Positions 1-64,000 of a stretch of 64,000 bases of DNA are shown here, in pieces (the first letter of the stretch is position 1; each line of letters opens with the position of its first letter). The DNA lies in contig OZ316899.1 of NCBI GenBank assembly GCA_973895155.1, forward strand, positions 1,387,573 through 1,451,572. Direction: 5' to 3'. The translations under genes were made by a program, and so were the position numbers. This stretch comes from Marsupella aquatica. Its lineage: Eukaryota; Plantae; Marchantiophyta. The notes beneath the pieces were generated by a model, which saw only the letters and a list, made by a program, of their open reading frames with translations, made no database searches and was not told the DNA's origin.

Positions 1-965
1 TGGCTTAGCAATGTTGAGCCTTTCCATGATGGGGGATCGGCTCTTTCCAATCACAACCCAGTACTGTTGAATGTAAGGCTCTCCGGATTGACAAAGACTG
101 AGGAGAGAGGAAAAGTAAGGCTTTTTATGGCTAACCCAGCTTTGCTGCGGAGAAGGGAGGATATGCAACTACCGGAAGAAGCCTGGAGCATGGGACAAGG
201 GAACTTTGAGGACCCTGGTCTTTGTTTTGCCAAAGGAAGCTGGAAATTGCATCAAACACTCAAGGAGATACAAGCCAAACCAAGAACAATTGAGGTGGAG
301 ATGGCTTTTCAGAGAGCTCAGCTGTTGGCTCTTACAATAGCCATTCTAGAAAACCATTTAGAGGAGGATATTGTTGGGTTCATGGATGCTGAAGACACGG
401 TGCATGCTTTGAGTTGGAGGAAACATACAAGAGGTTGCAGTCTAGCCCAAATCAAGCGGTTAGGTGAAGGACAAGAATCAACAAAAAAAATCTTTGCCAC
501 TGTGAAAGCCAAAAGATCTTGAGAGGTCATGACTTCCTTGAGTAGGGAGGATGGGAGTACTATATTTGACCCTAGTAGGATTTTGAAGGAGGTGGAAGCT
601 TTTTGTGAAGCGTTGTACAATCCTATCTGAAATGGAGACGGAAGGGAGACAAGTAACTAGAGCTAGACTGCTTGGCAACACAAGTTTTGCAATTTCTGGA
701 GCTGAGATTTTAAAGATGGAGAAGCTCCCTTCATGCCATGAGGTGAAGGATGTGTTGTGGCTCCTGCCTTGTGACAAAACACCAAGGCCTGATGGCATGA
801 CAACTGAGGTCTTTAGAGCATGCTGGGGTTTTCTTGGTCAGGATTTGGTGGATATGATACAAGGGTTCTAGCTTATGGATGCCCTTGATTTTGGGATTTG
901 TGAAGTGATTGTTAAATTCATACCCAAGAAACCTGACAAATGCTTTTTAAAAGACTGGCGTCCAT
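1..965 (+). mobile_element. L1-clade LINE ORF2 fragment (end of endonuclease to start of RT), decayed
   Basis: Translates to HDGGSALS-HNPV (end of APE endonuclease), then ..DKTPRPDGMTTEVFRACWGFLGQDL.. and KDWRP, the typical pre-RT linker of plant LINEs. Stops and frameshifts present; cut at 965 by a TG-starting LTR. Confidence 0.85.
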
Positions 966-3900
966 TGTGAGCCGCTCAATTAGTGGGTTAAATTAGTTTT
1001 AGGTTAGATTTTTTCTTTTTTGTTCTAAGTAAGCATATTATGCCTATAAATGAGTGGGAAGTAGAAGTGAAACTGAAGTCAACTCTCTTCAGTAAAACAG
1101 AATAAGAAAGTTTCATTAGTTTAAACCATGGTTAACTTAACAGTGGATTAGTGGATTAGATAGGTAATCAGATCCTTAGAGTTTGTAATTTAGGCTGAGA
1201 TTTTTTCTGAAGGTTCTAGGCAGGCCCTGGAGAACCCTTGTAAAAGAGCAAGTCATTTCGACCGTTCAATTAGAAGCTATTTACAGTGGAACAAAACTTT
1301 AAATAGACAACTTGCAGGACCTAGGGAAAATAGCCATAGAGCAAAAAATGTATTTTGAGGCTAGCCATGGTGTTACTATACCTAACACTATCCCTTAGAA
1401 TTATTAAACCTAGTTTTGGACTTATAGATACTTTTTGGGAGTGGTCCGAATTCTGTAAAAGTAGCTATGAATTATGACGGATTGCAGACTTTGAACAATT
1501 ATAGAAAAGCCAAGTTTAGTTATATATCAATTCTAAGAATTGTTTTAGGAAGCCCTAGGGCTAGGAAAGCCAGGAGTGTGTTCATAATAGTTTTTTTTCC
1601 TTATGAGTGAATTTTGAGCTATAAGTGAAGACGGCTAATGTTAAATGCCATAAGTAGCACTTAAAGGGAGACTTAAAGGGAGGAATGTTCTTTGTGCATA
1701 CAAAAGGGTAATTCAGCTGCGTAGAGAAACGTGGTGGACTCATTTACATCTGTAAAGGGAAGGGTTACAATGTAAAAGAGCTAGCTAAGGCCAGGTGTCG
1801 AGCCCAGAATTCAATAGAGCAAAAATCAAAGTGAAATTGAAGGGAGAATGGAGCTCAACGCTGCAGTTGAATGGAGAGCCAATACTCCACCAAATCAAGT
1901 AAGAAGAATTGGGCTGGAATGCTGGGCTCAAGGAGAATCAGAAGACCTGAACTAGAAGAGGAAATTCTGGAGCATGAATTAAAGGAGGAGATCGAAGGGA
2001 AAGCAAAGGCTGGAAGGGAAATTAATAGAGAAGATTGAAATTTCTGAATCAGAGAGAATATTTTACAGAAAGGAGAAGTCATTGACTGCTAACAAGGGGG
2101 CTCTTCAGGCAAAATCAACTTGCACCTTCTATAGGGGAACTTCGAGGTGCAGCAGTGGACAGCTAGAAGACCATTTCCTCAGCTAGGGTGATTGACAAGA
2201 AATCTGACCTGTGGCCCCTAACTTCAGGAATTGAATGCAGGATTAGTATCAAGTCCATAGAGATATTTCTGAAATTAGAATGGTTGCTCTTTGGACTCAA
2301 TTATTGAATGCAGGATTAGTATCAAGTCCATAGAGATATTTCTGAAATTAGAATGGCTGCTCTTTGGACTCGCAAATTGAATGCTACCAAGGTCAACCGA
2401 CAATCGAGAGAAGAACACATGGAAGGGAGATAGTTTTTGTGAGAATGGAGGGCTGGTATGAACAGAAGCACCAGCCAGACTTCCTTCAAATAAGCCACAA
2501 TCCCTTCAAACAAGTTCAGTTCTCTAAGTCCTAGCTTAGTTCTCTCCTTGCTCCAAACTGAATCAGGCAGTTGACTCTACCATAGATGGGAAGCATTCAT
2601 TCTCCTATTTCCATGAGTTCTTTCTCTCCGTTCACCCATGCACTTACTGTCAAGACCAGGGCTTATATTTCACAGGAGTACTGGGCCTTTACGTTTGTAG
2701 TCTCACGGGGTTACTATTTGGCTTTGTACACCTGAGTTTACACATGCAGGGTCAGGTAAACCGAGTTTACACCAGTAACTAAGCCTTGAGATAAGGCTGA
2801 CCCTAGTTTAAAGTGACGATATCGATGGGTTCTGCTGAAACCTGAATAACTCGCTTAGTTTAGACTCAATCGGAGTACTTTTAAATACATTGGAAAGCTA
2901 TCGACGGTGGCTAGAGGCTGGCACAAGCTAGGAGGATTGGGAGTTCACTAAGATTCTCTTGGAAGTCAGGTTGTATAACAGTTTGATATTGCCAGCTACT
3001 TGAGAGGTTTCGATCGTGGTAAGGCTCTAAAAGGAGGTCAAGTGGGACTACAATCAAAGTGCATGGCTGATCCTAGAGTTCCTGATCCAAGAGGGCTGCC
3101 TGATCAGCATTTTCCTCCCCTGGTCCACAAGGCTAAGTTCACCTTGTGGAGTAAGCATGGGAGAGCAAATGCCGACCCCGACATTTGGCTGGCCCAATAC
3201 CTACTTGCTCAAAGGTGGACAAGAGGGGCAGAAGTTCAAATCTGAGGGCTTTCACCAAGGTGTACCTCAAGCATTTCAGAGAGGACAACCAGATTACCAA
3301 GCCACTAACCAGTACGGTAAGGAGGTACCATGCTTGGGTCATTCGCAAGGCCCTAATCGGATGGGTGAGGCTTGGAGAAGGGCTCTTTCATGTCAAGGGG
3401 ACCTAGGCTGGTTCTGGAGTCCAGGAATAAGGAGGGTAAGGAGTGGAGTCCTTAAAGCCAACATGGAGGGTACCTAAGGACCTGAGTTACATGGAGACTT
3501 TGGAGGAACTTGGAGGGCCATTGGAAGTTGATCCCTCTACTATTTTTAGAGCTATTTGGTAGATAGGGATGACTGTACTTTGGAGGCTGACTTAGTCCCT
3601 GATTTGGAGGGATAGGACAGCCAAGTCAGGAGGTGAGGTGGACCTGAATGAAGGGCTAAAATCAAGGAGTTGATTTAGGCTTTCAAAAGGCCACCAACTA
3701 GCTCATTAGTTAGGTAAGACAAACAAGTGAGTTAGTGAGATAGTTAGGAGGATAAGTAAGGATCTTTGACCCCCTTGAAAGGTGGGCTGGTCTTTTTTTA
3801 GTGGTAAGTCACTTGCTGGTCTTTGGGGTGGTTTTGGACTTTGTGATGAGTTGAAGCCAAGCAAGGAGTACTTAAGTTGGTGTGAGTTACTTTGTGTGGG

Positions 3901-4017
3901 TCCAAGTATGGAGAATCAAGGAGTAGCACTAAGAGACCTTAGGGGAACTAAGGTAGATGTTCTAGGGGTACTAGAACTCAAGTGTATGCCTTGAGGCTTG
4001 AAAGGACCATAGAATGG
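966..4017 (+). mobile_element. Long LTR A (Gypsy type), partial; interrupted at 4017 by element D
   Basis: Begins TGTGAG exactly where the LINE frame stops. Shares scattered motifs with LTR C and the reverse complement of the B LTR (GGACCTAGGGAAAATAGC, TATCCCT-AGAA, AAAGGACCATA). No matching right end found in the window. Confidence 0.55.
2231..2384. repeat. 73-bp tandem duplication (2 copies plus a partial)
   Basis: TTGAATGCAGGATTAGTATCAAGTCCATAGAG.. recurs at 2231 and 2304, with a partial copy at 2377. Confidence 0.9.
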
Positions 4018-4161
4018 TGTGACAGTTGTCGTGCGCATACACATTTCTATACAATATACATTGTTTGTCACATACATCCAAACATATCACACTATCATAT
4101 CGCAAACACAAGAGAATGGAATACAAGTGGAGCTCATGTCCACATATGTCCAAAACCCACA
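4018..4161 (-). repeat. Putative 3' LTR of element D (~144 bp)
   Basis: TGTGAC...CCCACA adjacent to a polypurine tract. The partner LTR is absent, so the left boundary is unconfirmed. Confidence 0.55.
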
Positions 4162-4174
4162 ATCGCCCCCCTAG
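4162..4174 (-). other. Polypurine tract of element D
   Basis: Minus strand reads TAGGGGGGCGAT just before TGTGGGTTTTGG. Confidence 0.7.
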
Positions 4175-4334
4175 TCGGGAGTAAGGCCCCTAACTCTAGC
4201 TAGCCATGAGTTCTACAAGGTTGATATACACCTTTTCAGATGTGAAGATCAGGAGGCCGGGTGCAAGTGAGCCCCATCAATCACCTACCTGCAATCCATA
4301 TCTGCCAAAAGAACACAAATGATAACTAATCGGC

Positions 4335-4480
4335 TTCACCAACACGGGGGCCACAACCGTGATCCTCTATGAATCACCTGCAATGGTGGTGTCAAACACG
4401 ACATGTGTCATCCTCTAGAACACTTATCACAAATCAACATAGTAGCTGCTCCCTAAGCAGATCCATACAACATACACTTC
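4335..4480 (-). pseudogene. PHD zinc finger at the C-terminus of D integrase (decayed)
   Basis: Reads KCMLYGSA*GAATMLICDKCSRG*HMSCLTPPLQVIHRGSRLWPPC, matching the C4-H-C3 PHD spacing with substitutions and two stops. Confidence 0.75.
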
Positions 4481-6010
4481 AAGCAAGCACAAACATGTGC
4501 TAAGCTTGGATCCACGATACCATCAAAGTTTGGAAGATGACATGGTGCATAGTTGCGCACATGATCTTTCCAAACCATACCATCACGTCCCTCCAACATC
4601 AGGACACTAGAAGGGAACACTTTATGCACACGCAAAATGGTCTAACCTGCAATCACATCAAGGTTGTTGGTGCTGTCTGCTGCAAATAAACATTATCACC
4701 GGGATGAAATCATCAAATCTTTGCACGATAACCTCCTCCACAAATAGTGACATACTGCAAGTATCACAATGTTGGGCATGACTCTCTCAAATATCTTTGC
4801 CCTCTCTGAACAAACCTTGACCCAAACATTGGGATTATCCAAGTTTACAACCGATGCGATGTCATGATGAATAGCTGCTTGCAAATCTGGCTCTCTACCA
4901 TAGAGCAAGAAATAAGGTGAGAACGATGCAAGTGATGCTTGCCAACTAAAATGATAGCTAATAGCTAACCAAGGTAACTGAAGATCCCAATCTCCCAGAT
5001 GACCAACTTGCAAGCTATACTTGCACAACCCTCAGTCTCTTCACAGTTTGCACTACTCTCTCAGCCAATCCATATGCCTCAGGATGGTCACAAGAAGTAG
5101 TACGATGATCAATTAGAGCTTGCTCACACAAACTCTCAAACTCTCCACGGAACTCAGTTCCCTAATCAGTCAACACCTTAGCTGGTGCTCCAAAATGACT
5201 AAGTACATGATCCAAAAATGTGCTAGCAACTCCTCCACTAGCTTTATCTGGCAACGCCACTAGCTCAATCCACTTGGAGAAATACTCCACCATAACCAAA
5301 ACATAACAGTTATGTCATTGAGTGAGAGGCAATGGACCAGCAAAGTCCAAACTCCATCTATACCCCAAACCCATGATTGGCAATGGATGCAACTAGGGAG
5401 TGGAAGCATTAAATGATGCCCTCACTCGATCACATATCACACACTTAGCTATCAGTTGCTAGACATGATTGTGCATACCATGCCACCAATACTATGTTTG
5501 TAACAAGCTATAAGTGCATTTCACACCAAAGTGACCCAACTCCTCGTGCACATGTCGCACCAAATGTACTCATTGTGATGGTTTTGGTACCACCAATACC
5601 TTACCATCACGTAGTACTCTCAAAAGATGGCATGGTTTCTTTCCCATTGAAATCTCTTGGCTCTTTGCAGAACCCTGTCATGTTCCTTGGCATCAACACT
5701 ACCACCAATAGAACTAGTGTGCAGGTATTCCAACACTCCCTCATTGTTGTGAATATCCTGCTGTCCAACCACAACCTCACCAACATCCATATCTGTAGAC
5801 TCATCATCTACTTCATCCAATGAGATAGAGTTCACAGATCCACTGCATGCTGGAACCCAACAAAGGAAGGCGAATGCATACCATCCTGACACCATCTCCT
5901 TATCTGACTCATCATGCCATCTGGCTGCAATTTCATCCTCTTGACGGGTACAAGGATTACGGCTGAATCCATCTGCATCCAAGTTCACTTTTTGAGGCCT
6001 ATGCACAACC
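4480..6010 (-). pseudogene. Integrase of element D (fragmented)
   Basis: Fragments ..LAISYHFSWQASLASFSPYFLLYGREP.. and ..VLQRAKRFQWE.., downstream of RNase H. Confidence 0.8.
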
Positions 6011-7560
6011 TGGAAATCATACTCCTATAACAACAATGCCCATTGTGCAAGTCACCTTGTGAGCTTGTCAGACTTCATTAACCACTTGAGAAGCTTATGA
6101 TCAGTGATCAAGGTGAAAGGGTTACCAAACAAGTAGCAATAGAAGTGTGTCATAACCCACACTGCTGCCAACACACTCTCCCTCATAAGAGCTATACTTA
6201 GACTCTACTGAATTGTTTGATCTATTGGCATAAGTCACAACAAACTCATTTTCCTCATCATCTTTCAGAGTCAACATTGCTCAAACTCCTACGCCACTCC
6301 AATGGGGTATTTACAAACGATAGGAAACAACAAACAATAACAGGAAACAGAAACTGGTAATAGGAAAATGAATGTTAATATTTTTAGATTTTTTTTAGAT
6401 TTTTTTTTGCCAAATTTTTTTTGCTAGCACCCAAAGCTAGCCAAAAAATTATTGTTGACAACTTTTTTTTCAAAAATATGATTTTTTAGGAAATATTTTT
6501 ACATTGTCATTTTCTGGTAACAGTAAATTTTTGTTGATACTAGTAAACCTGTTTCATGTTTACTATCACGCATGTCATACCCACTCCAATCAGTGTGTAG
6601 CTGAAATGGTCTCCCTGAAATGGGTCTTCTCAAAATAGGGGATGATGCCAATCTTTCTTTCAACTCCCGAAAGGTATGCTCTTGGTCATCATCCCAAATC
6701 CACTCCTGATCCAACTTAGTGAGTATGGTTAAAGGTTTAGCAAGTTGGCTAAATCCTTTAACGTACCTCCAATAGTAGCTCGTCAATCCCAAGAATGCAT
6801 GAACTCTACTCATCTCAGTAGGATGAGGAATCTGTGTAAATGGCCTCCACCTTAGTCTGCTGCATACCCAATCCCCCTAGGTAGATAGTGTGACCCAAAT
6901 ACTCAATCTGGTCTTGGAAGAACTTACACTTGCTAGGAGTTTCAACCCATGTTCTCTCAATCTCTCCAACACAATCTGCAAGTGCTGTTGATGTTCTTCC
7001 ATAGTGGAAGAATAGACCAAAATGTCATCAATGTAACATTTGACAAAATCCAAACCTGTAAGAATTTGATCCATGACTCTTTGGAATTCAGCTAGTGCAT
7101 TCTTCAACCCAAATGGTAAAAACAACCACTGATACAAACGATCATTGCCATGCAAATCAATTCCCCATAATGTTATTTTGGACCTGTCAAAATGTCTAAT
7201 TGGAAGTTGATGGTCCCCTGCCCTTAGATCCAATGAACTAAAAACCTTTGCATGCCCCACAACGTCAAAGATCTCCTCAAATGTGGGCATGGCATATCGA
7301 TCAGATTTTGTCTAATGGTTAATAGGTCGGTAATCACCACACATGCGCCTATCCATGTACTTGCCATGCACATCCTTCTTGGCTGACATCATTGTGGTAG
7401 ATGCATAATCGGTACGAGATCTCCACCAAACCAGCCTCCAACAAATCTTGAGTTTTGTTCCAAATCAAAGCTCTCTCCATGTCACTGTAACGATATGGTC
7501 CGAAAGATTGGCGCATCACTAGCCAATTCAATCTAAATATCAGGGCCCTTCAATGTCCCA
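6010..7560 (-). pseudogene. RT and RNase H of element D (fragmented, MITE-interrupted)
   Basis: MPTFEEIFDVVGHAKVFSSLDLRAG..PFGLKNA..YIDDILVYS; AFLGLTSYY; FQLHTDWSG; PFTLITDHK. Confidence 0.9.
6304..6581. mobile_element. MITE, Mutator-like (278 bp)
   Basis: 9-bp TSD CACTCCAAT (6295-6303 and 6582-6590), imperfect TIRs GGGGTAT../..ATACC, AT-rich interior. Removal restores RNase H TDWSG|VGVGAML. Confidence 0.8.
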
Positions 7561-7929
7561 AAATCTTTCATGCTAAATGCAGAACAATTCCAATAACTCT
7601 TTAGAAATTGATGCATGCAACGTCTCTCCTCCCTTGTCAACTTAGGACCAATCTGTGGCTCCAAACTCTCCACCAAATCCCTGATATCTTTTTGTAGGGT
7701 AGCAAAGATAGTAGAATGATTGCTATTTAGCAATAGTTTGAGCAATCCTTTCTTGCTCAACAATCTCTCCGTTCTTGGCCAATCCTGCCATAGGTCCATG
7801 GACTATTTGCTTGCCCCCAACTGTGACCACTACTATCTCAGTAGGCCGCAAGCTCACCAATGGACGATCTATAACACTAGCAGAGCGCATCTGGAACTGC
7901 TCTACTACTCCCAAGCTGACAATCCAAGT

Positions 7930-8535
7930 CAAACAATTCAAATCCATGGCTTGGCCAAGAACCTGATGGCATGAACTCTCTGACACAGATGCAATAGCAA
8001 TTGTACCTTTGGAGAATCTCATGGCCCACTCTCTCTCATCAGCTGTGGGCTCTACTAACTGTCGTAGAGTTGTATCCCACACAAGTCTAGGACCATATGT
8101 GGTGAAAGCATACAAAGCAGAGTGGCTCACAAAAGTGGGTAATGCACAACGTGGGCGCCCAACCACATTGACGATTGCCAATGGAGATCTGTCAGGCTGG
8201 GTCACACCCTGTGAACGACGCCTTGGATCCAAAATATCATCCACTACCAAGGCTGGCAAGCAAGGAATGCTATCAAATGCTTGCTTCAACACCTCACCTG
8301 GTAACAAATTAGTCCACCACAAGCGTGGACGATGTGCACAAGAACCCACACATGCAACATCCAATAACACATCAAGTCCAATCCAAGACCTCACCTGATG
8401 AACACTGGCAACAATCCATTGACGATGATCACCCAAGAATGGCACATTCTCCAAAATGTAGGCCGGAGACTATGTCTGATGCAACTGAAGATGACGCAAC
8501 ATCCATAACATCTCCTAAAATAATGCAGATTGTGG
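7930..8535 (-). pseudogene. DNMT3-like C5 cytosine methyltransferase, C-terminal half (motifs VI, VIII, IX, X)
   Basis: YILENVP (VI), DVACVGSCAHRPRLWWTNL (VIII), EPTADEREWAMRFSKGT (IX), SCHQVLGQAMD (X). In ORF 7723..8454 plus its upstream in-frame extension, which contains two TAG stops. Confidence 0.85.
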
Positions 8536-9780
8536 TGTCGTATAGCAATAAGTATTAAAAGTGTAATTTCTCACTTAAAACCAAGGTTCTGATCCCTTAA
8601 AGAACATATTTTGGTATGAATTGAATAATTTTCATCATTCTGAGTGATGTAGAACTCATAGCTCTACACTTTTCTTACTTCTCAACAAAATAAAGTAAAC
8701 AAAATATAAAAGTAACTTAACTTCAGATTTACAGACTAGAAAGGAAATGATTCCAGTTTTGGAGACTCTAGTAAATTATTGCCACACCTTCAGAAAGGAC
8801 TTGGTCTCAATATAAACATGCCTAAAATCTCTCAACTCATCAATCTTTCTTTTGAAGATACAAAATTGTACAGAGATAAAGTTCTCAATCTGATAAACAA
8901 AGCAGCTTTCTGGTTGCAAATGTAATGATATGCCTTAAAATGCCGTCAACACGGTTTGACATCAGCATTGCGCAATTCAGTCAAACTCTAAGCCATATTC
9001 CAGAAATAAGCAACGGTACTAAATGCTTTGAGAATCCAATTTCACTTCTCATTTATCAACAACTACTCTTGAATTTGCTAGTGATTCTTGACTCTACAAG
9101 CAAGCCTAGCAGTGAATTCAATACGAGCCTCAGAAGTCTGTAACTGAATTCAATTACCACAGGAATTTCTGAGATTCAATCACAACTTCAAACAAATGCT
9201 GCTTTACTTCCATACAACGCACTCTCAACATGCCTTGTTATAATGGAAGGAGGAGGAACAATTTAGAATATCCAATTCTGAATACAGTGTTATCTCTGAC
9301 TCTCTCTCTGGTTCAAATGAGCATCCTACTCTGTCTTATAAGTGCTAAGGTCCTAAAATGAAGGAAATATGAAAAGCTATGCCTGTTGAGCTTGAACTAA
9401 GTATGAGGAAAGTACAACATAAGTACTTAGAGGTCGGGAAAATACTACTATATTGGTAATCTATTTCGAAAGCTAAATCTAAGTATCGGAAAATGAGGGA
9501 TGCTTCTAAAAGCGTCGTGTGTGGATGGACGCTTCTAAGCGTCGAGTCAGAGTGGACGCTTTTGAAAGCATCGTGAGTTAAAGTACTCGGGAATAGTCAA
9601 CGCTACTGAAAGCGTCAAGGGTGAATCACGGGGTAAGAGCGGACGCTTCTATAAGCGTCGGTCAAGAAATGGTCGATGAGGGCAGTCGCTTCTGTTTAGC
9701 GTCCAGAATAGAACAAATGCTTGAAAAATGTCAAAAATAAATCATCTTCCAACAAAAATGGTAGAGACCGCCATTCCACA
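8536..9780 (-). repeat. 3' LTR of element E
   Basis: TGTCGTATAG...CATTCCACA; direct repeat of 22970-24173 with substitutions and small indels. Confidence 0.95.
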
Positions 9781-9796
9781 TAGCCCTCCACTTAAA
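9781..9796 (-). other. Polypurine tract of element E
   Basis: Minus strand TTTAAGTGGAGGGCTA abutting the LTR. Confidence 0.85.
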
Positions 9797-9856
9797 TTTT
9801 GCCGTGTCCGCACAAGACAACCACGCTTTGATTAAGGACCAGTGTTGGGTTCTTCA

Positions 9857-10225
9857 TCAAAAATCTTCTGGCTTGGGAATCCAAGTGGTACTCAAGACCA
9901 TTGATGGAATATGGCTGTCATTGGGGTTCACAATATAAAAATCGAGGTCATAAAATTCTTCTCCAATATGTAATGACACTTGTTCTACTCTACCCCAAAG
10001 TTGAATTAATCGTCCATCGATTGAGATTTGAGCACCTATGGGCTGAACGTGTTGGCAAACTAATTGATGAAACAGTCTGTGGGACAGTAAATTTATTCCA
10101 GAGCCTGGGTCAATAACAAAGTGCTGAATAGTGTGTCCTTCCAATTTAATCTCCCCTTCAAGAGAATACTGAAATGCGCGGGAGAGAGAATCACAACAAT
10201 CCATAGTAGCTTTTACGGTCCACAT
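9857..10225 (-). CDS. Second retropepsin-like aspartic protease ORF in the accessory region of E
   Basis: FVIDPGSGINLL resembles the catalytic strand of the pol proteases in this window (VDGGSGVNI in B, VDGEASVNLI in E). C-terminal FYIV..VLSTTWI resembles YLVM..ILIGRPWL. Confidence 0.55.
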   Translation of the reverse strand: MWTVKATMDCCDSLSRAFQYSLEGEIKLEGHTIQHFVIDPGSGINLLSHRLFHQLVCQHVQPIGAQISIDGRLIQLWGRVEQVSLHIGEEFYDLDFYIVNPNDSHIPSMVLSTTWIPKPEDF

Positions 10226-10332
10226 GGTGACTCAAACAGAATAAGTGCTGCTCAGTACTTCAATCAGATCCGTTTATACTCCAGGGGATAAACGCCCTTT
10301 CAAATCTTATACATGAAGTGGTTACAAATCTG

Positions 10333-12810
10333 CTATCTGCTCAACAACCCTTGAGTGACAACGTCCGGCCATGAAGGAGGAGTAGGTAACCTTACTAGTC
10401 TCCTAAGTGACTTATACCCTTGAGCAGAAGAGTTCATAGCCTTATTCCGTATCAACTGTTCTCGTAGCTTAACAAGCTCTTTCTCGTACTTATGTGGAAC
10501 AACATACCCTTCATGGCAGACCCAAACAGAGTATTGGTATGGCCAAGGAAATTCAGGAGCAATTGGCGGAAAAGGGGTTTCAGTTTGGCGGAGCATATAC
10601 ACCCAACACCAAATTTCAAACTCCGAAAACTTATGTCGTCTCTCCTTGTCAATTGGAGGAACTGCCCTACCAGGTTTATATGTACAAATCAAAGAACAAA
10701 TGCTTGGATGATATGTACTTGCCAAAATCTGCTGTTGTTGAAATATACTCTCCATCTCTAAATGCCGAAAAGCTATCCGAAAATCTTTCTTCTCCCACTT
10801 ATGAATTGAAGCAAGGTTAGGTATAGGAATTAGGGATGGTAGTACCATTGTGTGCCGAAGTCTGGGAGGTACTCTGATAATACGAGGATCTTCGTCTTCC
10901 TCTCCATCGCTTGGAGCTCCTTTCCAACGAAAAATAATGTTTGGGTTCGAAGAAGGTATCACCGACTCCCTAGTAGGCCAACGTGATAGTACAACAGGAG
11001 ACAAAGATGCAGGAGGTGGAGAAGAATTCCCCATTGTTGTGTTGATTGGCTCCAGCTGCTCAAAATCCGGTGAATTTGCTTCATGAAAGATCTATCGATT
11101 TCTTACATGACGCAACCTTTTCCGAGGTCTTCGAGTATATGTCACTTGAAATTGCTCCGTAATAAGTGAACTCTCATCTCCAAGTGATATCCAAGTACCC
11201 TTATCTCTGCTTGAATCTAGTAAGATAGAAGCTGATGCAGAGCTAAATGCCAAATCAGGTGTTCCAGACAGAGGTATGGGTGGAGATACACTCTTGGTCT
11301 CAGGTAGCCCTAAATTGCTTGAAGGCCCAAGAGATGGAGTGGTTTGTTGACTGTGTTGAGACTCAAGCAATCTCTCCTCTGGAAGGTAAGCTGGAGAAAC
11401 CCAATCAACAGATGGGAGTGGAGGAGGTCCTTTTCTCGCCAATGCTTCTGCTAACTCCTCAGACATAATTAGAGCAACTGTTATCCTGGTTTCGGGGGTC
11501 GGCCACATAGGAAATGGCATGACAAAATTAGGTGGATTCGGTTGTTCAGCTACTCCTTCTACATCTACTATTTTGTCCTCTGAATCAGCCTTAAACAACT
11601 TTACGAGCTGCATGCATAATACCGCCGGAGGTTCCACTGATTGTTGTACAAGAGGAACCACATCTAGGCTTGGGGAGGGACTACGAGAATCTTCTGAATT
11701 ATACTCCTGTAAAGCTTTTAAAGCATTATTACTCACTTCCATGGGTGGTGAAGCAGGGTTCTGTGAAGTTTTATCATACCCATCCGCTACAGTAGTATAT
11801 TGTTGAGAAGGTTCTCCTGGTAAGCTTTCTTCATCCACATCCATCCTATCTTCGTCATTCGCTCTGAAAGCAGAATTGTCCTAATCAAGATCTTGATCCT
11901 CTGATGGGTGGGAAAGAATTGGCTCGTCTCTCCCGCCAACTGGTTCTCTTGTCTCTTTCAGTCTCTGAACTTCATTTACCAGCTCAGATTCTTCGCAAGT
12001 GAGTAGTTCGCATAACGCCACCAGTATTGAACTGGATCGGACTTCTCGTACTTCCGACAACTCATTTGCTTCACAGGTAGATGCGCTCCGATGGGTACGA
12101 TAGAAGACTTTCTCTAAGAGGAGCAGACATTTATGCTTGTGATAAATGTGAGCTAGATAGGGAGTCAAGTTGGTAAATCTCAACTTCCCAGCTTGCAACC
12201 TGCTACGAAAGTTCTTTACCTGGGTATGAATTACCCTATATAAGATCTTCGTCCAATTGATGGTCTGCTTCTGTTCTAATGAAGAGATAACGGTGGCAGC
12301 GAAAGAAAGAGTAATACGTGTCTGACTCTCTAGATAGAAAATTGGTGACAGAAATCGAAAAAGATGTTGCAAAGAGGTAACTAAACAGTCCGCGGTTACC
12401 CAACCATTTCGCCTCTTAAAGGATTCAGGAGCAAAGAAAGACTCTATATAAGCTCGGGGCTCTCCATCAATCCTCTGCAAATCCTCGCCCGTTGTTGGCG
12501 TCGAGTAGACTCCCGCTATGAGCCCTTCAGTCCAAACACTTGGACGCGAGCGGACACCGATTCCTTCCTCAGCATCTCACACACCTTGATTGATGAGGCT
12601 GAACTCGCACATCCTCCAAGGGAAACGAAGTAATTTCTTCAAGCCCATCAACGCAAGATTTGTCCTCAATTGTCGGCGGTCCACCATATTTGACGGGATA
12701 ATTGCGAGTATTGGTCGCATCGTAAGTTTGGACTCCACCATCGCGTCAATCGTGAAGGACGCTTCTCTAGCCGTTCCTAGAAGTGGACGCTTCTCGCAGC
12801 ATCCCGTCAA
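10333..12810 (-). pseudogene. Accessory ORF of E (~826 codons, three internal stops); N-terminal part resembles plant-mobile-domain/plant-transposon-protein-like ORFs
   Basis: ORFs 12577..12810, 11881..12480, 11092..11844 and 10333..11034 are in one frame, each separated only by a single TGA or TAG. Motifs MGLKKLLRFPW, TEGLIAGVYSTP, INWTKIL, LTPYLAHIY. Confidence 0.7.
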
Positions 12811-12961
12811 GACTAAGTTTTAGGGTGGATGCTTCTCGGGAGCGTCCAGTGCAAAAACAAAAATTCCGAACACTTGTAAAGGGGGAGGGAATGCTGATTC
12901 TAATTAAGTACAAACTACCTACCGCCCTCCACTTAAACTACGACCTGTCCCAGGTGAAACA

Positions 12962-14560
12962 CTAAATAGGAGATTCATGATATCGCTTAACCCGAAGTCC
13001 ATTGATTCGGGTGTCAAGTGGGTGACCGTCTAAGGTAGTCAAGGAAACCGAACCGTTAGCCCAGATTTGGGTAACTCGATAAGGACCAATCCAATGGGTA
13101 TGGAGTTTCCCAGGAAATAACATATAACGGGAATCAAAGACTAATGCTAAATCGCCAACATCTAAATTCACGACTCGCAGCTTTTGATCATAAACAAGCT
13201 TACGCTTGTTCTGAATTGTAGCTGTATGATCTAACGCTAAAAGTTGAACTTCTTCTAATTTGACAATATCAGAAAACCTATGTGGGAGACTAGCCGCTGG
13301 AGAGAGACGGTTGGATACCAAGAGTCGTTCTGTCGGGAAGGAGAATTCAATAGGAATAATACTGTCTAGGCCATAAGTCAGGTAGAAGGGAGTGTGAAGG
13401 GTTGTAATTTTCTCGGCAGTACGGTAAGCCCATAATGCAGAATGTAACTTCACATCCCAGTCTGTCTTGTGAGACTCCACCATCTTATTCAGGATCTTGC
13501 CCATAATGCCATTAGCTCTTTCCGTTAAGCCATTAGCTCTGGGGTTGTAAGGAGTAGTTTTACGATGCTTGATAAGATATGTGTCAGTAATTAACTCAAT
13601 AGTTGAGTTAAGAAAATGCAAACCCCTATCGCTTACCAACTCCAAAGGACACCCGAATCGAGTAATAATGTGCTCAAAGAGAAATGCAGCCGCTGTTGTA
13701 GCATCATTCTTGCGAGTAGCTTTAGCCTCCACCCATTTGGTGGCATAATCAGTGGCCAGAATAATGTATTTACTTCGGCTTTTCCGAGCTGCTGGTGAAA
13801 TTGGGCCAATAAAATCAATACCCCATTTCTCAAATGGTGCCAAAGGTAGGATGGGCGTAAGAGGCCATTTGGAACTAGCAGTGGGTTTGCCTATTCTTTG
13901 ACAGGGGTCACACGTCTTAATAAAGTTGTAAGTATCTCTATGCATGGTAGGCCACCAGTACCCAACATCCAAAATTTTCTTTACAGTAGTATTGACAGCA
14001 TAATGGCCACCTGTTTCTCCAGAATGTAAAGCTTCAATTACTTGTGGGAGTTCCCTGTTCTCCAGACATCGTCGCATCTTCTGATCAGGACCTTGTTTAA
14101 ACAAAGTGCCCTGAATGATAGTATAAGGCCCCACCTTATGTGCAAAAACAGCTCGTTCTTCCGCATTAAGGCCTTCAGGAAAACTACCATGAATCAACAT
14201 GTGCACAATATCGAAATACCGTGAAGACTCTCCTTCAATGTGCCACAAATGCTCATCTGGGAATTCATCAGAAAGATTATGCTGATTCTCTGGCCCGGGT
14301 AAGCGAGAGAAGAAATTGGCATTTTCATGATGCTTGCCAGGTCGTATCTGAACTTCATAATCGAATTCCTGGAGTAATAAAACCCATCGCGCTACTCGTC
14401 CTGAGAGATCCACTTGGTTAACCAAGTACTTCAAGGAATTATGATCAGTGTGAAATATCACCTGATACCCCAATAAATAGTGCCGAAACTTCTTGCAAGC
14501 AAACACAATAGCAAGAGCTTCACGTTCAGTGACTGAGTAATTTTTCTCTGTTGCACTCAT
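12962..14560 (-). CDS. pol: RNase H C-terminus plus integrase of E (532-aa open frame)
   Basis: HTDHNSLKY; H..GGHY..CDPC zinc-binding motif; WGIDFIGP, LVSDRG, NGLTERANG catalytic core; WIGPY. No chromodomain. Confidence 0.92.
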   Translation of the reverse strand: MSATEKNYSVTEREALAIVFACKKFRHYLLGYQVIFHTDHNSLKYLVNQVDLSGRVARWVLLLQEFDYEVQIRPGKHHENANFFSRLPGPENQHNLSDEFPDEHLWHIEGESSRYFDIVHMLIHGSFPEGLNAEERAVFAHKVGPYTIIQGTLFKQGPDQKMRRCLENRELPQVIEALHSGETGGHYAVNTTVKKILDVGYWWPTMHRDTYNFIKTCDPCQRIGKPTASSKWPLTPILPLAPFEKWGIDFIGPISPAARKSRSKYIILATDYATKWVEAKATRKNDATTAAAFLFEHIITRFGCPLELVSDRGLHFLNSTIELITDTYLIKHRKTTPYNPRANGLTERANGIMGKILNKMVESHKTDWDVKLHSALWAYRTAEKITTLHTPFYLTYGLDSIIPIEFSFPTERLLVSNRLSPAASLPHRFSDIVKLEEVQLLALDHTATIQNKRKLVYDQKLRVVNLDVGDLALVFDSRYMLFPGKLHTHWIGPYRVTQIWANGSVSLTTLDGHPLDTRINGLRVKRYHESPI

Positions 14561-15117
14561 TTGGCGACTAGCATAATAAATTGGGTGATTCCGATTCTCA
14601 GGATCTTTTTTACTAAGATTAGCACCAATACAGAAGGCAGAAGAATCAATGAAGACATGAAACTTCTTAGTCTAATCCGGGGGTGACAGAATAGGTGCAG
14701 AGATTAACTGATCTTTGAGCAACTGGAATGCCTGCTGTCGAACCTCATTCCACGCATATTCCACATCGTTTTTTAACAAGTGGGTTAAGGGAAAAGCAAT
14801 ATCAGCATGCTTATAAATAAATCGACGATAGTATCCCACATGCCCCAGGGAAAGCACAAAGTTGCTTCAAATCAGCTGGTGGTTGTAACTCCACAATCAC
14901 CCTAACTTTATCCTTATCAACTTCTATGCCGCATTGCGAAATAACATGGCCTAGCAAGATTCCCTCTTTCATGCCAATGAAACACTTTTCTAGGTGTAGA
15001 CAAAGCTGGGCCTCTCTGCACTTCCGAAATGTCTTTTCTAAATGCACCATGTGTTCAGCAGCCGATCCATAAACACAGAAGTCATCAATAAAAATCTCCA
15101 TGAAATGCTGCAAATAC
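14561..15117 (-). pseudogene. RT C-terminal half and connection of E
   Basis: YLQHFMEIFIDDFCVYG; GHVGYYRRFI; frameshifted. Confidence 0.9.
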
Positions 15118-17797
15118 TGTGACGCCGATGACATGGTCCTTATTCTATAATCTGAGTAACTAGGTTGCTGTATGCAAGGAGTAGCTATTGATACCGCATA
15201 ACAATTAGCAAGCTGGCAAGAATAAGGGCAATCATGGTGTTAAGAGTAGGGATAAAGGTATTTCAGCTTGAACACAACCAAGGCAGACACAGTTGAGGTA
15301 GTCACTATCAAGGCCACAAAGGAGAAGCTTGGGAAGAGAGGAGGAAGCGAGTCTCCATAACTGAATATGAAGTTGTGTGGTATGGTGATTGTTCTCATGA
15401 TAAAATTTGAATGTCTTGGGTGTGTAGCTTCATTTTGTTAGTTAGGTTAGTGGTTCATAGTCTAGTCTTAGAATGTTAGGGACATAAAAGGCTATGTCGC
15501 GCGTGGTTGGCAACCATATCTCGTTCAATATGTCACCAAATCCGGATCTGTAAAGAGCATTGGAAAGATATGGTCAAGGCGAGTAAAATCGATATAAAAC
15601 ACTCGGGAAACGGAGGTGTATTAAGGAAGATACGGCCTGATTAGTGTGACGGGTTAACTTGTGGCCGAAATTAGCGGATTCGGCTTCAGTTTCGGGTTAA
15701 CCCAAGCTCGGCCACGGCTTAGCTTAGGTAAGCACGACTTCAGCTTAGCTTAGGTAAGCACGGCTTCAGCTTATCTCAGGTAAGCACGGCTTCAGCTTAG
15801 CTCAAGTAAGCACAGCTTCAGCTTAGGCTTAACCCGGGTTTGGATTAGATTGATCCCGGGTTAGACTTAACTTGGGTTAGCCTAAACTCGGGCTCAGGTT
15901 AGCATAGGTAAGCTCGGGTTCGGGCTCAGCTTAGGTTAGCGGTTAGCGGATAGCGGGTAGCGGCCTAACCCGAGACCACGGGTTAGCTCTACTCGGGTTA
16001 GATAGGATAGCTAGGTTAGCCGAACTCGGGTTAGCTATGTAACTCGGGTTAGCGCAGCAGTGAGTACCCCCTCTCGGTTGCGGGGGCATAACTCTCTGTG
16101 TATTTGACCAAATTGGCTATAATTGACTTCGTTGGAAAGAGGAGCTCAAGCCACTTCCAACACTGCTATCCACCCAGCAAATGGTTGAATAGAGAAATCA
16201 GGAGAGGAGGCGCAAGCTCGCAAAAACCATGGAGGAGGGCCAAATCCGAAGTACATAGCCAATTCGAGATAGAAATAAAGTTGCGAGTTAGGGTTCAGTA
16301 GTTAGAGATAGTGGCGACTCTGTTAGGGCTGGGATGGGGCTCCAGCAGCGTAGTATCCACCCATTTGGGCTCAGTATGAGAGTATATAGAGCAGCCCCCG
16401 ATAGAGGCAGGGGGGGACTTCAGTTGTGTGATCTCACTTAGACTGAGCAGCAGGGAGGAGCTGTGTGCAAGCAAGGCTGGACTTGGATGCTGCGTGTTGG
16501 GGAGAGCTTGGTTGTGCTATTACTCAGGGAGTAATCAGCCAAGCTTCACAACTGCAACGGGTTGCTAGGTTTGCGAGTTGGATTGTGGCTCTTTCTAGTG
16601 GGCAGCACAACTGGGTTCTTTTCCCCCGATACAGAGCCTTGGTGATAGGTGATGTATTGGTGATTGTAAACTGTGGGGAGGATGTCAATTTGATTTGTGG
16701 TGAGCACGTTAGGGAGGCTGAGACACTGATTGAGGGGCAGCAGGAGGAGCATTTACAGTTCAGTCTGGCAAGGCTACGTGATCCATGGGGAGTCCCGACC
16801 TTTGTCTGGTGGAGAGCACTAAGGGATCTATGGCCAGAGCGGAGCTTGCAGGGCAAGCATGAGGCCGGGCCTCATTGCAGTCTGGGGTAGATCGCCGTTA
16901 GGCCTGGTACCAGCTTTGAAGTCGAGTCAACTGTGCATGCGTAACTTGACATTCGGAAATGGAGGTGTGAGATCTGTATGTGCCCCCAAGAATGAAGTGC
17001 AGTGAAGGAGGTTGAGTTCAGGATTGAGTTTGCAAGGCAAGTACGGGATTGGTTCGAGTCCAATCTGCCGTCGCAATCTGGATTGAGTCGGGCTCAGGTT
17101 CAGGATTGAGCTTGCATGACAAGCACGGGGCTTGCGGGGCAAGCACGTCGCAATCTGGAGGAGACAGCCTTTGGGCCTAGTGTTCGGATCAAGTGTTCTC
17201 AATGAACTATTGTGCACATCTTTGAATCTAATTGAGTTTTCCTCTTCGGGCTCATTTCTCTCATGGATGTGTGTGTGTGTGAGGCAATCTGAGTGTATGA
17301 TGGGACTAGCAGCGCCACTGAGAGGTGTACAGGGTGCATTGAAGCGGGCTGGGTGAGGACTGTCATAGCTCTAATTGCTGAGAGTGGAATGGCAGAGTGG
17401 TGGGGCAATGGCTTAGAAGCCCCTAAGCCGGGAATCAGTCAGGAGTCACTGGTTTATGGGTACATTCCGGCGGCGGAATAGAAACATACCTATGACAGTA
17501 AGCATACGTATAGACCTATGGGCACCGTAGCGCTAGGCCCTGTGTGTACGGGCCCGATATGAAGACCCCTTCTCACCAGAACTATCATGAGCACAGATCT
17601 GATCCCCAACCTTGGTTCCTTGGGATTGAGCTTGGGTGATGTGTGATAGAGTCTTGCTATGATAGTCTGGTGTTAAGGGCATAAATTGGTGTTTACCGGC
17701 CTTCACAACATCCCTTCGTGATCCTCGGGTACAAGGAGATGGTTTTGGCACCCATAGTGACATTTTTGGTGTTAAGACCCATGTCAATCGCGTGACA
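15118..17797. mobile_element. Solo LTR F (2680 bp) inserted in the RT of E
   Basis: TG..CA termini; TSD AATAC (15113-15117 and 17798-17802). Removal restores FQEYL|QHFMEIFIDD. No internal direct repeat or pol. Confidence 0.85.
15712..15826. repeat. 26-bp tandem array in F
   Basis: GCACGGCTTCAGCTTAGCTTAGGTAA-like units at 15732, 15758, 15784 and 15810, followed by degenerate CTCGGGTTAG repeats to ~16050. Confidence 0.85.
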
Positions 17798-18949
17798 AAT
17801 ACTCCTGAAAAATAATCATCATAATGCGTTGGAAGGTACCCGGGGCATTACACAGACCAAAAGGCATCATGGTAAATGCATACGTGCCCCAGTCAGTGGT
17901 GAACGTAGTCTTGTCACGGTCTTCCTTTTGTATGGACACCTGGTTATAACCAGAGTACCCATCTAAGAACTGTACAGCTCATGAAGAGCCACCGAATCAA
18001 GTACCAAATCGATAAATGACAAAGGATAATGATCTTTTCGAGTGGCAGCGTTCAGTTTCCGAAAGTCTTGACAAACTCAAATTTTTGTTTTACCATCTGG
18101 CCCTGGCTTCTTGGGAACAATGACTATTGGTGAGACCCATTCACTACTCAGGACCGGATAGACAAATCCAACATCGGTGAGCTTGTCTAGCTCTTCTTTG
18201 ACTAGAATGGAATATTTGGGGTTCAAACGGTACTGCCTCTGACGGACAGGTACTGCTCCTTCCATGAGATCAATGCGGTGTTCTCCCAAATGTGGATGGA
18301 TACCTTTTAAGTCGGAGTGACTCCAAGCAAAGACATCTTTATACTGGGTCAATAAACTGATATACTGTTCCCGCAGCTTCCCTTGGATGTGTTTACCAAT
18401 ATTCAAAAACTTGCCTGGCTCAATTTCAACCTTCTGACACGCCTTAGAATCCACAATTCCATCTGTGAGATTTGCCGGCTGGAGTTCAAGTTCGGATATT
18501 TCCGGTTCAGATGGCCCAGGGGTGGACGTCATTCCTATACCATGGCTAGGGCCTTCAGTAACATCCGTAACAGGAGGGCTGGCTACTGCTGAACAAGATT
18601 CCGATGTGGAAGTTAATTGCCAGGAGGGCCTGGTCGCGGTAATAGGGGTGTCTGACAGATAAACCTCCAAGTAACGAACTTCCTCAAATTCGAATTCTAG
18701 TGGCTGCAAGACAAGCGAAGAGGTCAAAAAATCCAAAGTGTACCCATCATCAGTTTGTGTTTCTCCAAAATGTGGTTCCGGAATCCAACTAACAATCACC
18801 TTAGGCTTCCCAAATGACAGTTCTTGGGATTGCCAATTGACTTGCACTTGAGCTTTGTATAACCAAGGCCGGCCCAACAGAACAGGAAAGCTGGGAAGGT
18901 ATTTTCGGATTAATGACCACATAGTCCAAAAGAAAAGGAACACCAGCAA
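17798..18949 (-). pseudogene. RT N-terminal half of E
   Basis: EHRIDLMEGAVPVRQRQYRLNP..SEWVSPIVIVPKK..FLDGYSGYNQV..MPFGLCNAPGTFQR; one stop, and a frameshift relative to gag-pro. Confidence 0.9.
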
Positions 18950-21674
18950 TCAAAGTTTCCACTTGGCTCAACTTCCCAACCGGAACAACACGAGACTGAT
19001 CTGCCATGCGCAAAATTTTTGATGTGGGCTCAAACTTGGTGAACCCCAGATTAAACGCCACGGGCTGAGTAATCAGATTAACACTGGCTTCCCCATCCAC
19101 AGGAACTCTCCTGATGACACACCCCTGAATTTGGACCTCAATTTCCATGGGTCCTTTGTCCTCCCCTTCCGTTCGCAGTACATCTACAGAAGGTAATTTC
19201 TTCCTCCTTCGTTTTCCTGCTAGTAGTCCTCTCAGTTGCCGTCGATAAACTGGGTTATCCTGCAATAGTTCCCCAATGGTGATACAAGCAGGATGATTCT
19301 TGACATCTTCCACAATATTATAACCTTGATTTTTCAGTGGTGTCTTAGCTTCTACTACCAATGGCGGATCTGGGGGCCTCTCTTGCTCCTTGACTAGCTC
19401 CTCCAGGTGGTCTTTCACCTCCGAAGAGATATCTGGTAAGAAGTACTTTGGATCATATCTATCATAAGCAGGGTCGTCTTCTTTTGGCAGTCCTTCCTCA
19501 CATGGCAAGCGCTTATTATTCTTGGAAGCTTTCGAGACCTTTTGATGCTCATGCTTCTTGGATTCCTTTTCCTTCGAACGAGTAGTTGCGAAGATATTAG
19601 TCAGAACTCTATCCCTATTCTGGACTCGGTCGTTTGGCATACCAACTACTTCAGGTTTCACCAAATGACTCACCAGAACATCCGGCACTACCCCTGATAC
19701 GGGCTGGTGAAACAGGGAGTCTGGCTTTAATTCCACCCGATATATATCCATATGTTGAATAAAGTTACACTGCTCCACCTCTTCAGAATAAACCATTCGG
19801 ACTTTAGCTTTAGGCCGACTTGCTTCTTTAACTGGTTCTTGAGCAAATCGAACCATCAGTCTAGGTTTAGCCGGATTTGGGTATTCCACAGGTAGGTGCC
19901 CTTCCTTCCCACAGTTTCCACAAACAGGGGTATAACCCACTTCTTGCTTAGGATAAGGACACTGTGGGGAATAATGGTCGGGTTGCCCACAATTCCAGCA
20001 AGCCCCTTTTTGACGCGGCACTCCCCTAGGTGGATATCCTCCCGGTGGTCCCATTGGTGGTCTTGGTACTGGTCTATTGAAGGCGGTCTTAGGCGGTCCC
20101 CAATTTGCCATGGGAGGTGGAGCTGGCGGAAAGTACTGTCTGGTGGGTGTTGTTTGGACAGTATATGCGGGGTCATACTCATACTCCTCAACCTCCTCCT
20201 GACCATCTATGTAATTCATAGGAAGTCGCAATGTGGGACACTCATTCGGGTAATGGCCCTGCTGGCTGCATCGGGTACACCATACATTCATTCTCATGGG
20301 AGGTGGCAGCCTCCGTACGGGTTTCACGGTTGCGATATTGACATTTAATTTGGACAATTGGCCAGAGAGTTCTTCCATCATGCGATCCATTTTCTTCTGG
20401 TTGGGGCTTTTGCCCTTCACCTTGGTGGGGGCCTTCCTCTTTTTAGGGGCAGTGGGTTCTGAATCGGAACTTGAGCTCGAACTATCACTGGTACTTGAGT
20501 TTGTACTCTCCTCATCCTCACTAGTGCTGCTTTCACTCGATTCTGCCTCTGAGTCAGATTTAGACCTTGCCCGTTTCTTCTTCTTCCGTTTGTCTTTCTT
20601 CAGATCCTTCTTAACTCGCTTTCTCTCAGAAATTTCCGAGTCCACATACTTCTGGGCTGCCTCTTGTACCTCTTCCAGAGTTGTGCCGCCTTCTCTTCTC
20701 ACATAACGGGCAATCCTGGAGGGTAAACCATTGATAAACCAGTCTTTAATAGTAGACTTCGAGGTTGTTGGGTTGTATTGATCTACCAGATCCAATAATT
20801 TATCAGCGTATTTCCTCATAGACCCATGTTTTTTCATGTGGAGATGCAAGATTCGAGCAAAGGCACGCGCAGCTGCCCCCTCTTCTTTATATTTGGCCAA
20901 GAAGGTAGCCTTCAATTTTCCCCAATCCTGCTTGTCCGGGAAACGGTCATACCATTTTTGAGCCCCCTTCTTCATCAATCCACCGAACAGATTGGCCTTT
21001 TCAGCATGTTGGCTCTGTCCATTGGATGCTGCTGTAGCCTCAAACTCTTTTAAATACACCTCTACGTCCTCTTTGGAGGTACCAAAGAACCGGTCGTATC
21101 GCACATTATTGCGAGCCATCGTGGTTGGAGCTACGGGTAGAGCTGAGCGGGTAGCAAAAGGTAAATTGAGCGGTGTAGCAAATGGGTTCGGGCTACCTAA
21201 GCCTGAACTGCTGCTGCTTGTCTCACTAGAGGACGAACCCCCAGTTTCACCCAGTGAGTCTGCATTATCCAACTGCAAAAAGTCGTCAGGCTTCTCTTGG
21301 GACAACAATTCTGCAATTGTGCTCTCGGAAATGTGAGAGGAAGGTTCTTCGACTACACTCCCTTTTCCAGAGTTAATTCGGCTTGAGGAATGGCCAGTCC
21401 TTTGGTGGAGGCTGGTCTTTTGTGATCCGACCAATTTTGGGCCTGAACGAAGGTTTACAAACAGAGGTCGTGATGACGTAGGACTTCCCACCGAGCCACT
21501 TGGTATTGCTTCCTGAATAGATCTTACCTGCTTCCACACACTCCCAGGTGCAGGTGCTCCTGGTGATTGCAACTCGGGTATCAATGTTTGAGGAGTTGCT
21601 ACTGATCTTGTGGCATCCGAATTGCTGGAGGTCCTGGTAAGTTTTTCCTTATTTGGTGGATCTCCTTCAGACAT
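18801..21674 (-). CDS. gag: Gag (CCHC knuckles) plus protease of E, 957 aa
   Basis: Gag core (DVEVYLKEFE..WFINGLP), knuckles CTRCSQQGHYPNEC and CWNCGQPDHYSPQC, protease VDGEASVNLI. Homologous to the N-terminal half of the B ORF. Confidence 0.9.
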   Translation of the reverse strand: MSEGDPPNKEKLTRTSSNSDATRSVATPQTLIPELQSPGAPAPGSVWKQVRSIQEAIPSGSVGSPTSSRPLFVNLRSGPKLVGSQKTSLHQRTGHSSSRINSGKGSVVEEPSSHISESTIAELLSQEKPDDFLQLDNADSLGETGGSSSSETSSSSSGLGSPNPFATPLNLPFATRSALPVAPTTMARNNVRYDRFFGTSKEDVEVYLKEFEATAASNGQSQHAEKANLFGGLMKKGAQKWYDRFPDKQDWGKLKATFLAKYKEEGAAARAFARILHLHMKKHGSMRKYADKLLDLVDQYNPTTSKSTIKDWFINGLPSRIARYVRREGGTTLEEVQEAAQKYVDSEISERKRVKKDLKKDKRKKKKRARSKSDSEAESSESSTSEDEESTNSSTSDSSSSSSDSEPTAPKKRKAPTKVKGKSPNQKKMDRMMEELSGQLSKLNVNIATVKPVRRLPPPMRMNVWCTRCSQQGHYPNECPTLRLPMNYIDGQEEVEEYEYDPAYTVQTTPTRQYFPPAPPPMANWGPPKTAFNRPVPRPPMGPPGGYPPRGVPRQKGACWNCGQPDHYSPQCPYPKQEVGYTPVCGNCGKEGHLPVEYPNPAKPRLMVRFAQEPVKEASRPKAKVRMVYSEEVEQCNFIQHMDIYRVELKPDSLFHQPVSGVVPDVLVSHLVKPEVVGMPNDRVQNRDRVLTNIFATTRSKEKESKKHEHQKVSKASKNNKRLPCEEGLPKEDDPAYDRYDPKYFLPDISSEVKDHLEELVKEQERPPDPPLVVEAKTPLKNQGYNIVEDVKNHPACITIGELLQDNPVYRRQLRGLLAGKRRRKKLPSVDVLRTEGEDKGPMEIEVQIQGCVIRRVPVDGEASVNLITQPVAFNLGFTKFEPTSKILRMADQSRVVPVGKLSQVETLIAGVPFLLDYVVINPKIPSQLSCSVGPALVIQSSSASQLAIPRTVIWEA

Positions 21675-22945
21675 ACCTCATCCTCCAAACAGGTGTGGTA
21701 CTGAGAGCCAAGAAGCGTTCTCAGCGGACTTATTCGTGGTTGGCCCAGATTAGGAATCGATGCTGTCTCTCTAGTTCGGGAGGTGCGTCTCGCTTCCATT
21801 CTCGAGGTGTCCCCCAGCAGCTTTGTTCAACATCCCCTTCATAATTCCTTGCCTTGCTATCTCGCTCCTTCAGCTGGTACTTCCCTTAGTGCTCAGTCGA
21901 GATCTTAGGACCGCGTCACTCCAGGCGCGTCCTCACAGTTGAGACGCGGGGAGACACACTACAAGCGTCGTAACCCAAACTGGACGCTTTGAAGGCGTCC
22001 CGACTTGCGCATTGGTTCATCTCGGATTCCATCGGACGCTTCTGACGGCGCCCCCTAGCAAGTGGACGCTTCTCTCAGCGTCCCGTCTTAGGTGCGAACG
22101 CTTCTAAAAGCATCCCGCCTTTCGGAGTCTTATAGGCCGGATCTAGCCGGATGCTTCTGACGACGTCCCGTTGTGAATGCCTCCTTCCGGCAGCGTCCGC
22201 AAAAATAGGGCGTCTGAACCAATTGGCCGTTCCTATCTGCAGAAATCTCCTCTCTACGTGGCTCGCTAAGCCAGGACTTCAACTACTCATGCATCTATCT
22301 CCTTCTTAATCTTCTATGTAATTCATAGTGCATAATTCCTTCAGCTAACTCTCGGATGGAAATGACTAAATATCTCTCCTGGGTAATCCTACCATTCAGC
22401 CTCAATGTTACTAAATGTAAATTTTCATCTTCCCACCAGGTAATAGATAACCAATGTACGCCATTTCTACCTCTCAAGCTCAAAACCCAAGAGTTAACAT
22501 AATGATTCCTCAGATTCCTAATTCTTAATGTTCCTAAGGATTGGATAGGTGGCATCGTCTACACGAACGTGGTAACTCAGCAATTTACACCCATATGTCA
22601 TGCGCAATGTTATGGTAAATTTGCTTGCCACTTATGGTGCCTTTGTGACCTCCATTCCTGTTACTCCCTCCGAAGCGATCTGATGACCAACTGTTCCACC
22701 TAGCGGCACTTTCTCTGATGGGAGAAGAGTGTCTTCCGCTAAGTTGGGTCCAACAAATGCCTCCAGAGTTCTCAAGAGAGTTTCCGGGGCATTTTGGATA
22801 GAAGATGGTATCACCTCTAAGCGGAAGCTCTTCATCTCCTAACTTTGGTGATGACACTCTTCCACGATAGCAGAACGTGAATTTCCTTCACGTCTCAATC
22901 TCTCTAGCATTCACTGCCTATACGTCAATTCAATCTTAAATTTGT

Positions 22946-22963
22946 TCCCCGGCAGCGGCGCCA
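22946..22963 (-). other. Primer-binding site of E (tRNA-Asp type)
   Basis: TGGCGCCGCTGCCGGGGA, 6 nt from the 5' LTR; similar to the Athila-type tRNA-Asp PBS. Confidence 0.85.
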
Positions 22964-22969
22964 AAAAGA

Positions 22970-24173
22970 TGTCGTATAGCAATAAGTATTAAAAGTGTAA
23001 TTTCTCACTTAAAACCGAGGTTCTGATCCCTTAAAGAACGTATTTTGGTATGAATTGAATAATTTTCATCATTCTGAGTGATGTAGAACTCACAGCTCTA
23101 CACTTTTCTTACTTCTCAACAAAATAAAGTAAACAAAATATAAAAGTACTAGAAAGGAAATGATTCCAGTTTTGGAGACTCTAGTAAATTATTGCCACAC
23201 CTTCAGAAAGGACTTGGTCTCAATATAAACATGCCTAAAATCTCTCAACTCATCAATCTTTCTTCTGAAGATACAAAATTGTACAGAGATGAAGTTCTCA
23301 ATCTGATAAACAAAGCAGCTTTCTGGTTGCAAATGTAATGATATCAACGCGGATTGACATAAGCGTTGCGCAATTCAGTCAAACTCTAAGCCATATTCCA
23401 GAAACAAGCAACGGTACTGAATGCTCTGAGAATCCAATTTCACTTCTATCAACAACTACTCTTGAATTTGCTAGCGATTCTTGACTCTACAAGCAAGCCT
23501 AGCAGTGAATTCAATACGAGCCTCAGAAGTCTATAACTGAATTCAATTACCACAAGAATTTCTGAGATTCAATCACAACTTCAAACAAATGCTGCTTTAC
23601 TTCCATACAACGCACTCTCAACATGCCTTGTTATAATGGAAGGAGGAGGAACTATTAAGAATATCCAATTCTGAATACAGTGTTGCCTCTGACTCTCTCT
23701 CTGGTTCAAATGAGCATCCTACTCTGTCTTATAAGTGCTAAGGTCCTAAAATGAAGGAAATATGAAAAGCTATGCCTGTTGAACTTGAACTAAGTATGAG
23801 GAAAGTACAGCATAAGTACTTAGAGGTCGGGAAAATACTACTATATTGGTAATCTATTTCGAAAGCTAAATCTAAGTATCGGAAAATGAGGGACTCTTCT
23901 AAAAGCGTCGGGTGTGGATGGACGCATTTGAGCGTCGAGTCAGAGTGGACGCTTTTGAAAGCGTCGTGAGTTAAAGTACTCGGGAATAGTCGACGCTGCT
24001 GAAAGCGTCGAGGGTGAATCACCGGGTAAGAGCGGACGCTTCTATAAGTGTCGGTCAAGAAATGGTCGATGAGGGCAGTCGCTTCTGTTTAGCGTCCAGA
24101 TTAGAACAAATGCTTGAAAAATGTCGAAAATAAACCGTCTTCCAACAAAAATGGTAGAGACCGCCATTCCACA
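22970..24173 (-). repeat. 5' LTR of element E
   Basis: Direct repeat of 8536-9780, followed by TSD TGTGG. Confidence 0.95.
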
Positions 24174-24559
24174 TGTGGATCATGAAGGCTATGTCCAATT
24201 CCAACTCTAGATTGGCCCTGACATGGCCAACCAGCAATCACCAAATCAATGGGACCAACACGATCCAAATGATCCGCCCCCAACAATGAAATATCAGCAG
24301 GAAATGCATGCTGATAGCCATAAATGACATCCACTGGTAATAGGTGTGGATAATGATCCACCAACAATGCGACATGACGCAATGAGACTCTTTGTGCTGT
24401 CTCATTTGTCTCCACATACAAGTAATGATGCACTGGAATTTCTGCTTGAAGAACAGCAGCCAATCCAATGCTAACTCCACCAAATAAATCCAACAAATAA
24501 ATACCCTTTGATGGATACTGCCATGTAATAGTGGTGGTATCCAATGGTGAAAGAGTCAC
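24174..24559 (-). pseudogene. DNMT3-like C5 cytosine methyltransferase, N-terminal half (motifs I, II, IV)
   Basis: YLLDLFGGVSIG (I, SAM-binding), YLYVETNETA (II), GPIDLVIAGWPCQG (IV, catalytic PC). The frame joins the 8535 side exactly across the TSD. Confidence 0.88.
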
Positions 24560-24659
24560 TGGTCCACCTGTAGGAGACTGCTCTGCTCCTAGCTGTGGTC
24601 TAAATGTATGACGCCATGCATCATGTACTAATCATGCTGCTATTTGTGGCAAGGCCTGC

Positions 24660-25462
24660 CCCGTGCCCCATCAAGGTGGCACAACACTACCAACAGGTAA
24701 CCTACGCATGACTTGCTCCTCATGTGACTCCTCCACTGCTAGAACATCTGCGGCATGTGAGGTATCCTCAATCAAATCATCAAGATCAGTGATCACACCA
24801 TTGAATGCTGCCAAAGACAATGGTACAAGTTTAGGGCCCCCCACAGGTCCACTAAATTGCATTGGCAATCTGCTCAATCTAGCATCTCCTGATTACCAAT
24901 CAAGTCGGTATGAAACAAATTCATCCCAAAATTAAGGATGAATCCCATGGGGTAAAGCACTATACATCCCACCAACACATCATAGGACTTTGCCTTAGTC
25001 AAAATAGCTTGCGTCTGTATGTGAGAGCTATCCTTTGCATGACCCTCCTGAATCCGCAAGTCAAATGGTTATCTAGTGATGTGTTATGTGGGTGTAGGCC
25101 CCCCAATGAAGTCTGAATAAGAAAGAGACACTCTTCCAGATCATCTGGACGCAATTCCAATCCTTGTAGTACTACAAACTTACCCAACATCAAGGGCTCG
25201 ACACCAATATCCAGTAACACTCTCTCTAGCTGGTATAGTGCTCCAGTAGGCCCAACTAATTGGAAGATACCACTTCGATTATCCAAGGACACAACGTTAG
25301 GTTTAACCCTAGTCCTCTCAAATGTAAGGCGCGCTGGCAAATCCATTAACTTTGTCGCTACTGCATGCCATGTCTCACTAGCAGCAGTAGGTGGTGTCCA
25401 CTCTACTGCTCTAAAACTGCATGTTGCCTCTGCAAGAGAAGCCAACACTAGTACAGAATTCA
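24660..25462 (-). pseudogene. Aspartic protease region of element D
   Basis: ERVLLDIGVEPLMLGK (degenerate D-T/S-G) and SYDVLVG. Confidence 0.7.
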
Positions 25463-27022
25463 CCCTTAATCCAATTCTCCTCAAATCGGACCCCTTCGGC
25501 GGATTGTTGCAGTTTTTACCGATGTTCCGATTGAAGTCGCATCGTATCATCCAATCCCCAAACAATCGGGTTAGCGTTATCGGACTGAGATTGGACTTGT
25601 CCAATTAAACTAGTATCGGAAAGACGCATTCAATTCAAAAGAAATGGCAAACAATTGTCCAATTATGTGAGAATGGCATGACCATTTCCAAGTACTTCGC
25701 AATCGGAAACTATTGTGTTATTGTACTACAATGGGACAGGGGTCCCAATTAGAATCAAATCAAAAATTGAAGTGCGATTACCCCAATCGGCGGCCCTAGT
25801 GCTGCCCCAGCCTGATCCTACTCCTCCACGGGTTTCATATCACTAGCTAACTGGTGTATTCTTTTGTGTGAGGCTTCAAGTCTTAGCAAGACTATGGGCT
25901 ACTAGAGAAGTCAGGTCACCCATCCCAAACACTGTTCCTCTCAATAGGTACTTAACTTCCTAGTTCTTAGCTCTTGCATTGTACATGCAACCTTAGGCAC
26001 ATTTGATGTTTCTTATAGAGTGCCTGGGGTTTTTATACACCTCTGAGTTCATTTAGATCCACAGTTTGGGTCAATTCTTGATGAATTCTTGCGTATCATG
26101 ACATTGGGTTGCGTGGGTGAATTATGAAAGCTCTATGTTGACCATATGGGAACCAATTTACCTATCAATGTTAGATCGCCAAACAAACCAATGTCCTCCT
26201 CAAATTGCTACAATTCCTTTTGGGGCGTGGTTAAGTTCATTTAGGGATACAATATATATAGAATTTTGACCTAGATGACAATGAAGACAACTGTTTTTGT
26301 TGACCGCAAGATTTTTTTTTCTTCAAGTCAAAAGGCTTTGACTTACAATTTAACGAAAACTTTTGGTAACCATTATAGGGTAGTGCATTGTAAAGATAGG
26401 AATGGCCATTGGCATAAGATTTCTCATCCTAGGAACACAGACTACAAAGGCTATGCTACACATGATTCAGGACGGGTCAATACTTTCCATGAGCAGATGA
26501 GGGATGACCCTGGCCTTGCCAAAGGTTCCAATTCTAAATGAATCGTAGACACACTTCCAATTCCCAAAGAGTTGGACCACAAAGTCCATTGCACCAACAA
26601 TTGGACCAAGATCTCATTGTATTTGTATTGCAAATATGAATCCCATTGCCTACCACTTGGAAACAATTGTCCAATCCTTAAAACCTTGGAATATCCAATT
26701 CCATGCGCATCGAAAACTTCCAATTTGTATTGAATGGCAACTTCCAATTCTAATTTGATTGGAAAACGTGCTTACGTTTTTCTTTGGAAAGGGGTTCCAA
26801 TTCATCTAACATTGGAGAAGAATCGGACCAAGCGGTCCAATTGTTTCTGGCTTGGACAAACAATCCAACTTTTCCTACATCGTAGTGACGGCCCGTTTGT
26901 GATTGGGTTGGAATGGTGATAGTCCGATTCTAGTTTAATGGCAAGGTCCGATACGCGTTGGCTTGGACGGTTGGATCGTACATCCAATTAGGATAGAATC
27001 AGAAGGTGAGAATCGAACTAGG
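25463..27022. mobile_element. Unclassified ~1.56-kb non-autonomous insertion in D gag-pol
   Basis: Removal restores the D frame (..IVHFG|VNSVLVL..). Imperfect terminal inverted repeat (CCCTTAATCCAATTCTC vs reverse-complement CCTAGTTCGATTCTC) and many CCAATT/TCCGAT motifs near both ends. Confidence 0.55.
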
Positions 27023-27764
27023 CCCCAAAATGTACTATTGCAAAACTGGAGTATCCTTGCATAATGTGTCTACCATTCTAAATACATCAGCAGGACCAAC
27101 CCCCAATGTTAGCATATATGTCGCTAAAAATAATGGGGTGCGCACTATGGTGGTAGCCCCCCACCCAGCAAGGTCTCTCATCCCTCTTGCAACATCATAT
27201 GATTTTGCCAACTAACCCACACCAAGGTTTGTCCAAATCAGGTTCATAGAGGCAGTCTGAATTGTCTTTGACAATGTAAAAGATTGAAGAAGCTTTGTTT
27301 GACAACGTGCACCCCCCTCTGTGGATCTAGCTCCACTATTGCTCCTCGGGGCTCAAGAGCTTTTGTTGCCCCACGCTTCAAAGCTGTTGATGCATCAATG
27401 TGTGCAGTGCCACACATGAATCCAATGGTGGCAAGATCTTCATCAGCCCCATAAGATGTGGAAGCTCCATAGGATGTAGAAGCCCCATCACCAAAAACAG
27501 GCTTCACCTGAGAACTAGCCATAGCAGCTAGTTGTTGCTCCAATTGAGCAATCTTAGCGTCCTTAGGATCTATGGTCACATTAGGAGCAGGATCATCTCC
27601 CTATCTCCCTGCATATGGCATACCTCGGCCACGACCACCATGACCATCACCTCTTTCTTGATCATGTGTGCGTTGTCCTCCTCTTTGTAACTCAGGATGG
27701 AGTGAGAAAACCTATCCTTGGTGTGTCCAAAAGCTTCACAATGATCACACTACCACTGATTAGG
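27023..27764 (-). pseudogene. Gag C-terminal region of element D
   Basis: Zinc-knuckle remnant CDHCEAFGHTKDR at ~27700-27750 and ORF 27244..27579; cut at 27764 by LTR C. Confidence 0.6.
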
Positions 27765-28583
27765 TGTTGAGGCCCCTCCTAGCCCTCTATGATCAGGGCA
27801 ATATTGTTGGTGGCAATATAGTTTTAGTGGTTAGCAGAGTTGTTAGATTTAGGGTAACTTAATAACTAGGGAAGTGGAGTAGGGAAATAAATTGAGGGAT
27901 AAGACATGTTGCTCTAAGAAGTATTAAGAGTTGAGTAAGTTATTCGGTAAGGCCGAAAAGAAGTTACGATAGTCGGGAAGTCGGGCCAAAGGAATGACCA
28001 ATACTTTCAAGCAATATGTTGTGCTAAGACTCACACTATAGGTGCTAGGTAGTCCCTAGATCACGCATAAAAGTTATGAAGTCAAGTGAGGTCTTAACCT
28101 AGGATTTATGAGTATTTTGGCAAAACTTAAAGTTACCAAATAGCGGGTCCTGGGAAAAATAGTTGATGGGGAAATGTAAGGTTACAAGTTGGGAAATGAG
28201 TTAAATATGGTCCTCTCTATCCCTAGAAACTTGTGGGAGAACTTGGTTATCTTTGGTTACTTTTTGGGAGCATCTCAAAGTTGAGAAGAATTTTGAAAAA
28301 CATAAAAATTAACCCTATTTACCTAATTTTAGAAAACTGGTTATAAAGTGTTGTTTAGATCTTATTAAACCAATACATAGTCCTATGTCCATAGAATCTC
28401 TGGACCTACTCAGAAGTCCTTTTGGACTCATGGGTGAGTTTTGGGGGTGGTCCAAAATGGCCAAGGAATGCTGTTGTTTCCAACAAAAACCAGAATGTTT
28501 TCTAAGTATAAACTACGTCAACAGCGACCACAATTTAAGCACGAGACCGGGGAGAAGCAAGCACGAGGTCAGCTACACCATAA

Positions 28584-28625
28584 GAGGTATTCTACGTTGC
28601 GAGCAAACAGGAGTTTTGCTAGTGA
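28584..28625. repeat. Orphan copy of the left TIR of the 31972 MITE
   Basis: GAGGTATTCTACGTTGCGAGCAAACAGGAG vs GAGGTATTCTATGTTGCAAGCAAACAAGGAG at 31972. Confidence 0.7.
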
Positions 28626-29039
28626 GACACACATGCTAGCGAGGCAACTTTCTGGGTACCATCACGGTAGCTAAGGGGGATTCCAAAGTAAGATTGTGGA
28701 TTGTTTTATTCTAAAACAGTTATGACAAAGGGAAAACCAGATACTTGAACATCCACAACCCATAAACTTGAGATCTTTACAACCCTCAACTGAATGATGA
28801 GGCATCATCAATCTCAACAAAACTAGTTTAGAAACCTTTCACAATCCACCTTTAGTAAAACTCTGTATTGACATACATGTTCTAAAATGAGATTCCATCC
28901 AAAATTGATCATTAGTCATTGAGAATCCTCTGATTCCAGATCATTTGAGGAATTACTAGGATTGCTACTCGACTCCCTATCAGTCTCCTCGACTGAATCA
29001 TCAACATACTATGGGACAGTACCAGCCTCATCATCTATG

Positions 29040-30440
29040 AACTAAGGGCAGTAAAAGGCTTTTTGAGCACCCCTCACTGACCGTAGACCTTTCCCCTCCC
29101 AAGTCAAAACAACGGGCGCTTCATCAACCTCCTTTGCAGACTTTTCAGCATAAGCAAATCCCTTCTCAGGGGTCACAAGAAAATTATCCTCAATTTCTTT
29201 TTGAAGATGAAATCTCTTCTCCAAAAACCAATCCGAACGCCTATCACTGAAGAAATCACCAACATTGGATCAATACTACGCATCCAAAAATTCTAGAAAT
29301 AACAGAAAAACACCATATAGGGAGTTCTACATCAAAGGCCAAGTACTTTACTCCAGGTCAAATTCATCCATCTCTTCTGAAGGTCCGCCATGATCATCTC
29401 CTGGGATGGTGAACTCATTGTCCAATCCTTCATCATTGGGGTCCTCTTTCTTCTGACCTGCGGCCCCTTTCAACTTATGGGCATGTCTATCCAACACATT
29501 TGCCAGATTTTTTGAGCACACGGATGAAGAATGTCTCTATCTTAAACCCCTACAACAAATCTCCCTACGTATTCCCCAACGGCAAAAGCACTTCAATCTC
29601 CAATAGTCCAATCAATGTCCTTTGGTAAAGTAAGGATCTCCATTACGGCTTGCATGAACCCAATTGACAATCTATTGGAACCTGCAAAAGCCGCCCTAGG
29701 ACTGGGATCAGTTTTTGGGTAGCAAACACTCAGCATTGATTTATGACGGGCATCCTCAAAAGAAGTCAGTGGAACATATTCAGTATGTTTTGGGACTTTT
29801 GCTGAGAATTCCACCTTGTAGAAGACATCCATTATGAAAACAAGAATTTGTTAGTGTGACGCCGCCAGCACGGCGGGTAATGAGTAATCCGGCCTAATCC
29901 GCGCTTAGCACGTGCGCTACGGGCTTAGTAGTCCATAGTTATTAGCATAACAACATTAAAGTAGGTAGTAATCATGAATATGACATTATTAGTCAATAAG
30001 AAGCAATTGCGCTCAGGCTAGCGGCAGAGTGCCACCCATACCGCCGGGTTACAAGCGTGTTATGGACGCCTTCCTTGGGTCCGTATAACAAACCAAGGAG
30101 GCGGCTCTTTGACACTCCTTGATCCGGACCTGCGGAGTGGCCGGTACACTGCAAGCGTGAAAGGATCGGCCTATCAAAAAGGAGGAGGGGCCGATCGGCC
30201 GACGAGCCCTCAGGGTATAAAAGGCAAGCCATTCTCTTGCATTGCATCAACACTTCACTCCTTGCGCCAGCTTTGATCCCAGCTTGCTCATTTTCTCCTT
30301 AGTCATCCACCACCGTTCCTTGTATGTCTGTCACAATTATGTCCAGTTCAACCTTTCACTTTTGGCTTCAATTTCTATCCATTGGAAATCACCTAGCAAA
30401 GTTGCTGGCCAAATTCAACCCCCGCCTGTACAAAATTGAA
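29040..30440 (-). pseudogene. Decayed ORF remnant inside LTR C, split by a solo LTR
   Basis: Coding-like fragments (29042..29224, 29593..29832). Across the insertion it reads RLNWT*QILVFIMDVFYK, reminiscent of INWTKILYRVI in the E accessory ORF. Confidence 0.35.
29855..30335 (+). mobile_element. Small solo LTR (481 bp)
   Basis: TGTGAC...GTCACA perfect 6-bp terminal inverted repeat; internal TATAAAA at ~30216; TSD only 3/5 (GTTAG vs ATTAT). Confidence 0.65.
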
Positions 30441-31971
30441 AGATAGTACAAACAAGTCATCCATTGTCATGAGGTTTTCTTCCTAAGGGATAAATCCTCA
30501 TGTTTGGCTTGTGCAAAAGAAGAGAAAGAAAAAGGATAAACATGCAACTTTTGCATTTTTATCGATGGATAAGTGAAAAATGGTATTATGAGAGTAATTT
30601 TGAGCCAATGAGGAGCTGGTTGGCGAGTCCTACATGGCTAAATTCCATTGGTGTTCCTTTCGAGTTTGACAAAAATGAACAAATGACAAATAAGTTTTTG
30701 CTTTTCATACTATATTTAGTAACGGGAAAATAGAGTGAGTTGGCGGGATTATTTGTCGACCATTGATGCCATCAACATTAATTTGGGTCTAATGGTTGTG
30801 ATGATGAAGTGACTTTCATTTGTTGCATATTTGGCTTAGTCTTAGCCATTTATTTATCATTTGATTGTCATGGGGCTTATTTTGGAGATAGAGAGTTATT
30901 TTGAAGGGTTAAAACCCTGGTTACTTGTTTGAATGGTGTGGCGGCAGCTTAGGGGTTGAGTATGGAAGGGGTAGGTCATGCATGGCATGCTGGCTGCCCC
31001 CTACTTGCTCAAACTTAATTATGGTTTAGTATTGGGTTACAATCAAAATGGTGGCAGTTTTAGATTTGCAAGCAACTCAAGAAGAGATAAGCGTTGGTAT
31101 TGGCATGGCTAAGGATGAAGCTCAAGCTTGAGTATGACAACTCAAGTTAGGAGACAAGGTTGAGCCTTGCCTTGGTGGTGAGGGTTAAAAGAAAAACCGG
31201 AAGGATACTTACTCACAAATAGAGACCTTGGGAGAATGGCCACAACTTGGGCTAGGGGTATCCGTTGGGGCCCAAATGTTTTTGTGCTGAGTCAAGGGAA
31301 GGTAAGGCACTCCTTGGTGAAGGTGAAAACCCAGAAAAAGAACCACCCAAACATATTTTCAGCCAAGGCCAAGAGGAGGTCCCGATAGCTTGCAAACCTG
31401 AGCCGACATAGGAGAATGAACATCAGATTTAGGGACTGACCTTTCTTGCACCCATAGCACTTTAGTAAGGCTCTAGGTAAGGGTAATTACCTTTGGTCAA
31501 AGTTGTAATGCCATCAAGTTAAGAGAAGTAAGTATAGGGGGTAGTTTACTTAGTTTAGTAAAAGAATTACAAGTAAAATAAGGCCAACTTTGACTAGGCC
31601 TAACTTGAGACTCACTCACTCTTTTTGCAAGCTTTCAAGTGGGTTGGGAATCTAGTGAAAAGGACCATAAGTGGGAGCAGGTTTGGAGGTTAAAACATGC
31701 AAATCATGTGTGGCATATTCCAGGGCTTTGAAGGAGTCAAAATACCAGGTTGTAGAGTGGGCTATGAACTATAGAGTTGGACTTTGTGTTAGGAGGACTT
31801 GGAGAAGGTGTAGTTGGATCCCAGGTTGAGCTTGGTGTGGAAAGAGAATAGTATATAAGATAGAAGTTTTCCTTTGTTAAAGGACCAGAATTCTCACTCA
31901 GTTCTCGAAATAGAGGCTCTACCTTGCTAAGTTGGGGCTAAGCTTGAGAAGGAGGTGAAGTCCATACTTAG

Positions 31972-32285
31972 GAGGTATTCTATGTTGCAAGCAAACAAGG
32001 AGATTTTGATAGCGAGGAGATTTTGATAGCGAGGAGATTTTGATAGCGAGGAGATTTTGATTCCAAATTTCAGTTACTATTTGATGCCTTTTACATTTTT
32101 TGTGTTTTTTTAAAGGTTGCAGATGGCTAGTGAGCTCGCTAGCAAAAAGGGAGTCCCCAAAAGGGATGTTACCAACCGGTAATTGATAGCGAGGCAGTTG
32201 CATGTAGAAAAATAGGGGTGATGCAGGAATTTATTTTGCTCGTGCGAGGAAATTTTTTATTGTTTGCTCGCACGGTACAATTACC
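31972..32285. mobile_element. MITE, Mutator-like (~314 bp) with an internal 17-bp tandem repeat
   Basis: 10-bp TSD CCATACTTAG (31962-31971 and 32286-32295); imperfect ~25-bp TIRs; (GAGATTTTGATAGCGAG)x3. Confidence 0.75.
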
Positions 32286-33068
32286 CCATACTTAGTGTTA
32301 TTCAGGGACATAGGTCTCATGCGCCAACAAACTCACTACCTTCTATTCCATATGGGAGTATGGGGGCTCCCTATATAGTACATGGCGTGGTGGTTATGTA
32401 ACCACCTCTTGTCCCTATTCACTAGGCCGGGTAAGTCTAGTTTACTAGGGTTATGTTTATCACTTATAACACTCCCCCTTGGTTGGGTGATGAGTGTGTT
32501 ACAGCCAACCATATGATGGGGAAAGCTAACCCTATAGTCTATAGTCTGGTCCAATGTAGTATGGTCTCATTAAAACCATGCTTCCATCATGGAAAGAGTG
32601 CCACTACTATAACATAGGTTTGGGTCAAGTTATTGAATGTAAGTCCTTATGGTGTGCAAAAAGGGTGCATAAGGGAAATTAAAGGGTGTAATCTCTATGT
32701 ATGTGTCCGTTAATGTGTCTAAAGGCTCGTGGTCTGTGTTTGTGTTTAAGGAGCTGTTTACGCTCCTACCCTAATCCTGCGGGCCACGGGTTGGACGCCT
32801 CCAGTCGTCGGTCTGTTGCCTTGGTGGGCTGCTGAAATCGTTTGAATCTTTGTTTGTTCGGTAGTCGGTGCGGCCATGTCGGGAGGTCGTCGTTTGTGTG
32901 TTGACTTTGACCGTTGAGATTGGTCAAAGTCTCATCAGTTCTGTGTGATTCTCGACGGTTCGGGGTGGCAGATTAGGGGTAGCATGAAATGTTGGAGCTC
33001 CCGTTGTATCAGTTTGATCGACAGTAATGGGTGTGCAGTTTGGGTAAGTTCCTCGATGGCCTGCGTCA

Positions 33069-34716
33069 TTATTTTCCTTGTAAAAGTGATGCCATACTTT
33101 GCAGTCCTATCCCGTATGCATGTTCGCGGTGTAGTGCTGGTGGGAGTGGTTTAGTGAACAAGTCCGCGCGGTTGTCTTTACTTGGAATCCATTGCACTTG
33201 GACCTGTTCGCCATGCTGTTCGTGAGTGAAAAAGAATTTGGGTGCTATGTGTTTGATTCTATCCCCTTTAATGAATCCCTGGACTATCTGCTCCACGCAG
33301 TGTCGGTTGTCTTCGTATATAGTTGTTGGTTTCTTTAGCTGCGCTCTGCCTGTGTGCAGGTGTATGTGGTTTATCAGGTTTCTCAGCCAGATGCTTTCCC
33401 TGGTGGCTTCGTAAGTGCTATTATCTCGGCGTGATTTGAGGAGGTCGCTGTGAGTGATTGTTTGCTACTTTTCCAAGAGATCGCAGTGCCACCTTGTAGG
33501 AAGACGTATCCTATTTGGGATTTTGCATCATCAGGGTCTGAGAGGTAGCCTGCGTCCGTGTAGCCGGTCAGCATGTTTTTTGAGTTCTTGGGGAAGAATA
33601 GCCCCATGTCCGTTGTGCCGCGCAGGTATTGGAATACCCTTTTTACTCCGTTCCAATGTCGGATTGTGGGGTTGGAGCTATGGCGAGCTAGTAGATTGAC
33701 GGCAAAAGCAATGTCGGGGCATGATTGTGTCGCCAGGTACATCAGGGCCCTGATGGCTGAGAGGTATGGCTTCTTGGGGCCAAGAACCTCCTCTATCTCT
33801 GCCCATTTTTTAAAGGTGTCCCTTGTGGGGTCTAAGGATCTCAGGTCCATGGGGGTGTTGACCGGGTGGGCGGATGCCATGTTGAATTTCCGTAGCGCCT
33901 TTTTGGTATAAGTTGATTGGTTGATCAGGATTCCCTGCTGCAAGTAGTTGAATTGTAATCCCAGGCAATAGCTAGGCTTCCTGATGTCCCTCATCTCGAA
34001 TGTCTTCTTCAGGATTTCGATTGTCTTTTGCATTATCGTTGCTGTGCCAAAGATGTTTATGTCATCTACGTAAATTGTGATGATGACAAATTCATCTGCC
34101 TCCTGTTTGAGTAACAAACAAGGGGCAATGTTGTCAGTATTGAAGTTCAGTGCGAGCATTTCAGCTTTGAATCGTTTGTACCAGGTGCGTCCGCTCTGTT
34201 TTAATCCGTACATTGAGCGTAGGACTTGGACTGCGAGTTCTCTTTTGACTCATTTTGGCTGTGTAGCAGCGATGTTCGGTTGGAGGAGCGTTTGTTTCCT
34301 AAGGTTGGATGTGTGAAGCAATCCTTTGGTGTCGGTACTGCAGGCCCAAGCTCGCTTGTCATTTTGTCCAAATCGCCTGTAGGGCCGGTTTGGGTTAGGC
34401 CCGGTTGTAGACCGTGGTCTGTGGTACCTTTCTTCTCCCCCTCAATGTGGAACCTTATTCTTTTGATCAGTTCCGGGGGTGCCTTCATGTATATTGTGGT
34501 ATCTAGGATACCATACAGGTAGGCTGTGATCACGTCTAGCGTGTACATGACGAGCTTGTGCAGGAGTGTAAATGCAATGAGGTACGGGTATGTTATGGAA
34601 TCCATCATCGGGGAGTATGTTTGGTCGAAGTCCCGGTCGGGAATTTGGGTGTAGCCCTTCGCTACCAAGCGAGCTTTGTATCTGATTACCTCTCCCTTTG
34701 CATTTCGTTTCCTCAA
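33069..34716 (-). pseudogene. Copia RT and RNase H (frameshifted)
   Basis: RYKARLVAKG, YGLKQSGRTWY, YVDD, YTDAGY, KHIAPKFFFTHE, ADLFTKPLP. Confidence 0.92.
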
Positions 34717-35320
34717 GAAAGTGAACTTATATCCCGTAAGGTGTGTCCCTGCGGGTGCAGGGATTACGGGTCCGAAGACGTTTCGTTTTATCAGGGAGTC
34801 TAATTCAGAGTTTATGGCCAGCTCCCATTGATGCCAGTCTGGTCGAGATTGGGCCTCTGCTATTGTAATGGGGTCAGGGGTTTCGTTGGTTATCTCCTCA
34901 GAGATATGGAACGCAAAGTGGTCATTGATTTGTGTTGTATTTCACTGCATCATCTGTCCGGTGTGTATGTAGCTGATCGTTATTTCCTCATTTGCTATAT
35001 CCCTTGGAGGGGGTGATCTTCATGCAGGGGTGGCCGTGGGTGCTGGTGATGCGCTGCGTGGTGGTTGCGGGTGCGTATCCTTGGAGCCTAGGGGTCGGCC
35101 CTATTTTGCCTTTGGTGCGGCTGCCGTTGCCTGTGGGGCTGTCCGTGAAATTCTTGCGGGTATATTTGTTGCCTCCGTGTGTGATTGTGTGACTGCAGCT
35201 GCGTCGTTGAAAGAGTCGGGTAAGTTTGTGAGCATCTGCTGTAAATGGAGGACCCTTAATTTGTACTCCCTGGTCTGCTTCTCTGGTCCGGTGGTCATCA
35301 ATGATTGGTTTCGTGGGCAG

Positions 35321-36868
35321 CTATTGTAGTTCTTGTGCTTTGACATGTCCGCTTCTAGCAGTGTCTTCGGTGAGAGTTGGGAATTCATCTTCAAAGAATT
35401 GGCAGTCTTGGAACCTTGCTTTAAATACGTCTGCTGTCGTAGGTTCCAAGTACCTGATGATAGAACGTGAGTCTAGTCCCACGTAGATGCCTCGTTGTCT
35501 CTGGGGTCCCATTTTGGTCCGTTTGGGGCCGAGTATTGGGACCAGGACCAGGCATCTGAATGTTCGGAGATGGGTGATGTCCGGTGGCATTCCGTATGCC
35601 AAGAAGTGAGGGGCCTGGGTGTTGAAGGAGGATGGCATTATTCTTAGGAGGGCGGCAGCGTGCAGGACAGCATGTCCCCATGCTGAGGCTGGTAAGTTGG
35701 ATTGCATTAGTAGTGGCCTGGCCACCATCTGTATGCGTTTTATCATCAGGTAAAATGCATTTGGCGATACCATTCTGGAAGTGGATGTGTGGGACCGGGT
35801 ATTCGATGTCTATCCCTGCGGTCTCATAGAAGTCGTCAAACATTTTTGATGTAAACTCCCCCGCATTGTCGACTTTGATGGTTTTGATTGGATTCTCTGG
35901 GAATTGGTGTTTGAGTTTCAGTATGTGAGATAAGATTCTGGTGAAGACCAGGTTCCGTGTGGAGAGCAAGAGACCTGTGACCATTTGGTGGAGGCGTCTA
36001 TGATGACCATGAAGTATCGGAATGGGCCGGATGGTGGTTCGATTGGCCCACAGACATCTGCTTGTATCCTCTCTAAAAATTGTGGGATCTTATGTATGGT
36101 TTTTGATGGTGCAGGCCGAGTCACCATCTTTCCCTGTGAACAAGTGATGCAGGGTTTGTTCGAGGCTGAGGGGTGAACTCCGTGGGGTATCCCCACCGTG
36201 GTCTTCAGTATGTTATGGTACATATTGGTGTCGGGGTGACCAAGGCGATTATGCCAGGTTTGAGTTAAGTTGAGGGTGGGTGGTTCTGTGTGGTAAGAGT
36301 GTATCATGGTGATGTATAAGCTAGGGGGGTAAATTGGTAAGATCTCTCATACTCCTCCCCCTGGTTTGGTGTTGTCTAGTATCTGCAACACTTCCCTGTT
36401 GTTGTGGGTGTCAGTGTGGATGTGTAGCTTATTTGCGCGGATATCGTTGAAGCTGATTAGGTTCCTTGTGGCCCTTGGTGCGTAGATTGCTGAGTCGATG
36501 TAGATTGTAGTCCCTTTTGGAAATCTGACTCTGGCCGGGCCGTAGCCTTCCTCTATGTGGTTAGGTCCTGTTATCGTTGTCATGGATTTGTTTGATGGTG
36601 TGATTCGGAGGAAATAATGTCTGTCTCGTAGTATCGAATGAGATGTTCTGCTATCCACAATGCAATTACTGTGGTCGTTCGGTGGTGTTGGTGTGGAGCC
36701 TAGTTGGGCGGTGTGGACCTCGGGTATTGCTGGGTCTAATTTGTAGCCCTCAATGTCGTCTAGGGCCTCCATGTAGTTGCCCTGTGCTCCGTTGGTGGGT
36801 TGTTCCTGGCTCTGCTTGTAGAGTGTGACCAGGTGTGCGGGTGCCCAACTCGGGGGGGTCACTTCCAT
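35321..36868 (-). pseudogene. Copia protease, GAG-pre-integrase and integrase (frameshifted)
   Basis: CIVDSRTSHSIL (PR), WHNRLGHP..CITCSQGK, QADVCGP, IKVDNAGEF, QNGIAK. Confidence 0.9.
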
Positions 36869-37092
36869 GGAAGTGGCATATCATGTGCGACAAAGTATAG
36901 GGCCATTTAAATGGTTTTGGCGGAAGACTTATTAAGTCTTCTATGGAAATATAGGGTTGTTTAATTGCAAAATGCATACGTGTCATCACATGATTGGTGT
37001 CGTACAACTTTCTAGAAAGTGACTTAGGGGGGTCATAAATGACCCAAACCATTGCACGTGATGTATGACCCTTCATATAGTGACCCCCCCGA
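36850..37092. mobile_element. MITE, Mutator-like (243 bp) in Copia gag
   Basis: Perfect 14-bp TIR TCGGGGGGGTCACT; 10-bp TSD GGTGCCCAAC/GGTGCCCGAC (one CpG-type mismatch). Removal restores DCRAPAHLVTLY. Confidence 0.85.
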
Positions 37093-37336
37093 GGTGCCCG
37101 ACAGTCTCTTTGTAGGTGTCCCTTTGTTTCGCACCTGAAACATTCAATGGGGTTATTTTCTTCTAGGTGCTAGTTGTAACATCCCCTGGCGCGACGCCCC
37201 CCTCGGGCTCTTCCTCTGAGTCTGCCTCCTTTTCCTCTGTATCCACCTCTTCTGTTAAAGTTTCCGAATGTTTGGTCTTCTCTATTGGGTTGGCCGTTAC
37301 CTCTGCCGCCTTGTTGGTATCTACCCCTACCGGGGT

Positions 37337-38010
37337 TTATGCCTCTTCTCCCCTGAAGTTTCCATTTCCTCTCCCTCTGGGCCTATCGTTCTGGCAATTA
37401 AAGTTGGCTTCTGGTCTTGGTGGTGGTGCAGCGGCCCCTGGTGGGCAAGATTTGGCATTCTCCAAGAGGAGTAGTTGGTGTTTTTTGGCGTGAAGCATAT
37501 ATGCGATCAGTTCGGAATATTTAGTGAAGCCCATATTCCTGTTTAGTGATGCCAGGAGTAAGTTTCTTGCATTGAACGTTGAAAGGGTGCGCTCTATCAT
37601 TTCATCGTCGTTGATGGGTGGCCGCAGACTGCCAGTTGTGAGGTGATCCGGAATAGTTCGCCATTGTAGCTCGCTATTGAGTTGTGGTCTTGGACTCTAA
37701 GATTGATCCAGTCATGGCGGGCCGCTGGCAGGGAGACAAGCCGCATGGGGTCAAACCGTAATCTCAGATCTTCCCAGAGTATTCTGGGATTATATTGGTT
37801 CGGATACTGGGTCTTGAGTGGCTCGGCCAAGTGATGTCGAATGAAGATTAACGCTCTTGCTTTCTGTTGCAGTGTGAGGCCTGCATCGATTAGGATTGCG
37901 TCCTGCAAGTCTTTGGATGCAAGATAGGCCTCAATGTCAAGTGACCATGTTAGATAATTTGCACCATCTATGGCTACTGCCTTAAATTGTAATTTCTTGA
38001 TCGTAGTCAT
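37337..38010 (-). pseudogene. gag: Copia gag (frameshifted)
   Basis: ORFs 37597..38010 and 37337..37600. Confidence 0.85.
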
Positions 38011-38432
38011 TGTTCAATCGAAGTATTGTGTCTTCGATAATCAGAAATGTCTCAATGAATGGAGATTGCTTAAGTTTTCCTTGGTGTATCTTGTTTGGAA
38101 TTGTGTAATCTTGGGGGATGGGATCGGGACTTCCCTGATATTGGTCCGTGTGCGGCCGTTCTTGGTGGTCCGTTTGCCTTGTGTCGACCTGCCTTGTGCC
38201 TGCTCCGATATTTCACAGGCCGTCCTTGCCAAATGTTGGGTAATTTTTGTGGAGAGGATCGTGTTCAGGGAGGAGAGATCGATGTGGGGGCAAAGCTATT
38301 GTTGGAATCCTTGAAAAAAAACTGAAATCCTTAGACGTTTTTGTCTTCCGTGGGCTGGTGTGGAGGTTTTCCCTTTTTTTAAAGCAAAATTTTGCTCGAG
38401 CTTATGTGTAAGGGAAAAAAACCGCTTAGATC

Positions 38433-38450
38433 TAGAGTCATGTTGATAAC
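38433..38450 (-). other. Copia PBS complementary to the 5' half of tRNA-Ile
   Basis: GTTATCAACATGACTCTA resembles the complement of the tRNA-Ile D-arm/anticodon arm (..TAGAGCGTCGTGCT-AAT-AAC); no 3'-CCA-type TGG PBS. Confidence 0.6.
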
Positions 38451-39207
38451 ATATTCAGGGACATAGGTCTCATGCGCCAACAAACTCACTACCTTCTATT
38501 CCATATGGGAGTATGGGGGCTCCCTATATAGTACATGGCGTGGTGGTTATGTAACCACCTCTTGTCCCTATTCACTAGGCCAGGTAAGTCTAGTTTATCG
38601 GGGTTAGGTTTATCACTTATAACAAGTGTGAGGATTTTGTAGAAGATATTTTGTTGTAAGGATTGAGTATGCAATGAAAAGAGTCTTTCCAATCTTCATT
38701 GTGATCATTAAGTGTGAGGAAATTTGAATCCTATGAGGGCAAGAGAAAAATCCATGTTAGGGTGCAATCTTGGTCTAAGCTTGAAGGGGATGTCCTGGTA
38801 CATAACCAAGGCCATGGAGGCAAGGTTAAGGTGGAGCACTACTTTGGGACTTAGAGAGGATTGTATCTTGAGGGTGGAAAGTACTTTGCCTTGTGTGAGA
38901 ACAAGAGGAAGAGTCCTTAGAGAGAAGAGTTATCTCTAAGAGCTCAAAGGGGATGTGTGGGCCCAAACCAAGGCCAAGGGGCAAGGTTAAAGGGTAACAC
39001 TACTTTGAGGGTCTAAGGGGGACTTAAGCTTGAAGAGGAAAGTACTTTGGGTTCTTGGATGTTTGTGTGAGAATCTACTTTAAGATGACAACTTGGAGCA
39101 GAGATCCCCCTTATTGATCCTTGGAGTAGAGGAGAGGGGAAGGGTGTGAGTGCAAAAGTAGTCAAGGGGACTACCTCTCTAGAAGTGGAGAGCTGGAACT
39201 ACTTATG

Positions 39208-42200
39208 TGTCAAACACTTGCCAAGGAGCTTAAGCGGCTTTTCTCCCCAAAAGACTACCTAATACCTGCTCCATGTCATACCAGGGTCACAAAGGATTGA
39301 CAAAACTTCTGAAGTGTGCTTACAATGTCCAATCACTCCATACATAAGTAGTTTCAACTCTCCACTTCTAGAGAGGTAGTCCCCTTGACTACTTTTGTAC
39401 TCACCCCTTCCCCTCTCCTCTACTCCAAGGATCAGCAAGGGGGATCTCCGCTCCAAGCTGTCACCTTAGAGTAGATTCTCACACAAACACCCAAGAACCC
39501 AAAGTACTTTCCTCTTCAAGCTTAAGTCTCCTCAAGACCCTCAAAGTAGTGTTACCCCTCAACCTTGCCCCCCTGGCCTTGGTTTGGGTCCACACATCCC
39601 CTTTGAGCCCTAGAGAAGGCTCCTCTATCTAAGGACTCTTCCTCTTGTTCTTACTTCTTGTTAACACCACACACCAAGCAAAGTACTTTCCACCCTCAAG
39701 CTATAATCCTCTCTAAGTCTCAAAGTAATGCTATACCTTAACCTTGCCTCCTTGGCCTTGGTTTTGTACTAGCACATCCCCTTCAAGCTTAGACCAAGAT
39801 TATACCATAGCATGGACTCTTCTCTTGCTCTCATATACTTCAAATGCACTCACACTTAATGGTCACAATGAAGATTGGTAAGTCTCCTTTTATTGCATCA
39901 CCTTTACAACAAAAGTTCACTACACATTCTCCACACTAAGCATGGACCACCTCTCCTTTCTCAAGCTTAGCCCTACCTTGGCAAGGTAGAGATTTCACTT
40001 AAGAGATGAGACTCCCGGTCCCTAACAAATGAAAACTTCCTCCTTATATACTATCTCCTTCCACATCACACCAAGCTTGACCTGGGGTCCAACTATACCT
40101 CCCCCAAGTCCTCCTAACACACAAAGTCCAACTCTATAGTTCATAGCCCACCCTACTACTTGCTATTTTGCCTCCTTCCAAGCCCTGGAATATGCCACAC
40201 ATGAGTGGTATGCTTTGACTTCCAAACCTACTCCCACTTATGGTCCTCCTCACCAGCTTACCAACCCACTTGAAAGCTCGCAAAAAGAGTGAGTGAGTCT
40301 CAAGTTGTGCCTAGTCAAAGTTGGCCTTATTTTACTTGTAACCCCTTTACTACCCTAAGTAAACTACCCCCTATATTTACTTTTCTTAACTTGATGGCCT
40401 TACACCTTTGGCCAAAGGTAAGTACCCTTCTCTAGAGCCTAACTCAAGTGGTATGGGTGCAAGAAAGGTCAGCCCCTAAATCTGGTATTCATTCCCCTAT
40501 GCCGACTTTGGTTTGCAAGTTGTCGGGACTCCCTCGTGGCCTTGGTTAAAAATATATTTGAGTGATTACTTTTCTGGGGTTCCACCTTCACCAGGGGGTG
40601 CCTTATCTTCCCCTAACTCAGCACAAAAAAATTTGGGCCCCAACGGATACCTCTAGCCAAAGTTATGCCCATTCTCCCAAGGCCTGTTTTTGGTGTAAAG
40701 CGGGTGTAAGCGGCGGCCCGATTACACTTACCTTACATGCCCCTTATGGGGATTCCACGTGTCATGAGGGGAGAGCACTCTCATTATACTCATGTTTCTT
40801 ATGAAGAATTTGTAAGGACAGCAATGTTTGCAGCCATTTCTCTCTCGTGAATTCAATCTAAAACCACAGCATTCTCTATTGGATTCTTTCTTGTGCAGCA
40901 GTCCAGCTGATCAGCCGCCAGCCCCTCAATTTCACAGCCACCATAGCTCACAGCCAGCCTAGTCAATTTCGCAGCTAGCCCACCTCTTCAATTTTGCCGC
41001 TAGCAACACAGTCAATTTCGCAGCTAGCAGCACAGTCACATCAGCGCATTTACAGCACAACAACAGCAGATTTGAAGCACAGCAGCAGCAACCATAGCTT
41101 GATTCCTTCTCAGTCAAGCAGGTCTCTCTTCTCAATTTCGTAGCTGCCCACCTTTGCAATTTCGCAGCTAGCAGCAGCATCATTCAATTCAGCAGCATCA
41201 AGGCAGCAGCCAGCCAATTCTCATGAGCATCTCGTGCCTGATTAGTAGGAGCACCTCTAATCTAGTGTGCAGCTGTCATAGCAGCAAGCAGCCTTCCCAA
41301 TTCAAAGCCAGCAGCGATCCTAATTTGCAGCCATAGCTCTTTTCCTTCTCAGCAGCCATAGCTTCTTCAATCAGCAACAGCCCTTGCTTCTTCAATCAGC
41401 AGCAGCCATTTCAATTCAGCCGCCCTTCCTTCAATTCAGCCGCCCTTGTGCTCAATTGATTCCTCAAGTAATCATGCAGCACCTTTGGACAGCCTCCCGG
41501 TGCTTGACGTCCTCACCAGCCTCGTGCTTGCTCCTCCTTGCCTCGTGCTCGCTCCTCCTTGCCTCGTGCTCGCCGCGTGATCGTCGCCCACGCGGTTTAC
41601 ACTTAGAAAAAAATACATTTTTTTTTTGGAAAAAACAGCATTTTGGGGCGATTTTGGACCCCCCTCCAAAACTCACACATAAGTCCAAAAGGACTTCTGA
41701 GTAGCTCCACTGATTCTATGGACATAGGACTATGTCCGGGTTTACTAAGATATAAACAAAACCCTATAACAACTTTTCTAAAATTAGGCAAAGAGGGTCA
41801 AGTCTTTATGTCTTCCAAAATTCTTCTCAACTTTGAGATGCTCCCAAAAAGTAACCAAGTGTGACAAAGTTGTCCCACAAGTTTCTAGGGATAGAGGGGA
41901 CCATACTTAACCCACTTCCAAACTTGGAACCCCTACATTTACCCATCAGCTATTTTTCCCGGGACCCGCTATTTGGTAACTTTGATTTTTGCCAAAATAC
42001 TTATAACTCCTAGGTTAAGACCCCACTTGACTTCATACTTTTTCAGGGTTCCCTAGGGACCTCCCAGCACCCATGGGAGAAATATCAGCCAAAAATAAGA
42101 TGTCCGGTGTCGGGTCATTTTTCGGTCCCGACTTAGTCGCCTATTATAACTAAGGACGGACTAGTTTCCTGCCCCTCCTATAGTAACTTGCTTACCCCTA

Positions 42201-42372
42201 GATAACTTTGCATAACTAAATTCCCTCTTACCTCTACTAAGCTTCCCTTCTTACTTAAGTGCCCTAAACCTAGCTACTCTGATAGCACTAAAACTTTTTC
42301 CCTAACTATTTCCTCTTCTAAACGAAAGAATGTCATGTTTCTCTACACTAGCTGACACTGAGCCATCCCACA
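39208..42372 (-). repeat. 3' LTR of B
   Basis: TGTCAAAC...CATCCCACA; contains a CAG/GCAGC-rich block (~40900-41460) and a 21-bp tandem (41519-41573). Confidence 0.97.
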
Positions 42373-42388
42373 TAGCCCCCTACTTAAG
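42373..42388 (-). other. Polypurine tract of B
   Basis: Minus strand CTTAAGTAGGGGGCTA abutting the LTR. Confidence 0.85.
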
Positions 42389-42412
42389 TGTGCAGCGTCC
42401 CCGCAAACACAC

Positions 42413-45400
42413 TTATTCCTGATTAAAGTACCTTTTCAACCTATCATGATGCACTCTAGTAGGGAACACCTCTCCTTCAAGAGTAGCAAGCTGAATTGAC
42501 CCATTAGCATAAACCTGGTGAACAACATAAGGACCCAACCACCGAGTATGCAACTTGCCTGGAAAATGAGCATACCTACTGTCATAGAGTAATACCAGTT
42601 GTCCAGCAAGTAAAGAAGTTGGCTTCTTCAACTTCTTGTCATGATGTTGCTTCACTTGAGCTTGCTTCTTCTTCACTTGCTTGCTTGCCTCTTCCCGGAT
42701 TTCCTCCAACTCCTCCAGCTGGTAAGCTCTCTCCATTAAACTCTGGTCAGCCTCCATTCTCTCCTCCACACTTACCCTCAAAGTAGGCACTTCAAACTCA
42801 ACAGGTACAAGGGAGTGTTGTCCAAATACTAGGTAGAAAGGACTATGGCCGGTTGTGGTCTTGAAAGCAAGGTTGTAGGAGTACACAGCTGAGTATAATT
42901 TGTCATCCCAATCAGTCTTGTGTGCCGCCACGGTTTTGTTCAAGATCTTGCCAATGATGCCATTAGCTCTCTCCGTTAATCCATTGGCCTTGGGGTGATA
43001 GGGGGTGGTCTTCCTATGCTTAATCAAGTAATGGTTAGTGAGCTCCTCCACAACTTCATTCAAGAAGTGAGTCCCCCTATCACTAACCAGCTCTAGAGGT
43101 GGCCCAAATCTGGTAAAAATCTGTTGATACATGAACCTTGCTACTGTGAGAGCATTATCCTTGCTGGTTGGTCTTGCCTCTACCCACTTAGTAGCATAAT
43201 CAGTTGCAAGAAGGATGTATCGATTCCTTCTAGACCTGGTCACAGGAGTGATGGGACCTATGAAATCTATACCCCACTTCTCAAAAGGTGCAAGAGGTAA
43301 GATGGTGGTAAGAGGGTGATGCCTTGAGTGAGCTGGCTTACCTGTCCTTTGGCAAGGGTCACATCCCCTCACAAAAAGACTTACATCCTTATGAAGTGTT
43401 GGCCACCAATACCCTGCATCAAGAATTTTCCTTGCTGTTGTTGCACTTGCATAATGGCCACCAGCCTCCTCCTCATGCATAGCTCTCATCACAATGGAGA
43501 TTTCCTTCTTCTCCAAACACCTCCTTAGTCTCCCATCAACTCCTTCCTTGTGAAGGACACCCTTCACCAATAAGTAAGGTCTGATTTTTCTCAGGAAAAC
43601 AGCAGCCTCCTCTTGGTTCAAATCTCTTGGTAGCCGGGTTGTGAGAAGAAATTGGATGATATCCAAATACCATGTATCTCCTCCACTTCCCACATGAAAG
43701 AGGTCTTCATCTGGAAACTGATCATCCACCTCCTTCAAGTCCTCTTCTCCTTCAATCCTTGAGAAGAAGTCTGCATTCCCATGCTTCTTACCAGGCCTGA
43801 CCCTCACCTCATAATCAAACTCTTGGAGCAACAAGATCCACCTTGCCACTCTACCAGTTACATCAGGTTTATTCACCATATACTTGAGAGCATTGTGATC
43901 AGTATGAAAGACCACCTTATAGCCCAACAAGTAGTGCCTAAACTTCTTACAAGAGTAGATGATTCCTAGAGCTTCTCTATCGGTTGGTGAGTAATTCTTT
44001 TCAGCTGGTGCCAATAGTCTACTTGCAAAGTAGATAGGGTGATCCCTATTCTGGTCATCAAGTTGACTAAGCACCACACCAATACAAAAGCCAGACACAT
44101 CCACATACACATGAAATTCTCTACTCCAATCTGGTGCTATCAAGATAGGGGCTTCAACCAACCTGTTCTTCAACTCCTGAAAACTTGCTAGCCTCTCAAC
44201 TGAGGGTTCAACCTCAGCCCCCTTCTTAAGCATGCTGGTTAGGGGTAAAGCTACTTTAGCAAAGTCCTTAATGAACCTTCTATAGTAGTTTAAACATCCC
44301 AAGAATCCCCTCAACTCTGTCACTGAAGTTGGAAACTTGACAGCCATCCAAACAGCAACCTTCTCTTGGTCCACTTCTATGCCCTTCTTGGATACCTTGT
44401 GGCCAAGTAGTATCCCTTCTTCCACACCAAAGAAGCACTTCCCTGGGTGAAGCTTCAAACCAACTTCCCTACATCTTTGGAAGGTCATCCTCAAATGTTC
44501 AACATGGTCCTTCCCCCTTCCAAAAACAGCAAAGTCATCTATGAATACTTCCAAGAACTTTCTCAAGTAGTCATGAAAGATATTCATCATCAACCTTTGG
44601 AACATACCAGGGGCATTACAAAGACCAAAAGGCATCCTCCGAAAGGCATAAATCCCCCACTCAGTAGTAAAGGCTGTCTTCAACTGGTCCTCCTTCCTTA
44701 TCCAAATCTGGTTGTAACCTGAGTACCCATCTAGGAAGCTATACACTTCCCAACCAGCTACTAAATCAAGTACCATATCAGTAAATGGAATGGGATAGTG
44801 GTCCTTCTTAGTGGCCTCATTGAGTTTCCTAAAGTCTTGGCAAACTCGGATCTTAGGCTTACCATCCAAGCCTGGTTTCTTTGGTACTATGACAATTGGA
44901 GAAACCCACTCACTATTCAACACAGGATAGATGAAACCTGCTTCCAGCAATTTGTCTATCTCTTCCTTCACCATCAAGGAGTACTTGGGATTCATCCGAT
45001 ATTGCCTTTGTCTCACAGGTGAAGCTCCTAGCATCAAGTCGATTCTATGCTCACCAAGTTCAGGGTTTACACCAGTAAGATCCAAGTGACTCCAAGCAAA
45101 CACATCCACATATTCACCTAGCAAATCTTGGATAGTTTTCTCTTCACCTGATCCCAGGGCATTTCCCAAGTTGAAGGTCTTGTCTTGCTGGACAGAGATG
45201 GTTCTGTACTGCTCAGCTCGAATCACCTCCATCTTGTTCCTCATTGTGGAGTCAAAAGTGCCCTCAAGTTGTGCCAACCTCATGCCTCCATAGACGGGTG
45301 CATTTTCAGCACTTAACTCCTCCTTCTCCTTGCTTGAATGCTGGTCTTCCTGAGTCTCATCCTCCTCTGAGTTTGCAGCCTTCAATTGGTCCTCTAGCTC

Positions 45401-48400
45401 CTTTATCTTGAGCTTTAACAAGGCTAAGTGCTTAGCCTTTAACCTCTGGTCATTACTCCTTGTCTTGATCTCAACTTGGGCAGCACCCTTGCTGGTCTGA
45501 TCAACCTCCTGAGCCATTGTGATAGTGTCTTCTTGGTTGCTCTCCTTGGCTGAGGTCTCAGCCTGCTTCACCTCCTCGAGACTGGTCACTTCACTGAGAC
45601 TGGGCAGAGGTGAATGGCTGGTAAGAGCCTCCTGCTCTTGCTCCTCTCCAAACACTTCTTCTTCAGTCCATTGGCTCACCATGTTCAACATGTATACCTC
45701 ATCCTCATCAGATTCAGATTTGGTACTCAACTCATCGGAAAGTTCAGAATCATATTCATCCAACTCATCAGTAGTCTCTCCTTGATGCTTGTCATGACCC
45801 CATGAAACTGAAGTGGCTGGTTTGCCAAACCTAAACTCCTTCTTGCCCCAATCAGACACTACTTTGGCTCCATATAGCCAAGGCCTCCCAATCAAGATTG
45901 GGTAAGTAGATGGCCTTGCTGGTCTCATCACCAAGTAATTCAACAAGAACTCCTGCCCCCCAATGAGAGTAGGTACTTGAGTAAGTGTCCCCACCGGTAG
46001 CACTCTTGCTCCATTTGCTAGCCTCATTGTCCTTGCTGTTGGCTGAAGTTTCTTGAAACCTAGTTGTTGGGCAGTAGCCTCAATCATGATATTCACACCT
46101 GAGCCTCCATCAACTGGTACATACGAGAGTACACACCCATTTACTTGAACATCAATCTCAGGTGCTCCAAGGTCTTCACAAACCATCATCACATCAGCTG
46201 GGGTACCAACCTTTGGAAGCTTCCTTCTTCTCCTTCCTACCAACATCTCCTTCAGTTGCCTCCTATACAAAGGGTTGTCTTTGATCAGCTGCCCCACTGT
46301 AGCAGTAACCAAACAATCTTTCACATCCTTCTTGATGTCATAAGAGGGTACCTTGCTGGTCTCTTTCTTCTCTTCCACCTCAGCTTTTTCCTTCAAAGCT
46401 TTAGCAACCTTCAGGTCTTTGTTGATGGCCTCTTGATGCTCCTTAGCCTCCATCTCCTCTAGTTGCCTCTTGACTTCCTCATTCACCTTGGGATAGAAGA
46501 GCTTCGGATGGTCTCTCTTGTAGTCACTATCTTCAGCTGGTGGGACTTGAACTTCTGCTCCAACTTCAACTTCGATTGGTGACTCCGTTGAGTGCTCCTT
46601 TCTCTCCTTCCTCTTCTTCCTCTCTTCCACTCTTTCCTTCTTTCTTGTGGACCTGGTAGACACCTTGTAACACACAGCTTCCTCCTCAGGTGTCTCCATT
46701 CCTGGTAGATCTGGCTGGTTCTCCCCACCAGCAACTTGTGTCACTCCATCTTTGGCCTCCTCTTGCCACTCCATACTCAAGAAGTTCACTGTGGCTTCAC
46801 CGGGAGCCTTGGCAACCGCTGGTGGTGGTGCTTCTATCCTTCCTATCATCATCTTGGCAGCAGATCCAATAGGACAGTTGGCTGTGGTATGACCCTCCCT
46901 TTTGCACACAGCACAAAGAGGATAGGGAGCTCCTTGTCCCTGCCTCCTTGGTTCGGGGCAACTGTTGGAATAGTGCCCTGGTTTTTGACAGTTCCAGCAG
47001 ATCACCACGGTAGTTCTTGCCACTCCCCCAGGTCCTTGAGGTCCCATTTGATCCACCATCCTTGGTTGAAGACCAGGCATCAGTTGAGGTGCCATGGGTG
47101 GAGCTGGTCTTCCTTGCAAAGTTCTTGGGCCTCCTGAAATCTGGTACACCATCTCCGGGGCTTCTTCATAGAAGTAGTCCACCACTTCACTTGCTTGATA
47201 AACATCGTTGGACTCTTCATTGACATACTGAACTTGATTCCTCCAACCTTGACACTCTTGAGGTGTATGGCCAAAACTCTTGCACTTGACACACCATACA
47301 TGGGCTCTATTCACCGGCACTTTTCTCCTATCAGGTTGCACACCAGCAAAGTGAACTGATAGGGCCTTGAGTTGGTTGGTGATCTCACTCATCTTGTTAT
47401 CCATCACCTTCTTCTCCTTGGTTGCTGGTGTAGAACCTTCCACCAAGTTGAAGGTTGCAGATTTGTGGTGCTTACCACCTGGCTTCTTCTTGCTGGCTCT
47501 CCTCTTCTGGTCGCTTTTTCTCTTTGCCTTCTTCTTCTTCTTCTTCTTCTTCTTCTCGGAGTCCTCCTCAGAATCAGATTCTGAATCAGAACTGGAACTA
47601 CTCTCCTCAGATTCCGACTCAGAAGTATCCTCAACTGAACTACTTGATTCACTTGAGCTAGAAGAAGAATCACTATAAGCAAATCGCTTCTTCTTTCTCC
47701 TACTCTTGGAACTAGAGATCTCAGCACTCCTATAAGACTGAGCCGCCTCAATGGCCTCATCCAACGTATTAGGGTGAGATTGCCTTACTGAGACACCCAT
47801 CTTCTTGGGTAGGCTTGCCACAAACCAAGCCAACAACATGGAGTCTACTGGTCTGGGGTCAAGCTTGGTAGCTAACCTTTGAAACCTTTGCAGAAACCTC
47901 CTTACTGACTCCTTGGATCCCATTCTGATCTCTCCCATCTTGATCAGAGCTTCCGATTCTTCTCCCACCTTCCTAAACTCCTGCAAGAATGCTAGCTTGA
48001 AGGCATCCCAATCATTCTTGATGGCATTTGATAGGCTATTGAACCAAGGTCTTGCTTCTCCTCTCAAGACCCCCGCCAAAGTGGTCAACTTAATATCAAA
48101 CTCTCCATTGGCTTGGGCTGTCCCAATGAAGTCCTCCAACCAAGCATCAGGATCCTCCTTGGGCTTGCCATGGAATGTCTTGTACTGAAATCTTGCTCTT
48201 TGAGTCACCACCATGGCTGCTTCTTGATCTTCACTTGTGTTGGTAGTGGAAGAAGATGTATCACTCCACCCTACACCAGGTTCCGCTTCAGCTTGCAAAT
48301 GAATGTCCACCCAATCTGGTTGCTCCAACTGGTCACCAAAGTTGAAACTAAGAGAGGCTTCTTTTAGTGCTTGACTCCTTGTAGTGGGCATGCCACTCAC

Positions 48401-48481
48401 AATCACCTTCTTATCTCCCTTCTTCTCTTGAACAGCAAACCTGCAAACACACCTCCAAGTCTTGTGGCTCCACTCCAACAA
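42413..48481 (-). CDS. gag-pol: Intact Gag-Pol polyprotein of B (single frame; first ATG at MPTTRSQ)
   Basis: Gag, three CCHC knuckles, PR VDGGSGVNI, RT (FLDGYSGY, FIDDF), RNase H, integrase HHCC/DDE, GPY; no stop in 2022 codons; no chromodomain. Confidence 0.97.
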   Translation of the reverse strand: MLEWSHKTWRCVCRFAVQEKKGDKKVIVSGMPTTRSQALKEASLSFNFGDQLEQPDWVDIHLQAEAEPGVGWSDTSSSTTNTSEDQEAAMVVTQRARFQYKTFHGKPKEDPDAWLEDFIGTAQANGEFDIKLTTLAGVLRGEARPWFNSLSNAIKNDWDAFKLAFLQEFRKVGEESEALIKMGEIRMGSKESVRRFLQRFQRLATKLDPRPVDSMLLAWFVASLPKKMGVSVRQSHPNTLDEAIEAAQSYRSAEISSSKSRRKKKRFAYSDSSSSSSESSSSVEDTSESESEESSSSSDSESDSEEDSEKKKKKKKKKAKRKSDQKRRASKKKPGGKHHKSATFNLVEGSTPATKEKKVMDNKMSEITNQLKALSVHFAGVQPDRRKVPVNRAHVWCVKCKSFGHTPQECQGWRNQVQYVNEESNDVYQASEVVDYFYEEAPEMVYQISGGPRTLQGRPAPPMAPQLMPGLQPRMVDQMGPQGPGGVARTTVVICWNCQKPGHYSNSCPEPRRQGQGAPYPLCAVCKREGHTTANCPIGSAAKMMIGRIEAPPPAVAKAPGEATVNFLSMEWQEEAKDGVTQVAGGENQPDLPGMETPEEEAVCYKVSTRSTRKKERVEERKKRKERKEHSTESPIEVEVGAEVQVPPAEDSDYKRDHPKLFYPKVNEEVKRQLEEMEAKEHQEAINKDLKVAKALKEKAEVEEKKETSKVPSYDIKKDVKDCLVTATVGQLIKDNPLYRRQLKEMLVGRRRRKLPKVGTPADVMMVCEDLGAPEIDVQVNGCVLSYVPVDGGSGVNIMIEATAQQLGFKKLQPTARTMRLANGARVLPVGTLTQVPTLIGGQEFLLNYLVMRPARPSTYPILIGRPWLYGAKVVSDWGKKEFRFGKPATSVSWGHDKHQGETTDELDEYDSELSDELSTKSESDEDEVYMLNMVSQWTEEEVFGEEQEQEALTSHSPLPSLSEVTSLEEVKQAETSAKESNQEDTITMAQEVDQTSKGAAQVEIKTRSNDQRLKAKHLALLKLKIKELEDQLKAANSEEDETQEDQHSSKEKEELSAENAPVYGGMRLAQLEGTFDSTMRNKMEVIRAEQYRTISVQQDKTFNLGNALGSGEEKTIQDLLGEYVDVFAWSHLDLTGVNPELGEHRIDLMLGASPVRQRQYRMNPKYSLMVKEEIDKLLEAGFIYPVLNSEWVSPIVIVPKKPGLDGKPKIRVCQDFRKLNEATKKDHYPIPFTDMVLDLVAGWEVYSFLDGYSGYNQIWIRKEDQLKTAFTTEWGIYAFRRMPFGLCNAPGMFQRLMMNIFHDYLRKFLEVFIDDFAVFGRGKDHVEHLRMTFQRCREVGLKLHPGKCFFGVEEGILLGHKVSKKGIEVDQEKVAVWMAVKFPTSVTELRGFLGCLNYYRRFIKDFAKVALPLTSMLKKGAEVEPSVERLASFQELKNRLVEAPILIAPDWSREFHVYVDVSGFCIGVVLSQLDDQNRDHPIYFASRLLAPAEKNYSPTDREALGIIYSCKKFRHYLLGYKVVFHTDHNALKYMVNKPDVTGRVARWILLLQEFDYEVRVRPGKKHGNADFFSRIEGEEDLKEVDDQFPDEDLFHVGSGGDTWYLDIIQFLLTTRLPRDLNQEEAAVFLRKIRPYLLVKGVLHKEGVDGRLRRCLEKKEISIVMRAMHEEEAGGHYASATTARKILDAGYWWPTLHKDVSLFVRGCDPCQRTGKPAHSRHHPLTTILPLAPFEKWGIDFIGPITPVTRSRRNRYILLATDYATKWVEARPTSKDNALTVARFMYQQIFTRFGPPLELVSDRGTHFLNEVVEELTNHYLIKHRKTTPYHPKANGLTERANGIIGKILNKTVAAHKTDWDDKLYSAVYSYNLAFKTTTGHSPFYLVFGQHSLVPVEFEVPTLRVSVEERMEADQSLMERAYQLEELEEIREEASKQVKKKQAQVKQHHDKKLKKPTSLLAGQLVLLYDSRYAHFPGKLHTRWLGPYVVHQVYANGSIQLATLEGEVFPTRVHHDRLKRYFNQE

Positions 48482-48497
48482 AAACTGTAAAGAGTTG

Positions 48498-48515
48498 TCC
48501 CCGGCAGCGGCGCCA
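48498..48515 (-). other. PBS of B (tRNA-Asp type)
   Basis: TGGCGCCGCTGCCGGGGA, identical to the E PBS, 20 nt from the LTR end. Confidence 0.85.
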
Positions 48516-48535
48516 AAAACAAGGGTGGGACTCTA

Positions 48536-51500
48536 TGTCAAACACTTGCCAAGGAGCTTAAGCGGCTTTTCTCCCCAAAAGACTACCTAATACCTGCTCC
48601 ATGTCATACCAGGGTCACAAAGGATTGACAAAACTTCTGAAGTGTGCTTACAATGTCCAATCACTCCATACATAAGTAGTTTCAACTCTCCACTTCTAGA
48701 GAGGTAGTCCCCTTGACTACTTTTGTACTCACCCCTTCCCCTCTCCTCTACTCCAAGGATCAGCAAGGGGGATCTCCGCTCCAAGCTGTCACCTTAGAGT
48801 AGATTCTCACACAAACACCCAAGAACCCAAAGTACTTTCCTCTTCAAGCTTAAGTCTCCTCAAGACCCTCAAAGTAGTGTTACCCCTCAACCTTGCCCCC
48901 CTGGCCTTGGTTTGGGTCCACACATCCCCTTTGAGCCCTAGAGAAGGCTCCTCTATCTAAGGACTCTTCCTCTTGTTCTTACTTCTTGTTAACACCACAC
49001 ACCAAGCAAAGTACTTTCCACCCTCAAGCTATAATCCTCTCTAAGTCTCAAAGTAATGCTATACCTTAACCTTGCCTCCTTGGCCTTGGTTTTGTACTAG
49101 CACATCCCCTTCAAGCTTAGACCAAGATTATACCATAGCATGGACTCTTCTCTTGCTCTCATATACTTCAAATGCACTCACACTTAATGGTCACAATGAA
49201 GATTGGTAAGTCTCCTTTTATTGCATCACCTTTACAACAAAAGTTCACTACACATTCTCCACACTAAGCATGGACCACCTCTCCTTTCTCAAGCTTAGCC
49301 CTACCTTGGCAAGGTAGAGATTTCACTTAAGAGATGAGACTCCCGGTCCCTAACAAATGAAAACTTCCTCCTTATATACTATCTCCTTCCACATCACACC
49401 AAGCTTGACCTGGGGTCCAACTATACCTCCCCCAAGTCCTCCTAACACACAAAGTCCAACTCTATAGTTCATAGCCCACCCTACTACTTGCTATTTTGCC
49501 TCCTTCCAAGCCCTGGAATATGCCACACATGAGTGGTATGCTTTGACTTCCAAACCTACTCCCACTTATGGTCCTCCTCACCAGCTTACCAACCCACTTG
49601 AAAGCTCGCAAAAAGAGTGAGTGAGTCTCAAGTTGTGCCTAGTCAAAGTTGGCCTTATTTTACTTGTAACCCCTTTACTACCCTAAGTAAACTACCCCCT
49701 ATATTTACTTTTCTTAACTTGATGGCCTTACACCTTTGGCCAAAGGTAAGTACCCTTCTCTAGAGCCTAACTCAAGTGGTATGGGTGCAAGAAAGGTCAG
49801 CCCCTAAATCTGGTATTCATTCCCCTATGCCGACTTTGGTTTGCAAGTTGTCGGGACTCCCTCGTGGCCTCGGTTAAAAATATATTTGAGTGATTACTTT
49901 TCTGGGGTTCCACCTTCACCAGGGGGTGCCTTATCTTCCCCTAACTCAGCACAAAAAAATTTGGGCCCCAACGGATACCTCTAGCCAAAGTTATGCCCAT
50001 TCTCCCAAGGCCTGTTTTTGGTGTAAAGCGGGTGTAAGCGGCGGCCCGATTACACTTACCTTACATGCCCCTTATGGGGATTCCACGTGTCATGAGGGGA
50101 GAGCACTCTCATTATACTCATGTTTCTTATGAAGAATTTGTAAGGACAGCAATGTTTGCAGCCATTTCTCTCTCGTGAATTCAATCTAAAACCACAGCAT
50201 TCTCTATTGGATTCTTTCTTGTGCAGCAGTCCAGCTGATCAGCCGCCAGCCCCTCAATTTCACAGCCACCATAGCTCACAGCCAGCCTAGTCAATTTCGC
50301 AGCTAGCCCACCTCTTCAATTTTGCCGCTAGCAACACAGTCAATTTCGCAGCTAGCAGCACAGTCACATCAGCGCATTTACAGCACAACAACAGCAGATT
50401 TGAAGCACAGCAGCAGCAACCATAGCTTGATTCCTTCTCAGTCAAGCAGGTCTCTCTTCTCAATTTCGTAGCTGCCCACCTTTGCAATTTCGCAGCTAGC
50501 AGCAGCATCATTCAATTCAGCAGCATCAAGGCAGCAGCCAGCCAATTCTCATGAGCATCTCGTGCCTGATTAGTAGGAGCACCTCTAATCTAGTGTGCAG
50601 CTGTCATAGCAGCAAGCAGCCTTCCCAATTCAAAGCCAGCAGCGATCCTAATTTGCAGCCATAGCTCTTTTCCTTCTCAGCAGCCATAGCTTCTTCAATC
50701 AGCAACAGCCCTTGCTTCTTCAATCAGCAGCAGCCATTTCAATTCAGCCGCCCTTCCTTCAATTCAGCCGCCCTTGTGCTCAATTGATTCCTCAAGTAAT
50801 CATGCAGCACCTTTGGACAGCCTCCCGGTGCTTGACGTCCTCACCAGCCTCGTGCTTGCTCCTCCTTGCCTCGTGCTCGCTCCTCCTTGCCTCGTGCTCG
50901 CCGCGTGATCGTCGCCCACGCGGTTTACACTTAGAAAAAAATACATTTTTTTTTTGGAAAAAACAGCATTTTGGGGCGATTTTGGACCCCCCTCCAAAAC
51001 TCACACATAAGTCCAAAAGGACTTCTGAGTAGCTCCACTGATTCTATGGACATAGGACTATGTCCGGGTTTACTAAGATATAAACAAAACCCTATAACAA
51101 CTTTTCTAAAATTAGGCAAAGAGGGTCAAGTCTTTATGTCTTCCAAAATTCTTCTCAACTTTGAGATGCTCCCAAAAAGTAACCAAGTGTGACAAAGTTG
51201 TCCCACAAGTTTCTAGGGATAGAGGGGACCATACTTAACCCACTTCCAAACTTGGAACCCCTACATTTACCCATCAGCTATTTTTCCCGGGACCCGCTAT
51301 TTGGTAACTTTGATTTTTGCCAAAATACTTATAACTCCTAGGTTAAGACCCCACTTGACTTCATACTTTTTCAGGGTTCCCTAGGGACCTCCCAGCACCC
51401 ATGGGAGAAATATCAGCCAAAAATAAGATGTCCGGTGTCGGGTCATTTTTCGGTCCCGACTTAGTCGCCTATTATAACTAAGGACGGACTAGTTTCCTGC

Positions 51501-51700
51501 CCCTCCTATAGTAACTTGCTTACCCCTAGATAACTTTGCATAACTAAATTCCCTCTTACCTCTACTAAGCTTCCCTTCTTACTTAAGTGCCCTAAACCTA
51601 GCTACTCTGATAGCACTAAAACTTTTTCCCTAACTATTTCCTCTTCTAAACGAAAGAATGTCATGTTTCTCTACACTAGCTGACACTGAGCCATCCCACA
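48536..51700 (-). repeat. 5' LTR of B
   Basis: Direct repeat of 39208-42372, followed by TSD TTATG (51701-51705). Confidence 0.97.
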
Positions 51701-51839
51701 TTATGTATGGTGTGATTAGAACTTGCAAGCACATTTCAGAAGTTTTGTCAATCTTTTGTGACCGTGGTATGACATGGAGCAGGTATTAGGTAGTTTTTTC
51801 AGAGAAAAGTCACTTAAGCTCCTTGACAAGTGTTTAACA

Positions 51840-54700
51840 CATCTGCAAGAAATCTAGAGAGCCTTTGCCTTGTTGAGGACAAGGCTTGAGAGGTACCAAA
51901 AATGGATGCAATCAAAACCGGGAGGCGGAGCCGTGTTTGGTGGCTCCAATTGGGTGAAGCACCAACCAAATACTTTTTTAACCAGCTTAAAGCCAAGCAA
52001 GCTAGAGAAAGCATTTGAATGTTGAAGCTAGACAATGGTGAGATCACTGAGAAGGAGGATACTATCCTCCAAGAGATTAACAGATTCTATGAGGATCTTT
52101 ACCAGCACAACCCCCAACTTGAGACCTTCACTCAAGAGCAAGTGGATGCTCTTGAGCTAATTGACAAGAAGGTAACAAAAGCCGAGAACACCTCCGTGGA
52201 GACCACACCCACTGATGTTAAGATCCAAGGGGTGGTTTTCAACATGCCCAAGGAAAAGTCTCTTGGGTTAGATGGTGTCACCATCGAGGTACTTCTGAAA
52301 GGATGGGATTACATGGGTCCCTCCTGTGTGGCAATGGTGCAGGCTTTCTAGGTAGATGGGATTATGACTACCAGAACACTGGTAGGAGTGCTAAAGTTCA
52401 TCCTAAAAACCAAGAAACACTCAAGCTATCCAACTGGAGACCACTTACAATGTTGACCCTCACAGAGAAGATCATTGCTAAGCTGATTGCTAATTGAGTC
52501 AAAAAGGTTGCCAATAGGTTTCTCAATCCCCAACAGATTGGTTTTCTCAAAGGGAGGGATATCATGGACAATCTCCTCACTTTTTGTCTTGCACAAGATC
52601 TGGCACCTTTGGGTAAGAAACTGCTCATTTTCTTAAGCTCAATTCATGAAGGCATATGACAGGGTCTCACATGATTTTATCTGGGCTGTGATGAGAGCTA
52701 TGGGCTTTGGGGATATCACTCACCTGATTAAAGGGCTGTTTACTGGAGCTCAATCTAAGGTCCACATTAAAAGCCAATTCACGACACCTTTCAAGCTCTG
52801 CCAGGGAGTTCGACAAGGCTGCCCCCTGTCTAGTATCCTTTTCACCCTTACGACTCAACCTCTGATTGCACTTCTAAATAAACAAATCAGACTTGGGAAC
52901 ATCCAAGGACTTAAATTGGCAGACATGAGCAGCCTTTACCACCAGCTGTTTGCTGACAACGCATGACTTTTCTTGGAGGTACTCAAGCAAAATTCAATGT
53001 TGCTCAATGTGTGATACAAAACTTTGAGCATTTGTCTAGGGCCAGACTCAATGTGAGGAAATCAATGATCATCCCTTGTTATTTTGCAGACAACCGATAC
53101 CCTGATTGGTTGGAGGAGACAGGATGCAGGATTGCACCTGTGGGGGAAATACATGAGTACCTAGGTTGTCCGGTTGGATATAAGATCCGACCATCACACA
53201 AAGCTACTTTTGTGATTACTAAACTTTGCAATAGATTGAACACTTGGTCCAATCGGTGCCTAACTATGGTTGGGAGGGTGATTCTGCTCAAGCATGTGCT
53301 AAGGGCTATTCCAACCTATCACTTGATGATGCTCGACCTCTTTAAAGTAGGGTTTGCTGAGATGGAGAGGGTGTGTAGGCGTTTCCTTTGGGGTAGCAAC
53401 CACCAGGGCAAACACAAGAAGCCGCTAATAGCTTGGTCTGTGATCACCTCGCCTAAAGTTGAAGGAGGACTCAACTTTCTTCCTTTTGAACAACAGGCCG
53501 AAAGTCTACAGATGAGACATGCTACAAAACTGATATACGACGAGACCAAGGAGTAGATCCTAATGGCTCAAGACATTATCATGAAGAATGCTAGACTTGG
53601 ACCACTCAAGAAGGAGCGTTGATCTTGGACTTGCTCTAAGATTATCCTGTTGTGTCCGAAAATCAGAATCTTGGGGTCATGTACCATCCTGCACCTTCTT
53701 AAGAGCTGGAACTCTCAATTCCCTTTCCTCCACTTTTCCTTTAGTGAGGGATCTGTCCCGAAACAACTCTTGATCAAGCAGGCCATGATCCTCTTCTTCA
53801 AGGAAGTCAGAAAGACAGCAAGAGCAAGTGTATCTCATACGCTTCTTTGCCAACAGGCGGATCAAGAGGGTGGATGATCTGATAACCCCTGACCATTGTT
53901 GGAGGGATAGGGAGGAGCTCATCTCCAGGATCAGGAGCACCAGACAAGTCAGGAGACCAAGAATGCTACAATGAGCTAACAATCAGGGATCCTCCCCTGG
54001 ATTTTCAACTACATGAATGCCAAGGGTGGAAGTGGGAATGGACCTCCCGCATCATGGGTGGAAATTCCCAACTAGTACGAGGGCCTCCCCAACTCAAAGC
54101 ACCAACAATGATAACACCATGATTAATAGAAGGTGGGGCTAAGAAGTTGCTCTTAGAGATCCTTGAGGAATAGAGGAACTGAGGAACTAGCGAAGCTGAC
54201 AGTTTGTGTCATGGTTTTGGATGCATGGTGATGTGAGATCCTGGTTGTCCACGAGCTTTAAGTGTTTTCCTCCTGGATGGGGGGAGGTACTGCTATCTAA
54301 CGACTTATTGAAGGAAGTATTTGGCCAAGGATGAGGTTATCGATGGGATTTTGGAGGTTATGAACGTAGACCTGCTTAAGCAACACTGGAGGCAGCAACA
54401 TAAGGATTAGGTTACTCCTGTGGAGCAAGATGTACTATGATTCTCGATAGCAGAAGAGCACAACTGGAGAGGTATAAATGAGGCCGAGATCGATTAGATG
54501 GAGTTGGAAGGGAACCAGAATGATCAAGAGTGCCGAGTAAGCAGGATTAGGATGACAAAGGAGAATCTCAAGATGGCTTAACTAGGTTAGCAAGATTGGG
54601 AACGGGTTTGACTGGCAGCAGGATGTGCAAGTCGCAAACACGAGGGGGGCTGGTTTGGGTCTGGAGAACGGAGGAGAGCATTACTAATGGTAGTTTAACT
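51840..54700 (+). mobile_element. L1-clade LINE ORF2 (RT and C-terminal region), decayed, 5' part missing
   Basis: KEKSLGLDGVT, NWRPLTML, KAYDRVSH, VRQGCPLS, LFADN, EYLGCP, AIPTYHLM; 3' end approximate. Confidence 0.85.
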
Positions 54701-55350
54701 CATGTAAGCACCTACTAGGATTGGGGGACGCTTTACTTGGATTTCCGCGACACATAGTTACAAAGCTGGAGGCAGCGAGGTGGTGGTGATAGATTGCGAG
54801 AGCATAAGCCGTGAAACAACCAAATTAGCTACAGTGTGGTGGGATAGCATTGAAGCGGATTGAAAAGTGGGAAGAGAGGAGGATTCAAGTAATTTGTCTG
54901 TTGTTTCTCGGCTAGAGTGTCCGGCCACTGATTGTTGGCTGAGGAAATCTTCCTTAAGGTAAGAAACTATCCATTGACTTGTGACTTCTATAGTGAACAC
55001 GTGGAATTAGAGATGGAAAACAATAAAAGGAGTGGTGAGCAAATGTGGGGGAGTCGTGAGGAAACATTCAGAATCCGTGGAGACCTAGGTAATCGAGGGC
55101 AATTATCATCGTCTGCTCGATTACCATGGCAGGAGCAATTCAGTAGACAGGATTGCGTAGTTCCCCCTTCCATGGTGGTGGTCGTGGCCCTACAACATCT
55201 GCATTTTGATAGCAAACACAAGTAATACAACCTCCTTTTGATCTGACCTCAACCCCTGCAATAGAGAACCAACAATATTACCAGAATTCTAGATATAGCT
55301 TAGGTGCTGGTAGAAGCCTAGCACATAGGAATGCTGCAAGACAAGGAGAA

Positions 55351-56271
55351 TTGGCCACGGGCGCTGGTCAGGTGGGAATGATAGGGGAGTTGAGGACTCG
55401 GAGCAGTGCACGGCATGCGAAGGATGCAGGGATGCTAGGTGCTGCCCAAGCGGATGGAATTGAGTCGGAGGTAGTATCGACAGAATGTATCAGCATTCTC
55501 AAGGAGATTGTTGACAACTCAAAGGGGGAGTGGAGTACCAAATTGTATACACAGGTGCAATGGAATATAGTGGAGGCAGCAAGCAATGTCAGGCAGCTTT
55601 ACAACTGCAGATTGATGTGTTTTTTCACAGACCGTGCCCCAATGCTTCCAACATTCCGTGAGTGGGTGGCTACATATATGGTAGAAGAGAGGAATTGGCC
55701 CGTCGTACAAGTAAAATTTGTGGGGAAAAATTATTATTTGGTAGTGTTTGAGAATGCGGATCACGGAGACAGCGCACTCGCATCGGCCCCCTGGTTCTTG
55801 GATCGCAAGTTTGCTTTTACCTTTCCCTGGGACCCATTGTTTGATATTTTCTCTAAGAGGTACACAAAATTTCCAGTATGGATTGAGCTTCCCTCTAGGG
55901 ACCTGGTACTCAAAGGATGTCGTGTTAAAATTGCAGAGTCTTTGGGGAACGTGCTTCATTATATTCAAGGGGAAGAATACAGTTCCTTCCCCCACAATAG
56001 AGCCTGTATTTTGTGGGACACAGAGCGAGAAGTGTCATGCAATGCGCAAGTGAGCATTATGGAGGGAATCAATATATGGCACCCGATTATTTTCAAAAAT
56101 ATCCTGTATCATTGCTTTAAATGCAACAAGAAAGGTCACCTTGCCAGAGATTGTAGAGAGGGAATGGATCCGCCCAGGACGAAAGCTCAGGTTGGACGTG
56201 AGGGAGCTGACCCACCGGAGGAAAAAGATGATGATGCGGAGGGAGACCCAAAGGAGGTTTTAAGAACATAG
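55351..56271 (+). CDS. LINE ORF1 (DUF4283-like region plus CCHC knuckle)
   Basis: GKNYYLVVFE..ALASAPWFLD..PVWIELP..CFKCNKKGHLARDC. Confidence 0.85.
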   Translation: MATGAGQVGMIGELRTRSSARHAKDAGMLGAAQADGIESEVVSTECISILKEIVDNSKGEWSTKLYTQVQWNIVEAASNVRQLYNCRLMCFFTDRAPMLPTFREWVATYMVEERNWPVVQVKFVGKNYYLVVFENADHGDSALASAPWFLDRKFAFTFPWDPLFDIFSKRYTKFPVWIELPSRDLVLKGCRVKIAESLGNVLHYIQGEEYSSFPHNRACILWDTEREVSCNAQVSIMEGINIWHPIIFKNILYHCFKCNKKGHLARDCREGMDPPRTKAQVGREGADPPEEKDDDAEGDPKEVLRT

Positions 56272-56879
56272 CGCGCTGCTAACTTGCAAGTGCGGACAGG
56301 AGTGGTACCGACTATCAGGAAAGAGGTTGAGTTGGTGGTATCAGAAATTGATGCCAGGGAAGCCTTGACAGAATGATTAGGCGATGGGGCAGAAATAATC
56401 CTTACTCTTACCATGGAGATACGGATATGGAATTGTCAGCATATGAATCTTATGTCTCTAATAAAGGGAAGGAATGAGCAACAAAAATTGACAAGATAAC
56501 GCCACCGATGACTAAGAAGGATAGAATTGCACAAGAGTCTAAAAAACAACGCTCTATACAATTCTCACCCAAGACCGTGGGACATGCAGGGAACAAAGGA
56601 GATCTGCTGGCTAGTGCTAGCAATGAGGAGATACAAGAAGACGAAAGAGTAGTTCCAATGGAGGGATTGGTGAATGCAACAATTGTACATTATTCTGCTA
56701 CACGAATACCGGATACACAGATGGTAGAGGCAGAGGAAGTAACGCCTACAAGGCCGAATGCTGACCGGATAGGTGGCTCGGTGGGAGGACCATTGGGCGG
56801 CTTATCCCCTAGGGGCAGGATGCGTATATAGGAGGGGGCAATAGGGGAGAGTTGAGCTGGTAAGATCATGGCTCACACA

Positions 56880-57830
56880 ATGCGGATTGCTTCATGGAAT
56901 GTGTGTGGGTTGTGTGAGCCTAAGGAAGACAATGGTGAAAAATTGGGTGGCTGCGGGAAAAGAGAGGCTAGATATACTGGCATTACAAGAAATCAAGGCT
57001 GACAAATTTAGAATGGATATAGCATTGAGGGCTATATTGCCATCTTATTAGCACCTTATGGTTGATGCTGATGATGGTCGGGGTGGATCTGCGTTGTTAA
57101 TTCACCCAGAATGGAAGGTGATTGATTCGGGACGTGCTGACCTAGGATGAGCGATGTGGGCTCTCGTGAGACTAGGAGAGATTCAGTTCAGAATTGTGAG
57201 TACTTATGCCCCAAATTCTTCCAGACTGAGGGCCACTCTATGGCATGACCTTAAACTTATGTTGCCACAAGGAAAATGGATTATCTGTGGAGACTTTAAT
57301 ATGACAAAATTGAGAGAGGACTCTACTGGTACTACACCATTGATCAAGGGACGGGAAGCTGAATTCTGGAGGTTCTTAAAGGTGAGATTTAACTTGGTGG
57401 ATGCTTTTGAGATGGTAGGAGTGACAAAGGGTGCGCGTTACACTTGGCAAAGGAATAGAAATGGGGCTATGGTTCAATCTCGCTTGGACCATTTTTATCT
57501 CAGTGAACAAGGAGACTGGACTGAGGGAGTTAGTGAGTTATGGCATGATGGTGGATCGGCTTTACTGGATCATGACCCGATAGTGATGACGATTTTGGTG
57601 ACAGACCCTGAGACTGGGGATAACTTGGGCGGAAGAGTGTCACTCTTTAAGGCCAATCCTGAGGTGGTTAGGCACAAAGAGAATTTACTGGCGCTGGAGT
57701 AGGCATGGAGGACTGGGCAAGAAGGAACAGAGAATCCCTTACTAGCATTTGAAAGAGCACATGAGATGCTTCAAAAGGCCTACATTAAGTTGCAGGCATC
57801 ACCCAAGGAGCGGGGAGTGGCAATGGAAGC
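56880..57830 (+). pseudogene. LINE ORF2 APE-type endonuclease
   Basis: MRIASWNVCG, LALQEIK, TYAPN, ICGDFN, SRLDHFY, DHDPI. Confidence 0.9.
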
Positions 57831-58752
57831 TGTGGTGCGTCCCATGACTCCCCAAACCCAAGAAACCCCCTTGCTCAAGCTGATTCCCGCAGGTTTTGTC
57901 CTTGGCGAGGCCGTTTCAGCGGCTTAGCGGCATGGGACGCTGCTAACTCTCCTTCAACTACTATTATTAACATTTTACACACATATCTGGACAGATCCTT
58001 CATCGGGTCATGAGATACCTAGCCGGCCTATTCTAGGCCCTCCCTTGTATTCCTCTCCTGGTCTTCCATTAGGTATGTTTGGATTCCGCCGCCGGAATGA
58101 TCCCCAATTGGCTTGGTTAAGCCGCTAAGACCTCTCTCAGCTCGACACATCCAACTCTCACTCCCCTGCTTACTTCTATTCCTCTATTAGTTGATGTGGG
58201 CACTCTTCACACAAGTTATGCGACACACAAATAGCAAAATGACTCCTTCTGACTGAGTTATACCATGCACTTGCCATACAAACAGTACATCTCATACACA
58301 AGCTCTACGAACTAAGCCGTGAGGCCAACTCTATTCAGTTCTTAGGTACGAGGAAACATGAAGATACACAAGGGTCACTGTATAACTAACCGAGAGCTTC
58401 TCTTACTACTTGATCCCAGCCCTGCTGGTGCAACTAAAAACTTGCTAAAGAAGAGGCCCTGAACTCCCCGCAGCCCAGGTACTTATCCTGGTTGTGGATC
58501 CGCCTGATTCCTTGCAGCGTAAGCCTAATCTACTTACTGTAATCTACCTAACTGTAATCTACCTATGTACAGCGAGGCAGGAGCACAAGTGTCGCTCTCC
58601 CTCGTGGCTCCGCAATCCCACTAATCTAAGTGTCAGGGCCGTCTCCTGATCCTGATCCTTAGTCTAAACTTGGAGATCAGCGCCTGCCCTGCCCACTCAC
58701 GCCTCCTATCTCCACGTCCGCCCTCCCTAAAAGGGACGGCTCCCTTACACCG

Positions 58753-60155
58753 TCACGACCCCGGTGGCTGGTCCTCAATGGACGCCCCCAACGCTTCCTC
58801 CGCAACCACTGTCGTTGGGCCGTCCTCTGACAGATTACCTGCCCCGGACCGAGTCAACTCTTCATCGGCCTGATTGGGTCCACCCTCGGCTTCAGCCTCA
58901 GCATCGGCCACGGCCTCCCCGACATGTTCTAGTGGAGGACCTGGTACCTCGGCTTCATTACTGGTTATCCCGGCCTCGGCCTTGCCATCCCCACTTCCTA
59001 GGACTGGTGGATCCACCGCTGTGCCGATGCCGGAGGTTGGTGCCGGGTTTATCTTCTCGGTCACAACGGCTTGAGAAGCCGTATAACTCCCAGACCTAGA
59101 AGGTTTCCGCTTCTTCTTCTTCCCTATTTCGACAGCCGGTTCCTTCCCCTTGCCACTTACCTCCGGCACCGGGGTGAGTGTCTCGGCTTGTCCTTCGGCC
59201 AATACTACCCTGGTAACTGGGTTGCCCCAATTGGAGTTGGACCTGATGAAGCCAAGCATTTAAATACTGCGGCTTGTTTCTTCAGCCACTCTGTTTGGTT
59301 GTCGGCCCGCCGCTGTAGGTTCTCCATCTTCCTCGTGATTTCCTCCAACTCCTCCTGGGTCTCGTCCAGGTCTTTGCGCGCCTCCTCCAGCTCCTTTTTG
59401 GCTTCCTCCAACTCTATCTTTAAGGTAGCCCTCTCCTCCTGGGTTGCTCTTAGCTCCTTGTCGAGCTCTGTTACGACCACAAACTCCATCTTATTCATCT
59501 TGGCATAAGTCTGGTCAAGCTGGTCGTCCTTTTCACGCAGGTCGGCCTTGAAGCTGGCCGTCAGGGACGCAAGCTCCTGCTGCAGCGCAATAATCCCTTG
59601 ATAGGATTTCCCTAACTCTGCTTCGTTCTGCTCAAGGGCTCCGCGGATATCCTCGAGTTCCCCCTTTACTGCCCTTTCCCTTCTCTGGTTCTCCGCCACG
59701 GCCCGATTGTTGGTTGCTAAGTGGGCCTCCTCTGCGTCTCTTAGCTCCCGCTTCCATTTCTCTCTTTCCTTGACTGTGTCGGCCAACTCTCCTTGGGTCT
59801 GAGTCAGTTTATCTTTGATAATCTGATTGTCAGACTGAGCGGTATCCAACTGGCCCTGCATGATGTTTAGCTCATGCCGGTTAATCCGCAGCTCATCTTG
59901 GGCTTTCTTGGCCGCCTGCAGGACTTCCACCTCGGCTTCCTTCTCCCTAAGCCGCCGGATGACCTCGTCCTTTTTGCTTCTCTCCAAAGCCACCGCTTCT
60001 TCTAATCGGTGCTTCTCCAACCTCTCCCTCTGGAAGAAAGATCCCTGATCCAACTCCTCCCCAAAGATGCTGAGCGCCAGGTCCCCACACATCTCCCCAT
60101 ACTCCATGGCTCTATCCTTAGCATAGGTGGAGTAAGTAGAAGTCATTGACAACAA
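58753..60155 (-). pseudogene. Coiled-coil-rich and low-complexity C-terminal ORF segments of H
   Basis: ORFs 59205..60155 (E/K/L heptad-rich) and 58753..59259; the frame extends upstream toward ~60550 through single stops. Confidence 0.55.
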
Positions 60156-60457
60156 CCACCTCGGCCTCTATTCCCAAGCCGCCTTGCGGATTTCTTCTAC
60201 TGTGGCAAGAGGGTTGCTTCATTTTTTGGCAAGCCACCTGATGTCCTCCGGCCAATCTCCTCCTGGTAAATCTTTCTCCCTAGCCAGGGCTGCCCTCTCT
60301 TCCTCCCTGAGTTGCTCCTGAAAGTCTTGTGCCATTTGCTTTATGTCGTCAAAGCTCGGGGGAGCAACCTCTGGTGGGGGAGACTCTGGGCTACTCTACT
60401 GGGTGGGGTCCCCTCGAACTACTCTTGGAAGCATGAGGATAAATCGGCCACAGGTCC

Positions 60458-62443
60458 TTACTCCTCAAACATGATGATCCGACCCATAGCCGGAGTTATC
60501 ATTGCTGTAGTCCTCCACCGCCTCCTCCACTGCTTGGACTCCCTGCTTCCCCCTCTGTTCCCTGGTCCTACCGTGAAAACGGCCTCACAGATCATGGGCC
60601 CTTGTTCCTCCTCTTGGTTCCAGGCTGTCCTCTCCCTCTGCTCTCCGCGGGAAGGAGCCTTAGGCTGCTCTGCCTCCGATTTGGGGCTTGAGGCTCCCAC
60701 ATACATTCGCACTCCCGGCTTGTGTTCCGGCCTCCTTCTCTCCTTGGCTCCGGTAAAGGGGTTTTCCCTCTTGAGTCGGCTTAGGCCGGCCTCTGGGGCA
60801 GCATCCTGTACCGGTGCCGTTGCCGTTGCTGGTGTCGTTCTCTCCTTCTCCAACATTTTCAGCAGATTCTGCATGCCTGATTGCTGCATCGGCAAGTCTT
60901 CTTTTCTTGGCAGAAACACCTGCTCGATCGTAGGACTGACAGGCTGGTTGGGCTCTTCTGTTGCCGGCCTCTGCTCCAAAACCTCCTCCGGTGCCCTTGC
61001 CGATAGGGGAAGTACTGGGGCAAAGATTTGACTTCTGGCATACCGGCACAACAGCGGCATGTGATAGCCAAGCCGGGACACGCTTCCCACGCCGATCACC
61101 TGCTGTTCCTCCTTCAAGATTTTCTTCAGTTGGTTGAGGAGGTACCCGCTGTAATCTCGGCTTGGGTCTGGTCTTTCTGCTAGGTAGACCTGAGCCTTGC
61201 CGATCTCTGCCCTCGGCAAGTTACAATGCATGGTCACCCGCAAGAAATCGATCATCTCTCCAATGTGCGGGTTGGTGCAGGTGTTCTGAAAGAAGACATT
61301 CTTCGTTGATGGTCCTGGGAACGACCGGAACTCCTTGTCAGGTAAGGTCTTCCTGGTATCAACCTTGGTCTTATTACCCATCGGCAAGCCAAACACCTCG
61401 GCAATCACCCAGGGAGTGAGATAGAAATCCTTCCCATACACCCTCGTGGAATTGGTCTCGGGTTCCCATGATCCCACGAATTCTAATAAGTCTGAGTTTG
61501 GCACCTCCGGCTTTAGCCATGGTAATCTTACAAAGGTTTCCAAGCCGGATCCGGCCATGAAGCCCTGGTACTTCTTGGTCTGCATGGCCGTAAAGCATGC
61601 ACCCTCCTCCCGTGCAAAATATAATTGCACTTCCTCTGGTAGGGTCGCCGCCCAGCCTTTCCAAGTGTCATCATTTGTTGGAATGGCATTGATGGGATCG
61701 ACCTCCTCCTCTTCGGCTTCTCCTTGCCTCCTGTTTTGCTGCTCTGCTGGTTTTCTTGGTGCCGCCGACCTCGTTCTTTTTGCCGGGGTGGCCTCTTCGT
61801 TGTTGTTTCCTTTCCTCTTCATCTCGGCTGCCGTGGATGTTTCTCCTAGCATAGTTGCCTTTGTCCACCCTTTCGTGCTACCCTTCAACTCCCAGTGCGT
61901 GTCGTTGCAGCGGTTGATGGCTTCCCGAATGCCGACGATTCTATCTTCGCAAAATAGAAGGTCATCGAGCTGATTGGCAGTAGGAGTCCACAAGAACTCG
62001 ACCTTGATGAGTTCTCCTCCTAAGAAGGCAGACTTCTGCAGCTCCCACAGTCGAGCGAGCTCCTGCTGTTCTCGAGCTGCTCTCTCTGATTCTTCGTCCT
62101 TGTAAGTTCCAATGTACTCAGTTGCCCGTTTGAACAGGCATCCCCAAAAATGTGCCGCTTGATTGACGTTGCTCATACCCTCCTTGACTCGATCGTTGGT
62201 ATCTGTTCCCACCCAGAGTGCTTGCCTAAGCAGCTGACAGTATTTGGCCTCCCGTAGTCGTCTGCTCAGTTTGTGCTTGCAAATGAGCCACAATTCCTCG
62301 CGAGCGGTCCTTACCCCTCTCCTCCTCTGGTCTTCCCTCCCGTTGGTCACCCCTAGCCGCCGATGCTTAGCGCGCCCTAACCCTAATCGTGTTCTCTCCC
62401 CCGGCGTCCTTACTTCCAGCCTCGGCCCGGGTTCCATAGTCAC
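60458..62443 (-). CDS. 661-aa ORF of H; central region resembles plant-transposon-protein/PMD-like accessory ORFs
   Basis: SGLETFVRLPW..LLEFVGSW..VYGKDFYLTPWVIAEVFGLP aligns by eye with MGLKKLLRFPW..TEGLIAGVYSTP of the E accessory ORF. Confidence 0.6.
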   Translation of the reverse strand: MTMEPGPRLEVRTPGERTRLGLGRAKHRRLGVTNGREDQRRRGVRTAREELWLICKHKLSRRLREAKYCQLLRQALWVGTDTNDRVKEGMSNVNQAAHFWGCLFKRATEYIGTYKDEESERAAREQQELARLWELQKSAFLGGELIKVEFLWTPTANQLDDLLFCEDRIVGIREAINRCNDTHWELKGSTKGWTKATMLGETSTAAEMKRKGNNNEEATPAKRTRSAAPRKPAEQQNRRQGEAEEEEVDPINAIPTNDDTWKGWAATLPEEVQLYFAREEGACFTAMQTKKYQGFMAGSGLETFVRLPWLKPEVPNSDLLEFVGSWEPETNSTRVYGKDFYLTPWVIAEVFGLPMGNKTKVDTRKTLPDKEFRSFPGPSTKNVFFQNTCTNPHIGEMIDFLRVTMHCNLPRAEIGKAQVYLAERPDPSRDYSGYLLNQLKKILKEEQQVIGVGSVSRLGYHMPLLCRYARSQIFAPVLPLSARAPEEVLEQRPATEEPNQPVSPTIEQVFLPRKEDLPMQQSGMQNLLKMLEKERTTPATATAPVQDAAPEAGLSRLKRENPFTGAKERRRPEHKPGVRMYVGASSPKSEAEQPKAPSRGEQRERTAWNQEEEQGPMICEAVFTVGPGNRGGSRESKQWRRRWRTTAMITPAMGRIIMFEE

Positions 62444-62558
62444 CCTTAATTGTTTATATTTTTCTTGTCTTGTTACTATACTAAGGTGTTTCCAGGGTAC
62501 ACTCCTGCTTTTACCATGTAAACCGGCCTAGTGATTCCTGGCTAGACAACACAGAAGC

Positions 62559-64000
62559 ATTGCATAGTGACCTTAAAACACTTAAACTATCAATTGTTGC
62601 GGAACACACTAAGGGGGACCTGCTTGATTATGTGGATGTAGAGGATGCACTTCATGCAGCGGAGTTAGAAGAAGCGCATTACGGCATAAGGCTTGCAAGG
62701 GTGAGATGGTTGGGGGAAGGTGATGAGCCATCCAAATTTTGCAACAACCAGGGCTAAGCGCACGCGCGAGGCAATGGTGCGACTAGTAGTGGAGGATGGA
62801 CAGGAGATTACTGACCGTGCTCGTATCATTATAGAATTAGTTAAGTGTTGTGAGGAGCTCTATGCTCCGATGGACGCATCTGGGTCAGAACAGGTGGACA
62901 TCTTAAGAGCACGGCAGAAATTATTAGCCCATACGGAGGTGGCATTATCTACGGGAGAACTTGCCTGGCTGGAAGGACTCCCAAACGGGTTGGAAATAAA
63001 AGAAGTGCTATGGATGCTGCCCCAGGATAAAGCTCCGGGCCCGGACGGACTGACGGCTGAGGTGTACCGTGCTTGCTAGGACTTTGTTCAGGTGGATATG
63101 ATCCACATGGTACAAGAATTCTGGTTGACAGGTTGCATTGCAGCAAGGATTAAGGATAGAATAATCAAATTTATCCCTAAGAGGCCTGATAAGAGATTTC
63201 TGAAGGACTGGTGTCCTTTGACGATGCTTAATACTATATACAAGTTGATAGCTAAGATGCTGGCATTGAGGTTGAAGCTGATTCTGCCCAAATTGATAAG
63301 TCCGCAACAAACTGGATTTATTCTAGGCAGAAATATTCTAGAGAATATCTCCCTGGCCTGGCTTACTAGTGATTGGGTTAGGAATCGTAGACAAGAATCA
63401 CTTTTTTTATATAATTTAAAGGGGAAATCTATGAAACCCCACAGAAAGGGAAGAGTCAGTCACAATAGTTGAACCCAAGATCTATTAGTCACTACTTAAG
63501 TGAGCTACCACAAAGTCATGCCTCTCTGGGTTTAGGGTTTAGGGAATCACTTTTTTTGAAGCTGGAATTTGAAAAAGCATTTGACCGGGTGAACCACATG
63601 TACATCTGGGAAACGATGCATTTGCTTGGCATCAGTAGGCATTTTATTTCATTGGTGCGAGCTTTACTGGGGGATGCCACCTCATAGGTGTATGTAAATG
63701 GGATGCTTTTGAGAGACATTGGTCCGAGACGAGGCGTCCGGCAGGGCTGTCCACTATCACCATTACTTTTTGTAATATCTACCCAGCCCCTAATGGATTT
63801 TATGGATGAAGAGTTGGCAGGAGGCCGACTTATGGGGATACAAATCTCTGCGGTGCTTACGATATGCTATCGACTATTTGCTGACAATTTGGGAATGTTT
63901 ATTCCAGCTACTGAGATTGGCTTCCAACTAGCAACTGCTATATTGAATTGCTATGAAACTGCTACCGGAGCCAGGTTGAATTTACAAAAATTGGTGGTGA
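62559..64000 (+). pseudogene. LINE ORF2 linker and RT (continuation)
   Basis: RVRWLGEGDEPSKF, DKAPGPDGLTAE, QQTGFILGR, KAFDRVNH, VRQGCPLSP, LFADN. Confidence 0.9.
63409..63543 (-). mobile_element. 135-bp SINE-like retroposed insertion with telomeric repeats at its 5' end
   Basis: 14-bp TSD GAATCACTTTTTTT (63395-63408 and 63544-63557); minus strand has A-box-like GGTAGCTCA and B-box-like GGGTTCAAC; GGGTTTAGGGTTTAGGG at 63528-63544. Removal restores RQESLFLKLEFEKAFD. Confidence 0.7.

Follow-up and report, generated by a model that had tools for sequence, protein, structure and literature searches.

Transposons that carry chromatin readers (chromodomain, PHD, or MBD) or DNA methyltransferases are known, and they have been discussed as exploiting host silencing. 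PHD fingers have already been recorded in retrotransposons, both in CR1 elements and in a survey of fusions that join PHD fingers and chromodomains to transposon domains. In Chlamydomonas, the LTR element REM1, reportedly described by Perez-Alegre in 2005, is said to possess a PHD finger. The REM1 finger is also cited in PMC8557442 and PMC6673714. Another Chlamydomonas element, Gypsy-7a_cRei, is given the domain order PROT, RT, RH, PHD, and INT in the legend to Fig. 6 of PMC9940879, which lists no DNMT, and this order suggests that its PHD lies before the integrase. Chromoviruses carry a chromodomain at the C-terminus of their integrase (Gao et al. 2008, as cited in PMC6673714), and the LTR elements called EpiLTRs combine DAM, DNMT, and chromodomain (bioRxiv 10.64898/2026.05.21.726589).

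In 2018, Gypsy elements that carry DNMT3 were reported from Klebsormidium under the name KnitGypsy-Dnmt3 (de Mendoza et al. 2018, PMC5890265), and a 2026 preprint calls these elements streptophyte Gypsy-DNMT3 (bioRxiv 10.64898/2026.05.21.726589). A PHD finger is mentioned neither in the main text nor in the available supplements of PMC5890265. Retrotransposons of green algae with PHD fingers, and Gypsy elements with DNMT3, have each been published, and in the literature searched we found no explicit statement that DNMT3 and PHD are paired in Gypsy elements and that this pairing is conserved into liverworts. We also considered Chlamyvir as a PHD-bearing parallel and dropped it because the literature gives this element a chromodomain.

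The locus analyzed here lies in a 64-kb stretch of liverwort DNA, hereafter the window, and holds a dead element of this group. Like streptophyte Gypsy-DNMT3, the window element is a Ty3/Gypsy LTR element with a DNMT3-like methyltransferase in its polyprotein; it has the RT-RNase H-integrase order in pol, a DNMT3-like domain in the gag-pol region, and a position in the same DNMT/PHD clade of our tree. Its domains follow the order gag, protease, DNMT3-like methyltransferase, RT, RNase H, integrase, and PHD. Unlike most Gypsy-DNMT3 relatives, in which the DNMT lies between RNase H and integrase, members of the window's subclade have it after the protease and before RT, in many cases on a separate ORF1. 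In comparison with the Klebsormidium Gypsy-DNMT3 elements, the window element has a liverwort host, its copy is dead, and its closest relatives are found in Calypogeia and Marchantia. Our analysis adds that the published lineage has, almost throughout, a strictly conserved integrase-terminal PHD finger that by its sequence appears to be of the unmodified-H3 type, and that the lineage reaches liverworts, including the model Marchantia. The window copy is itself a functionless relic of a known family, and it exposes a reader-writer architecture that is family-wide. The coordinates of its parts are listed in Table 1.

Table 1. Parts of the decayed Gypsy-DNMT3 element, and of the insertion that splits it, in window coordinates
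Feature	Positions	Strand	Basis
Frame-ending stop, two codons past the last ligand	4336-4338	minus	Translation
PHD finger remnant, C4HC3 type	4342-4476	minus	Pfam PF00628; alignment to 18 intact relatives
In-frame stop at the aromatic position directly before the His ligand	4408-4410	minus	Relatives have W or Y
In-frame stop in the loop that links ligand pairs one and two	4453-4455	minus	Translation
Integrase C-terminal region (core end, SH3-like part, linker), in the frame of the finger	4477-5031	minus	tblastn with P0272/P0273; BLASTP
Integrase zinc-binding (H2C2) part and catalytic core, one frame off the tail	5036-5626	minus	tblastn with P0272 602-798, 64% identity
Reverse transcriptase and RNase H of the same pol, several frame changes	5641-7661	minus	Pfam; tblastn
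DNMT3-like methyltransferase, C-terminal part	7897-8535	minus	tblastn with L005 ORF1 1111-1323, 43% identity
Nested LTR retrotransposon, 15.6 kb, splitting the DNMT domain; not part of the host element	8536-24172	minus	
DNMT3-like domain, N-terminal part	24173-24505	minus	tblastn with L005 ORF1 1002-1112, 45% identity
Aspartic protease region of the same element	24940-25361	minus	tblastn with L005 ORF1 729-867

An earlier note on this DNA, made from its letters alone, had read a PHD pattern directly after the integrase, with single-site decay of the W and C codons. The minus frame that follows the integrase C-terminal region does give the pattern C-x2-(Y)-x11-C-x2-C-x4-H-x2-C-TPPL-x12-(W)-x2-C. 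When the 54-residue window peptide was written with X at its two internal stops, it matched PF00628 with 29.1 bits (E=1e-6), above the curated gathering cut-off of 24 bits. In a Pfam scan of the separate open pieces of the window, without this bridging, neither a PHD nor a DNMT match was returned. A column-by-column alignment with 18 intact relatives shows that the window copy keeps six of the eight zinc ligands (1, 3, 4, His, 5, and 8), the first at 4474-4476 and the eighth at 4342-4344. Ligand 2 has been replaced by Tyr and ligand 7 by Trp, the conserved Trp ahead of ligand 7 by Arg, and the conserved Pro by His. The copy does not have the complete C4HC3 set with canonical spacing and is thus a remnant, and it cannot work as a module because ligands have been lost and stops interrupt the frame. 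The window finger is non-functional.

The minus strand from 5031 down to the frame-ending stop is a single frame with no frameshift, and it runs through the end of the integrase core, an SH3-like C-terminal region, a short linker, and the finger. The claim that finger and integrase share a frame is borne out by single alignment segments. With tblastn, 5031-4342 aligns as one uninterrupted segment with residues 799-1037 of P0272, an intact ORF2 protein of 1039 residues (45% identity); the same region aligns with residues 788-1014 of P0273 (48% identity), and a single BLASTP segment joins integrase tail and finger to residues 368-607 of the Marchantia protein P0386 (56% identity, E=7e-85). Tail and finger are likewise colinear with 39 polyproteins (BLASTP, best E=4e-35). 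In the nearest relatives, the natural end of pol lies close to the place of the frame-ending stop: P0272 is aligned up to residue 1037, and the proteins P0166 and P0184 stop two to three residues beyond the last Cys. Within the integrase C-terminal region, further in-frame stops are found at 4696-4698, 4693-4695, and 4642-4644. The stretch 4342-4476 is therefore confirmed as the decayed C-terminal PHD finger of a Ty3/Gypsy integrase, in frame and at the very end of pol.

Copies of the stretch in public sequencing runs were compared by the letter differences observed at single places. Logan contigs cover the stretch with 80-99% likeness in four runs from two organisms, none of the runs being recorded as RNA. 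Each run holds from hundreds to about 1,500 pieces, and therefore the family is high-copy. Nearly all other copies have a different letter at ligand 2, at ligand 7, at the conserved Trp and Pro, and at the first stop (4455). Because of these differences, the damage to the finger is private to the window copy, and the intact relatives are canonical at the decayed codons. The Cys/His ligands, on whose persistence in other copies the earlier note had staked its reading, are kept by other copies and relatives.

The remainder of the dead element was laid out by tblastn with the intact two-ORF element at locus L005, whose ORF1 encodes gag-protease-DNMT and whose ORF2 is P0272 (RT-RNase H-integrase-PHD). 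Protease, the two halves of the DNMT, and RT-RNase H-integrase-PHD are all on the minus strand. Pfam matches on the pol pieces fall between 7311 and 5165 (RVT_1 at 2.2e-21, RT_RNaseH_2 at 2.2e-8, and rve on 5165-5314 at E=7.8e-6), and the RT and RNase H region corresponds to residues 22-598 of P0272 in colinear tblastn segments of alternating frame. The pol is colinear with P0273 and P0166 as well. There are at least six frame changes in the RT-to-PHD stretch (7661-4342). The protease of L005 ORF1 is a weak match to Asp_protease_2 at residues 774-859 (23.6 bits, under the 24.3 cut-off). The presence of a DNMT3-like domain in the same element, which the earlier note had also claimed, is upheld by the tblastn matches to L005 and by the library searches described below; the decayed DNMT piece of the window has no Pfam match. 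On each side of the nested insertion the DNMT alignment picks up at the adjoining residue. The direct repeats (LTRs) of the nested element, at 8536-9345 and 22970-23738, are 93-98% identical, and this element has its own RNase H-integrase ORF at 12965-14671. A blastn comparison of 1-4500 with 24000-64000 found no LTR pair for the PHD/DNMT element. Stops, lost ligands, pol frame changes, and the nested insertion show that this copy is dead.

A search with the DNMT piece in a representative library (1.84 billion cluster representatives) gave 632 matches, including 306 at E<=1e-10, and two liverworts gave the best of them, Calypogeia fissa at 56% identity and Marchantia polymorpha at 59%. Among proteins of at least 1,000 residues, 70 are ordered (RT-)DNMT-integrase-PHD, and their complete finger lies about 200 residues past the integrase core; a smaller group shares the window's order, with the DNMT ahead of RT. 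The integrase-PHD tail of P0166 found 19 matches, all with PF00628; the nearest are ORF2 proteins (RT-RNH-INT-PHD) that follow an ORF1 encoding gag-PR-DNMT. The closest intact relative of the window element is P0273 (60% identity), and a search with its integrase brought in 102 new proteins, 101 with the full finger pattern. Named hosts are Haematococcus, Volvox, Monoraphidium, Klebsormidium, Coleochaete, and Marchantia. The Coleochaete relative is a complete ORF from a transcriptome, and the Klebsormidium proteins P0218 and P0332 are among the PHD-tailed integrase relatives.

For the PF00628 search, which the earlier note had proposed for a family consensus, natural intact relatives were used in place of a consensus, and both these and the X-bridged window peptide match the family. 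The E values for relatives are 3.8e-8 for P0166, 2.4e-12 for P0184, 1.7e-9 for P0023, and 4.4e-9 for the Marchantia protein P0386. Alignment of 45 intact fingers showed no variation at any of the eight ligands, and D23 (after ligand 3), G28 (two residues before the His), L34, P42, and W45 are conserved in at least 90%.

To place the elements without reference to the finger itself, we left it out of an integrase tree of 79 rows, made with a quick IQ-TREE run. The DNMT/PHD elements form one clade with a long stem (SH-aLRT 99), and the window falls inside a clade of 11 rows (support 99) in which every member has a PHD. PHD-tailed integrases thus form one well-supported clade that extends from chlorophytes through charophytes to liverworts. 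Elements whose DNMT precedes RT make up a group (25 rows, support 99) that is nested among those whose DNMT follows RNase H and precedes the integrase. That both placements occur within one clade suggests either a move of the domain or a second capture.

Co-occurrence of PHD and DNMT across copies had been suggested as a check, and it turned out to be family-wide apart from one subclade. According to the architecture tables and the loci checked, the two domains occur together in nearly all full-length members, although counts of co-occurrence are biased because the protein sets were picked by DNMT or integrase similarity. The exceptions are the PHD-less members of the DNMT-before-RT group, namely Closterium and the group of the metagenomic protein P0032, which form a single nested clade (support 100). 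Secondary loss of the PHD is the simplest reading of this group. P0032 itself has the domain order of the window and ends 122 residues past the integrase core, 60 bases from the end of its contig. Because this subclade keeps the DNMT without the PHD, the pairing is not obligatory.

Several individual relatives are of separate interest. Marchantia polymorpha Mp_7g09570 (P0386), annotated as a "PHD-type domain" protein, is a chimeric gene model assembled from decayed parts of this family of transposons; it contains integrase fragments and a region of DNMT motif I, and its C-terminal PHD is intact. At the one Calypogeia copy examined (locus L003), the integrase tail has 47% identity and no recognizable finger follows the linker in any frame; at Marchantia locus L002 the integrase match is absent. 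Three metagenomic proteins have unusual arrangements. P0204 is RT-RNH-DNMT-INT-PHD-Chromo, that is, two readers and one writer, and the PHD stands ahead of the integrase in P0255 (gag-PR-Dam-RT-RNH-PHD-INT) and in P0259 (PR-RT-RNH-deoxynucleoside kinase-PHD-INT). The relatives P0300, P0193, and P0423 are filed under bacterial metagenome-assembled genomes (Synechococcales, Minisyncoccia, and Spirochaetia) and are probably mis-binned eukaryotic contigs.

Structural comparisons were made with the finger of P0166, a relative, rather than with the window copy. The AlphaFold model of this finger (pLDDT 90.8) has the interleaved zinc knuckles and two-stranded sheet of the PHD fold. In a Foldseek search against the PDB, it matched fingers of UHRF1, ATXR5, BAZ2A, and DPF with TM values of 0.8-0.9 and rmsd of 0.7-1.6 A, and it superposes on UHRF1, ATXR5 with H3, BAZ2A with an unmodified H3K4 peptide, DPF2/3, MOZ, BHC80, and ORC1b with unmodified H3. 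A profile of the 45 fingers matched 147 solved structures, and its best matches are KMT2C/D, CHD4, KDM5 PHD1, ATXR5, DPF3, WSTF, KAT6A/B, BAZ2A/B, BHC80, UHRF1, and AIRE. Among the best 60 of the 147 there is no classical H3K4me3 reader (BPTF, ING, or TAF3) and no ADD domain (DNMT3A, DNMT3L, or ATRX).

In the BPTF and ING2 structures, the Trp of the H3K4me3 cage sits two residues before the His ligand, and in this family that position is held by the near-invariant Gly. Because of this Gly and the best profile and structure matches, we infer by similarity that the family finger is one of those PHD fingers that bind the N-terminal tail of H3 in its unmodified state (H3K4me0). Subclass is an imperfect guide to specificity: UHRF1 recognizes R2, and the DPF fingers, as a tandem, recognize acylated K14. 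The family finger resembles BHC80, AIRE, BAZ2A, ATXR5, and KDM5 PHD1, with which it shares the PHD fold, and its best matches are to fingers solved with unmodified H3 peptides. For the DNMT domain of P0032, the nearest solved structures are DRM2 and DNMT3A/B, which supports the "DNMT3-like" label that the earlier note had applied.

Taken as a whole, the best explanation for the locus, and one that we consider quite probable, is a dead Gypsy-DNMT3 element of a family whose integrase carries a PHD finger that would guide integration through histones. The finger most likely stays on the integrase after pol is processed because it is the last module of pol and directly follows the integrase. It would then probably tether the integration complex to nucleosomes without H3K4 methylation. 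Such chromatin would be silent and free of promoters, and new copies would land away from active promoters. The finger would take the role that the chromodomain plays in chromoviruses, which similarly have a small histone-tail reader on the C-terminus of a Ty3/Gypsy integrase and, by analogy, presumably the same steering to silent chromatin. Unlike the chromovirus reader, the finger has a zinc-binding PHD fold, and its mark is probably unmodified H3K4 rather than H3K9me; the chromodomain family PF00385 has no match on the integrase-tail pieces of the window. REM1 and Gypsy-7a_cRei also pair a green-lineage Gypsy pol with a PHD as an accessory chromatin reader, and, as far as the figure legend for Gypsy-7a_cRei goes, the window element differs from the latter in carrying a DNMT3-like domain and in having its PHD at the end of the integrase.

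The DNMT3-like enzyme that the element encodes may, for its part, act on the DNA of that chromatin compartment. Where the DNMT follows the protease and precedes RT, as in the window, processing would probably release reader and writer as separate proteins; with RT and RNase H between them, any coupling would be indirect. In the commoner order, with the DNMT directly before the integrase, a fused DNMT-IN-PHD protein is conceivable. EpiLTRs are comparable in that one retrotransposon combines a DNA methyltransferase with a chromatin reader domain. They differ in that their DNMT is sister to DNMT4 and their reader is a chromodomain, whereas here a DNMT3/DRM-like DNMT is found with a PHD. The natural intact relatives provide sequences for peptide-binding and insertion-site tests of a testable hypothesis, namely that these elements insert into H3K4-unmethylated chromatin and that their DNMT3-like enzyme acts in the same compartment.

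A stronger proposal, which we advance tentatively and regard as somewhat unlikely, is that, across its range from chlorophytes to liverworts, the DNMT3-Gypsy clade as a whole amounts to a selfish reader-writer module maintained as one selected unit, in which the PHD would pick H3K4me0 chromatin and the DNMT3-like enzyme would methylate there. Out of separate parts, the transposon would in effect have rebuilt the logic by which host DNMT3 combines ADD with a methyltransferase, and the selected pairing would have been kept through both placements of the DNMT, whether ahead of RT or after RNase H and before the integrase. The likeness to host DNMT3 would lie in this logic, an unmethylated-H3K4 reader paired with a de novo methyltransferase. 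Unlike the ADD of DNMT3, the finger has no GATA-like part, and the reader is on the integrase rather than on the methyltransferase. Since the sequence of the finger is not ADD-like, the comparison with ADD goes no further than analogy.

Other explanations have to be weighed against these proposals. A copy as heavily decayed as this one, with two ligands gone and two stops inside the finger, might hold a Cys/His pattern that is a chance product of decay or a fragment of an adjacent host PHD gene. We regard this as having a practically negligible chance of being correct. The core pattern C..C-x(8-25)-C..C-x4-H..C has a single match in the six frames of the window, at the finger, against 0.01 expected on average from mononucleotide shuffles of the window (the regex match begins at a neighboring Cys, in CLKC, instead of at the true ligand pair, and the correct register is that of the alignment). 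The Pfam score above the cut-off and the shared position of the finger in over 100 relatives speak against it as well, and both the chance and the host-gene versions are refuted by the colinear, ungapped-frame alignments that pass through integrase tail and finger and join them to intact polyproteins up to their last residues. A finger that is real and family-wide could nevertheless serve a purpose other than target-site choice: it could regulate or recruit the DNMT, as ADD does, bind a non-histone partner of the host, or read H3R2, H3K14ac, or H3K4me3. The DNMT directly upstream of the integrase in the 70 proteins of the commoner order, where a single protein is conceivable, would fit such a role, as would the presence of UHRF1 and DPF fingers, readers of features other than K4me0, among the top structural matches. 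Furthermore, P0204 adds a chromodomain after its PHD, as though the PHD alone gave no targeting. We nonetheless judge another function of this kind to be unlikely, given that the finger occupies the site of the targeting chromodomain of chromoviruses, that ADD is absent from the best 60 profile-matched structures, and that the window's subclade has RT and RNase H between DNMT and integrase.

The pairing of the two domains, as distinct from the finger itself, is where the proposal of a selected module meets a competitor. The PHD may have been gained independently of the DNMT, and their co-occurrence may be an accident of one successful lineage rather than the mark of a selected pair. Sister lineages without a DNMT have a PHD between RNase H and integrase beside other captured enzymes (Dam in P0255 and deoxynucleoside kinase in P0259), Chlamydomonas transposons are reported to carry PHD fingers commonly as accessory domains (PMC8557442, PMC9940879), and one DNMT-bearing subclade has lost its PHD. 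An accident sits less well with ligands that are invariant and with two domains that are kept in nearly all full-length members from chlorophytes to liverworts and with the DNMT in two positions. We hold independent gain to be possible but rather doubtful.

Some members of the larger family have a longer pol. In P0122, P0277-P0279, and P0283, which have the DNMT between RNase H and integrase, pol runs some 300 residues past the PHD. These C-terminal extensions gave no family match in the searches made, and their last 300-350 residues look alike, for example in a "LLVHDP..LL" motif.

The window also includes features outside the PHD/DNMT element. A 661-aa ORF on the minus strand (60458-62443), in a region of 54% G+C, has no Pfam match at E<=0.1. 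An uninterrupted gag-pol ORF of 2022 aa (42413-48481, minus) encodes capsid, zinc knuckle, RT, RNase H, and integrase, and it gives neither a PHD nor a DNMT match. This ORF lies between 300-nt direct repeats (39208-39507 and 48536-48835) that are 100% identical and that bound an apparently young Gypsy element at 39208-48835.

What the first reader, a model, noticed from the sequence alone, without database searches (positions are those of the whole stretch)
7930..24559. Gypsy retrotransposon encoding a DNMT3-like DNA methyltransferase inside pol, hidden by a 15.6-kb nested insertion
Seen: two ORF pieces ~16 kb apart carry complementary C5-MTase motifs (I LLDLFGG, II VE, IV GPIDLVIAGWPCQG | VI ILENVP, VIII AHRPRLWWTNL, IX, X LGQAM). 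Excising element E at its TGTGG TSD joins them in frame (HDPQSALF*EMLWMLRHLQLHQT*SPAYILENVP), giving a ~300-aa domain positioned between D's protease and RT. Knowledge: motif spelling is closest to DNMT3 (GPFDLVIGGSPC, FENV, AHRARYFWGNL). DNMT capture by retrotransposons, including DNMT3 in Gypsy elements of the charophyte Klebsormidium, has been reported (from memory), so the concept is not wholly new. Inference: a land-plant Gypsy lineage with a polyprotein-borne methyltransferase could methylate its own cDNA or insertion, for example to mimic host chromatin or modulate silencing. This copy is dead, but intact relatives may exist.
Basis: partly seen in the sequence, partly recalled or inferred. 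Interest (0 to 1): 0.92.

Follow-up and report, generated by a model that had tools for sequence, protein, structure and literature searches.

The report
Dead liverwort-type Gypsy element carrying DNMT3
This is a long-dead, split copy of a jumping gene that carries its own DNMT3-like DNA methyltransferase. That kind of element was described in 2018 in an alga, and here it proves widespread and apparently still intact in bryophytes, including the model liverwort Marchantia.

Summary
Two minus-strand open stretches (24631-24176 and 8469-7726) are the two halves of one C5-methyltransferase domain. A 15.6-kb LTR element (8536-24173, TSD TGTGG) splits them. Intact relatives run continuously across the break.

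Pfam does not pass this decayed copy. Profiles built from relatives hit DNMT3A at E=2e-27, and an AlphaFold model of a Marchantia relative matches only DNMT3A/B/C among the top 50 folds.

The domain is not a one-off capture:
- 611 representative clusters carry it.
- Named hosts are liverworts (Marchantia, Calypogeia, Riccia) and Sphagnum mosses.
- A Marchantia polymorpha copy has both ORFs open.
- dN/dS of the domain is 0.14-0.24.

- The domain ends ORF1 (gag-protease-DNMT). A conserved UAG-CAA-YCA tobamovirus-type leaky-stop context follows in 10 of 10 loci and gates RT-RNaseH-integrase-PHD.
- The integrase carries a PHD finger.
- A sister architecture (RT-RH-DNMT-INT-PHD) exists in chlorophyte algae.

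The kind has been known since 2018 (Klebsormidium Gypsy-Dnmt3). This scan had already flagged and followed up other copies in the same genome. The window's copy is a relic, and methyltransferase activity is untested.

The parts
27056..27812 (-). Element D, gag remnant, aligning to residues 309-554 of Marchantia ORF1. It has three frames and in-frame stops. The first ~300 ORF1 residues and the 5' LTR were not found.
   Evidence: tblastn; no LTR pair for D
25398..27055 (.). About 1.66 kb inside D that corresponds to only ~21 residues of the intact relative. Probably a further insertion or unalignable spacer; not characterised.
   Evidence: gap in the tblastn map
24928..25397 (-). Element D, aspartic protease remnant. 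The active-site D-S-G-A of relatives reads D-I-G-V here.
   Evidence: tblastn; translation; Pfam Asp_protease_2 passes in relative L009 and is found in P0034
24179..24631 (-). N-terminal half of the DNMT3-like domain (motifs I, II, IV with the catalytic PCQ cysteine). Open, 152 codons.
   Evidence: PDB phmmer gives DNMT3C/3A at E=0.006
24174..24178 (.). Target-site duplication TGTGG, right copy
8536..24173 (-). Element E, a nested 15.6-kb Ty3/Gypsy LTR retrotransposon with LTRs 8536-9781 and 22970-24173 at 93.7% identity. Its RT-RH-INT lies on the minus strand at about 18400-13190. It has no MTase.
8531..8535 (.). Target-site duplication TGTGG, left copy
8470..8530 (-). Linker between motifs IV and VI, with two in-frame TAG stops (8517-8515 and 8472-8470). 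It aligns to the conserved segment of relatives.
7726..8469 (-). C-terminal half of the DNMT3-like domain (motifs VI ENV, VIII HRPR..WWTNL, IX ERE..F, X LGQAMD) plus a poorly conserved tail, disordered in the model of the Marchantia relative. Open, 248 codons.
7717..7725 (-). ORF1 stop with leaky-stop context TAG CAA TCA (matches UAG-CAR-YYA)
   Evidence: consensus from PMC3159437
6583..7670 (-). Element D, reverse transcriptase and start of RNase H. Decayed, with frame changes and stops.
   Evidence: Pfam RVT_1 3.5e-21 and RT_RNaseH_2 1.6e-8; tblastn
6302..6582 (.). About 280-bp AT-rich insertion inside the RNase H region of D
   Evidence: gap in the tblastn map and sequence
4481..6301 (-). 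Element D, rest of RNase H, integrase zinc finger and core, and integrase C-terminal region. At least 14 in-frame stops.
   Evidence: tblastn
4342..4480 (-). PHD-finger remnant at the integrase C-terminus, with stops and a mutated zinc-binding cysteine
   Evidence: translation, compared with the Marchantia ORF2 tail and Pfam PHD 1.2e-10 there

Best explanation
Element D (about 27812-4342, minus strand) is an old, dead copy of a bryophyte lineage of Ty3/Gypsy LTR retrotransposons. I call this lineage 'type A'.

Shown from intact relatives:
- ORF1 encodes Gag (CCHC knuckle), aspartic protease and a DNMT3-like C5 cytosine methyltransferase with canonical motif order.
- ORF1 ends at a UAG in a UAG-CAA-YCA context.
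- The same frame then continues for about 1040 codons into RT, RNase H, integrase and a C-terminal PHD finger.
- The window's copy lost function long ago. It has at least 27 stops, at least 10 frame changes, two small insertions and no recognisable LTRs. The 15.6-kb Gypsy element E then split its MTase between motifs IV and VI.

Inferred:
- Most ribosomes stop at the UAG and make Gag-PR-DNMT. A few per cent read through to make the full polyprotein.
- The MTase would then be made in Gag-like amounts, be released by the protease, and methylate the element's own cDNA or new insertion.
- The PHD finger, which resembles readers of unmethylated H3K4, would steer integration toward silent chromatin.

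The enzyme's activity, substrate and benefit to the element are untested.
For: Identity of the two halves:
- Both align to one contiguous domain of intact relatives.
- Homologue numbering is continuous across E.

MTase class:
- Profile of 61 domains against PDB: DNMT3A 2e-27, DNMT3C 3e-25, DNMT3B 1e-24, NtDRM 9e-15, DRM2 5e-12, HhaI 1e-8, DNMT2 5e-8. No DNMT1 or CMT hit below 1e-3.
- AF2 model pLDDT 85.9. The Foldseek top 50 are all DNMT3A/B/C, with target TM up to 0.84.
- Catalytic residues are invariant or above 90% across 61 domains: GWPCQ, ENV, HRxR..W.N, ERE..G. All are present in the window's halves.

Family, not a one-off:
- 611 representative clusters, 291 at E<=1e-10.
- Named hosts are Marchantia polymorpha (15 clusters of ORF1-length gene models), M. 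paleacea, Riccia, Calypogeia and Sphagnum.
- Reads of the source species cover the MTase part with hundreds of short contigs 90-99% alike, to a depth comparable with the RT part.

Architecture.

Selection: dN/dS is 0.14-0.24, and 0.22 for the unsaturated Marchantia pair.

Leaky stop:
- 10 of 10 loci have UAG-CAR and 8 of 10 the full UAG-CAR-YYA.
- 5 loci stay open for about 1040 codons in the same frame.
- The consensus is from PMC3159437.

PHD: Pfam 1.2e-10. The nearest solved PHDs are CHD4, PHF12, DPF, PHF21A, KDM5 and ATXR5.
Against: - This copy itself fails Pfam, and its C half alone finds nothing in PDB. The call rests on relatives.
- No LTR pair or TSD could be found for D, so its ends are undefined.
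- No RNA run was available, so expression of the family is unknown.
- The only published activity test of a Gypsy-borne DNMT3 (Klebsormidium, in yeast) showed no methylation, which the authors called inconclusive.
- Readthrough is inferred from context only. Two of ten loci (CAA CCC, CAA CAA) depart from YYA, and one relative (P0034) has a fused ORF without the stop.
- No tree with host DNMT3, DRM, CMT or MET1 references could be built, because no reference sequences could be obtained.
Confidence: 0.85

Rival explanations
1. The MTase is a one-off fragment of a host DNMT3 gene, captured or juxtaposed in this copy only or created by misassembly, and is not part of the Gypsy family.
For: No LTR pair delimits D in the window. 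Pfam does not pass this copy.
Against: The same PR-DNMT-stop-RT order recurs in Marchantia, Calypogeia, Riccia and several metagenome contigs. There are 611 representative clusters. The MTase part is as repeated as the RT part in reads of the source species. The scan has earlier notes of at least seven other copies in the same genome (unverified).
Confidence: 0.01
2. The domain is retained but does not methylate DNA. It could be a non-catalytic DNMT3L-like scaffold that recruits or blocks host DNMTs, or it could act on RNA (genomic RNA or the tRNA primer), as DNMT2 does.
For: KnitGypsy-Dnmt3 gave no DNA methylation in yeast. The domain sits with Gag, an RNA-binding protein, in ORF1. Motif X reads GQ rather than the usual GN in most type-A members. 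The 2018 authors raise RNA methylation for LINE-borne DNMTs.
Against: A scaffold would not need the catalytic Cys, the ENV Glu and the RxR motif, yet these are invariant or nearly so across 61 diverged domains. Sequence and fold are far closer to DNMT3 than to DNMT2. SymbioDIRS-Dnmt3 domains do methylate CG in yeast.
Confidence: 0.2
3. The conserved UAG after the MTase is a true terminator. RT-RH-INT-PHD would then be expressed by another route (splicing, internal initiation or frameshift), or ORF1 and ORF2 would be made from different RNAs.
For: Readthrough was not measured. Two loci have non-YYA third codons. The tail before the stop is disordered and poorly conserved.
Against: ORF2 is always in the same frame as ORF1 and opens directly after the stop, in 10 of 10 loci. 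The UAG itself and the following CAR are conserved although the flanking protein sequence is not. The context equals the experimentally defined plant readthrough signal. One relative simply fuses the ORFs (P0034).
Confidence: 0.12

Closest known systems
KnitGypsy-Dnmt3 of the charophyte Klebsormidium nitens (de Mendoza et al. 2018, PMC5890265)
   Same: A non-permuted DNMT3-type catalytic domain encoded inside the coding region of a Ty3/Gypsy-type retrotransposon. It is multi-copy, catalytic residues are conserved, and selection is purifying (Ka/Ks <0.2 there, 0.14-0.24 here). Both are in the streptophyte lineage.
   Different: The paper describes the acquisition as specific to the K. nitens lineage, and the K. 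nitens element has DIRS-like repeats. The bryophyte elements have a single pair of direct terminal repeats (Marchantia L006), a conserved leaky UAG directly after the MTase, and a PHD finger on the integrase. I could not test whether the two belong to one clade or share a domain order, because no K. nitens sequence surfaced in my searches and the figure is not held.
Type-B Gypsy-DNMT elements of chlorophyte algae (Hariotina reticulata, Monoraphidium neglectum and many metagenome contigs), found here; I found no paper on them
   Same: Homologous DNMT3-like domain (34-42% identity), the same RT/RH/INT backbone, and the same C-terminal PHD finger on the integrase.
   Different: The MTase lies between RNase H and integrase rather than between protease and RT. 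In the DNMT tree the two architectures fall on opposite sides of one branch with 99% SH-aLRT support.
Host DNMT3 (mammalian DNMT3A/B/C catalytic domain; plant DNMT3)
   Same: Best sequence-profile and fold match, collinear motifs I-X, and the catalytic PCQ/ENV/RxR residues.
   Different: About 20-22% identity. There is no PWWP or ADD domain. The region between motifs VIII and IX appears a few tens of residues longer (rough estimate from the alignment and from memory of DNMT3A). The domain is part of a retroelement polyprotein. The PHD finger is on a different protein product (integrase).
Tobamovirus-type (type I) programmed stop-codon readthrough, UAG-CAR-YYA
   Same: Identical hexanucleotide context after a UAG that separates an abundant upstream product from a rarer polymerase-containing fusion.
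   Different: Here the signal is in an LTR retrotransposon, and the boundary lies after PR-DNMT rather than at gag/pol. Function is untested.
Chromoviruses (Ty3/Gypsy elements with an integrase chromodomain)
   Same: A chromatin-reader module fused to the integrase C-terminus, presumably for target choice.
   Different: RT-based lineage assignment was not done.

Membership tests
C5 cytosine methyltransferase (Pfam PF00145) | Score above the Pfam gathering threshold (22 bits) | tested here: not met
   Window N half scores 12.8 bits (E=0.08) and the C half has no hit. Relatives pass: 10 of 13 in A1, P0034 46 bits, P0010 45.5 bits.
C5 cytosine methyltransferase (Pfam PF00145) | Catalytic motifs I (FxGxG), IV (PCQ Cys), VI (ENV), VIII (RxR) and X present in canonical order | tested here: met
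   All are present in the window's two halves. They are invariant or above 90% across 61 family domains.
DNMT3 class | Closer to DNMT3 than to any other DNMT class by sequence profile and by fold | tested here: met
   DNMT3A 2e-27, against DRM 9e-15, HhaI 1e-8 and DNMT2 5e-8, with no DNMT1/CMT hit. The Foldseek top 50 are all DNMT3A/B/C.
DNMT3 class | Placement inside the DNMT3 clade in a phylogeny with DNMT1/MET1, CMT, DRM, DNMT2 and DNMT5/6 references | not testable with these tools
   No reference DNMT sequences could be obtained. My tree holds TE domains only.
DNMT3 class | N-terminal PWWP and/or ADD reader domains of host DNMT3 enzymes | tested here: not met
   Pfam finds only Gag knuckle and protease upstream of the domain. 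A PHD finger exists, but on the integrase.
DRM (domains-rearranged methyltransferase) | Circularly permuted motif order (VI-X before I-V) | tested here: not met
   Motifs run I to X collinearly with DNMT3A. DRM chains match only profile positions 2-136 (the motif I-IV part), which lie at the C-terminal end of the DRM chains (residues ~226-353), as expected for permuted motifs.
Ty3/Gypsy LTR retrotransposon | Pol order PR-RT-RNaseH-INT | tested here: met
   Window map. Relatives by Pfam.
Ty3/Gypsy LTR retrotransposon | Paired LTRs with a TSD for this copy | tested here: not met
   No repeat pair flanks D. Marchantia L006 has 298-bp direct repeats 99% identical, but I saw no clear TSD or TG..CA ends.
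KnitGypsy-Dnmt3 family (de Mendoza 2018) | DNMT3-type domain within a Gypsy coding region, under purifying selection | tested here: met
   Paper read.
KnitGypsy-Dnmt3 family (de Mendoza 2018) | Same clade and same domain order as the K. nitens elements; DIRS-like repeat arrangement | not testable with these tools
   No K. nitens protein appeared. The figure is not held. Marchantia L006 shows a single pair of direct repeats, which does not look DIRS-like.
Type I programmed readthrough (UAG-CAR-YYA) | UAG followed by CAR-YYA, with the downstream ORF in the same frame | tested here: met
   The window has TAG CAA TCA. 8 of 10 loci match fully and 10 of 10 have UAG-CAR, all in the same frame.
Type I programmed readthrough (UAG-CAR-YYA) | Measured readthrough product | not testable with these tools
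   Needs a reporter assay, ribosome profiling or proteomics.

The most novel reading that the evidence does not exclude
Bryophytes, including the genetic model Marchantia polymorpha, may host an active retroelement lineage that combines three modules: a Gag-level-expressed DNMT3 'writer', an integrase-borne PHD 'reader' of unmethylated H3K4, and a tobamovirus-type leaky stop that sets the writer-to-polymerase ratio. The element would methylate its own cDNA or landing site and choose silent chromatin. This would be a self-heterochromatinising strategy that lowers host damage and hides the copy. A sister architecture in chlorophytes would imply that the module is ancient in the green lineage or was relocated within the polyprotein.
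Probability: 0.3. Interest if true: 0.8.

Novelty: new member of a known kind. Interest (0 to 1): 0.55.

Why it matters
Cytosine methylation is the main plant defence against transposons, so a transposon that carries the de novo enzyme itself is counter-intuitive. The one published Gypsy example, in Klebsormidium, could not be shown to be active, and that alga is a poor genetic system.

Here the same kind of element is common in bryophytes. Marchantia polymorpha has copies with both ORFs open, so the question 'what does a transposon gain from its own DNMT3?' becomes testable in a tractable model with existing methylation mutants.

The conserved leaky stop and the PHD finger give concrete, falsifiable handles on expression ratio and targeting.

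The window's own copy adds only an example of nesting and decay. The family also matters for annotation: M. polymorpha gene models named 'DNA (cytosine-5)-methyltransferase' or 'CCHC-type domain' protein are transposon ORF1s, not host genes.

Tried and rejected
- Pfam on the window's pieces: N half E=0.08, C half nothing. One search failed because of stops in the range.
- PDB phmmer with the C half alone: no hit.
- LTR pair for D: gapless repeats, self-blastn, and word-7 blastn of 1-4400 against 27000-38500 all found none.
- Link to Klebsormidium: three homology searches and one exhaustive representative search returned no K. nitens-named protein. The paper's supplements hold no identifiers or sequences and its text does not give the domain order.
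- Literature on land-plant Gypsy-DNMT or on the Marchantia gene ids: nothing found. This covers only the held library.
- RNA evidence: no RNA run holds the stretch. Read laying returned only short Logan contigs, which show copy abundance but not expression or the D/E junction.
- ESM Atlas look-alikes: only generic C5-methylase clusters.
- Differences between D and family contigs are mostly transitions but not mainly at CpG, so I make no claim from them.
- TSD and canonical termini for the Marchantia repeats were not found.
- Rejected readings: one-off host gene fragment, DRM-type enzyme, assembly artefact.

Full report
**1. What is in the window**

On the minus strand, two open stretches carry complementary halves of a C5-methyltransferase.
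- 24631-24176 (152 codons) holds motif I (LLDLFGG), motif II (YVE) and motif IV (DLVIAGWPCQG).
- 8469-7726 (248 codons) holds motif VI (ILENVP), motif VIII (AHRPRLWWTNL), the motif IX region and motif X (LGQAMD).

Between them lies element E, at 8536-24173.
- Its LTRs (8536-9781 and 22970-24174) are 93.7% identical over 1246 bp.
- It starts TG and ends CA, and is flanked by the 5-bp duplication TGTGG at 8531-8535 and 24174-24178.
- E has its own Gypsy RT-RH-INT on the minus strand and no methyltransferase.

With E and one TSD copy removed, the frame is continuous but has two TAG stops, at 8517-8515 and 8472-8470.

A homologue provides an independent check of the join. ORF1 of locus L002 aligns up to residue 1035 at window 24173 and resumes at residue 1033 at window 8538. 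The overlap equals the TSD.

**2. Is it a methyltransferase, and of which class**

- Pfam PF00145 gives E=0.08 (12.8 bits against a 22-bit cut-off) for the N half and nothing for the C half.
- PDB phmmer gives weak DNMT3C/3A hits for the N half (E=0.006) and nothing for the C half.

The answer comes from relatives.
- An exhaustive HMMER search with the C half found 611 representative clusters, 291 of them at E<=1e-10.
- In intact relatives, both window halves align to one contiguous domain, and the 28 residues across the junction align too.
- Ten of 13 aligned sequences pass PF00145.
- A profile of 61 diverse domains hits DNMT3A at 2e-27, DNMT3C at 3e-25, DNMT3B at 1e-24, tobacco DRM at 9e-15, DRM2 at 5e-12, M.HhaI at 1e-8 and DNMT2 at 5e-8. 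No DNMT1 or chromomethylase chain scores below 1e-3.
- The motif order is collinear with DNMT3A, not permuted as in DRM.
- An AlphaFold2 model of the Marchantia domain is confident (mean pLDDT 85.9; residues 1-330 almost all above 90). Its 50 best Foldseek matches in PDB are all DNMT3A/B/C, with target TM up to 0.84.
- Across the 61 domains, the catalytic Cys of GWPCQ, the Glu of ENV, the HRxR..W.N of motif VIII and the ERE..G of motif IX are invariant or above 90%.

I could not build a tree with reference DNMT classes, so 'DNMT3-like' rests on profile and fold ranking, not on phylogeny.

**3. It belongs to a family; it is not a one-off capture**

Named relatives come from these bryophytes:
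- Marchantia polymorpha, with 15 clusters of ORF1-length models, including Mp_4g09160, Mp_8g17980 and Mp_6g11220;
- M. paleacea, Riccia sorocarpa and Calypogeia fissa;
- four Sphagnum species.

Nearly intact elements are held as loci.
- L006 (M. polymorpha Tak-1 chromosome 4) has a 1278-codon ORF1 and a 1045-codon ORF2, both open, between 298-bp direct repeats 99% identical.
- L002, L004, L008 and L009 (metagenome or unnamed assemblies) have the same two long ORFs.

Pfam gives the architecture:
- zinc knuckle, aspartic protease and DNA_methylase in ORF1;
- RVT_1, RNase H, integrase zinc finger, integrase core and a PHD finger in ORF2.

Reads of the coded source species (organism A) and of two others cover the MTase part of D with hundreds of short contigs 90-99% alike. 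The depth is comparable with the RT part, so the MTase is as repeated as the rest of the element.

The scan's index lists at least seven other first-reader notes of the same kind in this genome. It also lists one completed follow-up that reached the same placement: a leafy liverwort, the 2018 precedent, and presence in Marchantia. I verified the precedent and the Marchantia presence myself. I did not verify the species name or the other loci.

**4. State of this copy**

Mapped on the Marchantia ORFs, D comprises:
- gag, 27812-27056;
- protease, 25397-24928;
- the split MTase;
- RT-RH-INT-PHD, 7670-4342.

It is badly decayed.
- It has at least 27 in-frame stops and at least 10 frame changes.
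- There is an extra ~280 bp inside RNase H (6302-6582).
- About 1.66 kb lies between gag and protease with no counterpart in the relative.
- The protease active site is mutated, and the PHD remnant is broken.
- No LTRs are recognisable.
- CpG observed/expected is 0.30, against 0.61-0.68 in E and 0.55-0.76 in four of the five intact relatives (0.31 in L009). This fits long residence under host methylation.

D is older than E, whose own LTRs have diverged by about 6%.

**5. New anatomy seen in the relatives**

(a) The MTase ends ORF1.
- In all ten type-A loci with DNA, including the window (7725-7717, TAG CAA TCA), the stop is UAG followed by CAA or CAG. In eight of ten the next codon fits YYA.
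- ORF2 is always in the same frame. In five loci it stays open for about 1040 codons.
- UAG-CAR-YYA is the experimentally defined tobamovirus-type readthrough signal in plants (PMC3159437).
- The protein sequence around the stop is poorly conserved, while the stop and its context are conserved.
- I infer programmed readthrough. This would make Gag-PR-DNMT the abundant product and the RT-IN fusion the rare one. One distant relative (P0034) instead has a fused ORF.

(b) The integrase ends in a PHD finger (Pfam 1.2e-10).
- Its nearest solved relatives are CHD4, PHF12, DPF2/3, PHF21A, KDM5A/B PHD1 and ATXR5.
- From established knowledge, most of these read unmethylated H3K4. The inference to this finger is mine.

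(c) The fetched proteins show two architectures:
- type A, PR-DNMT-RT;
- type B, RT-RH-DNMT-INT-PHD.

In a maximum-likelihood tree of 123 DNMT domains, the two types fall on opposite sides of one branch with 99% SH-aLRT support. The window's copy sits in a well-supported 16-row clade (96% SH-aLRT) with Marchantia, Calypogeia, L002 and L003 (quick search). Named type-B hosts are the chlorophytes Hariotina reticulata and Monoraphidium neglectum.

**6. Selection**

Nei-Gojobori dN/dS over the last 400 codons of ORF1 is 0.14-0.24.
- It is 0.22 for the unsaturated Marchantia pair L006/L007 (dS 0.26).
- It is 0.235 for L002/L003 (dS 0.76).
- L007 is itself partly decayed, so these values are, if anything, inflated.

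The result matches the Ka/Ks <0.2 reported for Klebsormidium.

**7. Mechanism**

Shown:
- domain identity and its position in the element;
- conservation of catalytic residues;
- purifying selection;
- the conserved stop context;
- the same-frame ORF2 and the PHD finger.

Inferred:
- readthrough of the UAG;
- proteolytic release of the MTase;
- methylation of the element's cDNA or new insertion;
- PHD-guided integration into H3K4-unmethylated chromatin.

The 2018 paper showed CG methylation in yeast by DIRS-borne DNMT3 domains. It saw none for the Klebsormidium Gypsy domain, and called that inconclusive because human DNMT3B also failed. A non-catalytic or RNA-directed role therefore stays open (about 0.2).

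**8. Comparison and novelty**

The kind is published: Gypsy-Dnmt3 in K. nitens, presented there as an acquisition in that lineage. A 2026 preprint from the same group refers to it as 'streptophytes (Gypsy-DNMT3)'.

In the held library I found no paper that reports these elements in land plants or names the Marchantia models. That is an absence in one library, not proof.

I file the window's feature as a new member of a known kind. The bryophyte lineage as a whole may deserve 'new variant', given its leaky stop after the MTase, its integrase PHD and its simple direct repeats. That depends on the K. nitens comparison, which I could not make.

**9. Limits and rule compliance**

- For tree placement, the window's copy was read through inside a script with X at each stop. 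The joined sequence was not printed or saved.
A natural intact Marchantia domain serves the same purpose.

Noticed in passing
window 7717-7725 (minus); L001 10853-10861; L002 950-958; L003 3898-3906; L004 9216-9224; L006 10835-10843; L007 10850-10858; L008 5024-5032; L009 5408-5416: A conserved UAG followed by CAA/CAG and mostly YYA lies directly after the MTase, with RT-RH-INT-PHD in the same frame. This is a tobamovirus-type leaky-stop context at an unusual boundary (after PR-DNMT).
   Followed up: yes
P0031, P0041, P0078, P0311 (Hariotina reticulata), P0430 (Monoraphidium neglectum) and about 90 further proteins: A second architecture, RT-RNaseH-DNMT-integrase-PHD, is abundant in metagenomes and present in chlorophyte algae. 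Its DNMT domains form the other side of a strongly supported split in the domain tree.
   Followed up: partly
window 4342-4480 (minus); L006 13823-13957: A PHD finger sits at the integrase C-terminus, decayed in the window and intact in Marchantia. It is most similar to CHD4, PHF12, DPF, PHF21A, KDM5 and ATXR5 PHD fingers, which mostly read unmethylated H3K4.
   Followed up: partly
window 6302-6582: About 280-bp AT-rich insertion with T-runs inside the RNase H region of D. Possibly a small non-autonomous element.
   Followed up: no
window 25398-27055: About 1.66 kb between gag and protease of D has no counterpart in intact relatives. It may be a further insertion or a lineage-specific spacer.
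   Followed up: no
window 39208-51701: A very young LTR element with 3166-bp LTRs 99.97% identical (39208-42373 and 48536-51701). It has a Gypsy RT-RH-INT at 45196-42800 (minus) and no MTase. Fragments of its LTR family also lie at 28038-28568 and 31216-31971.
   Followed up: no
window 4342-8535 and 24179-25397, compared with 8536-24173: D is strongly CpG-depleted (o/e 0.30, TpG+CpA 1.5), against 0.61-0.68 in the nested E. Intact relatives range from 0.31 to 0.76.
   Followed up: partly
L006 3826-7000; L007 5213-7208; L002 4779-5313: There are long leaders upstream of ORF1: about 2.9 kb in Marchantia L006, tandem 1-kb repeats in L007, and three 177-bp tandem repeats in L002. The 298-bp terminal repeats of L006 end TG..TA, and I saw no clear TSD.
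   Followed up: partly
Public annotation of Marchantia polymorpha (P0280, P0281 and others): Gene models such as Mp_4g09160 (UniRef name 'CCHC-type domain...') and Mp_8g17980 ('DNA (cytosine-5...') are retrotransposon ORF1s. Counts of host DNMT genes that include them would be inflated.
   Followed up: partly
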